Assembly (NCBI GenBank): GCA_045539425.1 | Contig: JAZQFH010000013.1 | Coordinates: 17,094-81,093, forward strand | DNA length: 64,000 bases | Direction of reading: 5' to 3' | Source of the DNA: Erysipelotrichaceae bacterium | GTDB lineage: Bacteria > Bacillota_I > Bacilli_A > Erysipelotrichales > Erysipelotrichaceae | In this document: positions 1-64,000 of the stretch, in pieces | Position numbering within the stretch: position 1 is the first letter of the stretch | How the letters are laid out: each line of letters opens with the position of its first letter | Program-made: the position numbers and the translations under genes | Notes under the pieces: generated by a model | Seen by the model: the letters and a program-made list of their open reading frames with translations, nothing else | Told to the model about the DNA's origin: nothing | The model's database searches: none

Positions 1-1473
1 CGGCTGATTGGCTATCTTACGGTAATAGCGCACGCTGTCTTTGGTAAAACCAAAGGTCTGAAGACGTCCTGCCGTATCATAATCGCTGCTTCCTGTCGCA
101 AAGGAATGATTGCTGAGAAGCTTTTCAAAGCGGTCGATCTCTTCTTCGGTATAGCCTTCACGGATCATCTTCGCTCTGTCTTTTAATAATGCTGAGAGCG
201 CTGCCTCATCATATTTCAGAAGGATCTGATAGAGTTCCGTATCTTCCCAGCGGACATATTTCTGCTGAAGCTTGTTAATGTCATTCTGAGACAGACCGGC
301 TTCCTTCATCTCAATCAGGCAGATATTGCGCTTTGTCTCATCCAGTGCGGAAATCTGTCCGGAGAGCTCCTCCAGATCTGCGCTTTGGTAAGCGTCAAAA
401 TGGGAGCGGACTCTCTCGTCTTCTTCTCCCTTTTCTTTCAGATAATGAAGTGCTCTTAAATATCCCAGTGAATCATCCGCTAATAAACTGTCAACGGATG
501 CCTCTTCGTTACTGATCTTATCTAAGAAGCTGTATGCCTGCTCTTCTTGCTGGGCGTTTAAATACAGCATGAAAATATTCTGGCGGAATTCTTCTACGCT
601 TTCAGTGTCATATGCCGACAGATATTCGTAGGCTTTCAGCGGCGCATTCTCCAGCGGCATATTCTCATAGAGCTGATGAAGTCCTCGCTTTGCCAAAGCG
701 GCATCCGGTTCCTGTTTCAGCCACTCAAAGAAGGAAATAAAACTGTCATCGGAATTAAAGCGGAACTCGATCTGGTTTAATTCCGTATCTTCTGCCTGCT
801 CGATTTCTTTCAGCGATTGACGCAGAAACTCATAATAATAGAAGCGGCTGAGCGAAAAATTGTTCCGGTATTCGTGATATAAATGCAGATAGGAAGCACA
901 GTCTTTGATGTTGTAGTAGTAATATTGCAACATACTGACGGATTTCGGAATGCGGGACGGTTTGTCTGTATCGTTTAATGATCGCATCAGATATTCCGCA
1001 AAATAGGAGTTCATTTCCCCTGTCATCTGATAGATGCGGGTTCCTTTGCTGTAATCGTCGTTTCCGACCGGATAGTCGCTGTTTTTCAATTTCAGCGCGA
1101 TCCGTTCATAGACGCGCGGATCATATCCCAGAGATTCTTTCAGATCATCGGACTGAAGAATATGATCCAGAACACTGCGGTTGTTATCGATGACAGCCTG
1201 GATCAGTATATCCGGCTGATCCGGATTCTGCTGTTCATTACCGACGGATACTTCTTCCTCTACCTCTTCACTGACTGTTTCCTCAGCATCCATAACCTCA
1301 TAATAGGAAATGGTTGCGGTATCAATGATCGCACGTTTTCCATCTTCCTTCTGAAGCTCCACGACATCTTCGTCAATGGACAGAACTGTTCCCGTAAACT
1401 CCCTGTTCATCACAAAAAGCGTGACTTTCGAGCCTTTTGTTACATCCTGAATCAATCTTTCTTTCAGCGCCAT
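1..1473 (-). CDS. hypothetical protein, 3' end beyond the window edge (at least 491 aa); small beta-rich N-terminal module followed by a long helical, repeat-like region
   Basis: Absent from the ORF track because no stop lies in the window. Read by hand: ATG at 1473-1471 preceded by GGGAGAAG, with no in-frame stop (plus-strand tta/cta/tca in frame 1) down to base 1. N-terminus is MALKERLIQDVTKGSKVTLFVMNREFTGTVL. No family recognised. Confidence 0.6.
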   Translation of the reverse strand, partial: MALKERLIQDVTKGSKVTLFVMNREFTGTVLSIDEDVVELQKEDGKRAIIDTATISYYEVMDAEETVSEEVEEEVSVGNEQQNPDQPDILIQAVIDNNRSVLDHILQSDDLKESLGYDPRVYERIALKLKNSDYPVGNDDYSKGTRIYQMTGEMNSYFAEYLMRSLNDTDKPSRIPKSVSMLQYYYYNIKDCASYLHLYHEYRNNFSLSRFYYYEFLRQSLKEIEQAEDTELNQIEFRFNSDDSFISFFEWLKQEPDAALAKRGLHQLYENMPLENAPLKAYEYLSAYDTESVEEFRQNIFMLYLNAQQEEQAYSFLDKISNEEASVDSLLADDSLGYLRALHYLKEKGEEDERVRSHFDAYQSADLEELSGQISALDETKRNICLIEMKEAGLSQNDINKLQQKYVRWEDTELYQILLKYDEAALSALLKDRAKMIREGYTEEEIDRFEKLLSNHSFATGSSDYDTAGRLQTFGFTKDSVRYYRKIANQP

Positions 1474-1596
1474 ACTACTTCTCCCTCTGTATTGTTATGT
1501 GCGTATTTGAATCTGTGTTATATTACTTATATTTTACATGAAAAGAGTAATCATGCGTCAAAATCAAACCAAAAAGACTAAACCATTGGTTCAATC

Positions 1597-1626
1597 GCAA
1601 AAATGCATACCTTAATGGGTATGCAC
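1597..1626 (-). terminator. intrinsic terminator downstream of the DUF1080 gene
   Basis: Stem TGCATACC (1604-1611) pairs with GGTATGCA (1618-1625). On the minus strand it is followed by TTTTTG. Confidence 0.7.
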
Positions 1627-1655
1627 GTATATTTTGATTGTTCGAAAACCGAAAT

Positions 1656-2264
1656 CTAATCTTCAAATTCAATTTCAAGATCTTTGAAGAATGCTTCTGT
1701 CCCGATTTCCGAGAAAAAGCCAACAGAACCTCTAAGATTGTTTCCGTGCTTTAAATCATTGACTTTCAGAATGAACTGATCATCAAGATAGAATTCTGCC
1801 TGATCATCATGGATGATTGCTTTTAATTCTGTCCACTGATCCAGAACGACCGGCATTTCCGCTTCATAATCCTTTATGGCAAATTCCCTGAAATAAGCAA
1901 AGGTATATCCGGGATAGGAAAAGTACTGACAACCATGAGATTTTCTGACCGGATCATCCGTCATTGCATTTGTTGGGCGAATATAGAATGACTCAAATTC
2001 ACTGTTATCTTCTTTCACACGGAATACGATACCAATAAACCCTCTGGCAAAATCCGGAGCATCCGGCAACAGACGGCTCAGCATTTTCACCTTAATTATT
2101 CCGTTATGGAAACTGCAGTATTTCAATTTAACCAGTGTGTTTTCGTCAAACTGATACATCTTCTCTGCTTTCACTACTCTGAGGACTTCATAATCCCCCA
2201 ATGTCGTATTTTCTGATTTCGTATAGGAATCCTGGAAATCTTCCTTTTTTATTGACATTTTCAT
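1656..2264 (-). CDS. DUF1080 / 3-keto-disaccharide-hydrolase-like ConA-type beta-sandwich protein, cytoplasmic
   Basis: 202 aa. AAGGAGA lies 7 nt upstream of ATG 2264. Pattern GFIGIVFRV..FYIRP..QWTELKAII..GSVGFFSEIGTEAFFKDLEI fits the DUF1080 family. No signal peptide. Confidence 0.6.
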   Translation of the reverse strand: MKMSIKKEDFQDSYTKSENTTLGDYEVLRVVKAEKMYQFDENTLVKLKYCSFHNGIIKVKMLSRLLPDAPDFARGFIGIVFRVKEDNSEFESFYIRPTNAMTDDPVRKSHGCQYFSYPGYTFAYFREFAIKDYEAEMPVVLDQWTELKAIIHDDQAEFYLDDQFILKVNDLKHGNNLRGSVGFFSEIGTEAFFKDLEIEFED

Positions 2265-2275
2265 TGTTATTCTCC

Positions 2276-4204
2276 TTACAGGTTCAATGCAATTGCATAA
2301 CCTTCATTCGTTGCTTCATTTACTTTACCGATTGCATTACAGTCACCGATCATATAAGTCCTCGGTGTAATGCCATACAATTCAAACGCTTCTTCTTTCA
2401 AGGGTCTCATTCCAATGGAAATAATGGAATGATCGGAATCTAAGTGTTCCTGTACACCACCCCTCTCGATGGTAACCCCGGTTTTATCAATTTGCAGTAC
2501 TTTTGTATTAAATAACACTTTCAGATTCTTACATGATTTTAAATGGTGCAATAGAGAGATACGGTAGAGTTGATTGCCACTGCGGGCAATCTGATCGGTG
2601 CGAGCAATCAGAGTGACTTCGCACCCTCTTTCAGAGAGTTCCATACCCAGTTCACATCCTATTGTACCGCTTCCAACTATCGTACATTTTCCGTGATATT
2701 CTTCAATATGACTAAAAACTTCCAATGCATCCGTTGTGTATTCACTTCCCTTATAAGTGGAAGAAACAGGGACAGCTCCCATTGCTATGATAAGAGCATC
2801 CGGATTCAATACCGTTACGCTCTCTTTCGTTGCGATTGTATTTAAGCGGACATCCACATGAGATTTTTGAATCTGTAATCTCAGATAATCTCTGTAACGT
2901 CTGAGATCAGTCTTATAACTGTCTGCATCCGAATAATTCAGCTGGCCTCCAAGAGAATCCCCTTTTTCCAGAAGGATCACTTCATGCCCTCTTTGATCGG
3001 CGGTCAGAGCCGCCATACATCCTGCAGGGCCTCCTCCGACAACAACGACTCTCATAGGATTTTCTGCTTTTTCGATTTTCTTAGGGAAACGGTTTTCCCT
3101 GCGGAATCTCGGGTTTACGGCACACACAGAATTCCTTCTCTCTGTTGATATGTGATAGCAGTGCATACAGCGGATACACGGAACGATATCTTCTTCCCTG
3201 TTTTCTAATGCTTTTCTTGGTAAATCCGGGTCTGCTACCAAAGCTCTTCCCATAAAGACGCAGTCAGCTTTTCCTTCTGATAGGATCATCTCTGCTTCGT
3301 CCGGTGTTGTAACAGAGCCAACAACACCAACTAATATGTTTGTTTCCTTTTTTACTCTTGCAGCAAAATCAATATTCAGCATATGAGGCTCAAAGCTCGT
3401 GGGCATGGCATACATATTTGCTTCATATTTATCGACCGAACCTCCGTATTCATCCATTCCTGCAGATATGTTGACCATATCAATGTAGTTTTCTATGTGC
3501 TTGATTAACTCCAGCATATCGTTTTCGCTAAAAGTCTCTTTTACCATCAACTGCCGGGAAAGTCTTGCAAGCAGAGGATAATCAGGTCCAACAGCCTTTC
3601 TAACTGCTTCTGCCGCCTCAATTGTGATTCTCATTCTGTTTTCTAAAGAACCTCCATATTCATCCGTTCTGTGATTCCACACAGGCGAAAGAAACAGAGA
3701 AGTCAGTGAATCATGTCCGAAATGCAGCATGACCATATCAAAACCGAATTGTTTGGCTTTTTTAGCTTGTTCTGCTGTGTAAGAAATCAAATCATCGATT
3801 TCATCTTTGCTCATGGCTCTTGCGGTTCTGTTTCTGAAATCTAAACCGTCGCACGGCATCATATATGTACCGTCTTCTCGAGGTGTCATTGAGTGAAAGA
3901 ATAGTTCCAGAATGCTCTTTGCTCCGGCTTGTCTTGTAACGGATATGATCTCTCTTGTGTTATCACGCGAGTATTTTTCAAAAGGATCTTTTGAATTGCT
4001 GACTTCCGCTACGGAGAGAGCATTGAGGCAGATTCCTGCTGCGCCTCCTGTTGACCTTTCCAAAACAGAAACACCGGCATAATTTGTTGAAGATAAAAGA
4101 TTCAGTCTGGGTGTATCCATTGGAGCGGCTATAATACGATTAGATAACATAACTCCGTTCACTCTGAGCGGTGAGAACAGATTTATGAATTTTGTATTCT
4201 TCAT
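2276..4204 (-). CDS. Fe-S flavoenzyme of the 2,4-dienoyl-CoA reductase / enoate reductase (OYE-like N-terminus plus FAD/NAD(P) domain) family
   Basis: The ORF-track start at 4222 is a TTG. ATG 4204 has GAAGGA 8 nt upstream and lies 4 nt after the regulator stop. Motifs: FSPLRVNGVMLSNRIIAAPM (OYE barrel), CIRCMHCY...C (4Fe-4S type cluster), VVVVGGGPAGCMAA (Rossmann). Confidence 0.8.
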   Translation of the reverse strand: MKNTKFINLFSPLRVNGVMLSNRIIAAPMDTPRLNLLSSTNYAGVSVLERSTGGAAGICLNALSVAEVSNSKDPFEKYSRDNTREIISVTRQAGAKSILELFFHSMTPREDGTYMMPCDGLDFRNRTARAMSKDEIDDLISYTAEQAKKAKQFGFDMVMLHFGHDSLTSLFLSPVWNHRTDEYGGSLENRMRITIEAAEAVRKAVGPDYPLLARLSRQLMVKETFSENDMLELIKHIENYIDMVNISAGMDEYGGSVDKYEANMYAMPTSFEPHMLNIDFAARVKKETNILVGVVGSVTTPDEAEMILSEGKADCVFMGRALVADPDLPRKALENREEDIVPCIRCMHCYHISTERRNSVCAVNPRFRRENRFPKKIEKAENPMRVVVVGGGPAGCMAALTADQRGHEVILLEKGDSLGGQLNYSDADSYKTDLRRYRDYLRLQIQKSHVDVRLNTIATKESVTVLNPDALIIAMGAVPVSSTYKGSEYTTDALEVFSHIEEYHGKCTIVGSGTIGCELGMELSERGCEVTLIARTDQIARSGNQLYRISLLHHLKSCKNLKVLFNTKVLQIDKTGVTIERGGVQEHLDSDHSIISIGMRPLKEEAFELYGITPRTYMIGDCNAIGKVNEATNEGYAIALNL

Positions 4205-4208
4205 GGTA

Positions 4209-6092
4209 TTATCCTTCGTCAATTATTTTCATAAAATTCTTATAAGTCGGATTGCTGATGATTCTTTCTACTTTTTTTTCATCCGCAATCGTTTTCGTCA
4301 GCATATAATAGTACGTCTGAAGATCTTTTGTCTGATCCGAGATGGAAGTCAAAAGTACGAGCTGAACATGATTGACTCCCCAGCGAATCGGATGATCAAG
4401 TATCGCGACACTGGTAAAAGGCTCTTCACTCATTTTCTTAAATGGATGAGGAATCGCAACCTGATTACCGTAATCCGTAGAGGACAGCTTTTCCCTTTCC
4501 ATTACCTGATTGAAAAAATCATCAGAGATATTCCGATATTTCTGAATCTCCTTTACCATTTCATGTATAACGGATTCCTTGTTTTCTGCTTTCAGATTCT
4601 GTATGAATAACTCTTCAGGAAAGTAAACACTGATATCCTGCTTGAAACTTCCGTAACGGACAAGATCTTCAATCTTAGATGAGCTCTTATCATTCAGGAA
4701 TGTATCAATTCGATAGATTGGTGTTTTCGTAAATGCACGGAAAGGAATTGTCGTCAGAATGAAATCATAATTGTCCAGTTCATAGTTGTTGACTTTGGCA
4801 ACTGATGAAACATTCAATTCAGAAATATAATCCTCAAAACGTGACTGAATCTGCCGTTTCAGTATTTCAGAACTGGTAGTTCCGGTATGGCACAAAAGCA
4901 GAATTTTGTACTGACGGATCTGTGACATATAAGTAGACAGTTCCAGATGCAATGCAATATAGGAAATCTCATCCTGGGATAACTGTACGTTGTACTTCTT
5001 GTTGATTACCTCAGCTGCCACACATGCCATTTCATTCGATATTTTATAATTTGACTTAATATCTTCAGCCATTGGATTTGTCTGGACAAAATGATTTTCT
5101 ATACGGATGATCAGCGGTATTAAATGCAGACTCAGGCGTACGATCAGCTGTTGGTCTTCAGAATATGTTGTCAGGAATCTTTCATCAATCTGTTTCAGTA
5201 TTTCTTCCGCAAGCATATGAATATCCTGACTGATCAGATCATCATGTGTGTTATAAAATCTCTTTCCGGCAATATGAATTCCCATATATCTGCGGTCATA
5301 TGCACTGAATTTCACATGATATAAATCTTCCAGACGGTTAAGAATTGCTGTACAAATCGGGAGTTCCTTTTCAGTATCTTCCCGATCGTCATTTTTGAAT
5401 TCGATTCCTGCTCTTTCAATCGTTACAAACAGATGAATCGTTAGATTATCCAATGCGACATCGGAAAACTCAATACCAAAGGAAGATGATTCTTCAAGAA
5501 TGATGTTTTTTATTGCTGCTATCTCTGCATCAACATTTTTCTGCAATATGCTGTACTGCCCGTTATTTCCCATGCTGATGTTTTTGAAATATATATTTGC
5601 CATGCAAAGCCGCTTGGAGAATTCTGTACCTTCTACAAACATTCCACGATATGGCAGATTCCCAATTGAAAGATTATAGTTTTCATAGAATTTACGGACC
5701 AGGCGTAAATCGGTGCTCATCTGCCGGCTGGATAAATAGAATCTGTCGGCCAGATCGTCAAGACGAATATAATCATTCTGATTCAGTAAAAACAGGGCTA
5801 TATTCTCAACCCTTGTAAGGGTATTTCGAAAGTTATACTGTTCCTTTTTGTTTTCTTCTTCAAGTTCATTCAGATACTCCTCGAATTTCGCGAAATCGTG
5901 AATGATCAGCTCGTAACCGTTACCGCTTCCCCTTTTCGAGGCAATATGAGCAACATCAGAAGAAACTGAATTATTTATCTCCGCTATTTCATTCCGTATC
6001 CTGTTTTCTGAAATACGAAAATACCCTGCCAAAAGCTTGCAGGAGCAATATTCTGCGCTTTTTAATTTCAGTATTAAGTCCAGTTTTAACAT
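4209..6092 (-). CDS. PRD-domain transcriptional regulator with EIIB-like and EIIA(Mtl/Fru)-like domains (MtlR/LicR/ManR class activator)
   Basis: 627 aa with N-terminal HTH modules and a PRD region. Also has an EIIB(Gat)-like ILLLCHTGTTSS and a C-terminal EIIA-type VAIPHP. I did not recognise a CAT RNA-binding domain. Confidence 0.8.
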   Translation of the reverse strand: MLKLDLILKLKSAEYCSCKLLAGYFRISENRIRNEIAEINNSVSSDVAHIASKRGSGNGYELIIHDFAKFEEYLNELEEENKKEQYNFRNTLTRVENIALFLLNQNDYIRLDDLADRFYLSSRQMSTDLRLVRKFYENYNLSIGNLPYRGMFVEGTEFSKRLCMANIYFKNISMGNNGQYSILQKNVDAEIAAIKNIILEESSSFGIEFSDVALDNLTIHLFVTIERAGIEFKNDDREDTEKELPICTAILNRLEDLYHVKFSAYDRRYMGIHIAGKRFYNTHDDLISQDIHMLAEEILKQIDERFLTTYSEDQQLIVRLSLHLIPLIIRIENHFVQTNPMAEDIKSNYKISNEMACVAAEVINKKYNVQLSQDEISYIALHLELSTYMSQIRQYKILLLCHTGTTSSEILKRQIQSRFEDYISELNVSSVAKVNNYELDNYDFILTTIPFRAFTKTPIYRIDTFLNDKSSSKIEDLVRYGSFKQDISVYFPEELFIQNLKAENKESVIHEMVKEIQKYRNISDDFFNQVMEREKLSSTDYGNQVAIPHPFKKMSEEPFTSVAILDHPIRWGVNHVQLVLLTSISDQTKDLQTYYYMLTKTIADEKKVERIISNPTYKNFMKIIDEG

Positions 6093-6098
6093 GTAGAT

Positions 6099-6431
6099 TT
6101 ATTCTCTTGAGAGCTTCAGTTCTTCCATCATTTTTAGATTGTTTTTCTGCATATTCAGTATCTGCAAAGTCATATCGTGAATTGTCAGTGCGTCCATAAG
6201 ATGATCCTGTGCATGTACCATCAGCAAATCTACTTCGCTCTTTTCTCCATAGAGTTCTTTATCTAAAAGGGAATGCTGCGCCTGATGTGCTTTCAGTATA
6301 TCTTGTTCTGCATCTTGAATCAATTTTTCTGCTGCCGCAAAGTTGTTGTTGCTGATTTCTTTCATCGCCATGAGAAGAGAACTTCTGGCATTTCCACCAT
6401 ATGTTATTAGTGTCATCATTTCTTGTTCCAT
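6099..6431 (-). CDS. PTS lactose/cellobiose-family EIIA component
   Basis: 110 aa. Motifs are LITYGGNARS, KAHQAQHSLL and VHAQDHLMDA, the typical three-helix EIIA(Lac/Cel) signature. Confidence 0.9.
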   Translation of the reverse strand: MEQEMMTLITYGGNARSSLLMAMKEISNNNFAAAEKLIQDAEQDILKAHQAQHSLLDKELYGEKSEVDLLMVHAQDHLMDALTIHDMTLQILNMQKNNLKMMEELKLSRE

Positions 6432-6444
6432 CTTTCTTCTCCTT

Positions 6445-6480
6445 AAAAGAGTGAATACATAAATATATATTCACTCTTTT
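6445..6480 (-). promoter_or_regulatory. intercistronic 12-bp hairpin between EIIC and EIIA
   Basis: AAAAGAGTGAAT (6445-6456) pairs with ATTCACTCTTTT (6469-6480). On the minus strand the 3' arm runs directly into the EIIA SD AAGGAG. Confidence 0.4.
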
Positions 6481-6489
6481 ACTCTTTTA

Positions 6490-7713
6490 TTATTCTGCTG
6501 CTTTTCCTTCTTTTTCCTGTTCAAGCAGTTGCTTATCATACTTTCTGACAAACGGTAACCAGATCAACCAGGATGCAGCAAATTCCAAAGCAAACACAAT
6601 GAATACTTTCCAGTCCTGAGTAGCAATAAATCCAAAGATAGGATGCGGGATCAGATTGCTCGGGAAAGAAGTTGTATAGTTTAAGAATCCAATCTGTGTA
6701 GCAAGATAGACAATTGCCGCATTCACTCCAATATACAATAACCAAGGAATGAATAATGTAATGTTACCAACGATTGGCGCTCCAAATACAATTGGTTCAC
6801 TGATATTAAAGAGTGCCGGAACTAAAGATACCTTACCAACAGCCTTTAACTGTTCACTTTTACATGTCATGAATAACAGAGGAATATGTAAATAGATATT
6901 TCCTGCCATCAAGAACGAAGAGAATGTTACGATACTTGTCGGAGCAATTCCGGAAGCTGCAGCAGTGGCATTTTCAGTCAGTCCGCCAATTAAGACAGGA
7001 ATCAAAACCGCAGAAATGATATTGAATCCATGGACTCCGAAGAACCACATCAGATTAATAAACACATTAGCACCGACCATAAATGCCAGTGTGTTGGCTC
7101 CTTTGAATAACGGTGCAAGCAATTTAACAATCAGTTCTGGGAAAATAACGCCGGTCACACCTTTACAACAAGCATTCAGCAGATAGAAGCATAATACAGC
7201 TGCTCCGCCGGAGATCATGTAGTTAAACGGACCAGCAACAGCGGATGGAACACTCTCCGGCATAGTGATCTCAATCTTTTTATCTTTAAAGAAACTAAGG
7301 ATCCATGTTACACCGAAAGCCACGATCATTCCTGTGAATAATCCTGCAGATCCAAGATAAGTGGAATCCACCACATTACCGGAACCGGTATTTGTGATCA
7401 GTAAAAATGTGGTTACGGCAATAATTACTGTAAGTAACTGATTCAGTTTCTTTGTTTTTGAATGATAATAAGTAATTCCCACAACAGCTGCTAAGCCGAT
7501 GATACCGTTTGTCAGTGTGTATGGGAAATACAGGAAGTTATAAACATCTTCACTGTATGCTGGAATAAATGGCAGTAAAGTTGGTAAAGAAGCGATGATC
7601 ATAAAGACAGAACCAATAATCAGTAATGGAAGTGTTGCTGAAAGACCATTTCTTAAACTTCTCAGTGGTACAGATTTTGCAAAAAACTCTTCGACTTTGT
7701 TCAGAAAATCCAT
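6490..7713 (-). CDS. PTS lactose/cellobiose-family EIIC permease
   Basis: 407 aa polytopic membrane protein. The N-terminus MDFLNKVEEFFAKSVPLRSLRNG..LPLLIIGSVF is typical of EIIC(Cel/Lac). Confidence 0.9.
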   Translation of the reverse strand: MDFLNKVEEFFAKSVPLRSLRNGLSATLPLLIIGSVFMIIASLPTLLPFIPAYSEDVYNFLYFPYTLTNGIIGLAAVVGITYYHSKTKKLNQLLTVIIAVTTFLLITNTGSGNVVDSTYLGSAGLFTGMIVAFGVTWILSFFKDKKIEITMPESVPSAVAGPFNYMISGGAAVLCFYLLNACCKGVTGVIFPELIVKLLAPLFKGANTLAFMVGANVFINLMWFFGVHGFNIISAVLIPVLIGGLTENATAAASGIAPTSIVTFSSFLMAGNIYLHIPLLFMTCKSEQLKAVGKVSLVPALFNISEPIVFGAPIVGNITLFIPWLLYIGVNAAIVYLATQIGFLNYTTSFPSNLIPHPIFGFIATQDWKVFIVFALEFAASWLIWLPFVRKYDKQLLEQEKEGKAAE

Positions 7714-7727
7714 ATTTTATCCCCCTT

Positions 7728-8045
7728 CTAGATTTTCACTTTCCGGTACTGATTTACTGCATCCAGCAGTACTTTTTCTCCGTTCATCATTCCGTAGTCT
7801 TCTTTGGATATATTGGAAATGACAGGAATTCTGTCTTTGAATTCATCCATCAATTCGCTGTATCTCCATATTAACTGAGGTGCAATCAGCAGAATATCTG
7901 TTTCATATTCTTCATAGAACAATTCATCAGCACCCATAGGAATGATATTGGCATCAATTTTGTTTTGTTTTGCAGCATTCTGCATTTTTGTAACCATGAA
8001 GGATGTGGACATGCCACCCGCACATACTAGAACAATGCTTATCAT
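7728..8045 (-). CDS. PTS lactose/cellobiose-family EIIB component
   Basis: 105 aa. The active-site region is MISIVLVCAGGMSTSFMV. Confidence 0.9.
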   Translation of the reverse strand: MISIVLVCAGGMSTSFMVTKMQNAAKQNKIDANIIPMGADELFYEEYETDILLIAPQLIWRYSELMDEFKDRIPVISNISKEDYGMMNGEKVLLDAVNQYRKVKI

Positions 8046-8136
8046 CAGTACCTCTTTCTATCTGAATTTTAATAGATATAATTCAGAACCTCCACGCAGT
8101 TAAATTAAGAATAAATATGTTTCATTTGCGAAGATA

Positions 8137-10596
8137 TTAATACCGGCTGTCTTTTTTTAATCCATAGACATTTAGCTCATGTGCTAATGGCTGAACTGCA
8201 GAAATCATCAGATTTTTTGGAAGATATCCTTTTTTTACTACCAGATATTCTTTGTTTTCTTCGGTATCAAACACTACTTTGTCACCTTCAATTGTATATT
8301 CTATTTGTACATCATCGCAATAAACATCCACCTCTAATCCAAAACAACTCTTCAATCTTACCGTCTGGCCTTTTTCTGAATATATATCAATGAATTCCGT
8401 AAAACCGTTTGTTCTTTTTCCGCTAAGAAGGAAAGCACCTTCTGTTCGTAAATTATAAAACTCAATATCCCGGAAACTCTTTGGAAGAACATCCATACAG
8501 TAGATATTGCCGTTATAACTGCGCAGCGTGAAGTTTTGCAATGCCTCGTTAAACATTCCGTCTGAGTCAACTGTCAGACCCATGTTGTCATGAATGACAA
8601 ATGCTTCCTGGTTATTCGATCCGTCAGTGTCGAATGTGCTTTCTGATACAAATTTATCTGCATATTCATGAATCAGCTGATATGCCATTGCAGGTTTGTT
8701 TGCAAGCAGAGCAATCTTAGCTGCTTCAGAGAAAGTCCATCCCATCCATTCACCGGTTCCGTAAACGATTAGTGCATGTAAGGACCTCTCGATAATTCTT
8801 CTTCCTTCTTCAGTTTCATTTGTTATTTGATAAAGCTGTGTAATCGGGAACAGATGCGTCAGATGACGATGTGAACTCGTATAATCAAGGTCTCCTCTTA
8901 CACTCAGACCGCCAAAACTGTCATATTTGAACGGAACAAGGTATTTAAGAGTATCTTTCCATTTTTCTTCATCCTCATCTTCAATCTTGAGAATTCTTTC
9001 AATTTCCAGCAACGTTTCACACATGAATTTTAACTGAGCGATGTCACAGGTCGCATCTTTTCCCCAGAAGTGATCATATTTTTTACCTGATGCCTTTCCG
9101 TTGATAAGTGGTGGATACTCTGCAGACATCGTTGTAGGCAGGTGATAGTATCCATCTTCTTCTTTAACTAAAAGAGACATCGGAATGCGGCATTGTGCCT
9201 TCATCATTGGATAAACATATTCTTTCAGGAATGCTTCATCCAGTGTATACAGATATCTCTGCCACATCATCTGGCACATCCAGGGACCGCATAAGAGTTC
9301 AAAGTTGTTCGCGGAGTAATATTGGCATCCTAACTGGTAATCAGTAATATGGGCCAGGAATTCTCCCCCTTCTACTCCAAAAAATCTTTCTGCATAATCA
9401 CGCATTTTGTCCCTGTTATTCTTCAGTAAATCAAAAGTTGTATCCGTAGCCTCCAGTCGATTTCCGCCATAAGCGCCGAAGAATACGGTTTCCTGTTGTG
9501 TGTTCCAGATATAGGTAGCCCCTAAAGTTGCCAGTGTCCCGTCATCCGGTACCCATATGCCATTCATATTCGGAGCAATTCCGTTTTTCTTTGTCATGGC
9601 AGCAAGCTTATACCAGTTGATCCAGTACAGTGCTTCCAGTTTTGTATCATTAATGGAATAAAAAGATTTCGGATAGACAGAGTGCCACCATTTTTTATGT
9701 TCTTCCATTTCTTCTGTCAGCCAGCTGTTGGAAGTGTATTGTTTGATGTTATTCAATGCCTCAGATACTGCCTGATTATCCTGGCTCATCGTTACTGTAA
9801 CAATGAGTGTATTTGTTCCGTTATTGCGCGAAATATTGATCCATGCGACACAGTAATTTCCGTTTTCAGGTATTTCCTGTTGCCAGTAAGAGATGCCGTC
9901 AGTTATTCCTCTTATTGAATCCTTATAACCCCAGTCTTTTAAAACACGAGCCATTTCCGGTGCAGGTCCATCATATCCACGGCAGAGTTTTCTCATAAAT
10001 CTGGCCGGTGAAAATTCAAATACCTCGTGATACTCTTTTGTATATTCTCCTACATCAGAGCAGAATCTGAAGCGGAATGACAGTTCTTCTTCCTCGAATG
10101 TTTCGTAATTGAATACTATGCACGGATGCTCTGCACTGACATGGCAGTCCCATTTTACGGAACCTAAATCTGTTAAAAAGCGTCCAGTTGTGATTCCGTC
10201 ATACAGATGAAGGCACATGTTATAGTCTGTTTCCTGTTTGATCTTCCCCTTCGGATGCACTTCAAAACGACCTAAGGGTAAAAGCTGTGCAGTAGGTCCT
10301 TTATCTGACTTTGTCTGTACAATTCCCACTGGATTGGAATAAGTTCCTTCTTTTACCAGTTTTTCAAAGTTGCTCCATTTGAATTTTTCTGGATCAGGCG
10401 AATATCTCCTCATTTCCCATATATCATTTCTTGTCATGGATACATTCAGATGATCTTCACCCCAAATGACAACAGAAACGACTGAGTTGGCCATTGGAAT
10501 ACCCTTATCCCAGATAGGTGCTGGAACATCATAAATGAGATCATGTCTTTTCAGATAATCTCCCATACATGATTCGTTGAATCTAACTTTTCTCAT
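8137..10596 (-). CDS. cytoplasmic (alpha/alpha)6 glycoside hydrolase, GH95-like (alpha-L-fucosidase/galactosidase family relative)
   Basis: Start trimmed to ATG 10596 (MRKVRF), which has GGAGGTG 9 nt upstream. The N-terminus LIYDVPAPIWDKGIPMANSVVSVVIWGEDHLNVSMTRNDIWE resembles the GH95 N-domain. IWNTQQETVFFGAYGGNRLE resembles the GH95 N-x-N..NYW..N-L-x-E region. No signal peptide. Confidence 0.5.
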   Translation of the reverse strand: MRKVRFNESCMGDYLKRHDLIYDVPAPIWDKGIPMANSVVSVVIWGEDHLNVSMTRNDIWEMRRYSPDPEKFKWSNFEKLVKEGTYSNPVGIVQTKSDKGPTAQLLPLGRFEVHPKGKIKQETDYNMCLHLYDGITTGRFLTDLGSVKWDCHVSAEHPCIVFNYETFEEEELSFRFRFCSDVGEYTKEYHEVFEFSPARFMRKLCRGYDGPAPEMARVLKDWGYKDSIRGITDGISYWQQEIPENGNYCVAWINISRNNGTNTLIVTVTMSQDNQAVSEALNNIKQYTSNSWLTEEMEEHKKWWHSVYPKSFYSINDTKLEALYWINWYKLAAMTKKNGIAPNMNGIWVPDDGTLATLGATYIWNTQQETVFFGAYGGNRLEATDTTFDLLKNNRDKMRDYAERFFGVEGGEFLAHITDYQLGCQYYSANNFELLCGPWMCQMMWQRYLYTLDEAFLKEYVYPMMKAQCRIPMSLLVKEEDGYYHLPTTMSAEYPPLINGKASGKKYDHFWGKDATCDIAQLKFMCETLLEIERILKIEDEDEEKWKDTLKYLVPFKYDSFGGLSVRGDLDYTSSHRHLTHLFPITQLYQITNETEEGRRIIERSLHALIVYGTGEWMGWTFSEAAKIALLANKPAMAYQLIHEYADKFVSESTFDTDGSNNQEAFVIHDNMGLTVDSDGMFNEALQNFTLRSYNGNIYCMDVLPKSFRDIEFYNLRTEGAFLLSGKRTNGFTEFIDIYSEKGQTVRLKSCFGLEVDVYCDDVQIEYTIEGDKVVFDTEENKEYLVVKKGYLPKNLMISAVQPLAHELNVYGLKKDSRY

Positions 10597-10740
10597 ATTA
10601 CGGTACACCTCCACTTTTACAGATTTACTATAAAGGGAAATTACAAATGACTCCACGAAGCATTTATGTAATAAAAAACTGTTTTATTTCATGGAGTTCA
10701 AATAAACATAGAACGACACTCCTATTCTCCAAATATGAAA

Positions 10741-10772
10741 GCACCTCCTGTATGGACAATTAGAGGAGGTGC
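10741..10772 (-). promoter_or_regulatory. strong leader hairpin (possible attenuator) upstream of the GH-PTS operon
   Basis: GCACCTCCT (10741-10749) pairs with AGGAGGTGC (10764-10772): 9 bp with a 14-nt loop. On the minus strand it is followed by TTTCATATTT. Confidence 0.45.
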
Positions 10773-10807
10773 CGTTGCTACATATAACGTCTGATATCTG
10801 TGTATTC

Positions 10808-10835
10808 ATCATACAGAATGTGTTTTATCATTCAA
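10808..10835 (-). promoter_or_regulatory. candidate sigma-A promoter of the GH-PTS operon
   Basis: On the minus strand: TTGAAT (10835-10830), 16-nt spacer, TATGAT (10813-10808). It lies about 205 nt upstream of ATG 10596. Confidence 0.4.
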
Positions 10836-10868
10836 ATAAAGAAAAGGCATACCGTAACGGGTATGCCT
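10833..10868 (-). terminator. intrinsic terminator after the SPFH gene
   Basis: GGCATACC (10846-10853) pairs with GGTATGCC (10860-10867). On the minus strand it is followed by TTTTCTTTATTT. Confidence 0.7.
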
Positions 10869-10888
10869 GTAGGAATCATGTGATTTCT

Positions 10889-11776
10889 TTATTTCTCGGC
10901 CAGTTCCTTAATGGAAGTAACTGTTTTCGCCAGATCCTGCATGTCGCTAGGAACGATAATCTTCGTTGCCTGTCCGTCTGCCATCTTTTCCGTGGCTTCC
11001 ATGGAACGGATTGCCAGGTATTCCTGGGACGGTTTGGCTTCATTGATCACTTTGATTGCTTCCGCTTTTGCCAGAGCGATCTGACGTACGCTTTCCGCTT
11101 CACCCTGAGCTTCACGGATCAGTCTTTCCTTGTAAGCTTCCGCTTTCAGGATTGCACTTTCCTTTTCACCTTCTGCTTCGGTGATAGCGGCCTGTTTCTG
11201 ACCTTCTGCCTTTAAGATTGCTTCACGTTTCTCACGTTCCGCTTTCATTTCCTTTTCCATCGCTTCCTGAATGGAGCGCGGCGGCATGATGTTCTGAACT
11301 TCCACACGTTTGACATCGATTCCCCAGTTATCCGCTGCCGTGTCCAGTAAGCGGGTGATCTGGGAGTTGATGATGTCTCTGCCTGTGAGCGTTTCATCCA
11401 GCGTCATGGAGCCGAGGATGTTACGCAGTGTTGTGGCACATAAGTTTTCCAGAGCTGCAATCGGGCGTTCGACTTTATATGTCAGAGCTTTCGGGTCAAT
11501 GACCTGGAAGTATACGACAGAGTCAACCTGCATTGTGACGTTATCCTTTGTGATAACACTCTGCGGTTCAAAGTCGGCGACCTGTTCCTTTAAGGAAATC
11601 TTACGGACGATTTTGGAAATAAAGGGTTTCTTTAAATGTAAGCCTGCTTCCCATGTACCGGCATATTTACCGAGATCTTCGACGATCCAGACATAGCTTT
11701 CCGGTACGATATTGATACAGGTAACCAGTAAAACAATAATGAGTAAAACGATTACTCCGATAATGACATATTGCAT
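10889..11776 (-). CDS. SPFH/band-7 (stomatin/prohibitin-like) membrane protein
   Basis: 295 aa with an N-terminal TM helix (VIIGVIVLLIIVLLV). Has an SPFH core and a C-terminal charged coiled region, PRSIQEAMEKEMKAEREKRE. Confidence 0.85.
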   Translation of the reverse strand: MQYVIIGVIVLLIIVLLVTCINIVPESYVWIVEDLGKYAGTWEAGLHLKKPFISKIVRKISLKEQVADFEPQSVITKDNVTMQVDSVVYFQVIDPKALTYKVERPIAALENLCATTLRNILGSMTLDETLTGRDIINSQITRLLDTAADNWGIDVKRVEVQNIMPPRSIQEAMEKEMKAEREKREAILKAEGQKQAAITEAEGEKESAILKAEAYKERLIREAQGEAESVRQIALAKAEAIKVINEAKPSQEYLAIRSMEATEKMADGQATKIIVPSDMQDLAKTVTSIKELAEK

Positions 11777-11787
11777 ATATGTTCCTC

Positions 11788-12213
11788 CTATCTGCGTTTA
11801 ATGCTGTTGAAGATGATCGAAAGGATCATAGCGATGAAGATGAGCGGTAAAAATGTAAATGCGACAGGCATGAAGCCGCTTGAGAAATCCGACAGGATCA
11901 TCACAAATACCATAACGATGAAGAACACCGTAAAGCCTGTGATTGCCGCTACCATGCTTTTTGCGGCATTCGTGGGATTCACAGATCTTTGCGGATTGTT
12001 TACCGGACGTTCAACCGGACCGGTCTTCATTCTTTCGTAAGACGGGCGTAAACGCGATCTGTGTTCTGCTTCATGTTCCAGTCTGACTTCATCTCTTTCA
12101 CAGTTATCTTCATGTTTTTTTCTTAATGTACTGGCATTGTCATCAAGATCCCAGTGGCTGATGCGGCTTTCAAATTTCAGTTCCTGCTCCAGCCAGTCAT
12201 CCTGTTTGATCAT
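11788..12213 (-). CDS. hypothetical membrane protein (charged N-terminal half, two C-terminal TM helices)
   Basis: ORF 11788-12219. The second ATG (12213) has better spacing to AAAGGAGG. The C-terminus is AAITGFTVFFIVMVFVMIL..FTFLPLIFIAMILSIIF. No OB-fold NfeD-like region recognised. Confidence 0.55.
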   Translation of the reverse strand: MIKQDDWLEQELKFESRISHWDLDDNASTLRKKHEDNCERDEVRLEHEAEHRSRLRPSYERMKTGPVERPVNNPQRSVNPTNAAKSMVAAITGFTVFFIVMVFVMILSDFSSGFMPVAFTFLPLIFIAMILSIIFNSIKRR

Positions 12214-12318
12214 ACGCATTCCCCTCCTTTGACTCTATTATACTACCATGTATCTCAGTTTGACGTTTTTTTCACAAGTTACCTGAAAATTGATACAGGA
12301 TTCCTTTCAAACCATGAA

Positions 12319-13146
12319 CTAGGCATTCTCCTGCGTTTTCAGGTGATTCAGGAAGAATTCCGCTGTTTTTCCTACCAGAATGTCACTCTGCCCCATTCGG
12401 TTGTTCCAGAGCCCGAAACCGTGGTTGGCGCAGGGAATCATTACCAGTTCCTTATCCTTCTTTGTGGTAAGGCTCTCATAAGTGCGCTTAGCCGTAAATG
12501 GAGGTACCGTGTCATCCGCTTCTCCGTGCACGATGATCACATTGCCCTGATATTCCTTCATGGCACTGACAGGAGAAAGCTCCATTCCTTCATAGAACTC
12601 TCTGGAAAGATGCAGGATCCTGCCGTCAAAGGCATTCAGATAATCGGCATAACCTTTATCCATAGCCTCTTTCTTTAAAGAGCGGCCGTTTTCATCATAC
12701 AGGAACACCTTGAGTTCTTCTTCGTCATTAATGGCAGCAGCCCAGAGCGCAATCGTCTGAAAACGCGGGTCTTCTTTGGTGACATAGAGGGATGTGAGAC
12801 GTCCGCCCATGGAATAGCCAACCATGAACAGCTGTTCTTCATCAATGAAATAGTGGTCAAACATATAGTCGATACATGTTCTGATATCCGCAAAGCTGTT
12901 CTTCAGACAGTAATTCTCAAACGGTTCCTTGGATTCATCACAGCCGGACTGTCCCATCATGATGGAGGAGACACCGTGCTCAGCCAGCAGTTTTGCGACT
13001 TCCACAAAGCGGCCCCCTTCTGTTCTGTCGGCACAGAATCCGTGGACAAAGACGCAGAGTGCTCCGTTTGGTTTATCCGGTAAAACTTCCGTGCAGTACA
13101 GATCCGTATTGCGCTTTGATGTCAGGATCAGATTCGTGATTTTCAT
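12319..13146 (-). CDS. alpha/beta-fold hydrolase
   Basis: 275 aa. Has the nucleophile elbow VGYSMGG, then HGEADD and ANHGF as candidate Asp and His of the triad. Confidence 0.8.
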   Translation of the reverse strand: MKITNLILTSKRNTDLYCTEVLPDKPNGALCVFVHGFCADRTEGGRFVEVAKLLAEHGVSSIMMGQSGCDESKEPFENYCLKNSFADIRTCIDYMFDHYFIDEEQLFMVGYSMGGRLTSLYVTKEDPRFQTIALWAAAINDEEELKVFLYDENGRSLKKEAMDKGYADYLNAFDGRILHLSREFYEGMELSPVSAMKEYQGNVIIVHGEADDTVPPFTAKRTYESLTTKKDKELVMIPCANHGFGLWNNRMGQSDILVGKTAEFFLNHLKTQENA

Positions 13147-13160
13147 AGTTTCTCCTTTTC

Positions 13161-13185
13161 AAAAAGGCTCAATCGAGCCTTTTTT
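13161..13185 (-). terminator. intrinsic (bidirectional-type) terminator after the nucleoside hydrolase gene
   Basis: AAAAAGGCTC (13161-13170), loop AATC, GAGCCTTTTT (13175-13184). Confidence 0.75.
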
Positions 13186-14122
13186 ATGCATAGCGTTCAT
13201 CCAGGATCCTGAGTGAATCAAAGATAACCTGAACGAATTTCTCTCTGTCAACGGATAAGAGAACTGTCTTCGGGTTGACGATCTCATCCGCATATCCGCG
13301 GGTGTCCACGACCGTCATGCCACGGCAGTATTCCCCTACCGTTTCAATATAGACCGCTCTCTCTTCGCTTTCGAAGTATTCCGGATGCAGGAGGTAGATG
13401 ATGGGCGTGCAGTCAAAGATTGCCGTACGGTCCCAGCCGTTGCGGATCGCATATCTCTGATAGAACTGCATCAGATCATAGAACAGTCTGGATGCCTTGC
13501 CTCCGTCTTTTGCCTTCTCTGTTTCACTCAGGAGAATGCTGCCGGAGTAGCAGACCTCAATGCCCGCCATGATGACTTTGACACCGGAATCAAATACGAT
13601 TTTTGCGGCATCGGGATCATGGTAGATGTTGAATTCCGCCTTGACGAGGATGTTTCCGTTGGTAATGCCTCCGCCCATAATGGCGATGCATTCGATTTTA
13701 TCCTTCAGCTCCGGATAGGTCTTAAGGAATAAGCCCATGTTGGTCAGAGGACCGATACATACGAAGGTCACCTTTCCTTCCGTTTCGAGAAGTGTTTTCC
13801 GCATGAATTCAATCGCATGCATGCCGGTTGTCTTCAGTGGGCTATCTTCGAGTACAGGACCGTCCATGCCGCTTTCCCCGTGCGCTGCAGGCTGTACTTC
13901 CAGCGGTCGGATCAGCGGAGAATCATATCCCTTGCTGACAGGAAGATTGATACCGAAATAGGACTGAACCTTGAGAAGGTTATTGGTAACCTTCTCAAGA
14001 GTCTGATTTCCGGCTACAGTTGTAAAACCTAAGATATTGAAGTTCTGACTATGAGCCAAAGCAACCATGATGGCAATAATGTCATCATGCCCGGGATCAC
14101 AGTCAATGATAATATTTTTCAT
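13184..14122 (-). CDS. inosine-uridine-preferring-type nucleoside hydrolase
   Basis: 312 aa. N-terminal signature IIIDCDPGHDDIIAI. ATGA overlap with the upstream permease gene. Confidence 0.9.
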   Translation of the reverse strand: MKNIIIDCDPGHDDIIAIMVALAHSQNFNILGFTTVAGNQTLEKVTNNLLKVQSYFGINLPVSKGYDSPLIRPLEVQPAAHGESGMDGPVLEDSPLKTTGMHAIEFMRKTLLETEGKVTFVCIGPLTNMGLFLKTYPELKDKIECIAIMGGGITNGNILVKAEFNIYHDPDAAKIVFDSGVKVIMAGIEVCYSGSILLSETEKAKDGGKASRLFYDLMQFYQRYAIRNGWDRTAIFDCTPIIYLLHPEYFESEERAVYIETVGEYCRGMTVVDTRGYADEIVNPKTVLLSVDREKFVQVIFDSLRILDERYA

Positions 14123-15036
14123 TGTTCGGCAACATGGCCTTTCTTCGTCTGGGCTGTCTTAATCACTGCTAAGAGAACGATGACGATAAAGACCGCGAAG
14201 TACGGAACCGCACCGACCAGGTCAACCGGCAGTTTGCCTGCGAGGATGATGGCGATGGAACGGAAGATACCGAACACGGCTGTTGCGAGCATCAGGATGC
14301 CGTAGTTTCCGCTGGCAATGCCGTTTGCCGCAATACCCATCCAGCCTAAGCCAGCCGCAATACCGTTGGTATAGATCGGACTGTAGTTCATGGACAGATA
14401 GATGCCGCCTAAGGATGCAAGTACACCGGAAAGGATCAGCGATAAGATCTGCAGACGTTCGACGTTGATACCGGCTGTTCTTGCGGAATCCGCATTTAAG
14501 CCGCAGGAGCGCATGCGCAGTCCCGTCGGTGTCTTATACAGGAAGATGTATAAGAGAATGGCAGCGATGACTACGACATAGACAAGTACCAGCTGACCGG
14601 AAAGGATCTGACCGATAATCGGTATATCCTTGATCAGAGGAATATCGATGGTTCCAAAAGTCGGCGCAAACAGTTTGGCGCTGGTTCCCTTTTCTCCCGT
14701 AAACTGATAGAGGATGAAGGCTGCCAGAGAACTGGAGAATGTATTTAAGGCAATACCGACCAGAGTCGCATTGGCGCCTAAACGCATGGAGAAGAAGGCT
14801 ATTAATAATGCCATTAATACACCGGTTAATACACCGATCAGTAAGCCTAAGAAAGCGCTCTTGGTAAGATAGGAACCGATGATACCCATTAAGGCACCCA
14901 TCGTCATGATACCTTCGATTGCGATATTGCCGATACCGGTGGAAGCCGCCACGAAGGAACCGAGGGATGCAAACAGAATCGGAGTGATCAGTCGGATCAC
15001 ACGTAACAGGAAGTCCATAGTGAATACGTTAGTCAT
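14119..15036 (-). CDS. ABC transporter permease (BMP/nucleoside-type importer, second permease)
   Basis: 305 aa polytopic protein. Its order after the ATPase and first permease matches NupNOPQ / RnsBACD-type loci. It overlaps both neighbouring genes. Confidence 0.85.
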   Translation of the reverse strand: MTNVFTMDFLLRVIRLITPILFASLGSFVAASTGIGNIAIEGIMTMGALMGIIGSYLTKSAFLGLLIGVLTGVLMALLIAFFSMRLGANATLVGIALNTFSSSLAAFILYQFTGEKGTSAKLFAPTFGTIDIPLIKDIPIIGQILSGQLVLVYVVVIAAILLYIFLYKTPTGLRMRSCGLNADSARTAGINVERLQILSLILSGVLASLGGIYLSMNYSPIYTNGIAAGLGWMGIAANGIASGNYGILMLATAVFGIFRSIAIILAGKLPVDLVGAVPYFAVFIVIVLLAVIKTAQTKKGHVAEQ

Positions 15037-16144
15037 TTTTCTCTAAGCCCTCCTTTAATAATTTCTTCTCACGGTATCTGCGCAGGAAGTACTGCGAGGA
15101 TACGAGCAGAACCACGATACCTTCAACAATCGCGATGATTTCCGAAGGAACGGAGTTATCGTTGAAATACAGAACGCTCGCGCCTTCTTCAAGATAGCGA
15201 ATGAAGAACGTTGCGACCATGATGCCAATCGGATTGTTGCGTCCGAGCATGGCGAGCAGACATCCCGTGAAACCGATACCGACTACGGAGACGGAAGGCT
15301 GATAGAAGGACATCTGTGTCAGAACGTGAACGGCACTTCCCATACCTGCCAAGGCACCGGCGATGAAGTTGGTGATCAAAGCAAGTTTGAAAGCGTTGAT
15401 ACCGGAATAATCCGCAAAGGACGGGTTGGTACCGGCAACACGGATCTGATAGCCGAGTTTTGTCTTCTTCAGCATGATCTGCATCAGGATGACGACGATG
15501 ATCATTAAGATGAACATCGGACCGATATGGTAATCCTTGATCAGGTACTTGTTTAACAGTGATGCCGAGGATAAGAAGCTCGGAGTACCGATCGTGGATG
15601 TCGTTGTGCTTAACAGATAGTTACGGACGATATGGACGCTCAGTGCGGAATAGATCGAGTTCAGCATGAGCGAGATAACGAGTTCGTTGGCTTCGAATTT
15701 CGCCTTTAGAATCGCCGGAATCAGCATCAGAACACCACCGACAAGTGCACTTGCGACGATGGCAAGCGCCGGATGGAGGATGGCGTTTGTGGTAAGGGCG
15801 TTACAGGCAACTGCGGAGCAGACAACACCGGTCAGAACATAGATACCTTCTGCACCGAGGTTGAAGAAACCCGCTTTGAATAACAGACCGCAAGCCAGAC
15901 CGGCGAAGGTATAGGTGATCATCTGTTCAAAGACGATTCCCAGATATCTTTTCTTTGTCAGGGCACCCGTTAAAATGGTACGGAATGCATTGACCGGATT
16001 ATCAGATACAAACAGCAGGATTACAAATGTGATAGCTAAGGCAATCAGAATCGAAATCACGATTTTGATCGTTTCAAATACCGTGCTGTTTGTAATGGAC
16101 AGATTCTTGATCAGTGATTTGTTCCTCAGATCTTTCTTATCCAT
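15029..16144 (-). CDS. ABC transporter permease (BMP/nucleoside-type importer, first permease)
   Basis: 371 aa polytopic protein. It overlaps the ATPase stop and the next permease start. Confidence 0.85.
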   Translation of the reverse strand: MDKKDLRNKSLIKNLSITNSTVFETIKIVISILIALAITFVILLFVSDNPVNAFRTILTGALTKKRYLGIVFEQMITYTFAGLACGLLFKAGFFNLGAEGIYVLTGVVCSAVACNALTTNAILHPALAIVASALVGGVLMLIPAILKAKFEANELVISLMLNSIYSALSVHIVRNYLLSTTTSTIGTPSFLSSASLLNKYLIKDYHIGPMFILMIIVVILMQIMLKKTKLGYQIRVAGTNPSFADYSGINAFKLALITNFIAGALAGMGSAVHVLTQMSFYQPSVSVVGIGFTGCLLAMLGRNNPIGIMVATFFIRYLEEGASVLYFNDNSVPSEIIAIVEGIVVLLVSSQYFLRRYREKKLLKEGLEKND

Positions 16145-17699
16145 TCATTGCACCTCCGATCTCTTCGGCGCTCTGGTGTTTGGCGCCTAACATGTAAATG
16201 CCCAGTTCCTGGTCATTTGTTTTACGGGCATCCGGGAAATAGCCGGCGATCTCCCCTTCGAACATGACAATGATTCTGTCGGAGAGGTCGAGAACTTCGT
16301 TTAAGTCAGCGGAGACTAAGAGAATACCGGCACCCTTGTTTCTGAGTTCAATCAGCTTATGGTGAACCAGTTCGGCAGAACCGATATCGATACCATGTGT
16401 CGGCTGTTCAGCAATCATGAAGTTTGGATCGGTGTTGTATTCTCTGGCAACGACGACTTTCTGTACGTTACCGCCGGAAAGAGATCCGACATTGGTCTTG
16501 CTGTCCTGTGTTTTAACGGCAAATGTTTCGATCAGCTGATCAGAGATTTTGTCAATGGCCTTCTGATTCATGAAGATTTTGCCGTTGATATCTTCTCTTT
16601 CGAAATAGGAAGAGATAATATTGTCGGAAATCGGCAGCGTAGCGGCAATTCCATCCACCATTCTGTCTTCCGGGATATATGCCATGCCGTTTTCACGTCT
16701 TTGCTTGACATTCATTCCGTTGATATCTTTTCCGCAGATGAGAATCTTACCTTCATATTCCGTCTTGGAAAGACCTGCCAGACATTTGACCAGTTCGGAC
16801 TGACCGTTTCCTTCAACACCGGCAATGCCAAGGATCTCGCCCTTCTTGACAGCGAAATTCATATGGTTCAAAACCGGTTTTCCGTTGCGTTCCATGTAGA
16901 GATCTTCCACAACGAGAGCTTTTTCATTATGGAAATCCTCATGAGTCTTGTACTGAGTCAGATCTTTTTCCAGATCACGTCCGATAATCAGGTTGGTCAG
17001 CTGTTCCATCGTTAATTCATCATTCCGGTACGTGCCTTTGGAAACACCGTTACGGATGACGGAAATTCTGTCAGAAATCTTTTTGACTTCCTCAAGCTTG
17101 TGAGAAATGAAGATGATCGTCTGACCCTGCTCCTTGAACTGGCGCAGCTGATCAAACAGTTTTTCCGTTTCCTGTGGCGTCAATACCGATGTCGGCTCGT
17201 CAAGGATGATCAGTTCCGCATTTCGGTAGAGCGTCTTTAAGATTTCGACTTTCTGACGTTTCGCGACAGAAAGTGAGGAAACCTTTTCCGTGACATCCAA
17301 TTCGAAATTGTATTTGTCAGAGACTTCCTGCGTACGGCGGATCGCTTCCTTACGGTCAATAAAGATACCGTTTTTCGGTTCCGAGCCAAGAATGATATTG
17401 TCGACAACACTGAATGACGGAATCAACATGAAGTGCTGATGGACCATTCCGATGCCGGCTTCAATCGCATCCATGGAACTGGTGAAGTGTACTTCCTTCC
17501 CCTTATAGGTCACGCTTCCGCTGGATGGAGCTTCAATCCCGAAGATGACTTTCATCAGTGTCGATTTACCGGCACCGTTTTCACCGACGATGGAGTGAAT
17601 CTCGCCTTTCATAAATTCCATGTTAATGTCACGGTTCGCTACGGTACCATTCGGATACACTTTTGTGACATTATCCAGTTTCAATATGGTTTCTGCCAT
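16137..17699 (-). CDS. ABC transporter ATP-binding protein with duplicated ATPase domains
   Basis: Start trimmed to ATG 17699 (MAETILKLDNV), which has GGAGGAGGAA upstream. Motifs: Walker A GENGAGKST, LSVAKRQKVEI, and LSGGNVQKV in the second domain. Confidence 0.9.
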   Translation of the reverse strand: MAETILKLDNVTKVYPNGTVANRDINMEFMKGEIHSIVGENGAGKSTLMKVIFGIEAPSSGSVTYKGKEVHFTSSMDAIEAGIGMVHQHFMLIPSFSVVDNIILGSEPKNGIFIDRKEAIRRTQEVSDKYNFELDVTEKVSSLSVAKRQKVEILKTLYRNAELIILDEPTSVLTPQETEKLFDQLRQFKEQGQTIIFISHKLEEVKKISDRISVIRNGVSKGTYRNDELTMEQLTNLIIGRDLEKDLTQYKTHEDFHNEKALVVEDLYMERNGKPVLNHMNFAVKKGEILGIAGVEGNGQSELVKCLAGLSKTEYEGKILICGKDINGMNVKQRRENGMAYIPEDRMVDGIAATLPISDNIISSYFEREDINGKIFMNQKAIDKISDQLIETFAVKTQDSKTNVGSLSGGNVQKVVVAREYNTDPNFMIAEQPTHGIDIGSAELVHHKLIELRNKGAGILLVSADLNEVLDLSDRIIVMFEGEIAGYFPDARKTNDQELGIYMLGAKHQSAEEIGGAMNG

Positions 17700-17720
17700 A
17701 TTCCTCCTCCTGTTTTCTAT

Positions 17721-17758
17721 AAAAATATATGCTCTATTAGGGCATAATAGAGCATATA
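17721..17758 (-). terminator. perfect 14-bp intercistronic hairpin with T-run (partial terminator/attenuator) between the binding-protein and ATPase genes
   Basis: TATATGCTCTATTA (17726-17739) pairs with TAATAGAGCATATA (17745-17758), with a 5-nt loop. On the minus strand it is followed by TTTTTAT, then the ATPase SD. Confidence 0.6.
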
Positions 17759-17784
17759 CTTCGTGCAATGTTAATTAGAATTAA

Positions 17785-18921
17785 TTATTTGCTGGCTTTG
17801 TTTGCGTCTCTCCATTCGACCCATTTTGCATATTCATCAGCGCTCATCGCCATTGTATCTGTAACAGTGATTTTGCCATCCTGAATATCCTTAACAACCT
17901 GGTCGACTTTGGCTCTGATTTCAGCAGAGACGTTTGCCTGATAGAATTCGTTGTTGGATAAGCCAACACCATTGGAATCCAGAGACCATGCTTCTGTCTT
18001 TCCTAATTTTTCAGCGAATGTGCCTTCAACAACCATTCTGACTGCTTCTGCTAAGACAACGTCAGAGTTCTTCTGAGCGGAAGTGATGATTGTCTTTGCC
18101 CAATCCGGCTGAGATGTTAAGAACTGACCATACTGGTCCTGGTCAACGCCAACACACCAGACTTCCGGATATTCCGCACAAGCCTGAATGACACCGTTAC
18201 CTGTACCACCAGCAACCTGCCAGACAACGTCTGCGCCGGCTTTGATGATGTCAGTCGTCTGTTCGTAACCAGCCTGCTGATCCTGGAACGGAGATGTGGA
18301 AACAACGTAGTCAACGATGAATTCAACACCTTTTTCGCTTAAAGCCTGGCACCAGCCACCGATGAACTGGTTCATAGCCTGGTTGTCCATACCTAATAAG
18401 ACGCCGACTTTGTTTGTCTTTGTGATTTCAGCACTTAATGTTGCAACAACATAACCTAAAGGACCTAAGCCGTAGTTGATGTTGTAGACGTTTTTGCAAG
18501 TGTCTCTGATTGTGGAAGCATCGAAGTTCATGAATGCCTGATCCGGATATCTTTCAGCAGCATCGTATAAGTATTCCTCATAGGAGTTGTTGCCGGAAAC
18601 GACTAAGTCGTATTCACCGTCTTCACAGAATTCATCAAAAGCGTTGTCCCAGACACCCTTTTCAGTTGTGTTACCAACTTCTTTGATGACGACATCAACT
18701 TTGTCACCATAGAGTTCAGTTGCTTTCGTAACGCCTCTGGCTAACGTATCGAAATAGGAGTTGTCGCCAGTGAACGGAACTAAAACAGCAACTTTCTTTT
18801 TCGTGACTTCTGCCGGTGTATCGCCTTCGCCGGATGGAGTCGGTTCTTCATTACCTTTGGAGCAAGCTGTTAAGCTGACAACCAACAGTAATGCGAGTAA
18901 AACAGTTAATAATTTTTTCAT
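17785..18921 (-). CDS. BMP-family (PnrA/Med/NupN-like) substrate-binding lipoprotein
   Basis: 378 aa. Signal peptide with lipobox, MKKLLTVLLALLLVVSLTAC. Periplasmic-binding fold pattern. ATGA overlap with the upstream ARH gene. Confidence 0.85.
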   Translation of the reverse strand: MKKLLTVLLALLLVVSLTACSKGNEEPTPSGEGDTPAEVTKKKVAVLVPFTGDNSYFDTLARGVTKATELYGDKVDVVIKEVGNTTEKGVWDNAFDEFCEDGEYDLVVSGNNSYEEYLYDAAERYPDQAFMNFDASTIRDTCKNVYNINYGLGPLGYVVATLSAEITKTNKVGVLLGMDNQAMNQFIGGWCQALSEKGVEFIVDYVVSTSPFQDQQAGYEQTTDIIKAGADVVWQVAGGTGNGVIQACAEYPEVWCVGVDQDQYGQFLTSQPDWAKTIITSAQKNSDVVLAEAVRMVVEGTFAEKLGKTEAWSLDSNGVGLSNNEFYQANVSAEIRAKVDQVVKDIQDGKITVTDTMAMSADEYAKWVEWRDANKASK

Positions 18922-20960
18922 TTTTCTCTCCTTTTACTGTTTTCTATATTTAAATCCAGCGTGCTGAATTTAAATCCATGGATTTCTGTAACGGCAGAAC
19001 TGAGGGAAAGAATTCCAATTCCGCCTTCAGGCATTTCCGGAAAATCGATCGAACACGATTCATCATTGAAATACACAGTAATTTTATCATTACTGAAGAC
19101 TGCTTTCAATGAATTTAGTATCAATATTTTATTGCTGATATTTTGAGAATACAATTTGGTGTATTTTTTGCCTTTCCGGTAAAGTTCAAGGCTGTTTCCG
19201 TTGATACCGAGCGCATAGAAATCCTGATATCCCCTGAAGCCGAAAACAAGCATTGCACTGAGGTTTTCGTTATTCTCAAAGTTCATCTCAATGCTTTTAG
19301 CGTGCATGGAAAGCGTGCCTGTTGTGATCAGGGCGTGAGGTGTCCCCTGTCCTTTTAAGCCGTTCTCGGAAAGAATCCACTTTCCGGAATGATTGTTAAA
19401 GCTGCGGATATTGTAAAGCGTATCACCGGCATAGCGCGGTCCGTATCCGTCATAGGAAAGCGTGGAAAAGTCATAGGAAACTCTGCTTTCGTGAGTTACG
19501 GAATAATCTTTCAGATAACACTTTTTCTGTGCAATAAAGCCGATTCTGTGAATGACCGTGTTAACAAAACCCTTGAGACGGAACTCGATTTCGCTCTCGC
19601 CCTGAATGTAATACACTGCTTCCTGCCTGTTCCCTTCGCAGTCTTCCGCAAAGACAGTCAGCCTGTTCTCTTCAGATGATTCAAATAAGAAATGCAAAAG
19701 ATCATGCGGGTAGTACTTCGGTGAGAAGACCGGATCATAGCGCGCATCGTAGATATCTTCCGGCAGATAGTAACTAAAGAAATAAACTTCTTCCTCTTTC
19801 GGTATTTCAAGTCTTCCGTCGGATACGGAAAGATAGGAAGAGCTCCTGAATCCCTCTGTCGCATACGGCAGTAAGAAGTGTCTGTAATCCGGTTTATCAT
19901 ACCCTTTCAGCTGCATGGCGTAGCGCGCAAACATCTGGGCACTGCGGGATACCGTATCGATATTCTCCGAACCGATACAGCTTGAAGCATTGACGACATC
20001 ATTGATCGGCTTGATCCAGTACGGATCAATTCCGTCAATACCTAAAAGTGCCCCCATGATGGAGCCGACATTTCCGCATGTGCAGTCGGTATCCCATCCG
20101 CACTGATTCAGAATGCAGAGTGTACGCGAGAAATCATTTTCTCCATAGCACATGGAAAGAACCATGATGGCACTGTTGGGTATGATATGACAGCTTCCCG
20201 CGAATTTATCATAACCGTAGTTCTTTTGAATATAACGGAAACAATCCAGCCAGTCGTTTGGATTATTCTGGTGGAAGTCCATGATGTCTTTTACAACACG
20301 GTAGTACTTCATACGGTGATCGAGATACCTGAGTGTTTCATTCAGAACATACATGATATCTTCACTCTGCATTGCCAGCGTAATGGCAACTGCCACAAAG
20401 ATTGCGCCCTGCAGTCCGTTTTTATCATGGGTCACGCTTGCCGCCTTGACGGCAAGATCTTTTGCCAGAAGCGGATCATAACCGCTGACATAACCCCAGC
20501 AGTCAGAGAAGATCTGTCCGCCGATCTGCTCCGCCATAACGATGCCGTTCTGCTCTTTGGAGCCGCTTTGCGGAGCACAAATCCCCTTCTTCAGGTTTTC
20601 GTATGCCGTATGTTCCGTTGAAACTCCAATTCCGCCCCACCAGAAAAAGCCGGTATACTCCTGCAAGTAATTCAGAAAGGAATCGCCGATGTCTTTGGCG
20701 CTGATATTGTTTCCTTTTTCGAGCGCACGGACAAAGAACAGAGGCCCGTTGGAATCGTCATCCGCAGCGAAGATATCATAGTCGGTTAAATATCCCTTGA
20801 TATCCGGATACTTTCTCTGTATCTCATCAAATGTCCAGCTTTCAATGGGTGCGCCTAAGCGGATCCCGATGATTTTGCCTAGCCATGAGGCATAGACTCT
20901 CTGAAGATAATCATTGTATGTGGACGGTGTTAGCTGTAGTGTCTGATTCAGTTTTTTCAT
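18918..20960 (-). CDS. ADP-ribosylglycohydrolase-family enzyme fused to C-terminal beta-sandwich (ConA/DUF1080-like) domains
   Basis: 680 aa with no signal peptide. ARH metal-site motifs are present: LGAPIES, AADDDSNGP, GWDTDCTCGNVGSIMGALLG. The C-terminal part, GKWILSENGLKG..VFGFRGYQDFYALGING..ITVYFND..GGIGILSL, looks ConA-like. Confidence 0.75.
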   Translation of the reverse strand: MKKLNQTLQLTPSTYNDYLQRVYASWLGKIIGIRLGAPIESWTFDEIQRKYPDIKGYLTDYDIFAADDDSNGPLFFVRALEKGNNISAKDIGDSFLNYLQEYTGFFWWGGIGVSTEHTAYENLKKGICAPQSGSKEQNGIVMAEQIGGQIFSDCWGYVSGYDPLLAKDLAVKAASVTHDKNGLQGAIFVAVAITLAMQSEDIMYVLNETLRYLDHRMKYYRVVKDIMDFHQNNPNDWLDCFRYIQKNYGYDKFAGSCHIIPNSAIMVLSMCYGENDFSRTLCILNQCGWDTDCTCGNVGSIMGALLGIDGIDPYWIKPINDVVNASSCIGSENIDTVSRSAQMFARYAMQLKGYDKPDYRHFLLPYATEGFRSSSYLSVSDGRLEIPKEEEVYFFSYYLPEDIYDARYDPVFSPKYYPHDLLHFLFESSEENRLTVFAEDCEGNRQEAVYYIQGESEIEFRLKGFVNTVIHRIGFIAQKKCYLKDYSVTHESRVSYDFSTLSYDGYGPRYAGDTLYNIRSFNNHSGKWILSENGLKGQGTPHALITTGTLSMHAKSIEMNFENNENLSAMLVFGFRGYQDFYALGINGNSLELYRKGKKYTKLYSQNISNKILILNSLKAVFSNDKITVYFNDESCSIDFPEMPEGGIGILSLSSAVTEIHGFKFSTLDLNIENSKRREK

Positions 20961-20987
20961 ACTTCCATTATATGGGAATCACAAAGT

Positions 20988-21024
20988 GAAAAAAATAAAA
21001 AAATGAAGCATAACTTCATTTTTT
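20988..21024 (-). terminator. intrinsic terminator after the lipoprotein gene
   Basis: AATGAAG (21002-21008), loop CATAA, CTTCATT (21014-21020). T/A runs flank it on both sides. Confidence 0.65.
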
Positions 21025-21061
21025 GTGTACGGTTATAAAGTGATAGGAAATCGGAATCTGC

Positions 21062-22120
21062 CTAATCCATCTGAATATATTTCTTCAGGTATTCCCTTAA
21101 GCCGGCAGTATCGCGATAGTATGGATTATCCGCATCATTTTCCGCATCCAGCCAGCCGATCAGATCTCCTTGATGGAACACCAGAACAGATGGCGCAAAA
21201 CTGACTTTCTGCGAGATGAAGTTTTCCGTCGCATTGGTGATATTGATGTTCATGTGGTAGATATTCCACTTCATCTCCTCTGCGACTTCCCTTACAATCG
21301 GCGTAAAGGAGGCACAGGTCAGACAGCCCGGAAGATGAAGATAAAGCAGAAACGACTGCTTATGATCCTGCAGGCTTTTGACAGCTTCAATGGAATCAAG
21401 ATCCGTAAAGATATCCTCGGATAACATCGGGAAACTGTCCGCACTTAAGAGCGGTGTTTCTTTTCGGGTCAAAGAGTCAAAATCAATGATGTGATATGTG
21501 ACTTCGGAAAGATCCACGCTGCCGTCTTCCTTTAAGAGATTTCGGGAATGCTCTCCCTTGTAGTACCAGTATCCCCCGGCATTATAGATCTTGTTTTCAT
21601 CATAGCCGAGTTCAATCAGAAGGTCCTTCATCATACCGGCATAGCCTCCGCCGCCGCACATCAGAATGATGGCTTTGTCTTTCGGAAAGATGGATTCTAT
21701 GATGGCTCTGCTTTCTTCGTATACTTCACTCAGCGTTCCGTCTTCATTTCGATGGAACAGTACTCTGCCCTCATACCCAGGAAGAACTTCTTCGGGAAGC
21801 GTCAGCTGATCCACAAAATACGGAAACGGTACAACTTCAAACCCTTCCAGAATTCCGCTGAGGCGGCTGTCTCCGCCGATGGCTTCGTAATTGGCCGGAT
21901 CTTCAATCATGCGGACATCATAGTAGGCACAGTCCTCACGGTTCAGATACTGATCAATCGTTTCCTCATTGATGTTGGCGTCGATTCCGAACATCTCTCC
22001 GCGGATCCCGCTCGCCCTCTGCGGCGTTGGTAACGGATCCAGCTTCGGTGTTACGGAACAGGCTGTCAGAAAAAGAAGAAGTGTAAAAAGACTTATAAGA
22101 CTAATCCTGTGTGGTTTCAT
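21062..22120 (-). CDS. lipoprotein with a rhodanese-like domain and a thioredoxin-like CxxC domain
   Basis: Start trimmed to ATG 22120 (MKPHRISLISLFTLLLFLTAC lipobox). Rhodanese-like IILMCGGGGYAGMM..IYNAGGYWYY. Trx-like LHLPGCLTCASF. The longer ORF-track version would overlap xerD by 173 nt. Confidence 0.65.
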   Translation of the reverse strand: MKPHRISLISLFTLLLFLTACSVTPKLDPLPTPQRASGIRGEMFGIDANINEETIDQYLNREDCAYYDVRMIEDPANYEAIGGDSRLSGILEGFEVVPFPYFVDQLTLPEEVLPGYEGRVLFHRNEDGTLSEVYEESRAIIESIFPKDKAIILMCGGGGYAGMMKDLLIELGYDENKIYNAGGYWYYKGEHSRNLLKEDGSVDLSEVTYHIIDFDSLTRKETPLLSADSFPMLSEDIFTDLDSIEAVKSLQDHKQSFLLYLHLPGCLTCASFTPIVREVAEEMKWNIYHMNINITNATENFISQKVSFAPSVLVFHQGDLIGWLDAENDADNPYYRDTAGLREYLKKYIQMD

Positions 22121-23030
22121 CCTCTTTTTTCTCCTTTCTCTGTGTATCCCGTTTGGGGAAGTAGGCATCATAAGTCTGATGCAGCTGCTTTGCCTGAACA
22201 TGCGTATAGATCTGCGTTGTGGAAATGGAGGAGTGACCGAGCAGCTCCTGAACGGAGCGCAGATCGGCTCCATTGGCTAAAAGATCCGTCGCAAAGGTAT
22301 GGCGGAAGGAATGGGCTGTGATATTCAGATCCAGTCCGAGTTCCTTTTCCTTTGCCGTCAGCATGTCACTGACATACTTGCGGCTGAGCTGATTTCCCCT
22401 GCGGTTGATCAATAGATAACTGAGATTTCTTTTGTTGTATTCCGGACGTGTCCCGTCCAGATAACAGTTCAGAAGATCTGCACTGCTTCTGGCAATTGGT
22501 ACCATCCGCTCCTTATTCCCCTTTCCGAGAACTCTCAGAAAGAGATTGGCACGGTTGTACTGGTTGAGGGTCAGATTGCATACTTCCGAGACCCGCAGTC
22601 CGCAGCTGTACATCAGTTCGCAGATGCAGTGATTCAAAAGTTCATGCGGATCATCATCGTTAAAACTGTCAAACAGACAGTTCAGTTCTTCCTCACTCAG
22701 AAAGCGCGGCAATGTCTTGGAGCGCTTCACGCTGGCCAGATTGACGGCCGGATTCTCCATTTTCAGATTATCCGCCAGATAATAATGAAAGCCCCGGATC
22801 GAGGTCAGAGATCGCGCAACGCTTGATTTCGACAGCTCATCCAAGGCAATGGCAATGTAGTCATAGATGGTTTTCTTACGGATCTCTTCCACTGTTGTGA
22901 TATTACGGGATTCCAGATAGGAAAAATAGCGCTTCAGATCAGCAGAATAGCTTTCGATGGAGCGGCTGCTCATTCCTTTGTTTACCGTGATATCGGTGAT
23001 GTAAAGATCGTAGGCATCTTTTAATAACAT
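22101..23030 (-). CDS. xerD: tyrosine site-specific recombinase XerD-type
   Basis: 309 aa. The C-terminal catalytic region is HSFRHTFATDLLANGADLRSVQELLGHSSISTTQIYTHV. Confidence 0.85.
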   Translation of the reverse strand: MLLKDAYDLYITDITVNKGMSSRSIESYSADLKRYFSYLESRNITTVEEIRKKTIYDYIAIALDELSKSSVARSLTSIRGFHYYLADNLKMENPAVNLASVKRSKTLPRFLSEEELNCLFDSFNDDDPHELLNHCICELMYSCGLRVSEVCNLTLNQYNRANLFLRVLGKGNKERMVPIARSSADLLNCYLDGTRPEYNKRNLSYLLINRRGNQLSRKYVSDMLTAKEKELGLDLNITAHSFRHTFATDLLANGADLRSVQELLGHSSISTTQIYTHVQAKQLHQTYDAYFPKRDTQRKEKKEDETTQD

Positions 23031-23048
23031 GTTATATCTATTCTATTA

Positions 23049-24695
23049 CTATTTTTCCTGTAAATGATCCAGAAGCTCTTTTGCGCTCTTTAAGGCACTC
23101 TCGCTTTCGGATCCTGTTGCGATATTGGCAAGTTCTCTGATCCTGCCGTCATAATCGAGAGTTCTGACTCTGGAATACGTCTTGTTATCGGCAACTTCCT
23201 TATAAATGTAGTAATGCTGCTTCGCACAGGCAGCGACCTGTCCGAGATGGGTAATGGAGAATACCTGGGCATTCTCGGCAATCTTGCGCATCTTCAAGCC
23301 GATGGAAGTCGCAATCTTACCGCTGACTCCGCTGTCGATTTCATCAAAGATGATCGTTTCGATACCATAAAGGGAGTTAAAGATCGTCTTTAAGCCCAGC
23401 ATGATGCGGCTCAGCTCACCGCCGCTGGCAACTTCCGCAAGCGGATTGAGCGGCTGTCCGACGTTGGTGGAGATGTAGAACTCGACGCGGTCAATTCCTC
23501 TGATATTACCGCTGTGCTCCGCTAAATCCACACGGAATGTCGTACTGCTCAGTTCCAAGTCACGCAGTTCGCTCTCGATTTCTTTCTCAAGTTTCTTTGC
23601 GGCTGCCTGACGCTTTTTGCTGAGGGTGGAGGCTGCTTCATAATAGAGGTTATATGCCTCTTCCACTTCCGCCTTTGCCTGTCTGATATATTCTTCGCGG
23701 TTTTCCATTAAGGCCAGCTTATCGGACATATCAGCATATTTTTTCTGCATGGCGGAATAGGTTCCGCCGTATTTACGAATGACTTTCTTTAAATCGTAAA
23801 TACGCGACAGGATGCGGTTAAATTCGTTTTCATCATAGGAAAGCGAGTGATAATAATCGGAAACGCGTTCAAAGAGATCTTCCAGTTCATAGTAGTGATC
23901 ATTAATCTTCTGGATCTCATTCTGCAGTTCCGCATCATGAACTTCTTCCAGTTCTCTTTTTCCGAGATACAGCTTTTCCAAAGCGCCGTTATTTCCGGAG
24001 AACTCTTCTATGGCATTGCTTAATGCCTGGGATGTTTTCTCAAAGGAAAGGAGTTTGCGTTCCTTTTCTTCCAGCTCATCCAGCTCACCTTCATACGTGT
24101 TTACCTTCTCGATTTCCGCTTTCTGGAATAACAGATAATCGCGCTCATCCTCGCTGTAATCTGTCTGTAAGGAAGTCTCAAGGCTCTGCTTGCGGGCGGA
24201 ATACTCCTGATATTTTGCGGAAACTTCAGCCAGAAGCTGATCTTCCTTCATATACTCATCCAGCAGTTTCAGATGGTTTTTCGGATTCAGAAGATACTGC
24301 GTTCCGTGCTGGTTATGAATATCAATCAGATGCTGCGTCAGTTCCCTGGCAAATCCCTGGGTAATGGCGCGGTAGTTCAGACGCATTGTGCTTCTTCCGT
24401 CTTTGGTGATTTCCCTGCTCAGGATGTTTTCCTCTTCCGCTTCAAAACCGGAATTGTAAAGGAAGTTCAGAGCGGCAGGATTCTGAATGGTGAAAACCGC
24501 TTCGATCACGGCCTTCTCCGCACCGCTGCGGACAACGTTTGTGCTCAGTCTTTCACCGCATAAAAGCGAAATCGCATCAATAATGATGGACTTTCCGGCA
24601 CCCGTTTCACCTGTAAAGACAGAAAAGCCATCGGCGAAATCCAGGCTTAATTCATCGATAATGACATAATCTTTAATATAAAGATGTAAGATCAT
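23049..24695 (-). CDS. recN: DNA repair protein RecN
   Basis: 548 aa. Walker A FTGETGAGKSIIIDAI, long coiled-coil centre, C-terminal ASGGELSRIMLG. Confidence 0.95.
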   Translation of the reverse strand: MILHLYIKDYVIIDELSLDFADGFSVFTGETGAGKSIIIDAISLLCGERLSTNVVRSGAEKAVIEAVFTIQNPAALNFLYNSGFEAEEENILSREITKDGRSTMRLNYRAITQGFARELTQHLIDIHNQHGTQYLLNPKNHLKLLDEYMKEDQLLAEVSAKYQEYSARKQSLETSLQTDYSEDERDYLLFQKAEIEKVNTYEGELDELEEKERKLLSFEKTSQALSNAIEEFSGNNGALEKLYLGKRELEEVHDAELQNEIQKINDHYYELEDLFERVSDYYHSLSYDENEFNRILSRIYDLKKVIRKYGGTYSAMQKKYADMSDKLALMENREEYIRQAKAEVEEAYNLYYEAASTLSKKRQAAAKKLEKEIESELRDLELSSTTFRVDLAEHSGNIRGIDRVEFYISTNVGQPLNPLAEVASGGELSRIMLGLKTIFNSLYGIETIIFDEIDSGVSGKIATSIGLKMRKIAENAQVFSITHLGQVAACAKQHYYIYKEVADNKTYSRVRTLDYDGRIRELANIATGSESESALKSAKELLDHLQEK

Positions 24696-25423
24696 AATTC
24701 CTCCTGTTTCACAACATGGAGAAGGTATTCCTGATTCCCGCTCCTGCCGATGACATTACTTAACATACAACTACATTTTACTAGTTTGAATGTGGGGAGT
24801 AAAGAAATGATTTCCTGTAGCGCCTTCTCACGCACTTTGGGATCTTTTACAACTCCCTGCTTATTCAGATGCTTCGAGCCGACTTCAAACTGCGGCTTCA
24901 CCAAGATCACCGCATGCTCCCCGTTTTTCAATAAATCCGAAATAACGGGAAAGAGATAGGTGCAGCTGATAAAGGAGACATCCATGCAGATGAAAGTGAT
25001 TTCTTCATCAAAATCCGCTTTCTTCAGATAGCGCGCATTGGTGTTCTCTCTTACAACAACGCGCGGATCCTGTCTCAGTTTCGCTGCCAGCTGATTTGTG
25101 CCAACATCGATACAGTAGACTTTCTTTGCGTCGTGCTGCAGACAGCAATCGGTAAAACCGCCTGTCGAGGAACCGATATCAACGACGACTTTATCTTTTA
25201 AATCAATCTGATCCTGAATGATACATCCGTCCAGCTTGTCTCCGGCCCGCGACACATAGCGGTCAACCTGAATTACAGATACTTCCTGGCCTTCCTCAAT
25301 AGCAAAAGAGGATTTTGTTACCGTCTTCTGATCAACGGAAACCAATCCTTCTTTAATTGCATCCTGTGCTTTGGCGCGGCTTTCAAAATAGCCTTTTTCA
25401 AACAGATAGGTATCTAGTCTCAT
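24692..25423 (-). CDS. tlyA: TlyA-family rRNA 2'-O-methyltransferase (S4 plus FtsJ-like domains)
   Basis: 243 aa. MRLDTYLFEKGYFESRAKAQ (S4 domain) and VVDIGSSTGGFTDC (SAM site). Confidence 0.9.
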   Translation of the reverse strand: MRLDTYLFEKGYFESRAKAQDAIKEGLVSVDQKTVTKSSFAIEEGQEVSVIQVDRYVSRAGDKLDGCIIQDQIDLKDKVVVDIGSSTGGFTDCCLQHDAKKVYCIDVGTNQLAAKLRQDPRVVVRENTNARYLKKADFDEEITFICMDVSFISCTYLFPVISDLLKNGEHAVILVKPQFEVGSKHLNKQGVVKDPKVREKALQEIISLLPTFKLVKCSCMLSNVIGRSGNQEYLLHVVKQEEL

Positions 25424-27288
25424 TTCCGATATACCGCATTGATCACATCCGCACAGACGGAGTTGATATCAATGGACAGTGCTTTTTTCAGTGTGTTAAC
25501 GGAGCCGTGCGGAACATAGCGGTCGTGAATGCCGAAGCGCTGAATATGCACTTTCATATCATGGTCGTTATAGAATTCCAGTATCTCTGCAGAAAGTCCC
25601 CCTTCCAGCATGTCGATCTCATACGTGAAGACCGGCTTGCGGCTTTTGGCAATCTGAATCAGTGTTTCCGCATCCAGAGGTTTAAAGAAACGTGCATTCA
25701 CAATAGCAATATTCATGTTATTCGTGTGCATTTTCTGGTACAGTCTGTCTACTTCCGGTCCGTATGTGATAATGTAGGCGTCCGGAGTATCGGTATCCGC
25801 AAGAATCTCCCAGCTGCCGACCGGAATCTTCTGGAAGTCCGAGACTTCCCGATAGACCGTACTGCCTTTTGGATAACGTATTCCAAACGGATGATTCTGC
25901 GTGAATGCCGTATACAGTAAATTCTGCGCTTCCATGGCATCTTTCGGCTGGGCAAGGATCATATTCGGAAGTGGTGTCAGTAAACCGATATCAAAGATGC
26001 CGTGATGGGTATCTCCGTCTTCGCCGCTTAACTGAGCCCTGTCAATCCCGAGAACCACAGGCAGATCCATACGGCAGATGTCATGATTGATCTGATCGTA
26101 TGCTCTCTGAAGGAATGTGGAATAGATCGAGAGGAACGGACGCTTCTTGCTGATGGCGAGGCCTGCCGCAAACGTAGCTGCATGTTCCTCGGCGATTCCG
26201 CAGTCAAATGCCCGCTCCGGATAGAGCGCAAAGAATTTCTCCAGCTTGCTGCCGGTAATCATGGCCGGTGTGATGGCACAGATGTCCTTGTTGTTCTTTG
26301 CCATACGTACGAGCGTTTCACTCATGATCTGCGACCATGTCAAGTGTTCTTCCGGAAGAACGCTCAAAGAGGCTCCCGTCAGCGGGTCAAAGGCGCCGAC
26401 ACCGTGCCAGTACCCTTCTCTGTCTTGTTCACAGAGCGGATAGCCTTTGCCCTTTTTGGTCAGGATGTGAATGACGATCGGACCTTCATGGTTTTTGGCA
26501 ATCTGGAAGACATTGACCATATCCTTGATGTTGTGTCCGTCAAACGGTCCGATGTAGTCGATCCCGAACTGACCGAAGATGGATGTGTCAATGACGCTTT
26601 TCTTGATGTTTTCCTTGATATTCGTCAGACCGTCTAATACGGTTTCACCGAAATTGGAAGTCTGTAAGATTGCTTTTAATGTCTTTTTGGAGTTGGTGTA
26701 GGGTCTTGCGGTTCTGACTTTATTCAGTACGTTGGATACAGCACCGACATTCCGGGAAATCGACATGTTGTTATCGTTAAAGATAATGATCATGTTGTGC
26801 TTGGACGCACCGATCTGATCCAGCGCTTCAAAGGCCATACCGCCTGTGAGTGCACCATCTCCGATCACCGGAATAATCTGATAATGCTCATGATTCAGAT
26901 CTCTTGCGACTGCCATGCCGTATGCTGCGGAAAGAGATGTGGAAGAGTGTCCGGCTTCCCAGACATCGTGTTCACTCTCCGAGCGCTTTTCAAAGCCGCT
27001 GATACCGCCATACTGACGCAGCGTCGGGAAAGAGTCATATCTTCCCGTCAGGATCTTATGGGTATAGCACTGGTGTCCGACATCGAAAAAGATCTTGTCT
27101 TTCGGCGAGTTGAACACATAATGCAGTGCAACCGTTAACTCGACAACACCGAGGTTACTCGAAAGATGACCTCCGGTTTTCGATACCGTCTCAATCAGAT
27201 ACGTACGGATCTCGGCACAAAGATCATTTAATTCATTCAGACTTAATTTTTTCAGATCAGAGGGGCTTTTGATGTCACTCAGTTTCAT
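25420..27288 (-). CDS. dxs: 1-deoxy-D-xylulose-5-phosphate synthase
   Basis: 622 aa. Motifs GGHLSSNLGVVELTVALHYVF and GDGALTGGMAFEAL (ThDP motif). Confidence 0.95.
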   Translation of the reverse strand: MKLSDIKSPSDLKKLSLNELNDLCAEIRTYLIETVSKTGGHLSSNLGVVELTVALHYVFNSPKDKIFFDVGHQCYTHKILTGRYDSFPTLRQYGGISGFEKRSESEHDVWEAGHSSTSLSAAYGMAVARDLNHEHYQIIPVIGDGALTGGMAFEALDQIGASKHNMIIIFNDNNMSISRNVGAVSNVLNKVRTARPYTNSKKTLKAILQTSNFGETVLDGLTNIKENIKKSVIDTSIFGQFGIDYIGPFDGHNIKDMVNVFQIAKNHEGPIVIHILTKKGKGYPLCEQDREGYWHGVGAFDPLTGASLSVLPEEHLTWSQIMSETLVRMAKNNKDICAITPAMITGSKLEKFFALYPERAFDCGIAEEHAATFAAGLAISKKRPFLSIYSTFLQRAYDQINHDICRMDLPVVLGIDRAQLSGEDGDTHHGIFDIGLLTPLPNMILAQPKDAMEAQNLLYTAFTQNHPFGIRYPKGSTVYREVSDFQKIPVGSWEILADTDTPDAYIITYGPEVDRLYQKMHTNNMNIAIVNARFFKPLDAETLIQIAKSRKPVFTYEIDMLEGGLSAEILEFYNDHDMKVHIQRFGIHDRYVPHGSVNTLKKALSIDINSVCADVINAVYRK

Positions 27289-27296
27289 ATGACCTC

Positions 27297-28139
27297 CTAG
27301 ATTTGCCTAAGCAACAGAGTCTCTAAAAACTCTTCGGTACTCTGGTGCAAGAGCGGAAGTTTATGATAGCGTTGTAAAATCTCATCGTAAAGATTTCTGA
27401 CAGCCTCATTCGCTTCAGCGATGCTCATGTACTTCACATAAGTGTTTTTGTGATTCTTCAGATCACTGCTTTCTTCCCCTTCTTTTTTCAGATTCTTGGT
27501 AACATCCAGAATATCATCCTGGATCTGGAATGCGAGCCCGTATGCCATGCCGATTGCTTCGGCTTCCTCAAGGTATTCTTCTTTGTTGGCGATAATACAG
27601 GCCATCATTAACGGTGCACTCAGAAGTTTTCCGGTTTTGTACTCGTGGATCTTCTTTAATTCATCCAGGCTGATTTCCTTACCTTCATACTTCAGATCCA
27701 GCTCCTGCCCGTAGATCATGCCGTTCGCTCCTGCCTGTGAGGCAAGGATACGGATGAGTTCTGATGGATAGTTTCCTTCGGAGGCACACACAAAAGCTTC
27801 CGTCAACAAGCCATCTCCTGCTAATATGGCTATGTCTTCGGTAAACTTCTTATGGACGGTCAACTGATTGCGGCGGTAGTCATCATTATCCATGGCAGGA
27901 AGATCATCATGTACCAGAGAATAGGTATGAATCATCTCCAACGCTACGGCTGCTTTTAATCCTGGTTGTACTTCACCGCATAAATCGTAAAGAAAACGCA
28001 GTAAAAGCTGCGGGCGAACCCGCTTTCCGCCGTTGGTAATGGCATAATGCATGGCATCTTTTACCGTTGAATCAATGATTGATCCATCCGTAAAACGCGA
28101 ATTGATCGCGTCATTAATCATTTGTTTAAAATCAGGCAT
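27297..28139 (-). CDS. ispA: (2E,6E)-farnesyl diphosphate synthase / polyprenyl synthetase
   Basis: Start trimmed to ATG 28139 (MPDFKQ), overlapping the xseB stop (ATGCCTGA). Asp-rich motifs are LVHDDLPAMDNDDYRR and FQIQDDILD. Confidence 0.9.
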   Translation of the reverse strand: MPDFKQMINDAINSRFTDGSIIDSTVKDAMHYAITNGGKRVRPQLLLRFLYDLCGEVQPGLKAAVALEMIHTYSLVHDDLPAMDNDDYRRNQLTVHKKFTEDIAILAGDGLLTEAFVCASEGNYPSELIRILASQAGANGMIYGQELDLKYEGKEISLDELKKIHEYKTGKLLSAPLMMACIIANKEEYLEEAEAIGMAYGLAFQIQDDILDVTKNLKKEGEESSDLKNHKNTYVKYMSIAEANEAVRNLYDEILQRYHKLPLLHQSTEEFLETLLLRQI

Positions 28140-28332
28140 CTTTTTCAAAATCCTCAAGGAGCGTATTTGCTTTCTCTTCAAATGTTTTCAACTGCAGATT
28201 GCACTGTTTTGCCAGTTTCAATCCTTCTTCAAACAGTTTTAAAGATTCTTCCATCGGAAGCTCATTTTTCTCAAGCAGCGATACGATTTCATCCAAGCGC
28301 TGCATTGCTTTTTCAAAACTTAATTCTTCCAT
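28132..28332 (-). CDS. xseB: exodeoxyribonuclease VII small subunit
   Basis: Start trimmed to ATG 28332 (MEELSFEKAMQRLDEIVSLLE), which has GGGAGAG upstream. It lies just after the xseA stop. Confidence 0.9.
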   Translation of the reverse strand: MEELSFEKAMQRLDEIVSLLEKNELPMEESLKLFEEGLKLAKQCNLQLKTFEEKANTLLEDFEKDA

Positions 28333-28339
28333 GATTCTC

Positions 28340-29668
28340 TTACTCTCCCTTATTTGCTGCAATGGCAGTGATTTCTCCCTCTGCCACCCGGATATTCAGC
28401 TGATCTCCGGCTGATACTTCTTCCGCCTTTTTCACGACACTTCCCTCTTTGGTGACGATCGCATATCCCCTCTGTAAGATCTCCAACGGGGAATAGGCGC
28501 TCAGAAGTTTTTCTTTCTGTTGCAGAGAGTCGGCATACTGCTTTGCAGATAAGTGAATCTCTGCTTTCATTTTATCATAATAACGTTCCAATTGATATTT
28601 GCAAGAAGACAGCAGAATCTCCTGTCTGTGCACAAGTTTCTGCTGATTCTGCTTCAGTCTTCCTTCATATTTCATCTGTAATGTCTCAGGATAGCGGTTC
28701 AGATAATCCAGCGTCATCATTAATGTCGTCGACGGTTTCAGAATCAGCTGATCCTTAAGGTGCGGAAGACGGTGTTCCATAAGTGAGGAAAGACGGTTGC
28801 GGTTCACATCATTTCGATGGGAAATGCTGCGCTGCATCCGCATCTTCTTCTGCTCGATTTCGCTTAGGACATCCGTCAGTTTCGGGGCAACAAGTTCTGC
28901 AGCACCTGTCGGGGTATTGGCTCTGACGTCCGCCGCAAAATCACTTAAGGTGAAGTCCACCTCATGCCCGATTCCGGTAATGATGGGTGTTTCACAGTGG
29001 TAGATTGCCTTAACGACGCTCTCTTCATTGAAGCACCAAAGATCTTCCAGAGATCCCCCGCCTCTGGCAAGAATGATGACATCGTGATGGTTCTGATCGG
29101 CTTCTCTGATTCTTGAGACGATGTTGGCAGCTGCCGTTTCTCCCTGGACCAAAGAGTAGTAATCCGTGATCTTTGCGACAGGCCATCTTCTTTTCAGTGT
29201 TGTCAGGATGTCGGAATGCGCCGCGGTGTGCTCTCCGCTGATCACCGCGATATCAAACGGATAATGCGGCAGAGGCTTTTTATGATCTTCACGGAAGTAA
29301 CCTTCCTGATACAGTTTCGCTTTCAGCTCCTCAAAGCGCTGGTAGAGCAGACCGATACCGTCCGGCTGCATTTCATAGACATACAGCTGCAGTCTTCCGG
29401 TTTTCTCATAGATGGATGCCTTGGCACGCAGCAGTACCTTGGCCCCTTCTTTTACCGTAAAACCGATGCGTCTGGCATAGGTGGAGAACATGACGCAGGA
29501 GATCGCAGCTTTTTCATCCTTTAAAGTAAAATAAAAATGACCGCTTGAGTGATTCACAAAATTGGATATCTCTCCTTTCACCCATAAGGAAGAGAGATAG
29601 GCATCGTTTTCTAAGCGGTTTTTTAAATAGTTGATAAGCTGTTCTACACTCCAGCTGCGAATGCTCAT
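28340..29668 (-). CDS. xseA: exodeoxyribonuclease VII large subunit
   Basis: 442 aa. N-terminal OB region VKGEISNFVNHSSGHFYFTLKDE, then ARGGGSLEDLW. Confidence 0.95.
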   Translation of the reverse strand: MSIRSWSVEQLINYLKNRLENDAYLSSLWVKGEISNFVNHSSGHFYFTLKDEKAAISCVMFSTYARRIGFTVKEGAKVLLRAKASIYEKTGRLQLYVYEMQPDGIGLLYQRFEELKAKLYQEGYFREDHKKPLPHYPFDIAVISGEHTAAHSDILTTLKRRWPVAKITDYYSLVQGETAAANIVSRIREADQNHHDVIILARGGGSLEDLWCFNEESVVKAIYHCETPIITGIGHEVDFTLSDFAADVRANTPTGAAELVAPKLTDVLSEIEQKKMRMQRSISHRNDVNRNRLSSLMEHRLPHLKDQLILKPSTTLMMTLDYLNRYPETLQMKYEGRLKQNQQKLVHRQEILLSSCKYQLERYYDKMKAEIHLSAKQYADSLQQKEKLLSAYSPLEILQRGYAIVTKEGSVVKKAEEVSAGDQLNIRVAEGEITAIAANKGE

Positions 29669-30069
29669 GCTTTATCCAGAACTCCGTTAATCAGTTTATA
29701 AGTGTCTTCATCACAGTATTTCTTGGCCAGACGCACGGCTTCGTCAATGACGACTGCCTTGTCATAATTCAGGCCTTTATACTCTGCAAGAGCGACTAAA
29801 AGAATCGCACGTTCCACATAACCCAGACGGTCATAATCCCAGTTGACAATCTGCTTGCCGATGAAGTCCGCATAATCATCTTCCTTGTCCATTAAGACTT
29901 CGATGACATCATAAAAATACGTATTGGCTTCTTCGTTGGATGTACGCAGCTGCTGCAGTACATCCGCCAGTTCCGTATGAAGCAGCAGATATGTATAGAG
30001 AGCCTTCATCAGCTCTTCTCTCTGGGCATGTCTTGTCATAGGCTTTTCAGTCTGGGAATACGTTGTCAT
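29665..30069 (-). CDS. nusB: transcription antitermination factor NusB
   Basis: 134 aa. Has the helical NusB pattern (RHAQREELMKALY..ERAILLVALAE). Its position upstream of xseA is conserved. Confidence 0.9.
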   Translation of the reverse strand: MTTYSQTEKPMTRHAQREELMKALYTYLLLHTELADVLQQLRTSNEEANTYFYDVIEVLMDKEDDYADFIGKQIVNWDYDRLGYVERAILLVALAEYKGLNYDKAVVIDEAVRLAKKYCDEDTYKLINGVLDKA

Positions 30070-30078
30070 ATATAACCT

Positions 30079-30393
30079 CTAAAAAATAAATTCTTCCACG
30101 TTAACAGCAATATCATAACATTTAATATCCGTCATCTGGTAGATATTGTTGAAAATGCTCTCCTGCAGATACTCGCAGATTGTGATCGCATTGGAATTCA
30201 GATGAACACGGACATTCACGCGGATGGACAGTTCGTTGTTCTGGCTGCGGCATAGAATGGATTTCTTGTCGACCAGTTCGACATCCTCATTGGTATTAAC
30301 GCATTCATTGACGATGGATTCGAAAACGCCCAGATTCAGGGAGATTTGCGATTTGTTGGTTTCGTTTGTTACTTGAATGTATTCATTTGCCAT
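30079..30393 (-). CDS. Asp23/Gls24-family (alkaline shock-like) protein
   Basis: 104 aa. Its position just upstream of nusB matches the yqhY-type gene of Firmicutes. Sequence match to the family is weak-to-moderate. Confidence 0.6.
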   Translation of the reverse strand: MANEYIQVTNETNKSQISLNLGVFESIVNECVNTNEDVELVDKKSILCRSQNNELSIRVNVRVHLNSNAITICEYLQESIFNNIYQMTDIKCYDIAVNVEEFIF

Positions 30394-30406
30394 AATATCA
30401 CCTTCA

Positions 30407-31327
30407 CTAGTATATCATATTCCTGAAATATTCTCTTGTCGATTTTTCATCCCTGACAAGCTGTGCCTTCAGCTCATCAAGCGAGGCAAAGCGGTAGTCA
30501 CTGCGTAAAAAGGCATGGAATCTCAGGGTGACTTCCCTGTCGTAGATATCTTCATCAAAATCGAGAATATGTGCTTCCACGACGATTCTGTGCTGTTCAA
30601 ATACCGTCGGATTGCGGCCGATATTGATCATGGCAGGATATTCTTTCTCATCCAGGATCAGTGTACCGGCATAGACGCCGATTGGTAATAACATTTTATC
30701 CTTCTCATAGGAGACGTTCGCTGTCTTGTAGCCGATCGTCCGTCCGATCTGATGCCCTCTTTGAACCGTACCGGTCTGGAAGTATTCCCTGCCCAGTAAC
30801 CTGTTCGCAAGCGTGATGTCTCCCTTTTCAATCAGCTGCTTGATCCAGGTGGATGAAATCTTGGTATTATCGTATTTCACGGCCGGAATCACTTCGGTCG
30901 GAATTTCACTCTCTTTTAAATCATCCGCCGTTTTCTGCGGGAAGGCACCGAATGTGAAATCATATCCGCAGATCAGCGTATCGATATTCAGCCACTTCAG
31001 ACATTTTGTTATAAAGTCATCCGCGGATGTATCTGCCATTTTCTTATCAAAATTCAGTAAGATCAGCTCATCCACCCCGAACTTCTGAAACAATCTAGAG
31101 CGCTCTTTTAAGGTCGTCAGCCGCTTCACGGGTTCTTTGGTGAAATAGGAGCGCACATCCGGCTCAAACGTGATGACCGCAAATTTCAGCCCCTTCTTTT
31201 CGGAGAGCTCTTTTGCACGGTTTAACAGTGCTTTGTGACCGCAATGCAGTCCGTCAAAGTTGCCGATCGTCGCAATGCAGGAAACGGAGCGCTGATGCGG
31301 ATAATGCTTAATATATGTCGTCTTCAT
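30407..31327 (-). CDS. ribF: bifunctional riboflavin kinase / FAD synthetase
   Basis: 306 aa. Motifs IGNFDGLHCGHKAL and GTVQRGHQIGRTIGYKTANV. TAATG overlap with truB. Confidence 0.95.
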   Translation of the reverse strand: MKTTYIKHYPHQRSVSCIATIGNFDGLHCGHKALLNRAKELSEKKGLKFAVITFEPDVRSYFTKEPVKRLTTLKERSRLFQKFGVDELILLNFDKKMADTSADDFITKCLKWLNIDTLICGYDFTFGAFPQKTADDLKESEIPTEVIPAVKYDNTKISSTWIKQLIEKGDITLANRLLGREYFQTGTVQRGHQIGRTIGYKTANVSYEKDKMLLPIGVYAGTLILDEKEYPAMINIGRNPTVFEQHRIVVEAHILDFDEDIYDREVTLRFHAFLRSDYRFASLDELKAQLVRDEKSTREYFRNMIY

Positions 31328-32172
31328 TACCAGAGCCCTCTTTCACAATGGAACCGTTTGCCTTCCTTACGTGCATATACGGCAACGGCCTGATTCTGAT
31401 AACGAATGAGAACCTTGTCTTCTTTCGCATCCAGTTCAATATCTCTTCCGTTAAACAGGTCGCTTCCCTCCGCATAATCAACGGTTTCCATGCCGATCGC
31501 ATCATCAATCGGCATAAGCGGTGTATCTAACGTGACATCAGAGAGTTTGACGGCATTCTTCAGAGAATAGTTTCCAACCATCTCCCGTCTGAGGGAACTC
31601 ATCGCGCCGAGGTTTCCCAGACGCTCTGCAATCCCTTCACATAACGTGCGGATATAGGTGCCGCTGGAAACATGGGCACGGAAACGGATTTCCTCATTGC
31701 TCATTCCCAAAAGGTCGAGTGAGAAGATTTCGATGGGACGCTCTTCCACTTCGATTTCCTTATTCGCTCTGGCATATTCATACAGCTTTTTACCGTTTAC
31801 TTTAATGGCACTGTAAAGCGGCGGTTTCTGCATCTGTTTGCCCAGCATGGACGCAAAGAGAGTTTCCACTTCTTCTTTTAAAACGTGCCTTACTTCCTTC
31901 TCTTCCAGGATAGTCCCCCAGATGTCTCCGGTATCATACTTCGCGCCGAAGCGCAGCGTTCCCACATAGACTTTGGAATCCTTCTGAAGATAAGGCAGAA
32001 CCTTGGTGGCTTTATTTACAAGAACGACCAGCAGCCCCGTTGCATTGGGGTCCAGCGTTCCGGTATGTCCGATCTGACGCGTAAAAAGAATCCGCTGAAG
32101 TCTTTTACAGACATCAAACGAAGTCATGTTCTCATCTTTGTCAATCAGCAAAATCCCACTGTTCACGTTCAT
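31327..32172 (-). CDS. truB: tRNA pseudouridine(55) synthase
   Basis: 281 aa. Motif GILLIDKDENMTSFDVCKRLQRIL..IGHTGTLDPNATGLLVV. Confidence 0.95.
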   Translation of the reverse strand: MNVNSGILLIDKDENMTSFDVCKRLQRILFTRQIGHTGTLDPNATGLLVVLVNKATKVLPYLQKDSKVYVGTLRFGAKYDTGDIWGTILEEKEVRHVLKEEVETLFASMLGKQMQKPPLYSAIKVNGKKLYEYARANKEIEVEERPIEIFSLDLLGMSNEEIRFRAHVSSGTYIRTLCEGIAERLGNLGAMSSLRREMVGNYSLKNAVKLSDVTLDTPLMPIDDAIGMETVDYAEGSDLFNGRDIELDAKEDKVLIRYQNQAVAVYARKEGKRFHCERGLW

Positions 32173-32176
32173 ACTA

Positions 32177-32189
32177 TGGTATTATAACA
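32177..32189. promoter_or_regulatory. two overlapping, divergent extended -10 promoter elements (truB and ttcA-like)
   Basis: Plus strand: TGGTATTAT (32177-32185), 8 nt before ATG 32194. Minus strand: TGTTATAAT (32189-32181), 8 nt before ATG 32172. Neither gene has an SD. Confidence 0.5.
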
Positions 32190-32193
32190 TAAG

Positions 32194-32946
32194 ATGAAAA
32201 AGATAAAGAAAGTATTGGGTGCATTAAGAAGAGCAGATCAGGATCATCATCTGATTGCGGACGGTGACCATATCGTGGTCGGTATCAGCGGCGGAAAGGA
32301 TTCCCTGACGCTTTTATATGCCCTCGGTCTTTACCGTCAGTTCAGCAAGAAGAATTTCCGACTTACCGGAATGTTTATCGATGTCGGTTTCGGAGAAGAT
32401 GGATTTGACGCCGTGCAGGAATTCTTCCGCAACAAGGACATTGAAGTCGTACGCATCCCGACGCGCATCCGCTACATGCTGGAGCAGCATCTGCATCACG
32501 AGCAGCTCAACTGCCACCTTTGCTCCAGACTGAAAAAAGGAACGCTGATCAAGGAAGCGAAAGACTTGGGCGCCAACAAGATTGCCTTAGGCCATCATGC
32601 GGATGATGCCATGGAAACCCTGCTTTTGAATATGATCTACGGTGCCAAGATGGAAACCATGCCCTTTGAACGCTATATGACGCGGGAAGAAGTATATGTC
32701 ATACGGCCTCTGCTTTATGCCACGGAAGAAGATATCAAGGATACCGCCAGGGAACTGGAACTTCCTGTGATTACATCGAATTGCCCGCGCAACCACGCTT
32801 CCGAGCGTGAAAACATGAAGATACTGCTTCAGAAGCTGTATGAAAAATATCCGGATGCTCATTCCAGTTTCCTGAAGTCGCTCGAAAATGAAGAGCAGCG
32901 TCAGCTCTGGAGTAAGCCCAAAGACAATACAGATCCAAAAGAATAA
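32194..32946 (+). CDS. ttcA: PP-loop ATPase, TtcA-like tRNA 2-thiocytidine synthase family
   Basis: 250 aa and the only plus-strand gene. Motifs: PP-loop VGISGGKDS, CHLCSRLKKG, ALGHHADD, SNCP. Confidence 0.75.
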   Translation: MKKIKKVLGALRRADQDHHLIADGDHIVVGISGGKDSLTLLYALGLYRQFSKKNFRLTGMFIDVGFGEDGFDAVQEFFRNKDIEVVRIPTRIRYMLEQHLHHEQLNCHLCSRLKKGTLIKEAKDLGANKIALGHHADDAMETLLLNMIYGAKMETMPFERYMTREEVYVIRPLLYATEEDIKDTARELELPVITSNCPRNHASERENMKILLQKLYEKYPDAHSSFLKSLENEEQRQLWSKPKDNTDPKE

Positions 32947-32972
32947 AAACTTCAGAAATTCTGAAGTTTTTT
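32945..32972. terminator. bidirectional terminator between the convergent ttcA-like and alcohol dehydrogenase genes
   Basis: AAAAACTTCAGAA / TTCTGAAGTTTTTT palindrome centred near 32958. Confidence 0.75.
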
Positions 32973-34137
32973 ATAGACTCATTACATAGATTTTCCGGAC
33001 TTCTGCTTCCGTTAGCTGATAGACGGATCCGCATGGGACAGCCTGCGGAATCAGAGGTTCCAGCATGTCCATGGTGATTCCGATCTCATTGAAGCGTGTC
33101 GGCAGTTCCATCTTTCTGAGCCAGTCTTCCAGATACGCGGCTCCTTCTTCCACGATTTCCGCTTCTGATTTTCCTGAGGGATCAATACCGAAGATTCTCG
33201 TTGAGAGATTACAGAAGACTCTTGGGTTATGTACATAGGCAACACGCAGGAATGCCGGTGTTATAATGCCGAGCGTCTGTCCGTGGATTCCGTTAAAGGT
33301 TGCCGTAACAGGATTCTCCGCGCCGTGTCCGCCCCAGTCCTGCGGGACTCCTCCGTTACTCAGATCATCCCGATAAGCCATCATGGCACAAAGAGATAGC
33401 GTGCTGCGGACTTTATAGTTTTTCGGATCATCGATTGCCATTAATCCGTATTTCAGCGTTGTTCTGATTACGGACTCATAATAACCTTCGCAAAGAGGTT
33501 CTTCCTCGATCTGCGCAAGATAAACCTCCAGCGCATGCGAGATTGTATCCATGATGCCGCTTGCCATCTGTCTCTTGGGAAGCGTATAGGTCAAAAGCGG
33601 ATCGACGATCGCAAAGTCAAAATAGAGGCATGGATTGGTTAAGGCGTATTTTATGATCGGTATGTGCCTGTCATCCATGATCATGGCACAGTTGCTGCAC
33701 TCGGAACTTGTTCCGGAAAGCGTCACGATGGTTCCGTGCGGCAGGATCTTAGTCTTGATTTCATCACTCAGGGATAATAGGAGCGGATTTGACATTTCAG
33801 AGTATGAGGCAAAGGAGATATATTTCACCGTATCCATAACGCTTCCTCCGCCGATTGCCAGAACAAACGGAATATGATGCTCATGCACCAGACGGATGCC
33901 TTCGTCTGCTTTGGAGACAAGCGGATTTGCCTGAACTCCGCTCAGTTCATAGATTTTAATACCTTCCTTTTCAATGGAATTACGGACCGTTTTTAAAAGA
34001 TCGTTCAGATACTCTTTTCCTTCATGAACGATCAAAACAGACTGGTCCGTATATTTGCGGATCATTGCTCCGACTTTTACTTCCTCGTGTTTCCCGAAAA
34101 GGATCGTTGTCCTCTGTAAAAGTTCAAAATTCTCCAT
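32971..34137 (-). CDS. iron-containing (group III) alcohol dehydrogenase
   Basis: Start trimmed to ATG 34137 (MENFELLQRTTILFGK), which has GGAAAGGGG upstream. Motif AIGGGSVMDTVK. Confidence 0.85.
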   Translation of the reverse strand: MENFELLQRTTILFGKHEEVKVGAMIRKYTDQSVLIVHEGKEYLNDLLKTVRNSIEKEGIKIYELSGVQANPLVSKADEGIRLVHEHHIPFVLAIGGGSVMDTVKYISFASYSEMSNPLLLSLSDEIKTKILPHGTIVTLSGTSSECSNCAMIMDDRHIPIIKYALTNPCLYFDFAIVDPLLTYTLPKRQMASGIMDTISHALEVYLAQIEEEPLCEGYYESVIRTTLKYGLMAIDDPKNYKVRSTLSLCAMMAYRDDLSNGGVPQDWGGHGAENPVTATFNGIHGQTLGIITPAFLRVAYVHNPRVFCNLSTRIFGIDPSGKSEAEIVEEGAAYLEDWLRKMELPTRFNEIGITMDMLEPLIPQAVPCGSVYQLTEAEVRKIYVMSL

Positions 34138-34200
34138 AGTTCCCCTTTCCTGATGAAATAAAGTCCCGCGCAAAATGAATGCACGGGACAATATATTCTT

Positions 34201-34671
34201 CTATAACAGCTGTTCCAGTACCGTTTTCTGCGGTTTGAATCCCATCTCACGATAGAATTCCGCAGCACCGATATTTCCATCCCAGACATTCAGTACGATG
34301 TTGTAACAGCCCATCTTCTTTCCATAGGAGGCAGCGGTTTCCAGCAGGTGTTTTCCGAATTTCTGATTTCTTTTATTCGGATCCACACAGATATCGTCGA
34401 TATAAAGTGTTTTATGATCGACATAGAGATCGCTGTTACTGACCGGCTGTACTTCAGCCATAATGTAGCCGTATACGTCATCCACATCATCGTCAGTATA
34501 GACAAAAATAGGCTTCTGATCATCTTCCAGAAGTTGCATCAGTTTTTCACGGTTGTATTTTGTTACTTGCCGCTTGAAGAGATCCGGACGGAGATTGTTG
34601 TGAAGCATATTCACATCCATCAACAGCTCCAGAATCTTATCCAGATCTTTTTCTTTCGCTAATCGTATCAT
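34201..34671 (-). CDS. GNAT-family N-acetyltransferase
   Basis: Start trimmed to ATG 34671 (MIRLAKEKD), which has AGGAGGGG upstream. The acetyl-CoA site is like RNQKFGKHLL. Confidence 0.8.
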   Translation of the reverse strand: MIRLAKEKDLDKILELLMDVNMLHNNLRPDLFKRQVTKYNREKLMQLLEDDQKPIFVYTDDDVDDVYGYIMAEVQPVSNSDLYVDHKTLYIDDICVDPNKRNQKFGKHLLETAASYGKKMGCYNIVLNVWDGNIGAAEFYREMGFKPQKTVLEQLL

Positions 34672-34752
34672 GATTCTACCCCTCCTTTTCTTTATTATAC
34701 CGCATAAAGAAAAAAAGAGCATGAAATTTTTCAATACTCTTTCTGTAACTAT

Positions 34753-35418
34753 TTACATTCCGAAGTCGTTCTGATAGCTGACCAGGTTGACACTGATCAC
34801 ACCGCGCACCTGCTGCAGATTGAATAAGACCGCTTCCGTATGATTCAATTTCTCGATTTCATACGTTACTTCCGCAACACCCTTCTCGCTTGTGGACTTG
34901 CTGCGGAGATTCTTGCGGGAAAGACCGGCGAGCGCATCGTTGAGTCTTTCTTCCGCTTCCATGTCATAACGGATGATCAGAAGGTACGGTGTCTTCGCCT
35001 TGGTATCCGTTAAGTAGAATACGTAATAGAGGATACCCAAGAGAAGCGAGCCGACGATGCTGATGAAATAGAGGTTGGCACCGGACATGATACCGGCTGT
35101 GATTGCCCAGAACATGAATGCCGTATCCACCGGGTCCTTAATGGCCGTACGGAAACGGACGATACTGAGGGCACCGACCATGCCGAGAGAGAGTGAGAGG
35201 TTGGAGTTGATGGTACGGATGATCATCGCCGTCACCATGGATAATAAGAGGATGCAAAGCGGCATGCTCTTGTTGTAGACGATACCGTTAAACGTCTTGC
35301 GGTAGATGATGATGATATATACCGATACAATACAACTGACAAGCAGTGACGTCAGGATCATCGGTACACTGACCGGTCCGTTAAACTGTCCTGCGAAAAA
35401 TTCTCTGATCTGTTCCAT
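34753..35418 (-). CDS. DUF4956-family integral membrane protein with a C-terminal soluble domain
   Basis: The ORF-track start at 35424 is a TTG. ATG 35418 has AAAGGGGA 7 nt upstream. About four TM helices plus the signature-like ALSIVRFRTAIKDPVDTAF. Confidence 0.65.
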   Translation of the reverse strand: MEQIREFFAGQFNGPVSVPMILTSLLVSCIVSVYIIIIYRKTFNGIVYNKSMPLCILLLSMVTAMIIRTINSNLSLSLGMVGALSIVRFRTAIKDPVDTAFMFWAITAGIMSGANLYFISIVGSLLLGILYYVFYLTDTKAKTPYLLIIRYDMEAEERLNDALAGLSRKNLRSKSTSEKGVAEVTYEIEKLNHTEAVLFNLQQVRGVISVNLVSYQNDFGM

Positions 35419-35433
35419 AAACAAATCCCCTTT

Positions 35434-36126
35434 CTATTTCATGCTGCGGCAGAGCGCAAACTTGCTGATGGCAACCCGGACTTTCGGGATGCTGTATAAG
35501 ATTTCCAGTATATGCTGCGGAATGAACTCGTTGCATTTGACTTCGAGTACCACAAGGTTTGCCTCCTGAGCCAAAAGCGTTTCAGAGTCAAAATCAAAGA
35601 GGTCCGTGGTATATCTTCCGCTGCGGATATGATAGTCGAATGTGATGCGGACATCACTGACATCATAGATGTATGCGAGGCGGTCATAATCGACGATCAC
35701 ACTCGGTTTCAGGTGATTGGCACTCACTTCTTCCAGAAAGCTGACCAATAGTTCCCTTCTGTCGTTTCCGACTCGGAGTGTCCCGTCGATGAGTCCTTTT
35801 GCTTCTTCCTTGGTGATGGTGCAGTCTTCCTTCCATGTCATGTTATCATCCTTGTGCTTGCACTCCAGTTTGATAAAGGAAGGATCCTGGTTGTAAAGAC
35901 GGATGCGGTATTTCTTGCGGAACTCCACGCCGTCCATCTTTTCCGAAAAAGCTGTTGATAAGTCGTTATCGAAGTAAAGAGAGCGGATGCTGTAGGAGAG
36001 ATCCTCGCTGACGGAATGCTCATCCAGCTGCATCACCATCTTTAACTGCTGTTTCAATAAGAGCGTATGATATTCGCTGAGATAGAACTTCATCTCATAG
36101 CGGTAAGGTTTTCTTCTCTCTACCAT
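35434..36126 (-). CDS. VTC-domain (Vtc4-like polyphosphate polymerase / triphosphate-tunnel fold) protein
   Basis: 230 aa with no TM helix. The basic/acidic beta-strand series YRYEMKF, IRSLYFD, RKKYRIRLY, IKLECKHK and VVLEVK is typical of the tunnel fold. The start overlaps the cotH stop by 7 nt. Confidence 0.65.
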   Translation of the reverse strand: MVERRKPYRYEMKFYLSEYHTLLLKQQLKMVMQLDEHSVSEDLSYSIRSLYFDNDLSTAFSEKMDGVEFRKKYRIRLYNQDPSFIKLECKHKDDNMTWKEDCTITKEEAKGLIDGTLRVGNDRRELLVSFLEEVSANHLKPSVIVDYDRLAYIYDVSDVRITFDYHIRSGRYTTDLFDFDSETLLAQEANLVVLEVKCNEFIPQHILEILYSIPKVRVAISKFALCRSMK

Positions 36127-39014
36127 ATGCCCGGGAACAGCTCCTTCATCCTGCTTTCGGAAAGTCCGAAATAATTCTTGGTGGTATTGAGGAAGTAATC
36201 CGTACGTTTGATCGCAAAGTCACGGAGATACTGCACATTCTCTTCCCACTCTTCCATGGTCAGACCCCATCTCTCCTGATTGCGGTACATCTCAGGAAGA
36301 ATCGTGTCATGGATTTCATTGATCTTGGCAATCACGTTATCGGCATTCCAGATGTTCTGTACCATATAACTCATCCGTTCCAGCCATCTCTCACGGAAGC
36401 GCGGTGAGTTGAAGATGGAGCGGAGAATATCATTTTCAAAGGAGGAAAGTTGTCCGATTCCCCCGGCATTCAGCATATAGCCCCAATAGTAGTCAACGCG
36501 GATATTGTACCAGCCGAGGTCCGTGTCATAGAGGATCCAGCGGAACTTCCCGTCATTGAAATACGGGGAATTCCAGAAACGGCAGTTGACGATATCGTTA
36601 TTGGAGATAAAGGACTCGGAGATCCAGTAATCGATGAAGTTATCGATATCGATCATCTTCGTGAGTTCTTCATAGTATTCATCATTCGACATGGAATGCG
36701 TATTCGCATATTCACGGATCCGGTTGTACGGCGCATAGCTGCCGATGGTGACATCGTAGTCGATCCGCAGGATATTCATGTCATCCTTCGGAATATTGTA
36801 TTTCTCCGAGAAGAATGCCGTATTGATCTTCTCACGGATATTGTATAATCCCCAGTACTGACCGTTGATATAAAGAACGACAATCTTATAATCCTGCACA
36901 TCCACGTTGCTGTTGCCGTTCAATAACTCCGAAGCCAGAATATCGCGCATGTAGGCAACATCCCAGTCATTGGATCCGGTACGCAATACGACGGATTCAT
37001 AGATGCTGTTATCTTCCTTGTCAAAGAGAGGATACTCCAGATACTTCTCTCCCCACTGATCATTGAAACGCAGAGCGTAGGACTTTTTGCGGTGAGAGCG
37101 CGTATTGCCGCCGAAGCAGGCCATCGAACACGGGATAGAAAAAGAGGAGCCGTCTTCATAAAGCTCCGCATAGGCTTCTCTCTCTAAGCCGATCACATTC
37201 GGATTCCAGTTCAGATCATTGAAATAGCTCGGATTGAGAGAAACCGACATCACGGGTAAGGTGTGATGTTCATTGATAATATAGGATGCGCAGTTCATCT
37301 CGCTGGAGAGTGATCCTGCCGCATAGCTTTTGGCCTTAATGACGGAAGTCTCTTTTAAATGCAGCGGAGATTCATAGACCGGATCCGTTTCATCGGGAAT
37401 GGAGCCGTCCGTGGTATAGTGAATCGTACCGTTCGCAAATAATTCGACAACCACTTCCTCCACGTCATCATAAACACCCGGATTTGCCGAGTATTCCACC
37501 GGGGACTGCATGGAGCGCACTCCCGTTCCGTTTCCGTAAAGTGGTGTCGGGGTGTCAAAATAGAAGAATCCTTCGCTTTCTCCCCTGCCGTAACTGTAAC
37601 CGTAAGGCAGATCCGCATAGGCAACGGAATCCGCAATCTCATCGTTGTGATACAGATAGACATTGTCGACTTCGGAAAGCTTGAATCCGACATGCTGATA
37701 AGTCTGATTGGATAAAAGCGTATTGCCGGAGCACATGACAACATAGTATCCGTATGGCGGTAAACTGACATCGTTCAATGTATAGCACATCTGGGAATCG
37801 GTATTCTGATTCAGTGAGTATTCACTCAGCTGAATGGATTCCGAAGAGTTGTTGTACAACTCGATCCAGTCATAGGTCCTGTTACCGTTCTGCTCTAAAT
37901 AAGTGTCGTTCTGGGACATGAGTTCATTAATGACAAGTCCTGTCGGCATCGTAAGATATTTCTTCTGGAATGCCGCGATACCGTCCGGTGTATTCTCTTC
38001 TCCCATGGAGATTAAGGAACTGACGGAGTAGGATCCGTCATTATTACGGATTTCCGCCATGCCGCCGGAGAGGTTTTCATACACGTGGCGGTCGACGATC
38101 TTCCCGTTACGGGAAAGGATGATCGTACCGTTGCGGGAAGAGAGATTTCTTCCCAGATAACCTTCCATGACGCGGTTGCCGATATAGAAGGAAATCACTT
38201 CTCCGCTATAGAGATCTCTTTCAGGCAAATTGATTAAGAACGGCGTTGCCTCGCTGTCGCTGAAGACATATTCGCCAAGGTGTACCGTATGATCGGAAAC
38301 ATTCTTGAATTCAACGAAACCGTCATAATAACCGTATTCGTTTTTAAAGTTACCGTTATTGCGGATCAGGATCTCATTGATCACAAGTTCCGCTTCTTCC
38401 GCTGTCTCTAAGGAATTGAGATAGCTTCTGAGACCGTCCGCATTATTCGGATAGCCCGGTGTTCCATAAGAGGAAACACCCCAGGTTCCGCTGTTCTCGC
38501 GGACCATGCTTTCATTCTTGGTTAAGGCCACCGTTTCACATGCATCGATGATCTTTCCGGAAGGATTGAGCAGGATCACGTTTTCCCCGCCTTTCGAACT
38601 TAAGGCAAACGGAGCATTCATCTCCCCGCCCAGCTTTCCGCTTAAGGAAACGACTAGATAGCCGTGAGACGGAATCGTGACATCCGGGAAGGTCCATTTG
38701 ATGGTATCTTTGCGGTCACTTAAGGCATATCCGTTCAAACGGATTTCCTTTTCCGTGCCGTTATATAATTCGAGATAATCGCAGATCTCATTTGTTTCAC
38801 TGACAAAAACACCGCCGTTATTGCTCATGAGTTCGGAGATGATCAGCTTATGAATATCACTGTAGGAAGTATCCGCCGTATCATCTTCCGGTACGGGCAT
38901 GCTGTCCTGCTTCGGGAATAAAAGACTTAAAGCTACGATAATGGCCAAAAGAACTCCTGATAGAAGAAGGAATAGAACGTCCGGTTTTTTGCGTGTTTTT
39001 CTCTGTTTAGACAT
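36120..39014 (-). CDS. membrane-anchored extracytoplasmic CotH-family kinase-like protein with lamin-tail-like and Fn3-associated-like domains
   Basis: 964 aa. Signal anchor KKPDVLFLLLSGVLLAIIVALSLL. Repeated ISELMS/INELMS..DWIELYN modules (LTD-like). IHYTTDGSIPDETDPVY. CotH-type core FIDYWISESFISNNDIVNCRFW..FRWILYDTDLGW. Confidence 0.75.
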   Translation of the reverse strand: MSKQRKTRKKPDVLFLLLSGVLLAIIVALSLLFPKQDSMPVPEDDTADTSYSDIHKLIISELMSNNGGVFVSETNEICDYLELYNGTEKEIRLNGYALSDRKDTIKWTFPDVTIPSHGYLVVSLSGKLGGEMNAPFALSSKGGENVILLNPSGKIIDACETVALTKNESMVRENSGTWGVSSYGTPGYPNNADGLRSYLNSLETAEEAELVINEILIRNNGNFKNEYGYYDGFVEFKNVSDHTVHLGEYVFSDSEATPFLINLPERDLYSGEVISFYIGNRVMEGYLGRNLSSRNGTIILSRNGKIVDRHVYENLSGGMAEIRNNDGSYSVSSLISMGEENTPDGIAAFQKKYLTMPTGLVINELMSQNDTYLEQNGNRTYDWIELYNNSSESIQLSEYSLNQNTDSQMCYTLNDVSLPPYGYYVVMCSGNTLLSNQTYQHVGFKLSEVDNVYLYHNDEIADSVAYADLPYGYSYGRGESEGFFYFDTPTPLYGNGTGVRSMQSPVEYSANPGVYDDVEEVVVELFANGTIHYTTDGSIPDETDPVYESPLHLKETSVIKAKSYAAGSLSSEMNCASYIINEHHTLPVMSVSLNPSYFNDLNWNPNVIGLEREAYAELYEDGSSFSIPCSMACFGGNTRSHRKKSYALRFNDQWGEKYLEYPLFDKEDNSIYESVVLRTGSNDWDVAYMRDILASELLNGNSNVDVQDYKIVVLYINGQYWGLYNIREKINTAFFSEKYNIPKDDMNILRIDYDVTIGSYAPYNRIREYANTHSMSNDEYYEELTKMIDIDNFIDYWISESFISNNDIVNCRFWNSPYFNDGKFRWILYDTDLGWYNIRVDYYWGYMLNAGGIGQLSSFENDILRSIFNSPRFRERWLERMSYMVQNIWNADNVIAKINEIHDTILPEMYRNQERWGLTMEEWEENVQYLRDFAIKRTDYFLNTTKNYFGLSESRMKELFPGIW

Positions 39015-39023
39015 ATCTATGAA

Positions 39024-39032
39024 ATTATATCA
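39024..39032 (-). promoter_or_regulatory. extended -10 element 9 nt upstream of the cotH start codon
   Basis: Minus-strand TGATATAAT (39032-39024), then TTCATAGAT, then ATG 39014. No SD. Confidence 0.45.
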
Positions 39033-39070
39033 TTTTCTGCGGGATTGTGTGAAAACATATTCATAATTAT

Positions 39071-39100
39071 GAAAAAGAAAACCTGTCAGAGACAGGTTTC
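39071..39100 (-). terminator. intrinsic terminator after the small DUF2007-like gene
   Basis: AAACCTGTC (39079-39087) pairs with GACAGGTTT (39091-39099). On the minus strand it is followed by TCTTTTTC. Confidence 0.7.
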
Positions 39101-39102
39101 AC

Positions 39103-39384
39103 TTACAGCAATTCATTCAGCAGGCGGTTCGCTTTTTCCAGGTCTTTCTTTTTCACATAGATCACATAGACATAGTTCATGTCATGATCTACAAAGGAAG
39201 AAGACATTCCCCCGTTATATTTCCCGTAATTCATACGGTAATGCAGGTTTCTGCCGAAAGTGGTCTTGTTCCGTAATGTCTTCATCTCATAGGGAATCCC
39301 GTTTTTTCTTAAGAGCGAATAGACTTTCGCTGCTTCTTCCGCAGAGGAATCTTTCATTAATACCGTACGGTTCAAAAAGTTCAT
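39103..39384 (-). CDS. small hypothetical protein (possibly DUF2007-like)
   Basis: Start trimmed to ATG 39384 (MNFLNRTVLM), which has GAAAGGAGA upstream. The longer ORF would overlap the phosphoglucomutase 3' end. Confidence 0.5.
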   Translation of the reverse strand: MNFLNRTVLMKDSSAEEAAKVYSLLRKNGIPYEMKTLRNKTTFGRNLHYRMNYGKYNGGMSSSFVDHDMNYVYVIYVKKKDLEKANRLLNELL

Positions 39385-39439
39385 TTGATATCTCCTTTCT
39401 TTTTTTGGAAAATAGCCTGCAAGGCAGACTCTTATCTGT

Positions 39440-41134
39440 TTATTCGACGGATGTGACGATACGGAAGACATCTTCGCGGATCAGCTGATTCGTTCTGAGA
39501 GCTTCTTCCCTGCTGTTCTGGTCCGTATAGAAATAGAATTTGATCTTCGGTTCCGTTCCGCTCGGACGGATGGCAAACCAGCTGTTGTTATCCAGATAGA
39601 AGCGCAGCACATTGCTTGCCGGAATATCTTCATAACCGTTGATGTAGTCGATGACCTTGACAACTTTCGCTCCGGCGATTTCCGTCGGGAGATTTGCCCG
39701 GACATAGCTCATCATCCGTTTGATTCTGTCGGCGCCTTCGATTCCTTCCAGAATGATATTCGGTTCATCTTCCGCATAATGACCGTATCTGTCATACAGT
39801 TCATTTAATACGTTCCAGAGTGTTTTCCCCTGCTTGCGGTAATAGGCAGCTGCTTCCGCTACCAGCATACCGGCAGAGATGCCGTCCTTATCACGGATCG
39901 TCGGACATGCGGCGTAGCCGACGGACTCCTCATAACCGAACAGGATCGTATATCCCTGCTCAATTAAGGCCGGATATCTTCCGCAGATGTTCTTAAATCC
40001 CGTCAGACTTTCAAACATCTTCACGCCATAGGCTTCCGCCATTTCCGTACTCATGGTACTTGTGACGATGGATTTGACCATGGCACCTTTTTCAGGAAGC
40101 GTTCCCGCATCCTTATGGCCTTCCAGGATATAGTTGACTAAGAGATAACCGGTCTGGTTACCATTTAATGGAATATAGTTACCTTCATCATCGCGGATCT
40201 CAATCGCGAAGCGGTCACCGTCCGGGTCGCACGCCATTAAGAGTTCGGCACCGAATTTTCTGCCCAGCTCTTCGCTCTTGCGGAATGCTTTCGGATCTTC
40301 CGGGTTCGGATAACCGACAGATGTAAAGTCCGGGTCCGGTTCTCTCTGAATTTCCACGAACTTCCAGTTCTTGAATCCGCGGTCATTGAGCATTGTCGCA
40401 AACGGGATGGATGCGGCACCGTTGAGCGGTGTGAAGACAAGCGGAATATTGAGGTCGAGCTCATCCCCGTGGTGAATGGCCATGCTTTCGACAAGGTCCA
40501 GATATTCACGGTCATATTCCGGACCGAGAACCACGATCTTTCCTTCCTTGACGCCTTCTTCAAAGTCGCTGGTGATGACATCCTTGAATGCGTCGACCGC
40601 ATTGATCTTTTCCGTCATGCCGTCCGCAATCTTGCTGGAAACCTGGCAGCCGTCTTCCCAGTATGCCTTATAACCGTTATATGCCTGCGGGTTATGAGAT
40701 GCCGTGATGTTGATACCGGCAATGCAGTTTAAGCGCGTTACGCTCCATGCCAATTGCGGCGTAGGACGCAGTGACGGATAAACATATGCCTTGATTCCAT
40801 TTGCGGCTAAGATGCCGGCAGTAAACTGAGAGAATTCATGAGAGAAGTGTCTTGGGTCATGGGCAATGACGACACCGCGCTTACATGCCTCTTCGCCATG
40901 CTCTTTAATAAAATCGGCAATTCCCTGCGTCGCCTTGCCGACCGTGAAATAGTTCATGCGGTTGGTTCCGGCTCCGACGATTCCACGCAGACCTGCCGTT
41001 CCAAAGGACAGATCCTGATAGAAACGTTCTTTTATTTCATTATCATCATCTTTGATTGCAATCAGTTCCGCTCTTAAAGGATCATCTTCTTTCAGAGAAT
41101 CCAGCCAGAGCTGATATCTTTCCATATAATTCAT
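39440..41134 (-). CDS. alpha-D-phosphohexomutase (phosphoglucomutase/phosphomannomutase)
   Basis: 564 aa. Motifs FGTAGLRG, active-site TASHNP, and GDGDRF-like CDPDGDRFA. GGAGG lies 6 nt upstream. Confidence 0.9.
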   Translation of the reverse strand: MNYMERYQLWLDSLKEDDPLRAELIAIKDDDNEIKERFYQDLSFGTAGLRGIVGAGTNRMNYFTVGKATQGIADFIKEHGEEACKRGVVIAHDPRHFSHEFSQFTAGILAANGIKAYVYPSLRPTPQLAWSVTRLNCIAGINITASHNPQAYNGYKAYWEDGCQVSSKIADGMTEKINAVDAFKDVITSDFEEGVKEGKIVVLGPEYDREYLDLVESMAIHHGDELDLNIPLVFTPLNGAASIPFATMLNDRGFKNWKFVEIQREPDPDFTSVGYPNPEDPKAFRKSEELGRKFGAELLMACDPDGDRFAIEIRDDEGNYIPLNGNQTGYLLVNYILEGHKDAGTLPEKGAMVKSIVTSTMSTEMAEAYGVKMFESLTGFKNICGRYPALIEQGYTILFGYEESVGYAACPTIRDKDGISAGMLVAEAAAYYRKQGKTLWNVLNELYDRYGHYAEDEPNIILEGIEGADRIKRMMSYVRANLPTEIAGAKVVKVIDYINGYEDIPASNVLRFYLDNNSWFAIRPSGTEPKIKFYFYTDQNSREEALRTNQLIREDVFRIVTSVE

Positions 41135-41159
41135 GATTTGCCTCCAATATTATGATTCT

Positions 41160-41189
41160 ATTTTACTACGTTCCTCCTTTTTTCAGCAA
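41160..41189 (-). promoter_or_regulatory. candidate promoter of the phosphoglucomutase gene
   Basis: On the minus strand: TTGCTG (41189-41184), 18-nt spacer, TAAAAT (41165-41160). Confidence 0.35.
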
Positions 41190-41307
41190 CTCCCCCAAAA
41201 TGAGACTTTCCGTCTGACAAAATATCTTAAAGGTAAAAGAAAAAGCAGAATTCAGGAATCTGTACCATTTAATGTACTGGTTTTCTCTGTTTTCTGCTTA
41301 TGTTTCT

Positions 41308-41658
41308 TTATTCTTCCGGAATGTTCAGGTCTTTCAGAATGGAATCAATGCGGTTTCCCGTTTCCAGGGATTCATCTTTCAAAAAGACGATATCCGGGCA
41401 TTTATAGGTGGAAAGTCGCTTGGCAAGCGTGGAACGGATGAAGCCTTTGGCTTTCCTGAGGCTTTCGATATCCTCTTCAATGCGTTCCTTCTTATCCAGA
41501 ATGCTGAAATAGACTTTGGCAATGCTGAGATCGTTATTGACTTCCACGTCCGTGATCGTCACTAAGCCGACCTTGCGTTCTTTCATATCGAACTGGATGA
41601 TATTGCTGACTTCCTTGCGGATCAGTTCGGCAAGATGTTCGTTCTTAACCTTTTTCAT
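41308..41658 (-). CDS. rbfA: ribosome-binding factor A
   Basis: Start trimmed to ATG 41658 ([21 protein letters not shown]), forming a TAATG overlap with the infB stop. Confidence 0.9.
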   Translation of the reverse strand: MKKVKNEHLAELIRKEVSNIIQFDMKERKVGLVTITDVEVNNDLSIAKVYFSILDKKERIEEDIESLRKAKGFIRSTLAKRLSTYKCPDIVFLKDESLETGNRIDSILKDLNIPEE

Positions 41659-43478
41659 TACTGGATGGGGACCTCCTCTTCGCCATAGGCTTCGATGTAG
41701 TCTCCTTCCTTGATGTCGTTGAAGTTTGCAATCGTTAAGCCGCATTCATACCCGGCGATAACTTCCTTGGCGTCGTTTTCAAAGCGGCGTAAGCTTCCGA
41801 GTTTTCCATCGTATACCACGATACCGTTACGGATCAGACGTACTCTGCAGTCTCTGACAATCTTGCCTTCCGTTACATAGCATCCGGCAATCGTACCGAC
41901 CTTGGAAACCTTGAAGAGCTGACGGACTTCCGCCATACCCAGCGTGACTTCCTCATAGACCGGTGCCAGCATACCCTTCATGGCCGCTTCCATCTCTTCC
42001 ACCAGCTTATAGATGATGTTATGCAGACGGATCTCAACCTTTTCATCGGCTGCTTTCTTACGGACGTTGGAATCCGGACGGACGTTGAATCCGTAGATGA
42101 TGGCATGGGAGGCATTCGCCAGCATGACATCGCTTTCGGAGATTGCTCCGGCAGTGGAACGGATGACATTGACTTTGACACCATCTACCTGGATCTTCTC
42201 CAGAGAAGATTTCACGGCTTCCGCGGAACCCGTAACGTCTGCCTTGATGATGACCGGAATCTCCTGTACTTCACCGGCTTCGATCTGCGCTGCCATATCC
42301 GCCAGTGTTAAGGCACTGGTTGTACGGCGTTCGCTTTCGATCTTCGCCTGGGCTCTGCGTTCCGCGATCGCTCTGGCCTGACGCTCATTGCGATAGGCTT
42401 TGAATAAGTCACCGGCAACCGGGACATCGTTTAAGCCGATGATCTCGACCGGTGTGGAAGGAAGTGCTTCCTTGATCTCTCTTCCGACATCATCCGTCAT
42501 CTTACGGATCTTGCCGAAGCAGGCGCCGACAACAACCGGATCGCCGTTATGGAGGGTACCGTTCTGGACAAGAAGTGTCGCGACCGGTCCTCTTCCCTTA
42601 TCCAGTTTCGCTTCAATCACCGTTCCGCTGGCTGTACGCTTCGGATTGGCTTTGAGCTGCTGAACTTCACTGACGACCTGGATCGTCTCAAGTAAATCCT
42701 TGACACCCATTCCGGTCTTGGCAGAGATCTTGACGAAGATCGTATCTCCGCCCCACTCTTCCGGTAAGAGGCCGAGGTCAGCCATATCATTCATGATACG
42801 GTCCGGATTCACGTTCGGTTTATCCATCTTGTTGACGGCAACGATGATCGGACATCCCGCTGCCTTGGCATGGTCGACGGCTTCGAGCGTCTGCGGCATG
42901 ACACCGTCATCCGCGGCAACCACGATAATGACAAGGTCAGTTACCTTCGCACCTCTGGCACGCATGGCCGTAAAGGCTTCGTGACCCGGTGTATCCAGGA
43001 ATGTGATTTTCTTGCCGTTCAGGGATACCTGATAGGCACCGATATGCTGCGTGATGCCGCCGAATTCGCTGGCTGTCACGTGTGTTTTACGGATGTTATC
43101 CAGTAATGTTGTCTTACCATGGTCAACATGTCCCATGATCGTAACAATGCACGGACGTTCGATGAGATCTTCTTCTCTATCGACTTCCGTATCTTCCAGA
43201 CTGTCAGGATCCACCACTTCTTCTTTGGTGAAGTTGCAGTTGAATTCCATACAGATGAGTCCCACCGACTCGTCATCCAGCGGTGAGTTGATCGTAACCA
43301 TTTTACCCAGCATGAACAGCACCTTGATGATGTCGCTGGAGTTTCTTTCCAATTTTTCTGCTAATTGACCGACAGTGATACCTTCCTGATAAGTGATTTC
43401 CGTCGGATAGTTGGTTCTCCTAGTAAAACCAGAATTCGGTCTGTTTGGTTTCTTATGTTTGTTATTTGGTTTTGCCAT
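41658..43478 (-). CDS. infB: translation initiation factor IF-2 (short N-terminal region)
   Basis: 606 aa. G domain [28 protein letters not shown]. Confidence 0.95.
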
Positions 43479-43786
43479 TAGTCCACCTCATTTCTAGTAA
43501 GCGTCTCTATGATGGCTTTGGAAAGGTTGCCGTCATTGACGCAGACACTTTTAATATTGCTTTTCCCGATTGCCCGGGAGATTTCTGTTGCCTGATATTT
43601 CACAAAGAACGGAATTTGATAGAAGCTGCATTTGTCTGTGATCTGCTTTTTCGAACGTTCGGACGCATCAGCGGCGATGAGAACCACCTGGCATTTTTTA
43701 TGCCGGATGGCCTCCATCATCACTTCACCGTAACTGATCTGATTCGCCCGTTTTGCGATTCCGAGAAGACTGAGTGCCTTATCCAC
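43478..43786 (-). CDS. L7Ae-family RNA-binding protein (YlxQ-type)
   Basis: 102 aa. Sits in the conserved slot between ylxR and infB. TAATG overlap with infB. Confidence 0.8.
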
Positions 43787-44051
43787 GGAACATCTCCGTA
43801 AGTTTTGCGTAGATTTCTTCCGGGATGTCGGCTTCGAGTGCCTTGGAAAGTGCTCCGGTCTTTCTTGCCAGATTCACGGCATCCACACTCTTTCTGAGAT
43901 AGGCGCCGCGTCCGTTTGCCTTGCCGGTTTCATCGATCAGAATCTGTCCTTCCGGAGATCTGACGATGCGGATCAGTTCCTTTTTGGGGAAGCGTTCCTG
44001 CGTGGCAACGCACTTTCGCATCGGTACTTTTTTAAGCGTTGTAACTGCCAT
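43779..44051 (-). CDS. YlxR-family (DUF448) RNA-binding protein
   Basis: 90 aa. Motif PMRKCVATQERFPKKELIRIV..GRGAYL. TAATG overlap with the nusA stop. Confidence 0.85.
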   Translation of the reverse strand: MAVTTLKKVPMRKCVATQERFPKKELIRIVRSPEGQILIDETGKANGRGAYLRKSVDAVNLARKTGALSKALEADIPEEIYAKLTEMFRG

Positions 44052-45757
44052 TAATTCTCGTCGTCGTAGTATTCGTCGTATTCATCGTAGTCAATGTCTT
44101 CATCCCAGTTCTCTTCCAGGGAAGCATTGTACTCTTCGATTTCCGCCAGTTCTTCATCGGAATACTCGATCTTGATTTCATATTCCTTGTCTTTACGCAT
44201 ATCTGCGCTGCGGACTTTACGATCCGAATCATCGTCTTTCTTTTTCTTCTTGGATGCTTTCTGTTCGACAGGAGCTCCGCTGCCGGCGTAGTCTTCAAAC
44301 TTGGAGACGTATTCCGTACGTTCCTGTAACGGTTTTCTGGTACGTTTCTGAGGTTTGGCTTCCTCTTCGGCAACTTCTTCCTTGACTTCTACTGCTTCTT
44401 TAACTTCTTCTTTAACTTCTTCTTTTACGACTTCGGCTTTAGCTTCTTCTTTGGCCTTTTCTTCGGCTTCGATGGTTTCCTTATGAGCGAGAGTTCCTTC
44501 TAACGGTGTTTCCTGAACTTCTTCTTCTTCATCCACCACTTCATCCATGTAATCGGCAATTGTCGGTGCTGCTTCCGCGGCTTCCTTGGCTTCGCGTTCG
44601 GCGATGACTTTCGCCTGTTCTTCCTTCATTCTGGCCAGCTCTTCCGCAGCTTTTTCACGTTTGATGCGTTCCTGTTCGATCGCATATTCGAATACCAGCT
44701 GTTTGTAGTCGATACCCTTCTCTTCGAGTTCTTCTCTTGTCTTGATATCGATGCGGCTGTTGGTCAGCTTAACGGCAAGTCTGGCATTTTTACCTTTCTT
44801 ACCGATGGCTAAGGAAAGCTGGTCATTTTCAACGACGACAAGCAGTCCCTTTCCTTCCGGAGACGGTACGACAGCCAGGATCTGAGCCGGTGCCAGAGCA
44901 TTTTTGATCAGCTCTTCCACATTGTCGCTCCACTCGAAGATGTCGATCTTTTCACCGTGCAGCTCTTCAATGACGACCTGAACACGGGAACCTCTCGGGC
45001 CGATGCAGGCGCCGATCGGGTCAACGTCCGGATTCTTGGAGAAGACAGCCATCTTTGTACGTTCGCCGGCTTCACGGGCAATCGCCTTGATTTCCACCGT
45101 ACCAGTGAAGATTTCAGGAACTTCCTTCTCGAATAAACGGCGGACCAGTCTGGCATCCGAGCGGGATACCAAGACCTGGGCACCTTTGGTGTCCTTGTTG
45201 ACTTCCGTGATCACAACACGGAGTTTCTGACCTTCATAGTAGTTTTCATTCGGGTTCTGGGCCATTTTCGGCATGATTGCCAGGGTTTTGCCCAGGTTGA
45301 CAACGATAAACTTGTCTTCCACGGATTCGATGTTACCGAATACCATTTCATCGAGTTTATCGATGTATTCATCGTAGACAGCCTGTTTTTCCGCTTCTCT
45401 GATCTTCTGCTTCAGAACGTTCTTGGCGATTAAAGCAGCGGCTCTTCCCAGCTCGTCCACGTCGATGTCTTCTTCATAGTAGTCACCGAGTTCCAGCTCC
45501 GGATTGAAACGTTTGGCATCTTCCAGAGAGATTTCCAGTTCGTCAAACTCCACGTTTTCAACCACTTTGTAGCGCTGTACCATATGGATGCTGCCGTCTT
45601 TGGCAATATCGACAACCACGTCTGCATCCGGGGATTCCGCCTGTTTGCGGAAGGCCTTGGTCAGTGCTTCCTTGAGGGCTTCGATGACAACGTCTTTATT
45701 GATGTTACGGTCACTTTCAATTAATTCAATGGCCTTTACGAAATTATTGCTGTTCAT
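44051..45757 (-). CDS. nusA: transcription termination/antitermination factor NusA with a roughly 220-aa low-complexity charged C-terminal tail
   Basis: 568 aa with N-terminal, S1 and KH domains (GACIGPRGSRVQ, AIGKKGKNARLA). After about aa 345 the sequence is K/E/A-rich, then a D/E/Y-rich tail ending DEDIDYDEYDEYYDDEN. Confidence 0.95.
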   Translation of the reverse strand: MNSNNFVKAIELIESDRNINKDVVIEALKEALTKAFRKQAESPDADVVVDIAKDGSIHMVQRYKVVENVEFDELEISLEDAKRFNPELELGDYYEEDIDVDELGRAAALIAKNVLKQKIREAEKQAVYDEYIDKLDEMVFGNIESVEDKFIVVNLGKTLAIMPKMAQNPNENYYEGQKLRVVITEVNKDTKGAQVLVSRSDARLVRRLFEKEVPEIFTGTVEIKAIAREAGERTKMAVFSKNPDVDPIGACIGPRGSRVQVVIEELHGEKIDIFEWSDNVEELIKNALAPAQILAVVPSPEGKGLLVVVENDQLSLAIGKKGKNARLAVKLTNSRIDIKTREELEEKGIDYKQLVFEYAIEQERIKREKAAEELARMKEEQAKVIAEREAKEAAEAAPTIADYMDEVVDEEEEVQETPLEGTLAHKETIEAEEKAKEEAKAEVVKEEVKEEVKEAVEVKEEVAEEEAKPQKRTRKPLQERTEYVSKFEDYAGSGAPVEQKASKKKKKDDDSDRKVRSADMRKDKEYEIKIEYSDEELAEIEEYNASLEENWDEDIDYDEYDEYYDDEN

Positions 45758-45771
45758 GTTCTTACTCCCAT

Positions 45772-46239
45772 TTAAAACTTTATCGCTAAGCGAATAAACG
45801 CAATGTTATCCAGATTGATACGGATCTGTTTCGTTCTTGTTTTCTCACGGTAAGAGATTAAGATCGTCTCTTCGTCCACTTCCAATAAATCACCCGTCAC
45901 ATCGGACATTCCCTCTTTCGGGTCTTTCAGCTTGCAGTAGACATAATCGTTCAGTGCACCTTTGATCTCGTCGATATTGCGCAGTTCTCTCTCTGCTCCC
46001 GGAGAGCAGACTTCCAGATAGTATGCCGACGGAACAAGATCTTTCTCATCCAGTATCGACGCAAACTTATCGGAGAATGCGGCACAGGTATCCACATCGA
46101 TCGGGCGGTCAGGAATACTGAGGGAAACGCGGAGGATCTGCATCCGGTTTTCATTCACCCATTCGACATCATAGAGGTCTAAACCTTCCTGAGCGGCTAA
46201 TTTGGCGGCTTCATCTTTGACAATCTCTAAAAAACTCAT
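45772..46239 (-). CDS. rimP: ribosome maturation factor RimP
   Basis: The ORF-track start at 46245 is a GTG lying inside the SD GAGGTG. ATG 46239 (MSFLEIV) is more likely. Sits in the conserved slot upstream of nusA. Confidence 0.85.
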   Translation of the reverse strand: MSFLEIVKDEAAKLAAQEGLDLYDVEWVNENRMQILRVSLSIPDRPIDVDTCAAFSDKFASILDEKDLVPSAYYLEVCSPGAERELRNIDEIKGALNDYVYCKLKDPKEGMSDVTGDLLEVDEETILISYREKTRTKQIRINLDNIAFIRLAIKF

Positions 46240-46259
46240 CTTCACCTCATCAATAATTA

Positions 46260-46282
46260 AGGAGTGGTTTGACCACTCCTTG
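46260..46282 (-). promoter_or_regulatory. 9-bp leader hairpin upstream of rimP-nusA (candidate attenuator)
   Basis: AAGGAGTGG (46260-46268) pairs with CCACTCCTT (46274-46282). On the minus strand it is followed by AATTATTGA, an interrupted U-tract. Confidence 0.45.
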
Positions 46283-46299
46283 TTTTAAATACAATACTA

Positions 46300-46327
46300 T
46301 TATACACAAATTCCGGCTGCGTGCAAC
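46300..46327 (-). promoter_or_regulatory. candidate sigma-A promoter of the rimP-nusA-infB operon
   Basis: On the minus strand: TTGCAC (46327-46322), 16-nt spacer, TATAAT (46305-46300). Confidence 0.5.
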
Positions 46328-46668
46328 TACTTTTTCGGCTTCGCTTCGTACGTATAGCCGAAGAACTGATACGTCAGCCAGTAGCCGATCGGATTGCTGA
46401 TATAGGCAACGATCAGACCGAACAGAACCAGTAACAGGATCAAAAGCGTATTGTTGATATTGCGCAGCGTAAAGGTAAGAATGAAGCTGATGAGCAGGAT
46501 AATCACGAAAGTGGAGAGAAGCGTCATCCATTTCTGATGCTTCAGCGTTTTCTTATCCAGCTGGAAGCCAAAGTGGCAGTGCGGACAGGAAACCGTGCTG
46601 TTCGCTTCCTTGTACGTCAGTGTCATGACTTTGCCGCAACGCGGGCATTTCAATTCCGTAGTTTTCAT
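46327..46668 (-). CDS. zinc-ribbon membrane protein, hypothetical
   Basis: 113 aa. CPRCG..CPHCH zinc ribbon followed by two TM helices. Confidence 0.6.
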   Translation of the reverse strand: MKTTELKCPRCGKVMTLTYKEANSTVSCPHCHFGFQLDKKTLKHQKWMTLLSTFVIILLISFILTFTLRNINNTLLILLLVLFGLIVAYISNPIGYWLTYQFFGYTYEAKPKK

Positions 46669-46686
46669 TTTCTATTCTCCTTTTTC

Positions 46687-49600
46687 TCAGAATAAGGACA
46701 TCTGGTTTTCTTCCTGCAGTCCGTCAAGAACATGCAGCTCATCCAGCTTATCCAGCAGCGTCTTTGAGAGCTGCGTGCGGTCAAGAAGATCCTGCTTCGA
46801 GAGGAACGGACGCTCTTTCCGCGCTTCCACGATGCTCTTTGCGACGTTGTATCCCAGACCGTCGATCGTGGTAAAGGCCGGGATGATTGCTTTCTTGTTA
46901 TCGGGATCCAGTACCCATTCCGAAGCATCGGAATACTCCAAAGACAGATTGGAAATACTGAAACCGCGGCAGAAGAGCTCATTGGCGACTTCCAGCGTTG
47001 TGACCAGCCCTTCTTCCTTATTGGACACGCCTCTTCTGACTTCGATTTCCTTGGAAGAGAGACGGTCCTGAATATTCTTTAATCTGGCCGCATTGGCTTC
47101 CTTGCCGGCAATCATCGTGCCGATCTCGAAATAGTCGCAGCGCAGTGTAAAGAAGCTGATGTAGTAATAGAGCGGATGGTAGACCTTGAACCAGGCAACA
47201 CGGATGGCCATCATGACATAGGCAACGGCGTGGGCTTTCGGGAACATGTACTTGATCTTTAAGCAGGAATCGATGTACCAGTCCGGAACATTGTTTTCCT
47301 TCATCAGTTCGATCCATTCATCCTTTAGGCCCTTCCCCTTACGGACACTCTCCATGATATCGAAGGAGCTCTTCGGGGGAAGCCCTTCCTTGATCAGATG
47401 CGTCATGATGTCGTCACGGCATCCGATCACGTCGTTTAATGTCTTGCCTTTGGCAACGAGGTCTTTGGCGTTGTTATTCCAGACGTCTGTCCCGTGCGAG
47501 AGTCCGGAAATACGGACCAGCTGCGAGAAGACGTTCGGACGCGTATCACTCAGAATCCCGCGGACAAAGCGCGTACCGAACTCCGGCAAACCGAGAGCTC
47601 CGGTTTTCTCGTTGTAATACGTTGTATCCTGAATCTTCAGCGCTTTGGTGGAGTTGAAGATGGAAATGACCTTATCGTCATTCATCGGGATCGTGCGGAC
47701 GTTGATGCCGCTGATCTTTTCCAATAAGCGCATGCACGTCGGGTCGACATGTCCCAGATTATCCAGCTTCAGAACATTGTCATGAATGGCATGGAAGTCG
47801 AAGTGTGTCGTCTTCCATTCACTCTCCGGATTGTTTGCCGGATACTGGACCGGTGTAAAGTCATGGACATCCATGTTCCGCGGAATAACGATGATTCCGC
47901 CCGGATGCTGACCGGTGGTGCGTTTGACGTCCGTGCAGCCGACGGCCAGATAGGTTTTCTGGGCATTTGTCAGCTTTTCGATTCCCATCTTTTCCATATA
48001 TCCGCGGATATAGCCGTACGCGGTCTTTTCCTGAACGCCGCTGATGGTACCGGCACGGTAGACCTTGTCTTCGCCGAACACCGTCTTGGTATACAGCATG
48101 GCATTTCCCTGATATTCCGACGAGAAGTTCAGGTCGATATCCGGAACCTTGTCGCCATAGAAGCCAAGGAATGTTTCAAACGGGATATTCTGTCCGTCCG
48201 GCTTCATCTCTTCACCGCAGACAGGACACGGCTTGCTGTTGAGGTCAAAGCCGCTCTCGCAGTTTTCCACCAGTTCGAAATGATGGCATTTCGGACAGAC
48301 ATAATGCGGAGGCAGCGGATTGACTTCCGTGATGTTACTCATGGTTGCGACAAAGGAGGAACCGACGGAACCACGCGATCCGACCATGTAGCCGTGGTCG
48401 TTGGAATCCTTGACCATTAGGTGCGCGGTATAGTAAATAACCCCGTAGCCGTTTCCGATGATGGAGTTTAACTCCTTCTCTAAGCGTGCGGAGACGATCT
48501 CAGGCAGATTCTCACCGTAGCGCTCATGCGCTGTCTTATAACAGATGGCTTTCAGATTCTCATCGGCACCGTCGATAAACGGCGGATACAGCTTATCCTT
48601 GCACGGAAAGGCAGGTTCGATCTGATCCGCGATCTTGTTGGTATTCTCTACCACGATTTCCTGAATGAGGTCTTCATCTTCCAGGAAACGGAAAGCTTCG
48701 AGCATCTCATCCGTGGTACGGAAATGCTGGTCCGGAGCCACGCTCTTGTGACGTGCTTCTTCGTTATAGATATATAACGGGTGAACCACGCCGCCGATTC
48801 CCTGCGCCATGATGTAGACATCACGCAGTATTTTCTGGTCCGGATGGGTATAGTGCACATCCCCTGTCGCAACAACCGGAATCTTCAATTCCTTTGCGCA
48901 GGAAATGATGTCTTTTAAGATCATATGTAAACGGTCGAAATCGGCAATGGAATGATTATCAATCAGAAAGCGGTAGTTTTCGGGAGGTTGAACCTCAATG
49001 AAGTCATAGAACTTCATGGCCTCTTTCAGATCGTTTTTACTTGATGTAGACGCAAGATCGAAGATCTCCCCGTTACAGCAGGCGGAACCGATCAAAAGGT
49101 TCTGTCGTAATTCCTGGATCTTCTCACGCGGAATCCGCGGTTCGGCCATGAACTCATCGCTCTTGGTGGATACCTTACCGCCAAAGAGCAGATAGTCGGT
49201 ATGGCTGATGGAGATCAAACGGAACAGATCCTTGATGCCGTCCTGATTCTTCGCAATGACATTGACGTGTTTTTTCGTGACTTTCTTAAAGGCATCCGCG
49301 TCGTTCAGATTCTGCAGATCATCTACCGTCAAGAGGAGCCCTTCCGATTTCATCATGCCGTTTGGCAGATAGTTCATCTGCTTGATGCTCTGCAACATGC
49401 GGATGAAGACTTCCCCTGTCACTTCCGCATCGTAGTCGGCACGGTGTGCGACATCTTCGTCATATTCCACTTTATAGAAGCTGGCAACCTTGCCCAGGCG
49501 GTAGGATTTCCGCTCCTTTAATAAAGCACGGGAAAGATCCAGCGTATCGATATAAGGATTCTTTAACTCCGGCTGATTCAGCTTGCGAAGTGCGGCATTA

Positions 49601-51021
49601 ATAAAGCCGATATCGAATTTGGCGTTATGCGCGACAAGCGCCGCATCTCCGAAGAACTCCATGATCTTCGGCAGTGCCACTTCAATCGGATCCGCATTTT
49701 CCACATCAGAATCCTTGATGTTTGTCAGTTTTTTCGTGAAATCCGCCAGTTTGACCGGAGGCTTCACAAAGAGCTGCAGACGGTCCGTTACACCGCCGTG
49801 TCCGATCTTGACGCCGCCGAATTCGATGATATGGTCATAGCGGTTGCTTAATCCCGTAGTCTCTAAGTCGAATACGACATAGGTACGGTCCAATGATCCT
49901 CCGTCCGGATTCTTGATGATATTCAGAACCGGGTCGATCATATTCATCTCGCATCCGTAGAGAACCTTGAACGGATCCTCCGGATTGGACTTGTTCAGCT
50001 TATTCATCGCAATCTGCGCTTCCGGGAATGCCTGAACAACATAGTGGTCGGTAATCGCCAGCGAGCGCATCCCCCAGGCGTAGGCCTGGTTGATCAGTTC
50101 GGTAGCGGATGAGACACCGTCCATTTCACTCATCTTTGTATGAGCGTGCAGTTCCACTCTCTTCTTCGGAGCACGGTCGATTCTTCCCTGCGGACGGTCG
50201 ATCTTGACCATTTCATTCGGATTGTTCAGCCGCACGTGAAGTTCGAGTTCCTGTGTCATCTTATTCAGTTCCACATCGCCATAGATGCGGACATAGTTTC
50301 CCGTTTTAAATTCGCCCAGCTTTTCTTCCAGTTCGTTTTTACGTACATCCCGTCTGGCCAGGAAAACTCCTGTCGCATCCTTGATATAGTAGTTGATCAT
50401 TTCCATCTCGCCATACGATCTGCCGCCGCGAAGTGAGACCGTATCTTCCACTTTGAAAAGCTCCCCTTCCAGAATGACCTTGTTGATCTTCTGGTTGATG
50501 TCGGCGATGTTGATTCGGGTATAGCCGCTGTATGGATTATAGGTGACTTTCCTGGAAGCCTTGCTCTTATGATCGAGATAGATGCTATAGGATAAACCGT
50601 AGGAGGACATGCTGCGCTCGATATCGAGCTTTCGCTCCTGACATTTGTCAAGATCCGCATCTTCCGCAAAGAGGAGATGCAGCTCTTTCCCGTTCAGGGA
50701 AACACCCGCATTTTCGAGTGACGGAAGCTGCAGCGATTGCGCAATGTGGTTCAGATAGCTTTCAAAGATTCCCTCACTGACAAAAAGATCCGTATATTTC
50801 AGATTCAGTGTCACTTCGCAATCCAGCTGTTTCTGCAAAAACCGATGCAGTTTTTCATAGGTTTCATAATCCAGCGGTGTATCCAGAATGAGATCCCAGT
50901 ATAAATGTCTGGTGAAGCGGTCAAAGATCGGCTGAGAGCATTCAGCATTATGAAAAAGAGAAATCTCTTTCTCTGTAAATCCGTGATTCAGGCTGATGAT
51001 TCTCTCCAGCATCTCTTTCAT
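46687..51021 (-). CDS. polC: DNA polymerase III alpha subunit, PolC type
   Basis: 1444 aa. Has a PHP domain, an inserted DEDD exonuclease (VVFDLETTGL) and a zinc-finger region CPKC..CPVCG. Confidence 0.97.
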   Translation of the reverse strand: MKEMLERIISLNHGFTEKEISLFHNAECSQPIFDRFTRHLYWDLILDTPLDYETYEKLHRFLQKQLDCEVTLNLKYTDLFVSEGIFESYLNHIAQSLQLPSLENAGVSLNGKELHLLFAEDADLDKCQERKLDIERSMSSYGLSYSIYLDHKSKASRKVTYNPYSGYTRINIADINQKINKVILEGELFKVEDTVSLRGGRSYGEMEMINYYIKDATGVFLARRDVRKNELEEKLGEFKTGNYVRIYGDVELNKMTQELELHVRLNNPNEMVKIDRPQGRIDRAPKKRVELHAHTKMSEMDGVSSATELINQAYAWGMRSLAITDHYVVQAFPEAQIAMNKLNKSNPEDPFKVLYGCEMNMIDPVLNIIKNPDGGSLDRTYVVFDLETTGLSNRYDHIIEFGGVKIGHGGVTDRLQLFVKPPVKLADFTKKLTNIKDSDVENADPIEVALPKIMEFFGDAALVAHNAKFDIGFINAALRKLNQPELKNPYIDTLDLSRALLKERKSYRLGKVASFYKVEYDEDVAHRADYDAEVTGEVFIRMLQSIKQMNYLPNGMMKSEGLLLTVDDLQNLNDADAFKKVTKKHVNVIAKNQDGIKDLFRLISISHTDYLLFGGKVSTKSDEFMAEPRIPREKIQELRQNLLIGSACCNGEIFDLASTSSKNDLKEAMKFYDFIEVQPPENYRFLIDNHSIADFDRLHMILKDIISCAKELKIPVVATGDVHYTHPDQKILRDVYIMAQGIGGVVHPLYIYNEEARHKSVAPDQHFRTTDEMLEAFRFLEDEDLIQEIVVENTNKIADQIEPAFPCKDKLYPPFIDGADENLKAICYKTAHERYGENLPEIVSARLEKELNSIIGNGYGVIYYTAHLMVKDSNDHGYMVGSRGSVGSSFVATMSNITEVNPLPPHYVCPKCHHFELVENCESGFDLNSKPCPVCGEEMKPDGQNIPFETFLGFYGDKVPDIDLNFSSEYQGNAMLYTKTVFGEDKVYRAGTISGVQEKTAYGYIRGYMEKMGIEKLTNAQKTYLAVGCTDVKRTTGQHPGGIIVIPRNMDVHDFTPVQYPANNPESEWKTTHFDFHAIHDNVLKLDNLGHVDPTCMRLLEKISGINVRTIPMNDDKVISIFNSTKALKIQDTTYYNEKTGALGLPEFGTRFVRGILSDTRPNVFSQLVRISGLSHGTDVWNNNAKDLVAKGKTLNDVIGCRDDIMTHLIKEGLPPKSSFDIMESVRKGKGLKDEWIELMKENNVPDWYIDSCLKIKYMFPKAHAVAYVMMAIRVAWFKVYHPLYYYISFFTLRCDYFEIGTMIAGKEANAARLKNIQDRLSSKEIEVRRGVSNKEEGLVTTLEVANELFCRGFSISNLSLEYSDASEWVLDPDNKKAIIPAFTTIDGLGYNVAKSIVEARKERPFLSKQDLLDRTQLSKTLLDKLDELHVLDGLQEENQMSLF

Positions 51022-51710
51022 AGTTTCACCATTTTATTGAAGGCATCTTTGGCGGCCTGCTGTTCGGCACGTTTCTTGCTGGAACCTTTGCCGGTCCCCA
51101 GAATAATCCCGTCCAGAATGACATTCATGGTAAACTCCGGCTTATTGCTCGGACCGACCATGCTGACGAGTTCATAGACGACATTGGAGCGGTTGTCGCT
51201 CTGCACGTATTCCTGTAAACGTGTCTTATAATCCGTTACTTCTTCTTCGATGTGTTCCAGATGATTGAAATCCACGACTTCACTCATGATGCTGTTGACC
51301 GCATCCATGCCGCAGTCAAGATACAGCGCACCGATGAAGGCTTCAAACATATCGCTGACGACGGAATCACGGTATCTTCCGCCGCTCTTCTCTTCCCCGA
51401 TTCCAAGTTTCAGGAAATCATTGAGATGAAGCTTTGTGGCGTATTCCGCGAGGCTTTTTTCGCATACCAAAGAAGCACGCAGTGTTGTCATGCGTCCTTC
51501 GGAAAGTTCCGGAGTAATGCGGAAGAGATGGTCACTCGACCAGATCTGCAGCACGGCATCCCCCATGAATTCGAGACGTTCATTGTCATGCAGATTCTGC
51601 TTATGTTCATTGACATAGGAAGAATGCGTGAAGGCCGTCTCCATCAGTTTTGTATTTTTCACCGTAATATTACGTTTTTCTAACCAGTCATATATTGTCA
51701 TATAAATCAC
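51018..51710 (-). CDS. rnc: ribonuclease III
   Basis: 230 aa. Motif NERLEFMGDAVL, with a C-terminal dsRBD. ATGA overlap with polC. Confidence 0.95.
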   Translation of the reverse strand: MIYMTIYDWLEKRNITVKNTKLMETAFTHSSYVNEHKQNLHDNERLEFMGDAVLQIWSSDHLFRITPELSEGRMTTLRASLVCEKSLAEYATKLHLNDFLKLGIGEEKSGGRYRDSVVSDMFEAFIGALYLDCGMDAVNSIMSEVVDFNHLEHIEEEVTDYKTRLQEYVQSDNRSNVVYELVSMVGPSNKPEFTMNVILDGIILGTGKGSSKKRAEQQAAKDAFNKMVKL

Positions 51711-51722
51711 CCTGTGTTTTTA

Positions 51723-52679
51723 TTATAGCACCGATTCCTGACTCTGGAGAAGCCGAATCAGGAGGCTTAAGGCAGAGATGACGGCTTTGGTGTCACTGGA
51801 TCCGTGCGCCTTGATAATCGGCCGCTCAAAGCCTAACAGGCACGCTCCGCCATAGCTCTTATAATCCACTTTTTCCTTTAGGGCATAGAGTTTCTTCTTT
51901 AAAAGCAGTGCCCCGATCTTGCTGAGTAAGGAGGAAGTAAAGGACTCCTTCAGTAAACTCATGATAAAAGAAGCCGTTCCTTCCATGCTTTTTAAAAGCA
52001 CGTTACCGCTGAAACCGTCAGAGACCACAATATCATAATCCCCGCTTAATACGTCTCTTCCTTCGCAATTCCCCTTAAAGCTTAATGAGTCATCCTTCTT
52101 CAATAGTTCATAGGCTTCCCTGTGAATGTGGTCGCCTTTTGTTTCTTCCGCACCGATATTCAATAAGCCAATCTGCGGCTGCGAGTTACCGGTTTTCTTT
52201 ACATACTCATTGGCAAGAAGCGCAAAGGAGTATAGATCCTCTGCGGTGCATTCGGCATTAGCGCCCATATCCGCAAGATACACCGGTTTGTCTTTTGCCG
52301 AAGGTAAAGGTGAAATCAGAAAACTGTGACGTACGCCTTCGACTAGCTTACAGTTAAAATGCGCGCTCAGAACGATGCCGGCGGTGGAGCCGGCAGAGAG
52401 AACACCGTCCAGTTTATTATCATTGAGATCCTTCATCATCCGCATCAGTGTGGAATCCTTTTTGCGGCGGACGGAAAGAATGGAGTCTTCCATTTTCACT
52501 ACTTCCGAGCATTCCTCATAACGGATGCGATCATTCTTCGGCATCTTATCACAGGCTTCCTTATCCCCGTAACATACCAGCTGAATATCTTGATTGTTAT
52601 TTAAAACGGTCAGGCAGGCTTCCGGGAAGATCCCGTATCCCGCATCTGATCCAAGTAAATCAATTCCGATGGTTTTCAT
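51723..52679 (-). CDS. plsX: phosphate acyltransferase PlsX
   Basis: 318 aa. Motifs MKTIGIDLLGSDAG and NCEGRD. Confidence 0.9.
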   Translation of the reverse strand: MKTIGIDLLGSDAGYGIFPEACLTVLNNNQDIQLVCYGDKEACDKMPKNDRIRYEECSEVVKMEDSILSVRRKKDSTLMRMMKDLNDNKLDGVLSAGSTAGIVLSAHFNCKLVEGVRHSFLISPLPSAKDKPVYLADMGANAECTAEDLYSFALLANEYVKKTGNSQPQIGLLNIGAEETKGDHIHREAYELLKKDDSLSFKGNCEGRDVLSGDYDIVVSDGFSGNVLLKSMEGTASFIMSLLKESFTSSLLSKIGALLLKKKLYALKEKVDYKSYGGACLLGFERPIIKAHGSSDTKAVISALSLLIRLLQSQESVL

Positions 52680-54670
52680 ATCTCTTCCTCCTCTGATTCA
52701 AGATAGATTCCAATCCGTTTCAGTAAAGCTTCCTTATTGATCTGCGGTGTATTCAGAATCACTTCCGCGTCTTTTCTGGCTGTAGTCATGATGCGTGTAT
52801 CCATCGTGACATCAATCAGCTTAAAGAGCGGAACGCCGCTCTGACGCACGCCCAGGATATCTCCCGGGCCTCTGAGTTTGAGATCATATTCCGCGATCTC
52901 AAAACCGTTTTCGTGCTCCGCAAGCACTCTGAGACGCTCCAGCGTCTCTTCCTCTTTGGAGTTTGTCAGAAGGTAACAATACCCCTGCTTGCTGCCGCGC
53001 TTGATCCGTCCGCGCAGCTGATGCAGCTGGCTCAGACCGAAGCGGTCCGCGTTATAGATGATCATGATGTTTGCTTCCTTGACGTTAACGCCGACTTCAA
53101 CAACCGTCGTGGAGATAAGAATTTGTATCTCACCTTCCTTAAAGGAATTCATGACATTCGTTTTTTCGTCGGAAGACATTTTGCCATGCAGTGAACCAAC
53201 GGCATATCTGCCTTTGAAGAAATCCTCGAGATTGCGCGTCAGTTTGCTGACATTCTGCATCGATTCGTTATCATCTTCGATGGCCGGACAGATGATGTAT
53301 GCCCTGTCCTTTTCATCCAGCATTTTCAATAATTCCGGTAAGAAGCTGCGCAGGGAATTCTCATGAATCAGTCTTGTGATCACCGGTTTTCTTCCCGGCG
53401 GAAGTGTCTCAATGATACTGATGTCCATATCCCCGTAAATCACACCCTGAAGTGTGCGCGGGATCGGTGTGGCACTCATCACCAGTACATCGGTAAACTG
53501 CCCTTTTTCCAGAAGCTTCTTGCGCTGGTTCACGCCGAAGCGGTGCTGCTCATCCGTCACAATCAGTCCAAGCTCTTTAAACGCAACATTATCCTGAATC
53601 AGAGAGTGCGTTCCGACAACGATATCGACTTCCCCATTCTTTAATCCTTCGAGCACTTCCTTCTTTTCCGCGGAAGGCAAAGAAGAGTATAAGGCACGGA
53701 TATGAAGTCCGCTTTGACGCAGGATTGAGCGCAGATCTTCATACTGCTGCTGAGCCAGTATTTCCGTCGGCACCATAAAGGCTCCCTGCTTTTTGCTTAA
53801 GGCATTGGCATACAGCGCAAGTATGGCAACAATCGTTTTACCGCAACCGACATCCCCCTGAACGAGCCGCATCATCGGTAGCGGCTTCTTCATGTCTTCC
53901 AGAATCTCGTTCACTGCCTTCAGCTGATCCCTTGTCAGAACGAAGGAAAGACGGTTGGCCAGCGCGAAGACATCATCGAATTCAAAATGCTTTTCATAAA
54001 GCACGTTCTTTTGCCCCATCAGGTCTCTTCTTTGCTGCATGATACAGCTGAAGAGCAGGAATTCTTCATATTTCAGCGTACGCTTGGCGTTGTTTAATGT
54101 CGTTTCATTGGTCGGAAAATGAATCTCCCGCAGTGCCGTCTGTCTGTCATACAGGCGGTAGGCATTGATGTACTCCTGCGGGATCAGGTTTTCAAAATGA
54201 TGATGCTCGAGTGTCTTTTCCACAATGGAGCGGAAATACTTCAGCGTAGCACCTTCCTTCAGATTGTAGACCGGGAAAATCCCGCTCTGTTCACTCAGCG
54301 GTTTGGCGTTATAGTTGGAACAGGTCACCCGGTTATTCCCGTCATATTTCCCGAATACGGTAATTACGGAACCTGATGGCATCCTGGAGATCCATGGACG
54401 GTTGAAGATCGTGCATTTGATGATCTCTTCATTATTTAAAAGCACGTCAAAATTCACCTTTGTAATACCGTGAAAACGGGCGGTGGCTCCGACTTTTAAG
54501 AGCCTTCCCTCAAAGGTGACTTTCATCTCTTTTTCCCATGAATCATAAGGAACAGGGTTTACCGTCTCATAGCGGAACGGATAGTGCTCCATGATTTCAT
54601 CCGCTGTCGTCAGATTCAGAATCTGAAGCGTTTCCTGTTCTTTTTTTGTATAGATGCTCTTTTCTTTCAT
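52676..54670 (-). CDS. recG: ATP-dependent DNA helicase RecG
   Basis: 664 aa with a wedge/OB region. Motifs GDVGCGKT, DEQHRFG, QLHQLRGRIKRG. The start is uncertain because there is no clear SD. Confidence 0.9.
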   Translation of the reverse strand: MKEKSIYTKKEQETLQILNLTTADEIMEHYPFRYETVNPVPYDSWEKEMKVTFEGRLLKVGATARFHGITKVNFDVLLNNEEIIKCTIFNRPWISRMPSGSVITVFGKYDGNNRVTCSNYNAKPLSEQSGIFPVYNLKEGATLKYFRSIVEKTLEHHHFENLIPQEYINAYRLYDRQTALREIHFPTNETTLNNAKRTLKYEEFLLFSCIMQQRRDLMGQKNVLYEKHFEFDDVFALANRLSFVLTRDQLKAVNEILEDMKKPLPMMRLVQGDVGCGKTIVAILALYANALSKKQGAFMVPTEILAQQQYEDLRSILRQSGLHIRALYSSLPSAEKKEVLEGLKNGEVDIVVGTHSLIQDNVAFKELGLIVTDEQHRFGVNQRKKLLEKGQFTDVLVMSATPIPRTLQGVIYGDMDISIIETLPPGRKPVITRLIHENSLRSFLPELLKMLDEKDRAYIICPAIEDDNESMQNVSKLTRNLEDFFKGRYAVGSLHGKMSSDEKTNVMNSFKEGEIQILISTTVVEVGVNVKEANIMIIYNADRFGLSQLHQLRGRIKRGSKQGYCYLLTNSKEEETLERLRVLAEHENGFEIAEYDLKLRGPGDILGVRQSGVPLFKLIDVTMDTRIMTTARKDAEVILNTPQINKEALLKRIGIYLESEEEEI

Positions 54671-54677
54671 ATCTGTG

Positions 54678-54698
54678 AAAAAAGGGCAATGCCCTTTT
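54678..54698 (-). terminator. terminator-like hairpin 7 nt upstream of the recG start
   Basis: AAAGGGCA (54681-54688) pairs with TGCCCTTT (54690-54697). On the minus strand it is followed by TTTTTTCACAGAT and then the ATG. Confidence 0.5.
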
Positions 54699-54703
54699 CT
54701 TGT

Positions 54704-56317
54704 TTATTCAACCGCAAAGAGATAGTAGAAGACCGGCTGATCTCCCTGGATCGTATCCACTTCAAGATCATAGGTATCTTCAATATACTTGCTGATGGCG
54801 GTAATATCATCTTCCTTGGCATCCTCACCGGCAATCAGTGTAAAGAGCTCGGCATCATCGGATACCATGGAATCGATCAGCTGTTTTGCGACATTCAGCA
54901 GATCCTTTCCGCTGGTGATGATATGTTTGCCCTGGATTCCCATGTAGTCGTTTTCCGAAATGGAAACGCCTTCCACCTGAGTATCCTTGATGGCATAGGT
55001 GATGCGTCCCGTCACAATGTGCTGGATTGCTTCTTCCATATTGGCGATATTGGTTTCCTTGTCCGCATCAGGATTAAAGGAAAGACAGGCTGTCAGACCT
55101 TCCTGGATGCTCGTTGTTGCGAATACCGTAATATCCTGATCCGAGCAGATATCTCTGGCCTGATTGGCCGCCAGGATAATGTTGGAGTTATTCGGGAAGA
55201 TGAAGATGTGATCCGCATGGATCTTGTGAATCGCATCCACGAAATCTTCACAGCTCGGATTCATGGTCTGTCCGCCGCTGACGATGTGGTCAACACGCAG
55301 ATCACGGAATGCCTTGACTAAGCCATCCCCTGCCGCAACGCTGATGAGAGCGTACGGTTTCTTCGGCTGCTCCTTCTGACTCATGTCGATGATATTCTCA
55401 TGCTGAATCGACATGTTTTCAATTTTGAGTTTTATAAACTCACCATAGCGCTGTGCCATGTTGAGCGCATTTCCCGGAGTAAGCGTATGTACGTGTACCT
55501 TGACAAGATCCTCATCCGTAACAACGACAAGTGAGTTGCCGAGCTTGCTGAGGTTGCGTTTCAGCTTCTCTTCCTCATAAGTCAGCTTACCGGTTTCACT
55601 TAAACGCAGAATGAATTCCGTGCAGTAGCCGAATTCATCGCTTTCCACTTTCGTCTGCGCTTCTTCGACCTGTACGTCCTTGTTCAGTCGTTCGATCTTT
55701 TCTCCCTTCACCGCAGCGAGGAAGCCTTTGAAGATTGTCAGTAAACCGAATCCGCCGGAGTCAACAACGCCGACTTCCTTTAAAAGCGGCATCAGTTCCG
55801 GAGTATTGTCCAATGAGATCTGTGCCTGACGGATGAGTTCTTCAAAATACTCTTCCACCGTGCACAACTTGTTGCTCTTGACATAGTCATAAGCATAGTA
55901 AGAGGATTCACGGATAACTGTCAGGATGGTGCCTTCCACCGGTTTCATAACGGCTTTATAGGAAACTTCGGATCCCTTCATGAAGGCTTTCGCCAGCATT
56001 TTCACGCTGACTTCCTGATCCTTTTCCAGGCCCATATAGAAGCCGCGGAAGATCTGGGATGTGATAACACCGGAGTTGCCTCTGGCACCCATTAACAAGC
56101 CGAAGGAAAGACCTTTGGCGATATCGTAAATGCTGTCGGAAGTGATCTTCTTGCTCTCCAGAACACCGTTCTGGAACGTCATGGTCATATTGGTACCGGT
56201 ATCTCCGTCCGGAACCGGGAAAACGTTTTTCGCGTCGATTTCCTTCTGATAATTCAATAAGTTGTTTTCCGCATTCTCAAGCATGAAGCGGAAGACTTCG
56301 GTTGTAAGAAATTCCAT
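54704..56317 (-). CDS. DAK2-domain fusion protein (YloV-type)
   Basis: 537 aa. Motif VPDGDTGTNM. Confidence 0.9.
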   Translation of the reverse strand: MEFLTTEVFRFMLENAENNLLNYQKEIDAKNVFPVPDGDTGTNMTMTFQNGVLESKKITSDSIYDIAKGLSFGLLMGARGNSGVITSQIFRGFYMGLEKDQEVSVKMLAKAFMKGSEVSYKAVMKPVEGTILTVIRESSYYAYDYVKSNKLCTVEEYFEELIRQAQISLDNTPELMPLLKEVGVVDSGGFGLLTIFKGFLAAVKGEKIERLNKDVQVEEAQTKVESDEFGYCTEFILRLSETGKLTYEEEKLKRNLSKLGNSLVVVTDEDLVKVHVHTLTPGNALNMAQRYGEFIKLKIENMSIQHENIIDMSQKEQPKKPYALISVAAGDGLVKAFRDLRVDHIVSGGQTMNPSCEDFVDAIHKIHADHIFIFPNNSNIILAANQARDICSDQDITVFATTSIQEGLTACLSFNPDADKETNIANMEEAIQHIVTGRITYAIKDTQVEGVSISENDYMGIQGKHIITSGKDLLNVAKQLIDSMVSDDAELFTLIAGEDAKEDDITAISKYIEDTYDLEVDTIQGDQPVFYYLFAVE

Positions 56318-56318
56318 T

Positions 56319-56678
56319 CTATTTGCCTACACGTACACCCTGGACGAAGATGTTCACGGAACGGAATTTGAGATCCAGTTCCTGCTCCAGTGTGTATTTC
56401 ACTTTCTTCTGAACTTCCGTGACCACTTCGGAAATCTTAACACCGTAACTGATAACAATATATAAGTCGAGATCATATGTCTCTCCGTTGTTTGTAACAA
56501 CAATTCCCTTTGCGTAGTTGTCCTTACGCAAGAGTTCATAAATACCGTCTTTCAACAGGTTCTTGCTTGCCATGCCAACCACACCGTAACATTCGGCGAC
56601 CGCTCCTCCCGCTAGAGTTGCGACGGCATCTTCAGTAACACTGATGGTACCGAGTTTTGTCTTTCTTTCTATCGGCAT
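56319..56678 (-). CDS. Asp23/Gls24-family protein (YloU-type)
   Basis: The ORF-track start is a TTG. ATG 56678 (MPIERKTKLG) has GGAGGTG 6 nt upstream. Motif ECYGVVGMA. Confidence 0.85.
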   Translation of the reverse strand: MPIERKTKLGTISVTEDAVATLAGGAVAECYGVVGMASKNLLKDGIYELLRKDNYAKGIVVTNNGETYDLDLYIVISYGVKISEVVTEVQKKVKYTLEQELDLKFRSVNIFVQGVRVGK

Positions 56679-56700
56679 TGAAAACACCTCCAATATGTTA

Positions 56701-56729
56701 ATTATACGAAAACAGTCAGAAAATGTAAA
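56701..56729 (-). promoter_or_regulatory. candidate sigma-A promoter of the yloU-yloV-recG cluster
   Basis: On the minus strand: TTTACA (56729-56724), 17-nt spacer, TATAAT (56706-56701). Confidence 0.55.
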
Positions 56730-56748
56730 ATAGGACTCTCGTCCTATT
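56716..56748 (-). terminator. terminator-like hairpin overlapping the divIB stop codon
   Basis: AATAGGAC (56729-56736), loop TCTC, GTCCTATT (56741-56748). On the minus strand it is followed by TTACATTTTC. Confidence 0.45.
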
Positions 56749-57556
56749 CGTTATCTTCCTCTTCTTCGACTTCTTCCGCTTCCTCCTCCGGAACCGCTTC
56801 CCAGGGGCAGCTGGAAGTATAGGCATTCTGAGACGCATCATCCACAAAGATACAGGATTTCTGCGCATTCAACTGCTTTAAAATCGAATAATAGTAATTC
56901 AGGTTGTTGGAGAGATCCCAGTCCATAAACATATGGTTCCCGTCCTCCATCTCAAAGTAGATCATCTCGGTATTGTAACTCATCGGGTATTTCACGACTT
57001 CCGATACGTTGCACAGGACGGAATCATCAATGCGCAAGAGCGCTTCCGTCAGCTTCGGGTAATCTTCCGTGGTGAAATCCTTTAAGAGCGGAATTCCCAT
57101 CAGCCAGTGATACTGGCGGGAGTTCAGCTGATAGAGGGTACCGTCGGAGAAGAGCAGTTGAATGTTATCCTGCATGAGATAGCCGATCGGCTTCTTTTCA
57201 TAGATGACAAGATTCAGCCTTCCGTCAAGATCGACCTTGCTTTCAAAGCGTTCGATAAACGGATTGGTATCGAGTTTTTCCTTCAGATAGAGCGGATTCG
57301 CCTTTAAGCGCAGATCCCCTTCCTTTAGCTGAATGAGATTGAGAATCTCGCTTTCCGGTATGTGATTGTTTCCGCTGATGTTGATGTAACTCAGGCGGGA
57401 AAGCGGAGAATAGTAATAGATTAAAGCCAGAAAAGCCAGAATGAAAAACACTACCAAAAAGACGATACGTTTTCTGACGTGACGTCTGGCGTTGTTCTTC
57501 TTCACTTCTTCCTTTTTGCGGAAGAGGTAATCTGCTCCGTTCTGGAAATTACTCAT
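56744..57556 (-). CDS. divIB: cell division protein DivIB/FtsQ (POTRA domain) with an acidic C-terminal tail
   Basis: 270 aa. TM helix IVFLVVFFILAFLALIYYY. POTRA-like ISGNNHIPESEILNLIQLKEGD. The tail is EEEAEEVEEEEDNE. Confidence 0.8.
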   Translation of the reverse strand: MSNFQNGADYLFRKKEEVKKNNARRHVRKRIVFLVVFFILAFLALIYYYSPLSRLSYINISGNNHIPESEILNLIQLKEGDLRLKANPLYLKEKLDTNPFIERFESKVDLDGRLNLVIYEKKPIGYLMQDNIQLLFSDGTLYQLNSRQYHWLMGIPLLKDFTTEDYPKLTEALLRIDDSVLCNVSEVVKYPMSYNTEMIYFEMEDGNHMFMDWDLSNNLNYYYSILKQLNAQKSCIFVDDASQNAYTSSCPWEAVPEEEAEEVEEEEDNE

Positions 57557-58619
57557 GTACGATCTCTTTCATTAATGCGATGATGTCCTGTGCACTGTTC
57601 GGATAGGAAACGCTCTTGGCGGCAGCGGACATCTTCTGCCGGGTTTCCCTGGATGCCATTAATTCATCCAGCGTACGGATGAAATCATCGGCATCGAGCT
57701 CTTTTTCTCTTTTCAATACGGCTGCGTGGTGATCCACCAGAGCCTGTGCGTTGACTTCCTGATGGTTATTCGGGACATACGGGCTCGGGATGATGATCGC
57801 CGGAACCCCGTAGACACTGATTTCCGCTGCGGTGGTTGCGCCTCCGCGCGTGACAATCAGATCCACCTGCGGTAAAAGTGCCACCTGGTCGATATAAGCG
57901 GCAAAATGGACGTTTTGAGGATATTCGGAAGGATCAAACTCATCCTTGTGTCCTTCTCCTGTGACATAGAGCACCTGATAGCTGCGTCCGTTAAGCTGCT
58001 TGAGTACATTCTTCATAATGGCATTGACGCTCTCAGAGCCCTGAGAACCCATCACAAAGAGAACCAGCGGCATGTCTTTTGTGCAGCCGAAGGAAGTAAT
58101 GTCAACTTCCTTATGTGGCTTTAAAGCGGTATAGGTACGCGGATTACCTAAAAGATGCACCTTTTTGCGGAACTGCTTTGTGACATTCTCATATACGGCA
58201 ACCACGGCACTGGCATAACGTTCAAGATACAGATTCGCCTTGCCGGCAAATGCATTCTGCTCGTGAAGAACGGATGGAATATGCAGCGCATGGGCAGCCT
58301 TGATGACCGGTGCACTGACATATCCGCCGAAGCCGACAACGATATCCGGCGCAAATTCCCTTAGGATCTTCTTGGCGCTTCCCGTCTGCCGCAGCATCAG
58401 TAAATACGCGGAAGCCTTCGCCAAAAGTCCTCCGTTGAAGCCTTTTGCCTCAATAGACGCAAAATCATAATGATTCGCCGGAATGATCCGGGCTTCCATA
58501 TGGTTCGGTGTACCGATAAAAAGGATCTCGGCGTTTTCCCTCTCTTTTAAGGCATCTGCCAGAGAAAGCGCGGGATAGATATGTCCTCCGGTTCCTCCGC
58601 AGGTGATAACAACTTTCAT
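57549..58619 (-). CDS. murG: undecaprenyldiphospho-muramoylpentapeptide beta-N-acetylglucosaminyltransferase
   Basis: 356 aa. Motifs CGGTGGHIYPALSLA and TRGGATTAAEI. Confidence 0.95.
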   Translation of the reverse strand: MKVVITCGGTGGHIYPALSLADALKERENAEILFIGTPNHMEARIIPANHYDFASIEAKGFNGGLLAKASAYLLMLRQTGSAKKILREFAPDIVVGFGGYVSAPVIKAAHALHIPSVLHEQNAFAGKANLYLERYASAVVAVYENVTKQFRKKVHLLGNPRTYTALKPHKEVDITSFGCTKDMPLVLFVMGSQGSESVNAIMKNVLKQLNGRSYQVLYVTGEGHKDEFDPSEYPQNVHFAAYIDQVALLPQVDLIVTRGGATTAAEISVYGVPAIIIPSPYVPNNHQEVNAQALVDHHAAVLKREKELDADDFIRTLDELMASRETRQKMSAAAKSVSYPNSAQDIIALMKEIVHE

Positions 58620-58638
58620 AAGTGATATTTCTTTCTAA

Positions 58639-59637
58639 TCAGAATAATCCCTGATTGTGCGGGATCTTCAGATGGTCATAGGCTTTTTCGGTTACGACTC
58701 TGCCCCGCGGCGTACGGTTGATAAAGCCGATCTGCAGAAGATACGGTTCATAGACATCTTCCAGAGTGGTCGTTTCTTCCGAGATGGAACTTGCGAGTGC
58801 TTCCAGTCCTACCGGACCGCCATGGAAGCGTTCAATAATACCGCGTAAGTAGCGGATATCCACATCATCCAGACCAAGCTCATCCACTTTCAGACGCTCC
58901 AAGGCATGCCGGGTAACTTCGATGGAAATATGACCTCCATTCAGCACCTGTGCAAAATCCCGTACACGTTTGAAGAGATTGTTGGCAATTCGCGGCGTTC
59001 CGCGGGAACGTTTGGCAATCTCCACGACGGCTTCCTCATCAATCGTGCAGTCTAGTACGCGGGAGGTACGGCGGACGATCTGCGAGAGTTCCTCCGTCGT
59101 GTAATAGTTCAGTTTATCCTTGATGCCGAAGCGGTCTCTGAGCGGGCTGGAAAGATCCCCTGCCCGTGTTGTGGCACCTACCAGGGTAAATGCCGGCAGA
59201 TCCAGACGGATCGAGCGGGAAGTCGCATCCTTGCCTACCATGATGTCAATGGAGAAATCTTCCATCGCGGGATATAACACCTCTTCCACCTGTTTCGGCA
59301 GACGGTGGATCTCATCGATGAACAGGACATCTCCCGGTTCCAGAGAACTCAGGATACCGGCCAGATCTCCGCTTTTCTCAATGGACGGGCCGGTTGTGAC
59401 TTTGATATTGCTGCCAAGCTCGTTGGCAATAATATAGGCTAATGTTGTTTTGCCGAGTCCCGGAGGGCCGTATAACAGTACGTGGTCCAGTGACTCATTT
59501 CTGTGAAGTGCCGCCTGAATGAAGATCTTCAGGTTCTCCTTCAGTTCCTTCTGTCCGACATATTCCGAGAGTGACTGAGGACGCAGGGAGGATTCTTCAT
59601 CGGTGGCCTGATTGAGCGTTTCAAAGGTACTTTCCAT
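58639..59637 (-). CDS. ruvB: Holliday junction branch migration helicase RuvB
   Basis: 332 aa. Motifs [14 protein letters not shown] and FIDEIHRL. Confidence 0.97.
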
Positions 59638-59638
59638 A

Positions 59639-60223
59639 TTAGACTCCTTTACGTTTCAGTAACAGCTGCAGAGCGAAGCGGACATATTCTTCAGAGCTGT
59701 GCAGCTCCTTGTTGTTCTGTAATTCTTTCATGATCGGTGTGATTTCATTCTGCTTGTATCCCAATGTCTTTAAAGCACTGACTGCATCATCCAGTTCCAA
59801 ATTGGCAGCTTTTTCTTCCGCACTGTCGGAATGAACGAGCTTGCCTTTCAGATCCAGAATGATCTGGCTGGCTGCCTTGGCTCCGATTCCCGGAAGCGCC
59901 TTTAGGGAAGCGACATCGTTATTTTCAATGATCGTGATCAGATCGTTCACACTGCGGTGTGCCAGGATGTTCTGTGCCGTCTTCGGCCCGATTCCCTTAA
60001 CGCCGATGAGCGACAGGAAAAGATCATATTCCTGCATGGAGACAAAACCGAAGAGACTGATCTCGTCTTCTCTGACATGCTGATAGGTATAGATGGTAAC
60101 TTCCTTATTCAGAGACAGTGTCTCCGGATGCATATAATTGATACGGAAGCCGATGCCGTGATTTTCCAGAATCACCCAGTCGATTCCGTAGGAATGTACT
60201 TTACCTGAGATAAACGCTAGCAT
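59639..60223 (-). CDS. ruvA: Holliday junction DNA-binding protein RuvA
   Basis: 194 aa. HhH motifs [10 protein letters not shown] and LPGIGAKAA. Confidence 0.95.
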
Positions 60224-60242
60224 ATTTGAATCACCTCTTTAT

Positions 60243-60251
60243 ATTATAACA
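60243..60251 (-). promoter_or_regulatory. extended -10 promoter element for ruvAB
   Basis: Minus-strand TGTTATAAT (60251-60243), followed by the SD AAAGAGGTG and ATG 60223. Confidence 0.5.
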
Positions 60252-60279
60252 AGAAAAAAGATTCTATAGAAGAATCTTT
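60252..60279 (-). terminator. intrinsic terminator after obg
   Basis: AAGATTCT (60258-60265) pairs with AGAATCTT (60071-60078 offset corrected: 60271-60278). On the minus strand it is followed by TTTTTCTT. Confidence 0.65.
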
Positions 60280-61561
60280 AATCGTAGCTTTCAACAAATT
60301 CAAATGAGTAATCCAGAATAAATACCGTATCGCCGTCCAGTGCGCCTGCTTCCCTTAAGAGATCATCAACGCCCATCTTACGCAGCGTAGTGCCGAAGCG
60401 GAACACATCGTCTTCCGTCTCGAATTTTGTGCGGCGGAACATGCGTTCGATCCTTGTGCCGTACAGCCTCCACTGATTGTTTCCGAGGTTGCGGACATGG
60501 ATCTCGTTGTCCTCCGGCTCATAGCGGTAGACAACCCCTTCCTCATCCTCATCAAAGAGCGGGAAGGTCGGTGTCGTTTCCAGAAGATTGGCAACTTCAT
60601 AGAGAACGGGATCAAGTCCCTCCTCGATCAGCGTGATGACCGGGAATACCTTGATATCCGGATATTTCGCGCGGAATCTTTCGAGATTTGCTTCCGCATC
60701 ATCCAGGTCCATCTTATTGGCCACAACGATCTGCGGACGCTCAAGCAAACGGTACTGATAGGCACCGAGTTCCTTGTTGATGATTTCGTAATCATTCAAA
60801 GGATCTCTGCCCTCTTCCGAACCCATGTCAATCACATGCAGAATGACACGGCAGCGCTCAATGTGGCGAAGGAATTCATGTCCGAGTCCCTTTCCTTCCG
60901 CTGCGCCTTCAATCAGACCCGGCAGATCCGCTAAAACGAAACTTCTGCCGTCCTTGACCTTGACAACGCCGAGATTTGGAACAAGCGTGGTGAAGTGATA
61001 ATCGGCAATCTCCGGACGGGCTGCCGAGACAACGGAAAGGAATGTGGATTTCCCGACGGACGGGAAACCGACAAGACCCGCATCCGCCAAGAGTTTCAGC
61101 TCCACCAGGATCTCTTTCTCTTCTCCGATTTCCCCGTTTTCCGAGAAATCCGGAGCGGTATTGCGGCTGTTCATGAAATGATAGTTTCCTCTGCCACCGG
61201 CTCCGCCTTTGGCGATGACGGCACGCTGATTCTGATATGTCAGATCGGCGATCACGTGGTTGTCGCTGAGGTCTTTGACGATCGTGCCGAGCGGTACCTT
61301 GACGATGATATCCTCACCGTCCGCACCGTGCATCTTCTTTGTCTTGCCTCTTTCGCCATCCTGTGCCTTGATTTTCTTATTGTAACGCAGATCTAGAAGC
61401 GTTGACTTATTGCTGTCCACTTCAAAAATGACGGATCCGCCTTTTCCTCCGTCTCCTCCTGCCGGACCGCCTAACGGAACATATTTCTCCCTGCGGTAGG
61501 CAACGATTCCGTCTCCGCCTTTCCCGGCTTTCACGGATATTTTTACACGGTCTACAAACAT
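60278..61561 (-). CDS. obg: GTPase Obg/CgtA
   Basis: 427 aa. Motifs FVDRVKISVKAGKGGDG, GFPSVGKST, and a C-terminal OCT domain. Confidence 0.97.
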   Translation of the reverse strand: MFVDRVKISVKAGKGGDGIVAYRREKYVPLGGPAGGDGGKGGSVIFEVDSNKSTLLDLRYNKKIKAQDGERGKTKKMHGADGEDIIVKVPLGTIVKDLSDNHVIADLTYQNQRAVIAKGGAGGRGNYHFMNSRNTAPDFSENGEIGEEKEILVELKLLADAGLVGFPSVGKSTFLSVVSAARPEIADYHFTTLVPNLGVVKVKDGRSFVLADLPGLIEGAAEGKGLGHEFLRHIERCRVILHVIDMGSEEGRDPLNDYEIINKELGAYQYRLLERPQIVVANKMDLDDAEANLERFRAKYPDIKVFPVITLIEEGLDPVLYEVANLLETTPTFPLFDEDEEGVVYRYEPEDNEIHVRNLGNNQWRLYGTRIERMFRRTKFETEDDVFRFGTTLRKMGVDDLLREAGALDGDTVFILDYSFEFVESYD

Positions 61562-61583
61562 AATTTACCTCCGTTCCGTAATG

Positions 61584-61615
61584 GAAAAAAGAATCTCCTG
61601 TAATGGGAGATTCTC
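61584..61615 (-). terminator. intrinsic terminator after rpmA
   Basis: AGAATCTCC (61590-61598) pairs with GGAGATTCT (61606-61614). On the minus strand it is followed by TTTTTT. Confidence 0.8.
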
Positions 61616-61622
61616 ATTTTCA

Positions 61623-61907
61623 TTAAGCCTGTGGATAGACAGAAACCTGTTTCTTATCTTTTCCAACGCGTTCGTATTTGACGATACCAGTCACTTTTGC
61701 GAATAATGTGTCATCTCCGCCGATGCCGACATTAACGCCCGGTAAGATCTTTGTACCACGCTGTCTGTAAAGAATATTTCCAGCTAATGCTAACTGGCCG
61801 TCAGCCTTTTTAGCGCCAAGTCTCTTGCTATGAGAATCACGTCCGTTCTTAGTGCTACCAACACCTTTTTTAGAAGCGAACAACTGGATGTTTAATACAA
61901 ATTTCAT
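61623..61907 (-). CDS. rpmA: 50S ribosomal protein L27 with a cleavable N-terminal extension
   Basis: 94 aa. [10 protein letters not shown] precedes the mature-type [15 protein letters not shown]. Confidence 0.97.
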
Positions 61908-61909
61908 TT

Positions 61910-62224
61910 TTACACCTCCGTAATGGTTATTTTTATAAATCGGGAATACTGCTCCTGAATGGTTTTGAGCTGAATCAGAACCGTATTCAGGATCGTATCG
62001 GTTTCGTGAGTGGCATGAATCAGATGAGCTTCGAAGAAGCCTTCGTCCAATGTCACTTCACAGTCATCGTGAGTCAGAATGTCGAGTGCGTTTGCGCCTC
62101 CCGTGAGTATGCAGCTTACGCCCGCACACACTAAGTCGCGTCCGTACTCTGCGCTGTTCGAATGTCCGCTTACCTTCAGATTGGTAATCAGACCCTCATG
62201 TTTTTGAACAGTGACTTTGATCAA
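61910..62224 (-). CDS. prp: ribosomal-processing cysteine protease Prp
   Basis: 104 aa. Sits in the conserved slot between rplU and rpmA. Has GHS..CAGVS His/Cys motifs. Confidence 0.85.
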
Positions 62225-62226
62225 GC

Positions 62227-62538
62227 TTATGCCTCGATAGCTTCAACAACTAACTTCGTGTATGGCTGACGATGACCCTGTTTACGACGTGTAGAACCTT
62301 TTTTAGGTTTGTACTTGAAGATTAAGACCTTCTTTTCTTTACCCTGTTTTTCTACTGTAGCTTTGACTGTAGCACCTTCAACATACGGTGTACCAATCTT
62401 TGTGGCCTTGTCGCTGACTAATAAGACTTTGTCAAACACGACTGTTTCACCGGCTTCAACGTTTAATTTTTCAACGAAGATCGCTTCGCCTACTTCACAT
62501 TTGATCTGCTTTCCACCGGTTTCGATTACTGCGTACAT
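62227..62538 (-). CDS. rplU: 50S ribosomal protein L21
   Basis: 103 aa. N-terminus [17 protein letters not shown]. Confidence 0.97.
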
Positions 62539-62630
62539 AATAGTACCTCCTTTTCTACTAGACTCGCCTCTGCTGGTGACCGAAGTTCTTATGTACCAGG
62601 TAAGTGCGGTTGCGCCATTAAAGGAGCAAC
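62539..62630 (-). ncRNA. structured 5' leader of rplU (possible L21-leader type autoregulatory element)
   Basis: About 90 nt lie between the predicted start site and the rplU SD. Local stems are GUUGC/GCAAC and CUGGU/ACCAG. The consensus was not checked. Confidence 0.35.
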
Positions 62631-62636
62631 GTTATT

Positions 62637-62665
62637 ATATTACCAAAAGAGTACTTCCCAGTCAA
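62637..62665 (-). promoter_or_regulatory. sigma-A promoter of the rplU-prp-rpmA operon
   Basis: On the minus strand: TTGACT (62665-62660), 17-nt spacer, extended -10 TGGTAATAT (-10 hexamer 62642-62637). Confidence 0.6.
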
Positions 62666-62764
62666 TATCATTCGGAAGAAAAAATGCGGAAATCCTGCGG
62701 TTTTTCCGTATGTTTTACCCTTTTTATAATACTGCCTCATTATAACATAAACAATGGAGCAGAT

Positions 62765-62793
62765 AGAAAAAAATAAACGGCCGAAGCCGTTTA
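62765..62793 (-). terminator. intrinsic terminator overlapping the stop of the NlpC/P60-like gene
   Basis: TAAACGGC (62774-62781), loop CGAA, GCCGTTTA (62786-62793). On the minus strand it is followed by TTTTTTTCT. Confidence 0.8.
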
Positions 62794-63948
62794 TTCATTC
62801 GTAAATCTCAGATAGATCGGACTTGCCGCTCCGTTTACGTTGGCGCGGAAGATCGCTACATGATTTCCGTCCCAGCCTCCGTGGATCGCCATACCGTTGC
62901 CGATATAGACAGCGGAGTGAGTGGAAGTGTGGGATGAGTTGTAGCTGTAGTAGATGATGTCGCCCGGAAGCGGATCTTCAACAACTTCCCCTTTTGCATA
63001 AAGGGTATCGTTATTCAGCGAATACCAGCCGTTGCGGTAAATCTTACCGGTCAGCCCTGCAGCATTCAGGCAGTTCTCCACCAGCGTCAGACAGTCGGAA
63101 TACGTTCCGAGACGGGCAAATGCCTCATCCACGATTTTCTGAGCTGTCTCGTTCGGTGCAACAACCGGAGTATAGATACTCGTGTTGATGCCCGTGACGT
63201 GAAGCTGGAAGACTTCTTCGGAAGTGTTTCCGCTGGAATCCGTCGCACTGGCAGTGACTTCATAGTCGCCTCTGCCGTACTCACCGAGCTCCTTGTCAAG
63301 CACTACCTCAACATCACCGTCGACGTTATCCGTCGCCTGAATGCTGCGGCGTAAGACACCCAGATCATAGTCCTGGTTGGTGGACAGCGGTGTTAAGGTG
63401 ATCTTCGGAGCTTCCTCATCGATAAGATGAATCTGAATGTTTTTCACCGTTTTCTCGTTTCCGCTGGAATCCTTGGCGTTGACATCCAGAGTGTAAGTTC
63501 CGATTCCTTCCAGTTCGTCTTTGCCGTGTTCGGTAAATGTGACCTCTACATAAGAGTCATAGTTGTCATCGATGACCATGAGTTCCTCATAGTCGTAGTT
63601 CAGCCCTTCCTTATACGGAAGCGTGTATTCCTTTTCGGCTAAGATCCGCGGAGCCATTCTGTCTTTGAGGATGACCTTCTTGCGGATATTTATGGATCGA
63701 TTGTTTTTATAAGCCGTAATGCTCAGTGTGTATGTCTGATCCAGCTGAAGCTTATCGATGCCGATTTCTTCTTCCTTATCATTGAGGATCACAAAATCGA
63801 ATTCATCGGTCTCACTCTCTTCGACGACCTGGCTGAAGCTTTCCCCGACATAAAACACATCGGTGTCTTTCAAGTCAACATTGATTGAATTGGCTCCAGA
63901 CCAGAACATCAGTACCTGAGAGATGATGAACATGATCAGTTTTCTCAT
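62791..63948 (-). CDS. secreted protein with Ig-like (DUF5011-type) repeats and a C-terminal NlpC/P60-like cysteine peptidase domain
   Basis: The second ATG (63948, MRKLIMFIISQVLMFWSGANS) has AAGAGGT upstream. Repeats are like ATDNVDGDV..ASATDSSGN. The C-terminus has YSDCLTLVENC and HSAVYIGNG (candidate Cys/His). Confidence 0.65.
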   Translation of the reverse strand: MRKLIMFIISQVLMFWSGANSINVDLKDTDVFYVGESFSQVVEESETDEFDFVILNDKEEEIGIDKLQLDQTYTLSITAYKNNRSINIRKKVILKDRMAPRILAEKEYTLPYKEGLNYDYEELMVIDDNYDSYVEVTFTEHGKDELEGIGTYTLDVNAKDSSGNEKTVKNIQIHLIDEEAPKITLTPLSTNQDYDLGVLRRSIQATDNVDGDVEVVLDKELGEYGRGDYEVTASATDSSGNTSEEVFQLHVTGINTSIYTPVVAPNETAQKIVDEAFARLGTYSDCLTLVENCLNAAGLTGKIYRNGWYSLNNDTLYAKGEVVEDPLPGDIIYYSYNSSHTSTHSAVYIGNGMAIHGGWDGNHVAIFRANVNGAASPIYLRFTNE

Positions 63949-64000
63949 ATTACCTCTTTTCATTTTCCCGCCTTTTCAGGGTGGGTAGCTCCAATTATAC

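Follow-up and report, generated by a model that had tools for sequence, protein, structure and literature searches.

A PTS operon joining a GH95-like glycosidase to an Fe-S flavin reductase in an Erysipelotrichaceae bacterium: a candidate route for glycoside uptake and cytoplasmic processing

Introduction

Lac/cellobiose-family PTS operons with a PRD activator are familiar from licR-licBCAH of Bacillus subtilis and from the streptococcal cel loci with CelR, and these operons end in a gene for a GH1 or GH4 phospho-beta-glycosidase. To our knowledge, a cytoplasmic, PTS-linked enzyme of family GH95 has not been described. The characterised GH95 enzymes include AfcA, an alpha-L-fucosidase, and BACOVA_03438, which is an alpha-L-galactosidase, and the catalytic Asn pair of characterised members is Asn421/Asn423 and Asn372/Asn374 (PMC4491172). 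Uptake of plant glucosides by the PTS with release of the aglycone is reported for Lactobacillus acidophilus (PMC5698550). Fe-S flavoenzymes are represented by FadH, BaiCD and BilR and by a catalogue of gene clusters (PMC7371122, PMC10769871); this cluster survey of 2020 merely lists clusters predicted for 'saccharide catabolism' (PMC7371122), and the catalogue makes no mention of a PTS or glycosidase context. A 64-kb stretch of DNA from an Erysipelotrichaceae bacterium (hereafter, the window) contains an operon in which elements of all these systems stand together. A sequence-only reading had stated that no characterised pathway with such a gene combination was known, and no paper describing one was found; likewise, literature searches on PTS plus ene-reductase pathways, PTS-linked GH95 and the genera concerned found no characterised system.

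Operon architecture and regulatory elements

The operon consists of seven co-directional ORFs on the minus strand, in the order GH95-like glycosidase, EIIB, EIIC, EIIA, PRD regulator, reductase and a 202-aa protein (Table 1), and the ORF coordinates bear out the gene order and strand proposed in the sequence-only reading. The tight packing that it described (gaps of at most 91 nt, with 4 nt from the regulator stop codon to the reductase start) was confirmed as well, the intergenic gaps being 91, 14, 58, 6, 4 and 11 nt in 5' to 3' operon order. At the regulator/reductase and reductase/last gene junctions, the ribosome-binding site lies inside or just past the preceding gene. Terminators bracket the unit as that reading stated (10846-10867 and 1604-1625); on the minus strand a TTTTT run comes after the downstream palindrome, and no convincing terminator was found within the seven genes. 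The span first given for the unit, 1656-10835, holds for the genes, but position 10835 itself is noncoding and lies in the promoter/leader. The start of the GH95-like gene is most likely the ATG at 10596, because it is preceded by GGAGGTG and the resulting 819 aa equal the length of a database copy (P0121). The family assignments for the GH95, PTS, PRD regulator and flavoenzyme proteins stood, as all pass Pfam curated cut-offs, while that of the last gene to DUF1080 did not. The statement that none of the proteins has a signal peptide rests on a reading of their N-termini by eye.

Table 1. Features of the operon and its borders, by position in the window
Feature	Position	Strand	Evidence or remarks
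Two terminator-like hairpins closing the operon	1576..1625	minus	palindrome 1604-1625 plus hairpin 1596-1576
202-aa ConA-like beta-sandwich protein	1656..2264	minus	ConA-like fold; member of the low-GC island
FadH/OYE-type Fe-S flavoenzyme, 642 aa	2276..4204	minus	Oxidored_FMN, Pyr_redox_2: both above Pfam cut-offs
PRD-containing transcription regulator	4209..6092	minus	HTH/Mga, two PRD stretches, EIIB-like, EIIA-2
PTS EIIA, Lac/cellobiose family	6099..6431	minus	PF02255, 5e-29
PTS EIIC, Lac/cellobiose family	6490..7713	minus	PF02378, 9e-37
PTS EIIB, Lac/cellobiose family	7728..8045	minus	PF02302, 2e-15
AT-rich inverted repeat, TCTGAATT-N11-AATTCAGA	8061..8087	minus	between the GH95-like gene and EIIB (91-nt gap)
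GH95-like glycosidase, 819 aa, cytoplasmic	8137..10596	minus	Pfam GH95_cat, 3.4e-34
Promoter/leader of the operon	10597..10888	minus	sigma-70-like site, 11-mer repeat, hairpin
Terminator of the upstream SPFH gene	10868-10845	minus	

Base composition sets the seven genes apart from their surroundings. GC3 is 0.35-0.41 in all seven versus 0.51-0.52 in both flanking genes, and the GC content of the operon is 39.3% versus 47.1% in the remainder of the window. With this common low GC3, the genes look like one island, and that the unit is a single horizontally acquired operon for glycoside uptake and cytoplasmic processing is a reading held with moderate confidence. The opposite view, that chance placed the reductase and last gene downstream as transcription units of their own, appears very improbable: promoter-like matches do occur inside the unit, although they are weak and fewer than in shuffled sequence, and the view is opposed by the shared GC3, by gaps of only 4 and 11 nt with no intervening terminator, and by retention of the regulator-reductase adjacency, with gaps of 8-28 nt, on three other contigs.

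The leader contains a sigma-70-like site at 10835-10808, a GC-rich hairpin of 9 bp at 10772-10741, and two copies of TTTATTTGAAY (10840-10830 and 10706-10696), which are the only two in the 64 kb against an expectation of 0.17; roles for this repeat and for the hairpin are putative. The inverted repeat before EIIB has no T-run downstream. Matches to the catabolite-responsive element were at chance level in the sequence searched, with zero in the leader, an Rfam scan of positions 1-12000 gave no relevant match, and a search for an operator common to the leaders of the window and sister operons found 12-mers in common that were AT-rich matches only. A relaxed form of the repeat, TTTAT[AT]TGAA[CT], recurs 5' of EIIB in L016, L017, L100 and L101, which is a hint only.

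A conserved importer-regulator-reductase module

The importer and regulator resemble those of the licR-licBCAH and cel loci. PTS_IIB, PTS_EIIC and PTS_IIA each score above the Pfam cut-off, so that EIIB, EIIC and EIIA are separate subunits as in those systems, and EIIC falls slightly short of TIGR00410 (220 bits versus a 236-bit cut-off). The regulator shares their HTH, PRD, EIIB-like and EIIA-like composition and their placement in or beside the operon, with PRD (two stretches) and PTS_EIIA_2 above cut-off and HTH_11, Mga and PTS_IIB as weak matches. In contrast to those loci, the window has no GH1 or GH4 phospho-glycosidase, either in the operon or in the rest of the 64 kb; a GH95-like enzyme, an Fe-S flavoenzyme and a ConA-like protein are present instead.

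The block EIIB-EIIC-EIIA-PRD regulator-reductase is found in the same order on three other contigs (L014, L016, L017), with every gene 53-66% identical to its counterpart here (EIIB 55-62%, regulator 53-57%; EIIC is 63-66% identical to the sister operons). A looser sample consisted of 26 loci whose reductase is at least 40% identical; reductase loci were fetched with two peptide patterns and thus represent a sample, not an unbiased census. A Lac-type EIIC lies within 10 kb of the reductase in 19 of these 26 loci, versus 0 of 52 loci from a reductase subfamily of ~30% identity, supporting a PTS linkage specific to the clade of the window reductase. A PRD regulator is present in 18 of the 26, a GH1 gene in 15 and a GH78-like gene in three. 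Among the taxa represented in this sample are Holdemania, Traorella, Erysipelotrichaceae, Oscillospiraceae, Anaerolineaceae/Pelolinea and Defluviitaleaceae. The pairing spans several phyla, and the five-gene module occurs in cultured strains (Holdemania filiformis DSM 12042, Traorella massiliensis and Erysipelotrichaceae bacterium NK3D112). The reductase is thus more than a mere neighbor of the PTS genes. The concern that the linkage might not be conserved in relatives is answered for the reductase, though not for the last gene, which is absent from all 26 loci.

The glycosidase partner is the variable part: GH1 mostly, GH78-like in three loci, and GH95-like in the window alone. The GH1 enzymes of the sister operons belong to the 6-phospho-beta-glucosidase subfamily, which points to a glucoside that is phosphorylated and carries a distinct leaving group. 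In L024, L028 and L035, a GH78-like alpha-L-rhamnosidase gene lies directly 5' of EIIB, the position held by the GH95-like gene here. Some clusters also carry MatE or MFS exporters, aldo/keto reductases or ferredoxin-like proteins, accessories that are consistent with aglycone handling. Comparison of gene contexts shows importer, regulator and reductase as a conserved, co-inherited module with a swapped glycosidase.

The Fe-S flavin reductase

The reductase has the domain order of FadH, BaiCD and BilR, with an OYE barrel, a 4Fe-4S motif, and FAD and NAD(P)H domains. Its CxxCxxCx11C motif (C343/346/349/361) lies between both Pfam domains and is invariant in the alignment. The PTS-linked subfamily is marked by the signature H-x-G-H-D-S, which differs from both HGDR of BilR and H-x-x-H-x-Y. 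While His161 and His164 are kept, the canonical Tyr proton donor, which in OYE ends the motif H-x-x-H-G-Y, is missing, Ser166 aligning with Tyr166 of FadH; classical ene-reductase chemistry is accordingly not guaranteed. Replacement at the FadH Tyr166 site is a trait that this clade has in common with BilR.

Three more specific identities were considered for this enzyme and rejected on NCBIfam cut-offs: BaiCD (378 versus 825 bits), BilR (312 versus 750 bits, with GHDS rather than HGDR) and the mycofactocin-associated OYE.

The GH95-like glycosidase and a possible mosaic origin

The GH95 catalytic domain scores 118.9 bits against a Pfam cut-off of 27. A structure model (pLDDT 71.8, with poor active-site loops, and therefore used for fold class only) has the N-beta / (alpha/alpha)6 / C-beta fold of the family, and its top 15 Foldseek matches in the PDB are all GH95 (TM 0.62-0.71). 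AfcA and BACOVA_03438 (PDB 2EAB, 4UFC) share this three-domain fold, with only 13-15% sequence identity in structural alignments. The general acid Glu is retained (E493, invariant in the clade, aligns with Glu501 of BACOVA_03438 and Glu566 of AfcA), as are an acidic residue at the Asp766 site and HRHxSHL. In contrast, the water-activating Asn pair is incomplete in the sequence alignment: N365 is kept, while the second Asn has become Gln (Q367) throughout the tight clade, which has WNTQQ instead of the N-x-N of GH95, and wider relatives keep [N/D]-x-N. Only 13 close relatives were found, and judged by these comparisons the enzyme belongs to a rare clade. Indirect hints of sugar specificity come from the position that decides between L-Fuc and L-Gal in GH95, which is Ile or Val here, and from relatives of the gene that adjoin a FucU or FucI-like gene. 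A phospho-sugar in the -1 site was also considered and was judged unlikely because of the hydrophobic Ile/Val at this C6-specificity position.

The clade is repeatedly PTS-linked (L100/L101, L104, L009, L011). The specific combination with a window-clade reductase, however, is confined to the window, as none of the 26 reductase loci and none of the ~10 GH95-like contexts show it. These findings bear on an alternative in which the operon is a mosaic with no joint pathway: the GH95-like enzyme and PTS would serve an alpha-L-fucosylated (or similar) oligosaccharide, and the reductase would be a carry-over from an ancestral PTS-regulator-reductase-GH1 operon, acting on another substrate that enters by the same or another import route. 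Operons that pair a GH95-like gene with PTS and regulator and lack any reductase of this clade do exist (L100/L101, L104, L009); their partner enzymes, GH94-like or GH3, suggest that the substrate is an oligosaccharide and not a glycoside with an aglycone, and the FucU/FucI-like neighbors suggest a sugar-only substrate. Furthermore, the PTS genes of the window are 55-66% identical to those of reductase-type operons versus 41-52% for GH95-type operons, which agrees with entry of the GH95-like gene into a reductase-type operon that no longer had its GH1. Against a mosaic stand the single composition and single promoter-to-terminator frame of all seven genes and the intact reductase gene, closely coupled in translation to the regulator. 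The GH78-like alpha-L-glycosidase at the equivalent position of another reductase-type operon suggests a recurring design, not an accident. On balance, a mosaic origin seems unlikely, though it is the strongest of the alternatives.

The last gene

The DUF1080 assignment of the 202-aa protein was not upheld. The match to PF06439 reaches 18 bits (E = 0.003) against a Pfam cut-off of 26.8 bits, the NCBIfam search gave zero matches, and two of 120 listed homologues have a precomputed PF06439 match. The protein is a generic ConA-like beta-sandwich, a fold common to CBM66 and to the DUF1080 3-keto-2-hydroxy-glucal hydratases (PDB 8V31, 8TDA). The nearest solved structures are CBM66 (PDB 4B1M) and B. 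subtilis 1OQ1 (TM 0.60-0.66), whereas the DUF1080 hydratases, of the same fold class, align with TM 0.45-0.49 and an rmsd of ~12 Å. Unlike either group, it is stand-alone and cytoplasmic. Orthologues with 65-70% identity adjoin HxlR/PGI or GH20/flavin reductase/CstA and never the other genes of the operon (contexts are those of homologues, as an exact look-up matched zero contigs). The last gene would be read on the same transcript here, yet it is probably not a core member of the pathway, and the DUF1080 lead is best dropped.

With it fades the idea of sugar-side chemistry, in which an enone or keto intermediate arising from the sugar would be the substrate of the reductase, with a DUF1080-type hydratase or hydrolase for a 3-keto or glycal sugar encoded by the last gene. 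The solved DUF1080 proteins are indeed 3-keto-2-hydroxy-glucal hydratases (9FBE in addition to those above), and the last gene has its weak family match and its place in the island. Nevertheless, the sub-threshold score and the location of its orthologues elsewhere leave the 3-keto-sugar proposal of the sequence-only reading with no comparative backing. The oxidative 3-keto route has as further parts a Gfo/Idh/MocA oxidoreductase and a sugar-phosphate-isomerase-type eliminase, and the operon has neither. Finally, the reductase is retained across loci whose glycosidases differ, which speaks against a reaction bound to a single sugar, and this explanation is considered quite doubtful.

A proposed pathway

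The best reading, which we consider plausible on an even balance, is a PRD-controlled PTS operon for an alpha-L-sugar-capped glycoside with reduction of an aglycone C=C in the cytoplasm; the broader proposal of a unit for glycoside uptake and cytoplasmic processing is supported as a reading. From the protein families, the LicR/CelR-type regulator would turn the operon on while EIIB-EIIC-EIIA imports the substrate. The GH95-like enzyme would then cut a terminal alpha-L-sugar in the cytoplasm, probably a 6-deoxy sugar given the active-site map and the contexts of relatives, and with NAD(P)H the Fe-S flavoenzyme would reduce an activated C=C of the freed non-sugar part. Such a reduction might serve as detoxification or as an electron sink for fermentation of the sugar. 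Since the reductase is retained alongside different glycosidases, what the substrates share is most likely their aglycone class, and plant secondary-metabolite glycosides fit the pattern.

The plant-glucoside PTS loci of L. acidophilus are alike in PTS import, cytoplasmic cleavage and aglycone release; there the aglycone is exported unchanged, while the window operon has a built-in reductase (PMC5698550). MatE/MFS export genes occur in only some relatives of the window operon. Several observations count against the proposed pathway. The PTS could phosphorylate a 6-deoxy-capped glycoside only on a further sugar whose 6-OH is free, and the window has no GH1 or GH4 enzyme that would take off that second sugar. 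The confinement of the GH95-like gene plus reductase pair to the window, the GH94-like or GH3 partners of other PTS-linked GH95-like genes and the missing Tyr donor of the reductase also weigh against it.

Significance

A wider and more speculative reading, to which as a whole only a low probability is given, is that an uncharacterised class of PTS operons, widespread among anaerobes of the Bacillota, the Chloroflexota and perhaps other groups, hard-wires glycoside import to Fe-S flavoenzyme reduction. When the sugar of an imported glycoside is fermented, the aglycone of that glycoside would then take up the electrons. The reductases would represent new 'H-D-S' and 'H-G-W' subfamilies lacking the canonical Tyr donor, and the window would contain a GH95 subclade with an Asn to Gln change, the first acting on PTS-delivered, possibly phosphorylated substrates. 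The five-gene module in cultured strains, the reductase signature and the rare GH95 subclade with its altered catalytic motif are concrete targets for study. If the reductase does act on aglycones released in the cell, such operons would give gut and rumen anaerobes a general, hitherto unnoticed way to import and chemically alter plant or dietary glycosides, with consequences for what becomes of bioactive compounds and for the redox balance of fermentation.

Operon Anatomy, Composition and Leader Elements

Seven minus-strand ORFs occupy the operon in the order proposed by the sequence-only reading (see table), with intergenic gaps, 5' to 3', of 91, 14, 58, 6, 4, and 11 nt and an RBS just upstream of both the reductase and the last gene. 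All but one of the seven proteins pass curated Pfam cut-offs. The GH95-like ATG is preceded by GGAGGTG, and the 819-aa product is identical, at the same length, to database protein P0121. GC3 is 0.35-0.41 in all seven genes, compared with 0.51-0.52 in the genes on either side, and the GC content of the operon (1656-10596) is 39.3% vs. 47.1% for the remaining window. Because this composition is common to all seven genes, it suggests that the operon, first and last genes included, is a single horizontally acquired block. Downstream, a reading frame that runs past the window edge (498 aa or more) shares the flanking higher GC; the annotated plus-strand ORFs at 978-1581 look spurious.

Exactly two copies of the 11-mer TTTATTTGAAY are present in the 64-kb window (0.17 expected); they lie 134 nt apart in the operon leader, the first overlapping a predicted -35 hexamer, and a relaxed form precedes EIIB in L016 (twice), L017, L100, and L101. 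The motif may be the operator of the regulator. A GC-rich leader hairpin ~145 nt 5' of the GH95-like start codon, without a match in Rfam, might be an attenuator or the remnant of a terminator. The AT-rich inverted repeat in the GH95-like/EIIB gap is ruled out as a terminator because no T-tract follows it.

Features of the window and of homologous loci (L-numbers denote contigs or loci of homologues)
Locus	Feature	Position	Strand	Detail
Window	GH95-like	10596..8137	minus	operon ORF
Window	EIIB	8045..7728	minus	operon ORF
Window	EIIC	7713..6490	minus	operon ORF
Window	EIIA	6431..6099	minus	operon ORF
Window	PRD regulator	6092..4209	minus	operon ORF
Window	Fe-S flavoenzyme (reductase)	4204..2276	minus	operon ORF
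Window	202-aa protein (last gene)	2264..1656	minus	operon ORF
Window	Hairpin	10868-10845		terminates upstream SPFH gene
Window	TTTATTTGAAY	10840-10830	minus	leader
Window	TTTATTTGAAY	10706-10696	minus	leader
Window	GC-rich hairpin	10772-10741	minus	leader; 9-bp (GCACCTCCT...AGGAGGTGC) then TTTCATATTT
Window	AT-rich inverted repeat	8061-8087		91-nt gap; TCTGAATT-N11-AATTCAGA
Window	Two hairpins	1625-1576		3' of last gene
Window	Open frame	1-1497	minus	downstream of operon
L100/L101	EIIB-EIIC-EIIA-regulator-GH95-like			39-50% identity to window, all five genes
L104	EIIC-EIIA-GH94-like-regulator-GH95-like
L104	GH94-superfamily protein	1467-4268
L009	GH95-like-EIIC-regulator
L011	BglG-EIIBC(Glc)-GH94-GH95-like-EIIA(Glc)
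L011	GH94-superfamily protein	4452-7265
L098	FucI-like-GH95-like-GH3-ABC transporter
L010	ABC transporter-GH95-like-sulfatase-FucU
L023	Multi-flavoenzyme cluster	10001-17326
L027	Multi-flavoenzyme cluster	7997-16033

A Conserved Module With Exchangeable Glycosidases

The proposed linkage of the reductase to PTS genes is conserved. Its three closest homologues (61, 58, and 55% identity, each from a different sample) all lie in EIIB-EIIC-EIIA-regulator-reductase blocks of the window order. Identity to the window genes is 53-66% for all five, so the block is co-inherited. Two peptide patterns from the reductase-clade alignment, scanned against one genome per GTDB species (a sample, not a census), returned 78 reductase loci, whose neighbors were detected by tblastn with the window's own proteins and a few Pfam checks. 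Homologous loci throughout this analysis lie chiefly on MAGs and short contigs. Where reductase identity is 40% or more (26 loci), a Lac-type EIIC was present within 10 kb in 19, EIIB in 18, a PRD regulator in 18, GH1 in 15, and a GH78-like enzyme in 3, vs. none of these where it is ~30% (52 loci). The taxa behind the positive loci are Holdemania, Traorella, rumen and gut Erysipelotrichaceae, Oscillospiraceae, Anaerolineaceae/Pelolinea, and Defluviitaleaceae, and a Treponema contig carries the reductase plus GH1. The commonest layout is regulator (divergent) / EIIA-EIIB-EIIC-reductase(-reductase)-GH1(-reductase). In many sister clusters among L020-L045, one GH1 and one PTS are surrounded by two to four Fe-S flavoenzyme paralogues.

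The glycosidase is the variable part of these operons, with partners swapped between loci. Sister-operon GH1 proteins belong to the NCBIfam 6-phospho-beta-glucosidase subfamily; GH1 follows the reductase in L016, and L017 has upstream GH1 genes and a downstream GH1 remnant. L024, L028, and L035 (a set including Erysipelotrichaceae bacterium NK3D112) lack GH1 and have a 774-aa GH78-like alpha-L-rhamnosidase directly 5' of EIIB, exactly the GH95-like position in the window, and an aldo/keto reductase 3' of the flavoenzyme. Additional genes in other clusters encode a MatE or MFS exporter, a HAD phosphatase, or ferredoxin/nitroreductase-like proteins.

The GH95-like gene also has PTS partners elsewhere; in L100/L101 it holds the position of the window reductase. 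None of the tabulated GH95-like loci carries a window-clade reductase, and L100 has a reductase of 28% identity 7 kb off on the opposite strand. The window operon is accordingly a fusion of two sister operon types with a common PTS-regulator backbone. That it is a mosaic whose parts serve no joint pathway is a lesser but real possibility.

The Individual Proteins

Close relatives of the GH95-like enzyme (39-63% identity) number only 13 in a 5.8-billion-protein index. The enzyme has a GH95 fold: all top 15 PDB matches of its structure model, itself only moderate (pLDDT 71.8), are GH95 (TM 0.62-0.71, identity 13-15%). Mapped onto BACOVA_03438, whose catalytic residues are known (PMC4491172), the acid Glu501 corresponds to the invariant E493 and Asn372 to N365, with Q367 in place of Asn374; the AfcA Asp766 position is acidic. 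The wider divergent family (995 representative clusters at E<=1e-30, full HMMER search) keeps [N/D]-x-N, and N-[T/M]-Q-Q is confined to the tight clade. Discrimination between L-Gal and L-Fuc rests on the Thr370/His419 site, which is Ile or Val in PTS-linked members and His in the ABC-linked database protein P0133.

The reductase combines an OYE barrel, a CxxCxxCx11C motif, and two dinucleotide-binding motifs. Its best named models are BaiCD and long-form BilR; the scores of 378 and 312 bits lie under the respective cut-offs of 825 and 750, and both identities were rejected. Aligned to E. coli FadH, it reads H161-x-G-H164-D165-S166, with Ser166 replacing the proton donor Tyr166. The PTS-linked clade signature is H-x-[G/A]-H-D-S, and paralogues in the same clusters have H-F-[A/G]-H-G-W, giving two motif classes at this site; the subfamily without a PTS link keeps the classical H-x-A-H-[A/T]-Y. 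The BilR clade is delineated by an HGDR replacement (PMC10769871), which appears, in a register drawn through FadH, to fall at the same site as Ser166.

The last gene has the island's composition and is probably co-transcribed in the window. Its earlier label, DUF1080, is not borne out (PF06439, 18 bits vs. a 26.8-bit cut-off). In its AlphaFold model (pLDDT 82) the protein folds as a ConA-like sandwich best matching CBM66 and 1OQ1 (TM 0.60-0.66), vs. 0.45-0.49 for DUF1080 3-keto-2-hydroxy-glucal hydratases. Nor does the gene travel with the reductase and PTS genes, being absent from every one of the 26 loci with a reductase of 40% identity or more. The search returned 1175 homologues, mostly (65-71% identity) in Solobacterium and Erysipelotrichaceae MAGs, where the gene adjoins HxlR and PGI, or GH20, a flavin-reductase-domain gene, and CstA. 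No evidence links this gene to the pathway.

A Possible Role in Aglycone Reduction

Glycoside operons that pair a PTS with a PRD activator are a familiar type. By family membership, the PTS would control the operon through the PRD regulator and import the substrate with phosphorylation, the GH95-like enzyme would act as an inverting exo-alpha-L-glycosidase, and reduction would draw on NAD(P)H via FAD, a 4Fe-4S cluster, and FMN. The glycosidase varies from locus to locus but the reductase does not, so the latter's most likely target is the non-sugar part of the substrate, whose reduction might serve as detoxification or as an electron sink. We give about even chances that the unit is an aglycone-reduction operon. 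The main weaknesses of this reading are that other PTS-linked GH95-like genes resemble oligosaccharide enzymes and that the window holds no enzyme to remove a phosphorylated core sugar. Chemistry on the sugar side is distinctly unlikely, and mere adjacency of the reductase and the last gene is highly improbable. A ~935-aa GH94-superfamily protein is encoded together with the GH95-like gene in both L011 and L104, PTS operons of different families (Glc-type and Lac-type), which hints that this pair acts on one oligosaccharide substrate.

Our literature search found no characterized system joining a PTS, an Fe-S flavoenzyme, and a glycosidase, and no PTS-linked GH95; a 2020 catalogue predicted Fe-S flavoenzyme clusters for 'saccharide catabolism' without detail (PMC7371122). 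The operon type, present in cultured strains, offers a testable lead.

Follow-up and report, generated by a model that had tools for sequence, protein, structure and literature searches.

Why should an operon for the uptake of nucleoside-like molecules be headed by an ADP-ribosylglycohydrolase (ARH)? The locus lies in the 64-kb stretch of DNA analysed here (the window), which comes from a gut or rumen Erysipelotrichaceae bacterium. The operon combines an importer, a nucleoside hydrolase and a large uncharacterised ARH-fold enzyme. Open reading frames and Pfam matches define six minus-strand genes, all in one direction between 13184 and 20960, in the order ARH-fusion, Bmp lipoprotein, double ATPase, two permeases and IUNH-family nucleoside hydrolase. 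An ATGA overlap joins the ARH and Bmp genes and suggests that their translation is coupled. The permease 2 and IUNH genes also overlap by ATGA, and the ATPase/permease 1 and permease 1/permease 2 junctions are 8-nt overlaps. A sequence-only reading of this DNA had described the same gene order, four overlapping junctions and a hairpin after the IUNH gene, all of which agree with the sequence, the Pfam matches and the predicted fold.

That reading also took the hairpin as a terminator closing the unit. The hairpin, AAAAAGGCTC-GATT-GAGCCTTTTT (RNA AAAAAGGCUC-GAUU-GAGCCUUUUU), is indeed present 3' of the IUNH stop codon (13161-13184, minus strand; -13.4 kcal/mol, z = -3.3), but it is a terminator-like element that probably leaks. 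An esterase gene that has a ribosome-binding site of its own starts only 15 nt beyond it. This leaves no space for a promoter, and thus the unit probably reaches 12319 and comprises seven genes. Full termination at the hairpin might uncouple the esterase from the operon. The seventh gene (12319-13146, minus strand) encodes a 275-residue alpha/beta-hydrolase with Pfam matches to Peptidase_S9, Hydrolase_4 and BD-FAE-like esterases. Nine related loci in the window's subclade have it together with the ARH gene. Its orthologue lies 3' of the IUNH gene in L001-L004. In L008-L010 and L057 it sits immediately before the ARH gene, with an ATGA overlap in L008, L009 and L057. In L012 and L052, the gene before ARH encodes an esterase of another family (BD-FAE).

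The importer begins with a Bmp/PnrA-type substrate-binding lipoprotein of 378 residues (17785-18921, minus strand; Pfam Bmp, 2.2e-31), which carries the lipoprotein signal MKKLLTVLLALLLVVSLTAC with the lipobox LTAC. A fused double ATPase of the CUT2 type, with two ABC_tran domains, follows on the same strand (16137-17699, 520 aa). Its open reading frame was listed as 16137-17768 (543 aa, TTG start at 17768). The ATG at 17699 is probably the true start, because the ribosome-binding site AGGAGGAGG precedes it and the resulting length matches that of the orthologues (518-522 aa). The ATPase resembles the putative-B6, AraG, XylG and RbsA ATPase models, scoring below every cut-off. Permease 1 (15029-16144, 371 aa) and permease 2 (14119-15036, 305 aa), both on the minus strand, belong to BPD_transp_2. 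A strong hairpin followed by a U-run occupies the Bmp/ATPase intergenic region (17722-17762, minus strand; centroid fold -20.4 kcal/mol, z = -4.2). Its probable role is attenuation within the operon or stabilisation of the 3' end, which would yield surplus binding-protein mRNA.

NupNOPQ and RnsBACD are nucleoside ABC importers of the Bmp/PnrA type. The layout of a Bmp lipoprotein, a fused double ATPase and two BPD_transp_2 permeases is common to the window's unit and to importers with Treponema pallidum PnrA/TmpC, Borrelia burgdorferi BmpA/BmpD and Streptococcus pneumoniae PnrA, but the characterised systems lack an ARH head gene. The window's Bmp protein is distant from its characterised relatives. 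Its best PDB match is Lbp (7x0r, 1.7e-25), TmpC/PnrA (2fqw) is matched at 7e-21, and it scores far below the cut-offs of the NCBIfam models. The motifs GDNSYFD, NFD, NQF, AGGTGNG, GVDQDQ and TSAQK are kept among the cassette orthologues. Among these, GVD, TSxxK, NFD and aromatic positions correspond to those that bind ribose and stack against the base in BmpA, BmpD and PnrA (PMC13325309, PMC7093131). A cassette-specific 'SYFD' replaces the family's 'SFN', and the base pocket of the cassette protein therefore differs. Motif conservation does not single out the ligand.

The last gene of the six-gene set encodes a RihA/RihC-like nucleoside hydrolase of 312 residues (13184-14122, minus strand; PF01156 IU_nuc_hydro, 1.8e-81). 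It shares with E. coli RihA and RihC a full-length Pfam match, the DXDXXXDD calcium/ribose motif (here DCDPGHDD) and His81, the His82 equivalent. Its score remains under the RihA and RihC equivalog cut-offs (290 bits against 433 for the RihA model). In RihA and other group I enzymes, His239 protonates the leaving group, whereas alignment to the RihA structure 3g5i places Phe236 at this position. All 14 cassette IUNH orthologue sequences examined have 'FD' instead of 'HD' and lack the His239 general acid. Neither this replacement nor the co-conserved esterase gene figured in the sequence-only reading.

The ARH-fusion protein (ARHf; 18918-20960, minus strand) has 680 residues, of which 24-312 match PF03747 ADP_ribosyl_GH (1.6e-53); a Pfam search gave no match for the ~330 C-terminal residues. 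The AlphaFold2 (AF2) model has a pLDDT of 92.9, and its Foldseek matches include MJ1187, ARH3 and DraG (E about 1e-9, target TM-score about 0.73). Residues 12-351 (19908-20927) form the all-helical catalytic domain. E40, D67/D68/D69, H178 and D290/T291/D292/C293 are candidates for metal binding or catalysis, all invariant in the homologue alignments. The metal-site motifs PIE, DDD and DTD had been noted from the sequence. Their residues E40, D67-D68-D69 and D290-T291-D292 do not vary among 43 homologues or across 81 family members, and line up with the equivalents in MJ1187 and E. coli YegU. No N-terminal hydrophobic stretch can be read from the sequence, which is consistent with a cytoplasmic location.

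The C-terminal half comprises two ConA-like beta sandwiches according to the AF2 models and Foldseek, as the sequence-only reading had proposed. Sandwich 1 (about residues 356-500; 19461-19895), delimited by the models and by conservation in both clades described below, has tandem ConA-like, LamG-type and galectin-type matches, and contains the family-invariant motif D402..D405-x-R407-Y408-x-P410. Sandwich 2 (about residues 501-668; 18957-19460) is CBM66-like (4b1m and 4azz; target TM-score 0.71-0.76, E 1e-6 to 2e-5), CBM66 being the best single-domain Foldseek match for the ARHf C-terminus. It is poorly conserved within the family (15-26% identity).

ARHf thus shares the all-helical fold and the Glu, Asp-Asp and Asp-x-Asp metal-site motifs with ARH1, ARH3, DraG, MJ1187 and YegU. 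It differs from them by its two added sandwiches and by its own signatures FFWWGG (105-110), EQIGGQIF (144-151) and CHIIPN (257-262). Among solved structures, only MJ1187 is found by sequence search. YegU is about 20% identical. Its gene, like that of ARHf, lies beside a nucleoside-type transporter gene. The yegT-yegU-yegV linkage cited in the sequence-only reading exists as described and is still uncharacterised (PMC10819704).

The family of ARHf is large and uncharacterised. Clustered at 50% identity, it has 358 clusters (E<=1e-30), with lengths mostly of 640-770 residues among the best 150 of the 358. Its tree separates a Bmp/IUNH-linked clade, which includes the window, from a CUT1/ribokinase-linked sister clade. 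We counted gene linkage in lineages after dereplication, 16 in the window's clade and 41 in the sister clade. The linkage of ARH to Bmp/ABC and IUNH genes raised by the sequence-only reading holds over deep divergence in the window's clade: Bmp is present in 13/16 lineages (2/41 in the sister clade) and a RihA-like IUNH in 11/16 (0/41). Conversely, ribokinase occurs in 0/16 and 16/41 lineages, respectively. Sister-clade importers are of the oligosaccharide ABC type (CUT1). The ribokinase cluster of this clade is bona fide, since it scores 356 bits against the TIGR02152 cut-off of 299.65, and LacI-ribokinase fusion regulators adjoin the ARH genes. ARHf is the only hydrolase at most sister-clade loci; at some, IUNH-like proteins and a ribokinase are both seen. 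In L027 and L044, the ARH gene is closely preceded by a gene for ribulose-phosphate 3-epimerase. Unlike other ARH-family hydrolases, ARHf is found in a context of nutrient import and ribokinase, not of ADP-ribosyltransferases.

Many ARHf loci belong to related Erysipelotrichaceae. The cassette recurs with changed flanks at 34-67% ARH identity; two loci with unrelated flanks keep it at 57% and 42%, and further metagenome loci also have it. This recurrence with different flanks argues that the association exceeds chance.

We favour, with slightly better than even confidence, a role for the operon in the uptake and breakdown of nucleoside-size, ribose-containing molecules, with ARHf acting as a nutrient-scavenging 'ribosidase' on non-phosphorylated ribosides rather than as a protein de-ADP-ribosylase. 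Across the two clades, ARH domains share 51-59% identity, although the C-terminal sandwiches drop to 15-30%, and the sister clade is ribokinase-linked. The most likely activity of the whole family is thus the release of free ribose from ribosides that are imported and would carry no phosphate. The product is deduced from the sister clade alone, and the absence of phosphate from the substrate is our inference. The invariance of all candidate catalytic residues would also point to the same chemistry in both clades. The suggestion, made from the sequence, that the ARH acts on a ribosyl compound gains support from the sister-clade ribokinases and LacI-ribokinase fusions. The Bmp lipoprotein, with its retained Asp/Asp/Lys ribose-binding and aromatic stacking positions, would capture a ligand made of ribose and a flat aglycone, and the CUT2 transporter (double ATPase and two permeases) would bring it in. 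The co-conserved esterase would probably first take off an acyl group. Two unrelated cytoplasmic hydrolases would then free ribose, the RihA-like enzyme by splitting beta-N-ribosidic bonds and ARHf by hydrolysing a ribosyl C1 linkage beyond IUNH reach, at a two-metal site buttressed by the two lectin-like sandwiches.

ARH3, a close structural neighbour of ARHf by Foldseek, cleaves ribose-ribose and other O-linked ribosyl bonds. An O-ribosylated ('disaccharide') nucleoside could be broken down stepwise, ARHf cutting the ribose-ribose O-glycosidic bond and the IUNH enzyme then splitting the nucleoside. Such a compound might be 2'-O-ribosyladenosine from digested poly(ADP-ribose), tRNA Ar(p)/Gr(p) or a dephosphorylated TIR-domain product. 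The pairing of two ribose-releasing hydrolases in the window's clade, the IUNH-like proteins beside ribokinase at some sister-clade loci and an NPP-type phosphodiesterase in the divergent operon of one lineage would suit such a pathway. We nevertheless regard it as unlikely, since these compounds are scarce compared with RNA-derived nucleosides, ARHf has no partner hydrolase at most sister-clade loci, and the Bmp ribose-binding triad lies in a deeply buried pocket with little space for a second ribose (PMC13325309). The cargo may also be canonical nucleosides only, with an endogenous metabolite as the ARHf substrate. Alternatively, ARHf could work on a true ADP-ribose-type metabolite of the cell itself (O-acetyl-ADP-ribose, ADP-ribose 1''-phosphate or free ADP-ribosyl conjugates) in general NAD/nucleotide recycling, and not on what is imported. 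The strong Pfam match and the intact metal motifs would allow this, and all ARH enzymes characterised to our knowledge act on ADP-ribosyl substrates. Linkage of the ARH gene to two importer classes and to ribokinase, an enzyme that requires ribose with an unblocked 5-OH, makes this last reading improbable. In addition, Nudix, macrodomain and sirtuin genes are not recurrent in the ARHf neighbourhoods examined, and the ARHf sequence lies very far from those of ARH1, ARH3 and DraG.

The absence of the His239 general acid from the cassette IUNH would fit an unusual or cationic leaving group, and esterase and M20 amidohydrolase genes recur at ARHf-family loci. These features would suit micronutrient salvage of a modified nucleoside (queuosine, including glycosylated or glutamylated forms, nicotinamide riboside, or cobamide alpha-ribazole), which ARHf and the esterase would trim before the IUNH enzyme frees the base. 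ARH enzymes act on alpha-ribosyl bonds, and the bond of this type in alpha-ribazole would suit their chemistry. Queuosine, put forward as an alternative in the sequence-only reading, has in its favour that the queuosine hydrolase QueK is an IUNH family member (PMC11130926). However, scanning 12000-23000 for riboswitches gave no match, of the preQ1 class or any other, and tgt, queL and genes for the known Q-precursor transporters (QPTR, QrtT/QueT; PMC11130926) are all absent from the genes annotated between 8137 and 24695. Ribokinase linkage in the sister clade speaks for bulk ribose catabolism, and the family's association with ribokinase, ribulose-phosphate epimerase and sugar regulators for use of the carbon, not trace salvage; ARH chemistry takes off ribosyl, not mannosyl or galactosyl groups. 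Queuosine salvage is thus unsupported, and micronutrient salvage in general quite improbable. With DraG and ARH1 as the fold's classical representatives, ARHf could be a DraG-like enzyme for regulatory protein de-ADP-ribosylation; its adjacency to the importer could also be inherited synteny without shared function, in keeping with the relatedness of many of the source bacteria. We give either version very little credence: no ARHf locus examined has an ADP-ribosyltransferase partner gene, PADLOC returned no match and thus no sign of a defence or toxin setting, and the ATGA overlap suggests coupling of ARH and Bmp translation. Moreover, the cassette is kept despite new flanks and rearranged order, with the IUNH gene directly after the ARH gene and the transporter divergently transcribed in L026 and L046, and the gene order interrupted in L010.

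For ribose release from imported ribosides, the closest published concept is that of the Bacteroidetes ribose utilisation systems (RUS), whose variable enzymes include ADP-ribosylglycohydrolases (Glowacki et al., bioRxiv 10.1101/574913). Found in Gram-negative bacteria, RUS are polysaccharide-utilisation loci of the SusC/SusD kind that include a RusT permease, whereas the window's unit belongs to a Firmicute and relies on a lipoprotein-dependent CUT2 ABC importer. Neither the cassette nor the 64-kb window as a whole contains a ribokinase gene, and the ARH is a 680-residue fusion with two beta sandwiches. We know of no RUS ARH enzyme that has been characterised. Both nevertheless couple import to variable ribose-releasing enzymes, nucleoside hydrolases among them, and some RUS variants also have ADP-ribosylglycohydrolases. 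Ribokinases occur in RUS as in the ARHf sister clade, and the common logic is the scavenging of ribose from covalently bound sources.

The transporter and hydrolase genes form a six-gene unit on the minus strand (13184-20960), as the sequence-only reading had described and as the ORF list and Pfam assignments confirm. The first gene encodes the ARH-fusion (18918-20960), a protein of 680 residues with an ADP-ribosylglycohydrolase (ARH) domain at residues 24 to 312 (PF03747, 1.6e-53) and approximately 330 C-terminal residues without a Pfam assignment. The following genes are assigned by Pfam to a Bmp-family binding protein (17785-18921, 378 residues), a double ABC ATPase (16137-17768, 543 residues as listed), two BPD_transp_2 permeases (15029-16144, 371 residues, and 14119-15036, 305 residues) and an IUNH nucleoside hydrolase (13184-14122, 312 residues, 1.8e-81). 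Reading the junctions from the sequence gave the four overlaps proposed earlier: the ARH-fusion and Bmp genes, and the permease 2 and IUNH genes, overlap by ATGA, whereas the ATPase and permease 1 genes, and the two permease genes, overlap by 8 nt.

A hairpin at 13161-13185 had been taken to close this unit. The hairpin is real (-13.4 kcal/mol, z = -3.3), but an esterase gene of the alpha/beta-hydrolase type (12319-13146) begins, with an RBS and an ATG, just 15 nt beyond it. Since this gap leaves no space for a promoter of its own, the esterase gene is probably the seventh gene of the unit, reached by read-through. A GH95-like (fucosidase-family) ORF of 839 residues is located about 1.7 kb further downstream (8137-10656).

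The gap between the Bmp and ATPase genes contains an 18-bp hairpin followed by UUUUU (17722-17762, minus strand; -20.4 kcal/mol, z = -4.2). It also shows the TTG at 17768, listed as the ATPase start, to be wrong; the ATG at 17699 is most likely the start. This ATG is preceded by AGGAGGAGG and yields a protein of 520 residues, the length found in all orthologues. The hairpin is likely a device for differential expression, acting as an intra-operon attenuator or as an mRNA stabiliser.

A consensus promoter scan for the operon promoter gave nothing above shuffled expectation, and an Rfam scan of 12000-23000 returned no element, riboswitch or leader. A perfect TATAAT lies at 20967-20972, just 6 nt ahead of the ARH ATG and without a well-spaced Shine-Dalgarno, so that the transcript may be leaderless. 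In the orthologous locus L001, a conventional TATAAT and GGAGG leader is found instead, so the arrangement seen in the window is not conserved. An AT-rich terminator-like hairpin at 20998-21024 belongs to the upstream thioredoxin-domain gene. This 403-residue ORF (21062-22273) overlaps a XerC/D-like recombinase ORF (22101-23030) by 173 nt, and its true start is therefore probably further downstream.

With 182.7 bits, the PF03747 match of the ARH-fusion is above the curated cut-off (26.2), and it covers profile positions 1-285 of 287. In an AlphaFold (AF2) model built on 43 homologues (pLDDT 92.9), residues 12 to 351 form the all-helical ARH fold, which Foldseek matched to MJ1187, ARH3 and DraG at E ~1e-9 with target TM-scores of 0.72-0.77. 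The characterised ARHs are very remote in sequence, and MJ1187 was the sole match when solved structures were searched by sequence and by profile. E40, D67-D69, H178 and D290-T291-D292-C293 are invariant in alignments of 43 and of 81 sequences, and the metal motifs line up with their counterparts in MJ1187 and E. coli YegU; these motifs are intact, as had been noticed from the sequence. The two-metal ligand pattern Glu, (S/T/D)DD, DxD(T/S) is present, with Cys293 replacing Thr/Ser at the last position.

Residues 356 to 680 were modelled separately (pLDDT 88.9). According to Foldseek, this model matches tandem ConA-like, LamG-type and galectin-type sandwiches, its best single-domain match being the fructan-binding module CBM66 (target TM-score 0.71-0.75), and the C-terminal sandwich of GH32 fructofuranosidases is also among the matches. 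These similarities support the ConA-like domains previously suggested for this region. A homologue search with the C-terminal half alone returned two matches and no alternative architectures. The ARH-fusion sequence contains no signal peptide, and the reading as a secreted lectin-enzyme was rejected for this reason.

We searched for relatives of the ARH-fusion and for their genomic neighbours. A word-indexed search retrieved >100 full-length relatives with 40-67% identity, mainly from Erysipelotrichaceae MAGs, and an exhaustive search of 50%-identity representatives gave 358 clusters at E<=1e-30, the best 150 of which are mostly 640-770 residues long. The ARH-plus-sandwich architecture thus defines a sizeable family. 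No characterisation of it was found in the literature on ARH with nucleoside hydrolases, ABC transporters or ribosides. In total, 87 loci bearing homologues (L001-L087) were fetched, including by an alignment-based metagenome scan, genes were called and neighbours were clustered. A tree of 81 family members comprises two clades, A, which includes the window protein, and its sister B, and linkage was counted after dereplication at 90%. The Bmp/CUT2 ABC importer is linked to the ARH gene in 13 of 16 clade A lineages versus 2 of 41 in clade B, and a RihA-like IUNH in 11/16 versus 0/41. Ribokinase shows the opposite distribution (0/16 and 16/41), as do CUT1 permeases (1/16 and 19/41).

The clade A lineages without Bmp or IUNH are mostly contigs that end near the ARH gene; L047 differs in that unrelated ORFs come after its ARH gene. 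The clade A cassette persists through rearrangement. The transporter is divergent in L026 and L046, with the IUNH gene directly after the ARH gene, and two opposite-strand genes set the ARH gene and Bmp apart in L010. The clade B operon comprises SBP_bac_1, two BPD_transp_1 permeases, the ARH-fusion and a ribokinase that is bona fide by its TIGR02152 score (356 bits; cut-off 299.65), with a distant IUNH-like protein, short ARH paralogues, a GH28-like protein and MBL-fold proteins as extras in some loci. The ARH domain of both clades is 51-59% identical to that of the window protein, and every candidate catalytic residue is common to them, together with FFWWGG, EQIGGQIF, CHIIPN and a DxxDxRYxP motif in sandwich 1. 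Sandwich identity goes down to 15-30% across the family. We infer that both clades cleave the same bond, with ribose among the products.

All parts of a Bmp/PnrA CUT2 importer are found in the window operon, namely the Bmp lipoprotein, the fused double ATPase and the two BPD_transp_2 permeases. At its N-terminus, the Bmp protein carries a lipoprotein signal with LTAC as its last residues, and it is remote from characterised nucleoside receptors, with 7x0r (1.7e-25) and TmpC (7e-21) as best matches. A ribose-binding Asp/Asp/Lys set and a base-stacking aromatic pair have been described for BmpA, BmpD and PnrA (PMC13325309, PMC7093131); in BmpA, these are Asp98, Asp225 and Lys242, and Phe27 and Phe176, respectively (PMC13325309). 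The window protein and its cassette orthologues keep NFD, GVDxDQ (GVDQDQ in the window) and TSxxK (TSAQK), as well as aromatic positions Y55/F56 (SYF) and F186 (NQF), and a sequence alignment places all of these motifs at the positions of the BmpA ligand residues. SYFD is found in the cassette clade in place of the SFN of the family. Such an alignment supports a putative ligand of nucleoside size, with a ribose and a flat aglycone.

The IUNH enzyme scores 274.5 bits against PF01156, and its DCDPGHDD at residues 7-14 satisfies DXDXXXDD. Its alignment with RihA (3g5i, 3.3e-67) is full-length, and the equivalent of His82 is kept. RihA His239 is the general acid of group I IUNH; its position is occupied by Phe236 in the window enzyme, and FD is found there in 14/14 cassette orthologue sequences. 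The enzyme lies below the RihA and RihC equivalog cut-offs (290 bits vs 433 for RihA). It is a member of the family, not a canonical group I enzyme. On established IUNH enzymology, the loss of the His239 acid suggests that the leaving group does not have to be protonated or else that stacking activates it. In L005 (17806-22067) and L006 (11547-15808), the immediate neighbour of the ARH cassette is a second CUT2-type ABC system, convergent with it, which ends in a 336-residue IUNH paralogue that keeps HD, plus a TauE-family exporter. These loci harbor two adjacent nucleoside-type systems with differing hydrolase active sites.

In the best-supported reading, the window unit is an operon with which a Firmicute takes up ribosides or nucleosides and releases ribose. 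The ligand would be captured by the Bmp lipoprotein and imported by the CUT2 ABC transporter, and would then be cleaved in the cytoplasm by two hydrolases whose folds are unrelated. The candidate substrates include O-ribosylated nucleosides, which would be cleaved in series, and alpha-ribosides. The esterase would probably deacylate the substrate, and acylated or otherwise modified nucleosides are also candidates, as are true ADP-ribose metabolites of intracellular origin. To our knowledge, ARH-fold enzymes are known almost only as ADP-ribosylation erasers, in nitrogenase control, DNA-damage signalling and toxin immunity. For the ARH-fusion, we lean slightly towards a ribose-releasing hydrolase for non-phosphorylated ribosides and away from a protein de-ADP-ribosylase. 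A DraG-like regulatory role was rejected because there is no transferase partner, and PADLOC gave no defence-system match for the three cassette proteins tested. Queuosine salvage, which had been offered as an alternative, is marked by queL or tgt, a QrtT or QPTR transporter or a preQ1 riboswitch, and includes an IUNH-family enzyme, QueK (PMC11130926). The annotated genes from 8137 to 24695 comprise no queL, tgt or Q-precursor transporter, the scan of 12000-23000 gave no preQ1 riboswitch, and the ribokinase and sugar-regulator contexts fit this pathway poorly; it was rejected because no Q genes are present in the locus.

The nearest published concept to the window unit is the ribose-utilisation loci (RUS) of Bacteroidetes, which are ribose-induced, encode ribokinases and variable enzymes including nucleoside hydrolases and ADP-ribosylglycohydrolases, and have been proposed to liberate ribose from a variety of sources (10.1101/574913). 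The window unit shares this logic without belonging to the RUS: these have SusC/SusD and a RusT permease, whereas this Firmicute unit has a CUT2 ABC importer and no SusC/SusD, and ribokinases, present in RUS, are found neither in the cassette nor elsewhere within the 64-kb window but only in clade B. The E. coli yegT-yegU-yegV operon, named in the sequence-only reading as an uncharacterised linkage of an ARH-family protein with a nucleoside transporter, links ARH, nucleoside-transporter and kinase genes and is still uncharacterised (PMC10819704). It is only remotely related to the window unit (20% identity between YegU and the ARH-fusion) and encodes an NHS-family MFS transporter, a stand-alone ARH and a PfkB kinase, whereas in the window unit the importer is of the ABC type, the ARH is part of a fusion and a kinase is absent.

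The system is real, conserved and uncharacterised, a variant of nucleoside/ribose scavenging centred on an ARH-fold enzyme whose metabolic role is unexpected. A family of 358 clusters tied to nutrient importers, nucleoside hydrolases and ribokinase would add nutrient catabolism to the roles of the ARH fold. Such a family would also indicate a gut/rumen pool of ribose-containing compounds missing from current pathway maps, and could give access to long-standing orphans such as yegTUV and the ARH genes of Bacteroidetes ribose-utilisation loci. With one binding protein, three soluble enzymes and clearly predicted catalytic residues, the system lends itself to direct tests. A rather improbable extension is that the family constitutes a new class of metal-dependent ribofuranosidases, the first ARH-fold enzymes with ADP-free natural substrates, possibly acting in series with the His-less IUNH on doubly ribosylated cargo. 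If so, gut and rumen Firmicutes would harvest ribose from linkages resistant to IUNH enzymes and phosphorylases, such as those of alpha- or O-linked ribosides, e.g. ribosyl-nucleosides that arise when poly(ADP-ribose), tRNA or TIR signals are broken down.

Several other genes recur beside the ARH gene. The window-type S9/Hydrolase_4 hydrolase comes after the IUNH gene in L001-L004 and directly before the ARH gene in L008-L010 and L057, with an ATGA overlap in L008, L009 and L057. A BD-FAE esterase lies ahead of the ARH gene in L012 and L052, an M20 amidohydrolase after the IUNH gene in L012 and L020, and a ribulose-phosphate 3-epimerase ahead of the ARH gene in L027 and L044. A second, shorter ARH paralogue (330-490 residues) adjoins the fusion in L010 (2959-4350), L023, L051, L064, L068-69, L073-75 and L087, which suggests substrates with several kinds of ribosyl linkage. 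L005 (4321-9801), L006 and L007 each have, upstream of the ARH gene, a divergent operon for an SBP_bac_1 binding protein, an NPP-type phosphodiesterase (PF01663), an ATPase and two CUT1 permeases; this operon, from a single lineage, may be linked to the breakdown of pyrophosphate-containing ribosyl compounds. A LacI repressor (HTH and sugar-binding domain) fused to a full ribokinase-like PfkB domain (636-650 residues, e.g. L018:4252-6162) is divergent from the CUT1-ARH-ribokinase operons in L013-L018, L021, L031-L035, L048, L053 and L070, and may be an unusually designed ribose-sensing regulator. Finally, a YjjI-like glycyl-radical-type protein (PF11230) with its radical-SAM activase is found in L002 (1262-3602), L026, L046 and L052 (6708-9064). 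The pair adjoins the ARH-Bmp-IUNH cassette in three separate lineages, and in E. coli, yjjI is located next to the deo nucleoside-catabolism operon.

Follow-up and report, generated by a model that had tools for sequence, protein, structure and literature searches.

A conserved cotH-VTC-DUF4956 operon as a candidate envelope-directed polyphosphate module in an Erysipelotrichaceae bacterium

A conserved three-gene operon

What a putative exoprotein kinase, a polyphosphate-polymerase-like protein and a small membrane protein do side by side is the question raised by three minus-strand reading frames, in the order cotH, VTC and DUF4956, that lie between housekeeping genes in a 64,000-nucleotide stretch of DNA from an Erysipelotrichaceae bacterium (the window). 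The initial annotation had proposed one overlapping module, possibly a split Vtc4-like system that supplies an extracellular CotH enzyme. The open reading frame calls place cotH at 36120-39014 (minus strand, 964 aa), the VTC gene at 35434-36126 (minus strand, 230 aa) and the DUF4956 gene at 34753-35418 (minus strand, 221 aa). For the last of these, a variant starting at TTG spans 34753-35424; we chose the ATG at 35418, which is two codons inside the TTG and has the Shine-Dalgarno sequence AAAGGGGA, and the 221-aa product read from it matches a database protein with 100% identity. These coordinates confirm the spacing first reported, with the VTC start overlapping the cotH stop by 7 nt (36120-36126) and a gap of 15 nt (35419-35433) between the VTC stop and the DUF4956 ATG.

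Upstream of cotH, a candidate sigma-70-like promoter (39024-39053, minus strand; TTCACA, an 18-nt spacer with TG, TATAAT) has 11 of 12 consensus matches, a call made purely by consensus in a region where promoter-like sites are not enriched. Because its -10 element ends 10 nt from the cotH ATG and cotH has no Shine-Dalgarno sequence, the transcript is probably near-leaderless. Position 39032, where the originally annotated segment ends, precedes the cotH ATG by 18 nt and falls within the -10 element. A hairpin followed by a T-run (39078-39100, minus strand), 3' of a small upstream reading frame, sets the module apart from the pgm transcription unit. With its own predicted promoter and a putative terminator upstream, the module appears to be a self-contained unit.

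In all 80 loci sampled from related species, the three genes lie side by side wherever the contig allows; cotH and VTC overlap or abut in 72 of 74, and the gap from VTC to DUF4956 has a median of 12 nt. The same adjacency throughout, together with the conserved overlap, takes the arrangement far beyond chance, and the three genes are one conserved, translationally coupled operon. Many gut Firmicutes carry the trio in conserved form, and loci of Pseudobutyrivibrio (Lachnospiraceae), Planococcus, Nonomuraea and E. faecalis have it again at 24-37% identity, so that the synteny expected in other genomes was found in related and distant loci alike. The VTC-DUF4956 pair is also present in 5 of 5 plasmid-collection matches.

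About 40 of the 80 related loci add two exoproteins, a phosphodiester glycosidase (NAGPA) and a transmembrane-anchored exoprotein. Elsewhere the neighbors include an EPS cluster (pNP95), Cthe_2159 (Paenibacillus) and, in streptococci, pel operons, and the Planococcus locus reads VTC-DUF4956-CotH-hypothetical-HEAT-glycosyltransferase. All recurrent partners of the trio are extracytoplasmic or glycan-related; some trio loci also encode two-component systems inside. The initial annotation held that the co-occurrence was visible in annotations and its function undescribed, but it had already been published: the trio has been described as accessory genes of pel operons and stated not to occur outside pel (bioRxiv 10.1101/768473, PLoS Pathog 2020 preprint; mBio 2025, PMC12345266), and the first knock-outs were made in S. 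intermedius (mBio 2025, PMC12345266). Contrary to the published statement, the trio clearly does occur outside pel, since pel genes were found neither in the 64-kb window nor beside the 80 related loci.

Predicted properties of the three proteins

The VTC domain fills residues 9-225 of the 230-aa protein (Pfam, E 1e-35), and the protein is predicted to be soluble, as first described, with no hydrophobic transmembrane segment. Its AF2 model (pLDDT 92.9) has the triphosphate-tunnel fold and is closest to yeast Vtc4 (TM 0.71-0.72, E 1e-12). The 13 top structural matches are Vtc4, Vtc2 and Vtc3, ahead of any other tunnel enzyme; the first of the others, E. coli YgiF, reaches a TMq of only 0.55. 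A profile of diverse VTC proteins matches Vtc4 at E 6e-18, and the PDB sequences that it matches are Vtc4 and its paralogues only. Nine Vtc4 residues with triphosphate or Mn ligand roles (10.1101/2023.01.27.525886), namely K200, R264, R266, K281, Y359, R361, E426, S457 and K458, all align to bacterially invariant residues, and K458 is the residue lost in the inactive Vtc2/3 (10.1101/2023.01.27.525886). The codons of K13 and K222 of the window protein are at 36088-36090 and 35461-35463 (both minus strand). As far as sequence and model can tell, the protein thus shares its fold with the polyphosphate polymerase Vtc4 and lacks no part of that enzyme's active site, and the corresponding activity is predicted. 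Neither of the findings that the initial annotation had named as computable counterevidence, missing synteny or missing tunnel-domain catalytic residues, was encountered.

The cotH product is a predicted membrane-anchored exoprotein, in which Pfam and a single hydrophobic segment bear out the architecture first proposed. The signal-anchor (aa 9-36; 38907-38990) follows the basic N-terminus MSKQRKTRKKPD; three LTD repeats, all N-terminal to residue ~480, include a best-scoring lamin-tail domain at aa 55-161 (38532-38852), and a CHB_HEX_C_1/Fn3_assoc domain (aa 512-572; 37299-37481) precedes the CotH kinase domain (aa 634-940; 36195-37115; Pfam E 9e-40; all minus strand). Length and domain architecture are matched in 71 orthologues, and the basic N-terminus with one hydrophobic segment is present in 71 of 71 full-length orthologues. 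This combination predicts an N-in/C-out orientation, which would place the kinase domain outside the cell. The CotH profile matches B. cereus CotH (5jd9) at E 9e-10, the KKSY/Asp motifs of an ATP-using kinase are retained, and the invariant catalytic D807 (36594-36596, minus strand) and metal-binding D830 (36525-36527, minus strand) align with D228 and D251 of B. subtilis CotH, mutation of which inactivates that enzyme (PMC7821199). The protein is therefore predicted to be catalytically active, in line with the extracellular enzyme first suggested.

The third protein belongs to the DUF4956 family (Pfam E 3e-11). Its membrane domain (aa 18-138; 35005-35367, minus strand) has five predicted helices, which fits the initial description of about four and a soluble tail. 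The invariant R88-F89-R90 of the signature GA(L/F)SxxRFR (35149-35157, minus strand, codons read directly) sits at the end of helix 3 that is predicted to be cytoplasmic by the positive-inside rule. The C-terminal ACT-like domain (aa 145-214; 34777-34986, minus strand; beta-alpha-beta-beta-alpha-beta) resembles the C-domain of M. tuberculosis MgtC (2lqj, TMt 0.61) in a structure model of moderate confidence (pLDDT 75), and other ACT domains also match. NF007431 is matched weakly but colinearly by 37 of 38 DUF4956 members, at 22 bits against a family cut-off of 214, far below it. On this profile and model evidence, DUF4956 is a remote MgtC/SapB relative with about five transmembrane helices and an ACT-like tail. 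We detected no fold or Pfam similarity in it to the transmembrane domain of Vtc4/Vtc1, and rejected the idea that it is a detached Vtc channel domain. Of the proposed split Vtc4, the catalytic half stands in the VTC protein and the membrane half does not; any translocase role of DUF4956 would be analogous to Vtc4 and not a split of it.

Possible functions of the module

Our favored explanation, which we hold tentatively, is that the module carries out envelope-directed polyphosphate synthesis and export serving the extracytoplasmic CotH enzyme. The cytoplasmic VTC enzyme would make polyphosphate from ATP and dock onto a DUF4956 oligomer, whose invariant arginines at the cytoplasmic membrane face might act as the rings of basic residues do in the Vtc1/3/4 channel. 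The chain, or phosphoryl groups from it, would arrive on the outer side of the membrane, where CotH may use it to phosphorylate a surface glycan or a protein of the wall, or to decorate it with phosphate or polyphosphate. Polyphosphate is the proposed donor, ATP being unavailable extracellularly; no CotH-fold enzyme is known to use polyphosphate. The exoproteins co-encoded in relatives (phosphodiester glycosidase, carbohydrate-binding proteins, glycosyltransferases, Pel) suggest that the target is a glycan or lies in the cell wall. If this is true, polyphosphate export would power phosphorylation at the cell surface.

The operon and its synteny, the Vtc4 active site, the CotH aspartates and anchor, and the extracytoplasmic partners support the favored explanation, as does the altered Pel-dependent aggregation of S. 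intermedius ΔcotH and ΔDUF4956 (PMC12345266). The ΔVTC strain had no aggregation phenotype, and the Pel level moved in opposite directions in ΔcotH and ΔDUF4956 (PMC12345266). A simple linear pathway from VTC through DUF4956 to CotH would not predict this pattern and is weakened by it; the missing phenotype of ΔVTC in particular argues for caution. Also against the favored explanation are the unlikeness of DUF4956 to the Vtc channel domain, with the modest pLDDT of its model; the ATP-kinase motifs kept by CotH; the absence of a VTC-DUF4956 fusion from the 150 top-ranked clusters of the family (out of 9,879); and at least one Paenibacillus locus with VTC and DUF4956 and no CotH detectable nearby. 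MgtC relatives are known as regulators, not channels.

Salmonella MgtC, a regulator of phosphate and energy state, is the model for a possible but less probable reading: polyphosphate remains in the cytoplasm and serves there for storage or as a stress signal, the ACT domain lets DUF4956 sense or regulate phosphate and energy state, and CotH is merely co-expressed in a biofilm or envelope program, its donor coming from elsewhere. The remote MgtC/SapB homology and ACT-like tail, the divergent ΔVTC phenotype and the two-component systems in some loci favor this reading, and the S. intermedius authors themselves preferred cytoplasmic polyphosphate and a role in "phosphate metabolism" (PMC12345266). 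However, it leaves unexplained the conserved overlap of the polymerase gene with an exoprotein stop codon, the extracytoplasmic nature of every recurrent partner and the donor supply to an outward-facing, catalytically intact kinase.

Two further readings appear improbable, to a similar degree. VTC could be a tunnel enzyme of another kind, for example a triphosphatase, a small-signal synthase or an enzyme that processes polyphosphate or nucleotides, with the ACT domain of DUF4956 reading its product or substrate; the CYTH/TTM superfamily is functionally diverse, other members are matched more weakly, and bacterial VTC proteins keep the classical E-x-K (E11-M-K13) where Vtc4 has T198. Against this stand the profile matches, which among PDB sequences are exclusively to Vtc4 and its paralogues, the ranking of the structural matches and the nine invariant ligand residues, including K458, which separates active from inactive paralogues. 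Alternatively, CotH could use cell-released ATP to phosphorylate proteins or glycans, or serve as a non-catalytic adhesin, with VTC and DUF4956 as unrelated passengers under shared regulation. CotH-like exoproteins without VTC also exist, and the ATP-type motifs are conserved; the characterized Bacillus CotH is an ATP-dependent Ser kinase (PMC7821199). However, the genes are closely linked across a broad range of taxa, and reading frames overlap. Free ATP is also scarce outside Gram-positive cells. That the adjacency is fortuitous and the reading frames are no functional unit is refuted by the conserved synteny, and we found nothing in its favor.

Comparison with known systems

In reviews, PPK1/2 are the only enzymes listed for bacteria, and VTC is regarded as eukaryotic (PMC10657179). 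The PPK enzymes and the module would have polyphosphate in common, as the presumed product or substrate that is formed from nucleotides or used together with them, whereas the folds are unrelated and the PPK enzymes are uncoupled from membrane partners and exoproteins. The yeast VTC complex shares the tunnel fold (TM ~0.72) and all triphosphate- and Mn-binding residues; a membrane protein is the obligatory genomic partner of bacterial VTC, and the DUF4956 basic residues at the predicted cytoplasmic face recall the Vtc K24/R31 rings. In contrast to yeast, bacterial VTC has no SPX domain and keeps the classical TTM glutamate E11, the Vtc-type 3-TM (DUF202) domain is absent from it and from its partner, an MgtC-like protein that ends in an ACT-like domain, and the product would leave the cell instead of entering a vacuole.

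MgtC/SapB proteins (Salmonella MgtC; M. tuberculosis 2LQJ) have the same ~5 helices and C-terminal ACT-like domain, but DUF4956 has its own signature and is always paired with VTC. Bacillus spore-coat CotH (PDB 5JD9/5JDA) shares the kinase-like fold family, the D228/D251 equivalents and the KKSY motif; the window protein differs in its membrane anchor, predicted extracytoplasmic location, large accessory domains and vegetative-type promoter, and no CotB/CotG-like substrates are encoded nearby. C. perfringens NELoc-2 (two VTC-domain proteins, CotH, a HEAT-repeat protein, a glycosyltransferase and a deacetylase) likewise links VTC and CotH to polysaccharide genes, as in Planococcus locus L082, whereas the window module stands alone, with neither glycosyltransferase nor deacetylase. 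Compared with the Gram-positive pel block cotH-PPP-DUF4956(-DUF4832), the window module has no pel genes and no DUF4832 hydrolase, its CotH has three N-terminal LTDs and CHB_HEX_C where pel CotH has a C-terminal FN3, and loci related to it add NAGPA and an unknown exoprotein. The block itself, for example S. intermedius SIR_1594/1593/1592, has the identical three families, order and predicted topologies.

A conserved, translationally coupled cotH-VTC-DUF4956 operon

Three genes lie contiguously and in one orientation on the minus strand of the window. Reading frames and Pfam matches define cotH (36120-39014, 964 aa), the VTC gene (35434-36126, 230 aa) and the DUF4956 gene, which spans 34753-35424 from the first possible TTG and has an ATG at 35418 that yields 221 aa. 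The sequence read upstream of this ATG is AAAGGGGA, and the 221-aa product is identical to a database protein. The VTC start overlaps the cotH stop by 7 nt, and 15 nt separate the VTC stop from the DUF4956 ATG. The positions, strand, overlap and gap proposed in the initial annotation agree with the ORF coordinates, and Pfam confirmed its assignment of the families CotH, VTC and DUF4956. A near-consensus, sigma-A-like extended -10 promoter (39053-39024, minus strand) ends 10 nt short of the cotH ATG, and no Shine-Dalgarno sequence is visible before cotH in the interval 39014-39053; the mRNA from which this first gene of the operon is translated may be leaderless or nearly so. Directly upstream of cotH, a hairpin with a T-run (39100-39078, minus strand) terminates a small ORF after pgm. 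This ORF (39103-39384, minus strand, between pgm and cotH) encodes 93 aa from an internal ATG with a GGAGA Shine-Dalgarno sequence, shows a weak, sub-threshold resemblance to DUF2007 and, in a longer 122-aa reading, overlaps the 3' end of pgm.

The module is flanked by housekeeping genes, with polC-side genes, nusA, infB, rbfA and pgm on one side and GNAT, Fe-ADH, truB, ribF, nusB, xseA, ispA, dxs and others on the other. No pel-type glycosyltransferase, deacetylase, PelG or other polysaccharide-synthesis gene was found in a scan of most window ORFs of at least 150 aa, which covered the window outside five long minus-strand ORFs (46687-51021, 58639-59637, 59639-60223, 60278-61561 and 62791-63963). 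Elsewhere on the minus strand, the interval 13184-20960 may be a salvage cluster for ADP-ribose or nucleosides: a gene for a 680-aa protein, which begins with an ADP-ribosylglycohydrolase domain and whose C-terminal half has no assignment, lies upstream of genes for a Bmp/PnrA-type nucleoside ABC transporter and an inosine-uridine nucleoside hydrolase. At 21062-23030, also on the minus strand, a 403-aa ORF with no Pfam match shares about 170 nt with the 3' part of an ORF for an XerC/D-type tyrosine recombinase; the start of one or the other has probably been miscalled.

To place the operon among its relatives, we scanned one genome per species; at least 558 species carry a relative, and the best 80 loci were analysed. 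These loci, 45-74% identical, come mainly from gut and rumen metagenome-assembled genomes of Erysipelotrichaceae and other Bacilli. A homologue search with a deliberately diverse profile returned the same clade and did not widen the context sample. The single module described in the initial annotation recurs elsewhere: the trio is adjacent in every analysed locus where the contig permits, and it is met again in more distant loci. The order is cotH-VTC-DUF4956 in all analysed loci except two, which read VTC-DUF4956-cotH. The cotH/VTC junction is mostly an overlap of -4, -7 or -11 nt, and the gap from VTC to DUF4956 has a median of 12 nt. These results show that cotH-VTC-DUF4956 is a conserved, translationally coupled operon.

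The flanks of the trio vary from locus to locus (94 immediate neighbours fall into 87 Pfam families), and therefore the trio moves as one unit. A neighbour census of the 80 loci revealed neither an enrichment of glycosyltransferases or deacetylases nor pel genes beside it. In about 40 of the 80 loci the trio is joined by two membrane-anchored exoproteins, a protein of about 450 aa, for which no Pfam family was found, and a NAGPA/phosphodiester glycosidase; both are absent from the window. The added genes either follow DUF4956 directly or lie upstream of cotH in divergent orientation (for example 11383-12762 of locus L058 and 6959-8038 of locus L050, and also 1-2228 of locus L081). The associates of the trio are consistently extracytoplasmic or glycan-related, and the NAGPA partners hint at sugar-phosphodiester chemistry at the surface. 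In three loci (L036, L043 and L057) a second full-length cotH paralogue directly follows DUF4956, giving cotH-VTC-DUF4956-cotH. A very common gut species, whose VTC protein is listed in 527 contig-index blocks, shares the trio and the CotH architecture. In its loci (L086-L088) an MvaI/BcnI-type restriction endonuclease gene follows the trio, a prophage-like integrase segment is inserted in one variant, and the spore-coat genes YutH and CotZ lie within 6 kb.

Five loci represent distant relatives with 24-37% identity. On the Pseudobutyrivibrio plasmid pNP95, cotH-VTC-DUF4956 lies within a cluster of GT2, GT4, GT61, acyl- and pyruvyl-transferases with a phosphodiester glycosidase nearby. The remaining arrangements are VTC-DUF4956-cotH-hyp-HEAT-GT on a Planococcus plasmid, VTC-DUF4956-cotH in Nonomuraea, VTC-DUF4956-RR-HK-cotH on the E. 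faecalis plasmid LR962858, and VTC-DUF4956-Cthe_2159, the last encoding a carbohydrate-binding protein, in Paenibacillus cellulosilyticus, with no detectable CotH in the surrounding 10 kb. VTC-DUF4956 is present in all five loci and a nearby CotH was detected in all but Paenibacillus; thus, the pair is the constant core and CotH the usual third member. In the Paenibacillus and E. faecalis loci (L084 and L085), response regulator and histidine kinase genes lie inside or beside the module.

A Vtc4-like active site in the VTC protein

The VTC domain (PF09359) scored 123 bits (cut-off 23) and covers residues 9-225 of the protein, corresponding to profile positions 2-229 of 235. The AF2 model (pLDDT 92.9) has as its top fold matches the crystal and cryo-EM structures of the Vtc4 catalytic domain (3g3r, 7ytj and 8i6v; TMq 0.69-0.72, E ~1e-12). 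Other TTM enzymes, among them YgiF, CYTH cyclases and thiamine triphosphatase, rank below Vtc4 with TMq of at most 0.57. A single-sequence search of the PDB gave nothing relevant and profiles were required: one built from 35 homologues matched Vtc4 and Vtc2 only, and a more diverse one of nine sequences matched Vtc4 with E 6e-18.

We then compared the ligand positions, using Vtc4 numbering obtained as the 3g3q chain index plus 185, an offset verified on full-length 8i6v_E. Vtc4 residues K200, R264, R266, K281, Y359, R361 and R373 correspond to K13, R74, R76, K90, Y147, R149 and R160 of the window protein. The Mn-binding E426, S457 and K458 correspond to E195, S221 and K222 through one colinear HMMER segment of the diverse profile, individually non-significant, because a profile limited to the C-terminal third gave no PDB match. 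In the cryo-EM study of Vtc4, the mapped residues are triphosphate or Mn ligands needed for polyphosphate (polyP) synthesis, and K458 is the single residue that differs in Vtc2 and Vtc3, which have I or L there and are catalytically inactive (10.1101/2023.01.27.525886). The lysine at this position is present and invariant as K222. All mapped positions are invariant in bacterial VTC sequences that are 24-100% identical, including those at 24-33% to the window protein, and the complete active site is kept in 44 of the 44 aligned sequences. The catalytic residues of the tunnel, on which the polyP synthase reading of the initial annotation hinged, are all in place, and the window protein is shown to have a Vtc4-like active site.

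Pfam and hydrophobicity analysis found no SPX domain, C-terminal Vtc-type transmembrane domain or hydrophobic segment on the 230-aa protein, which bears out its description as soluble. Searched exhaustively with the bacterial VTC profile, 1.84 billion representatives yielded 9,879 50%-identity clusters with E <= 1e-3, of which 1,127 reached E <= 1e-30. Among the best 150 of the 9,879 clusters, most proteins stand alone and have a length of about 225-250 aa, and a Rosetta-stone search of the same 150 found no VTC-DUF4956 fusions. About one fifth of these best 150 belong to a long type from another clade (for example P0314, P0322, P0327 and P0372), with an N-terminal extension of 140-390 aa that is strongly basic, rich in K/P/E/Q, of low complexity and without a Pfam match.

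The membrane protein DUF4956 and the CotH enzyme

The AF2 model of DUF4956 is of moderate confidence (pLDDT 75) and contains helices at 18-42, 51-69, 74-92, 96-113 and 117-138, followed by a beta-alpha-beta-beta-alpha-beta domain. For this tail, the fold search gave ACT-type domains only, including the C-domain of M. tuberculosis MgtC (2lqj, TMt 0.61). Chains of VTC complexes were absent from the fold matches, with 7ytj, 8i6v and 9umg in the library, and neither Pfam nor profile searches gave a DUF202 match. A Vtc-type channel domain (Vtc1-like, DUF202) is ruled out by the lack of fold or sequence similarity to the 3-TM Vtc subunits. The cut-offs for MgtC/SapB are not reached (NF007431, 21.8 bits against 214; PF02308, E 0.078); NF007431, a full-length MgtC/SapB model, gives colinear sub-threshold matches in 37 of 38 DUF4956 members, with a best E of 2e-9. 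The architecture is that of MgtC/SapB, with about five TM helices and a C-terminal ACT-like domain along this colinear remote similarity. From the colinear matches and the ACT-type tail, together with the lack of a Vtc fold, we therefore conclude that DUF4956 is a remote MgtC/SapB relative and no detached Vtc membrane domain. The authors of the S. intermedius study likewise concluded an MgtC/ACT nature (mBio 2025 PMC12345266). The split Vtc4 of the initial annotation, in which VTC and DUF4956 would together form a polyP synthase and translocase, therefore stands in its catalytic half, by fold and residues, but not in its membrane half, which is MgtC-like and not Vtc-like.

Only I35, Y48, G82, A83, S85, R88, F89, R90, G109 and G113 are invariant in very divergent DUF4956 members. 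In the model, R88-F-R90, joined by K94 in the window clade, lies at the end of helix 3, and the positive-inside rule, with the ACT tail cytoplasmic, would put this motif on the cytoplasmic side of the membrane.

The CotH domain (PF08757) of the third protein scored 137.6 bits (cut-off 23.8) at aa 634-940, and Pfam also found three LTD stretches and CHB_HEX_C_1/Fn3_assoc at 512-572. A single-sequence PDB search gave nothing relevant and a profile was required; that from the C-terminal 365 residues matched B. cereus CotH (5jd9) with E 9e-10. D807 and D830 are invariant and align to their 5jd9 equivalents, the two lying 23 positions apart in both proteins, and an R-x3-KKSY motif is likewise invariant and common to 5jd9. 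In the alignment, D807 and D830 correspond to the catalytic D228 and the metal-binding D251 of B. subtilis CotH, mutation of either of which inactivates the enzyme (PMC7821199). The N-terminus consists of MSKQRKTRKKPD and one hydrophobic segment, a design common to 71 of 71 full-length orthologues, which predicts an N-in/C-out topology. The membrane anchor, the LTD and Fn3-associated-like domains and the CotH core of the initial annotation were all recovered. With D807 and D830 intact on such an anchor, the enzyme should be active and exposed outside the membrane, as judged from sequence.

Proposed polyphosphate export and known systems

The gene trio is already published, and the window version is a stand-alone variant. 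The initial annotation had described the co-occurrence as visible in annotations, but it has also been published: cotH-'polyphosphate polymerase'-DUF4956-DUF4832 were described as accessory genes of Gram-positive pel operons (bioRxiv 10.1101/768473). In S. intermedius, the three proteins were modelled and their catalytic residues pointed out; ΔSIR_1594 (cotH) and ΔSIR_1592 (DUF4956) lowered aggregation and altered Pel levels, and ΔSIR_1593 (VTC) did neither (mBio 2025 PMC12345266). VTC and CotH genes are also known from C. perfringens NELoc-2. Beyond the pel papers, our literature searches found no biochemical function for bacterial VTC, DUF4956, or CotH with polyP, and no paper proposing polyP export to CotH.

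We propose that VTC would make polyP, that DUF4956 would tether VTC and carry the polyP chain, or phosphoryl groups from it, to the other side of the membrane, and that CotH would use the exported donor to modify a glycan or a wall protein. We hold this full model tentatively, at somewhat short of an even chance, and regard the interpretation in the initial annotation as plausible. The silence of the ΔVTC mutant, the absence of VTC-DUF4956 fusions and the ATP-type motifs in CotH count against the full model. So does the lack of a known channel precedent among MgtC-like proteins. The main rival reading would keep polyP in the cytoplasm, with DUF4956 as an MgtC-like regulator and CotH supplied independently; we consider it unlikely. 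A third bacterial polyP route, in which a Vtc4-like polymerase and an MgtC-like exporter would let CotH use polyP, not ATP, on wall glycans or surface proteins, seems more doubtful still.

The immediate gain is modest: the trio is autonomous and untied to pel operons, against a published statement. The window trio is a minimal stand-alone form, and therefore the question of whether a bacterial Vtc-type polyP synthase feeds an extracytoplasmic kinase can be tested directly by heterologous expression. In a review of 2023, VTC is mapped across eukaryotes only and bacterial polyP is credited to PPK1/PPK2 (PMC10657179), yet about 9,900 clusters match the bacterial VTC profile. If VTC makes polyP and the chain is passed over the membrane, this would account for an outward-facing kinase working without extracellular ATP. 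It would also connect polyP with the chemistry of the biofilm matrix and the cell wall in Firmicutes that live in the gut or are pathogenic (S. intermedius Pel, C. perfringens NELoc-2, the E. faecalis plasmid), and would open a first mechanistic approach to the MgtC-like fold, giving that fold a biochemical function. A polyP-using CotH would represent the first polyP-driven kinase system outside a bacterial membrane.

The module differs from known systems in several respects. The pel accessory block lies directly downstream of pelDEADAFG, whereas the window trio has no pel genes in the ORFs scanned; a pel linkage for the window and its clade is rejected on that scan and the 80-locus census. 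The S. intermedius authors stated that the arrangement is absent outside pel loci (mBio 2025 PMC12345266), which the window and the 80 related loci contradict. No CotB/CotG-type substrate genes were found among the ORFs and scans of the window. Bacillus CotH is located in the spore coat, whereas the window protein has a signal anchor, a predicted extracytoplasmic position and a sigma-A-like promoter. The R88-F-R90 of DUF4956, in turn, may recall the K24/R31 rings of the Vtc channel mouth (10.1101/2023.01.27.525886).
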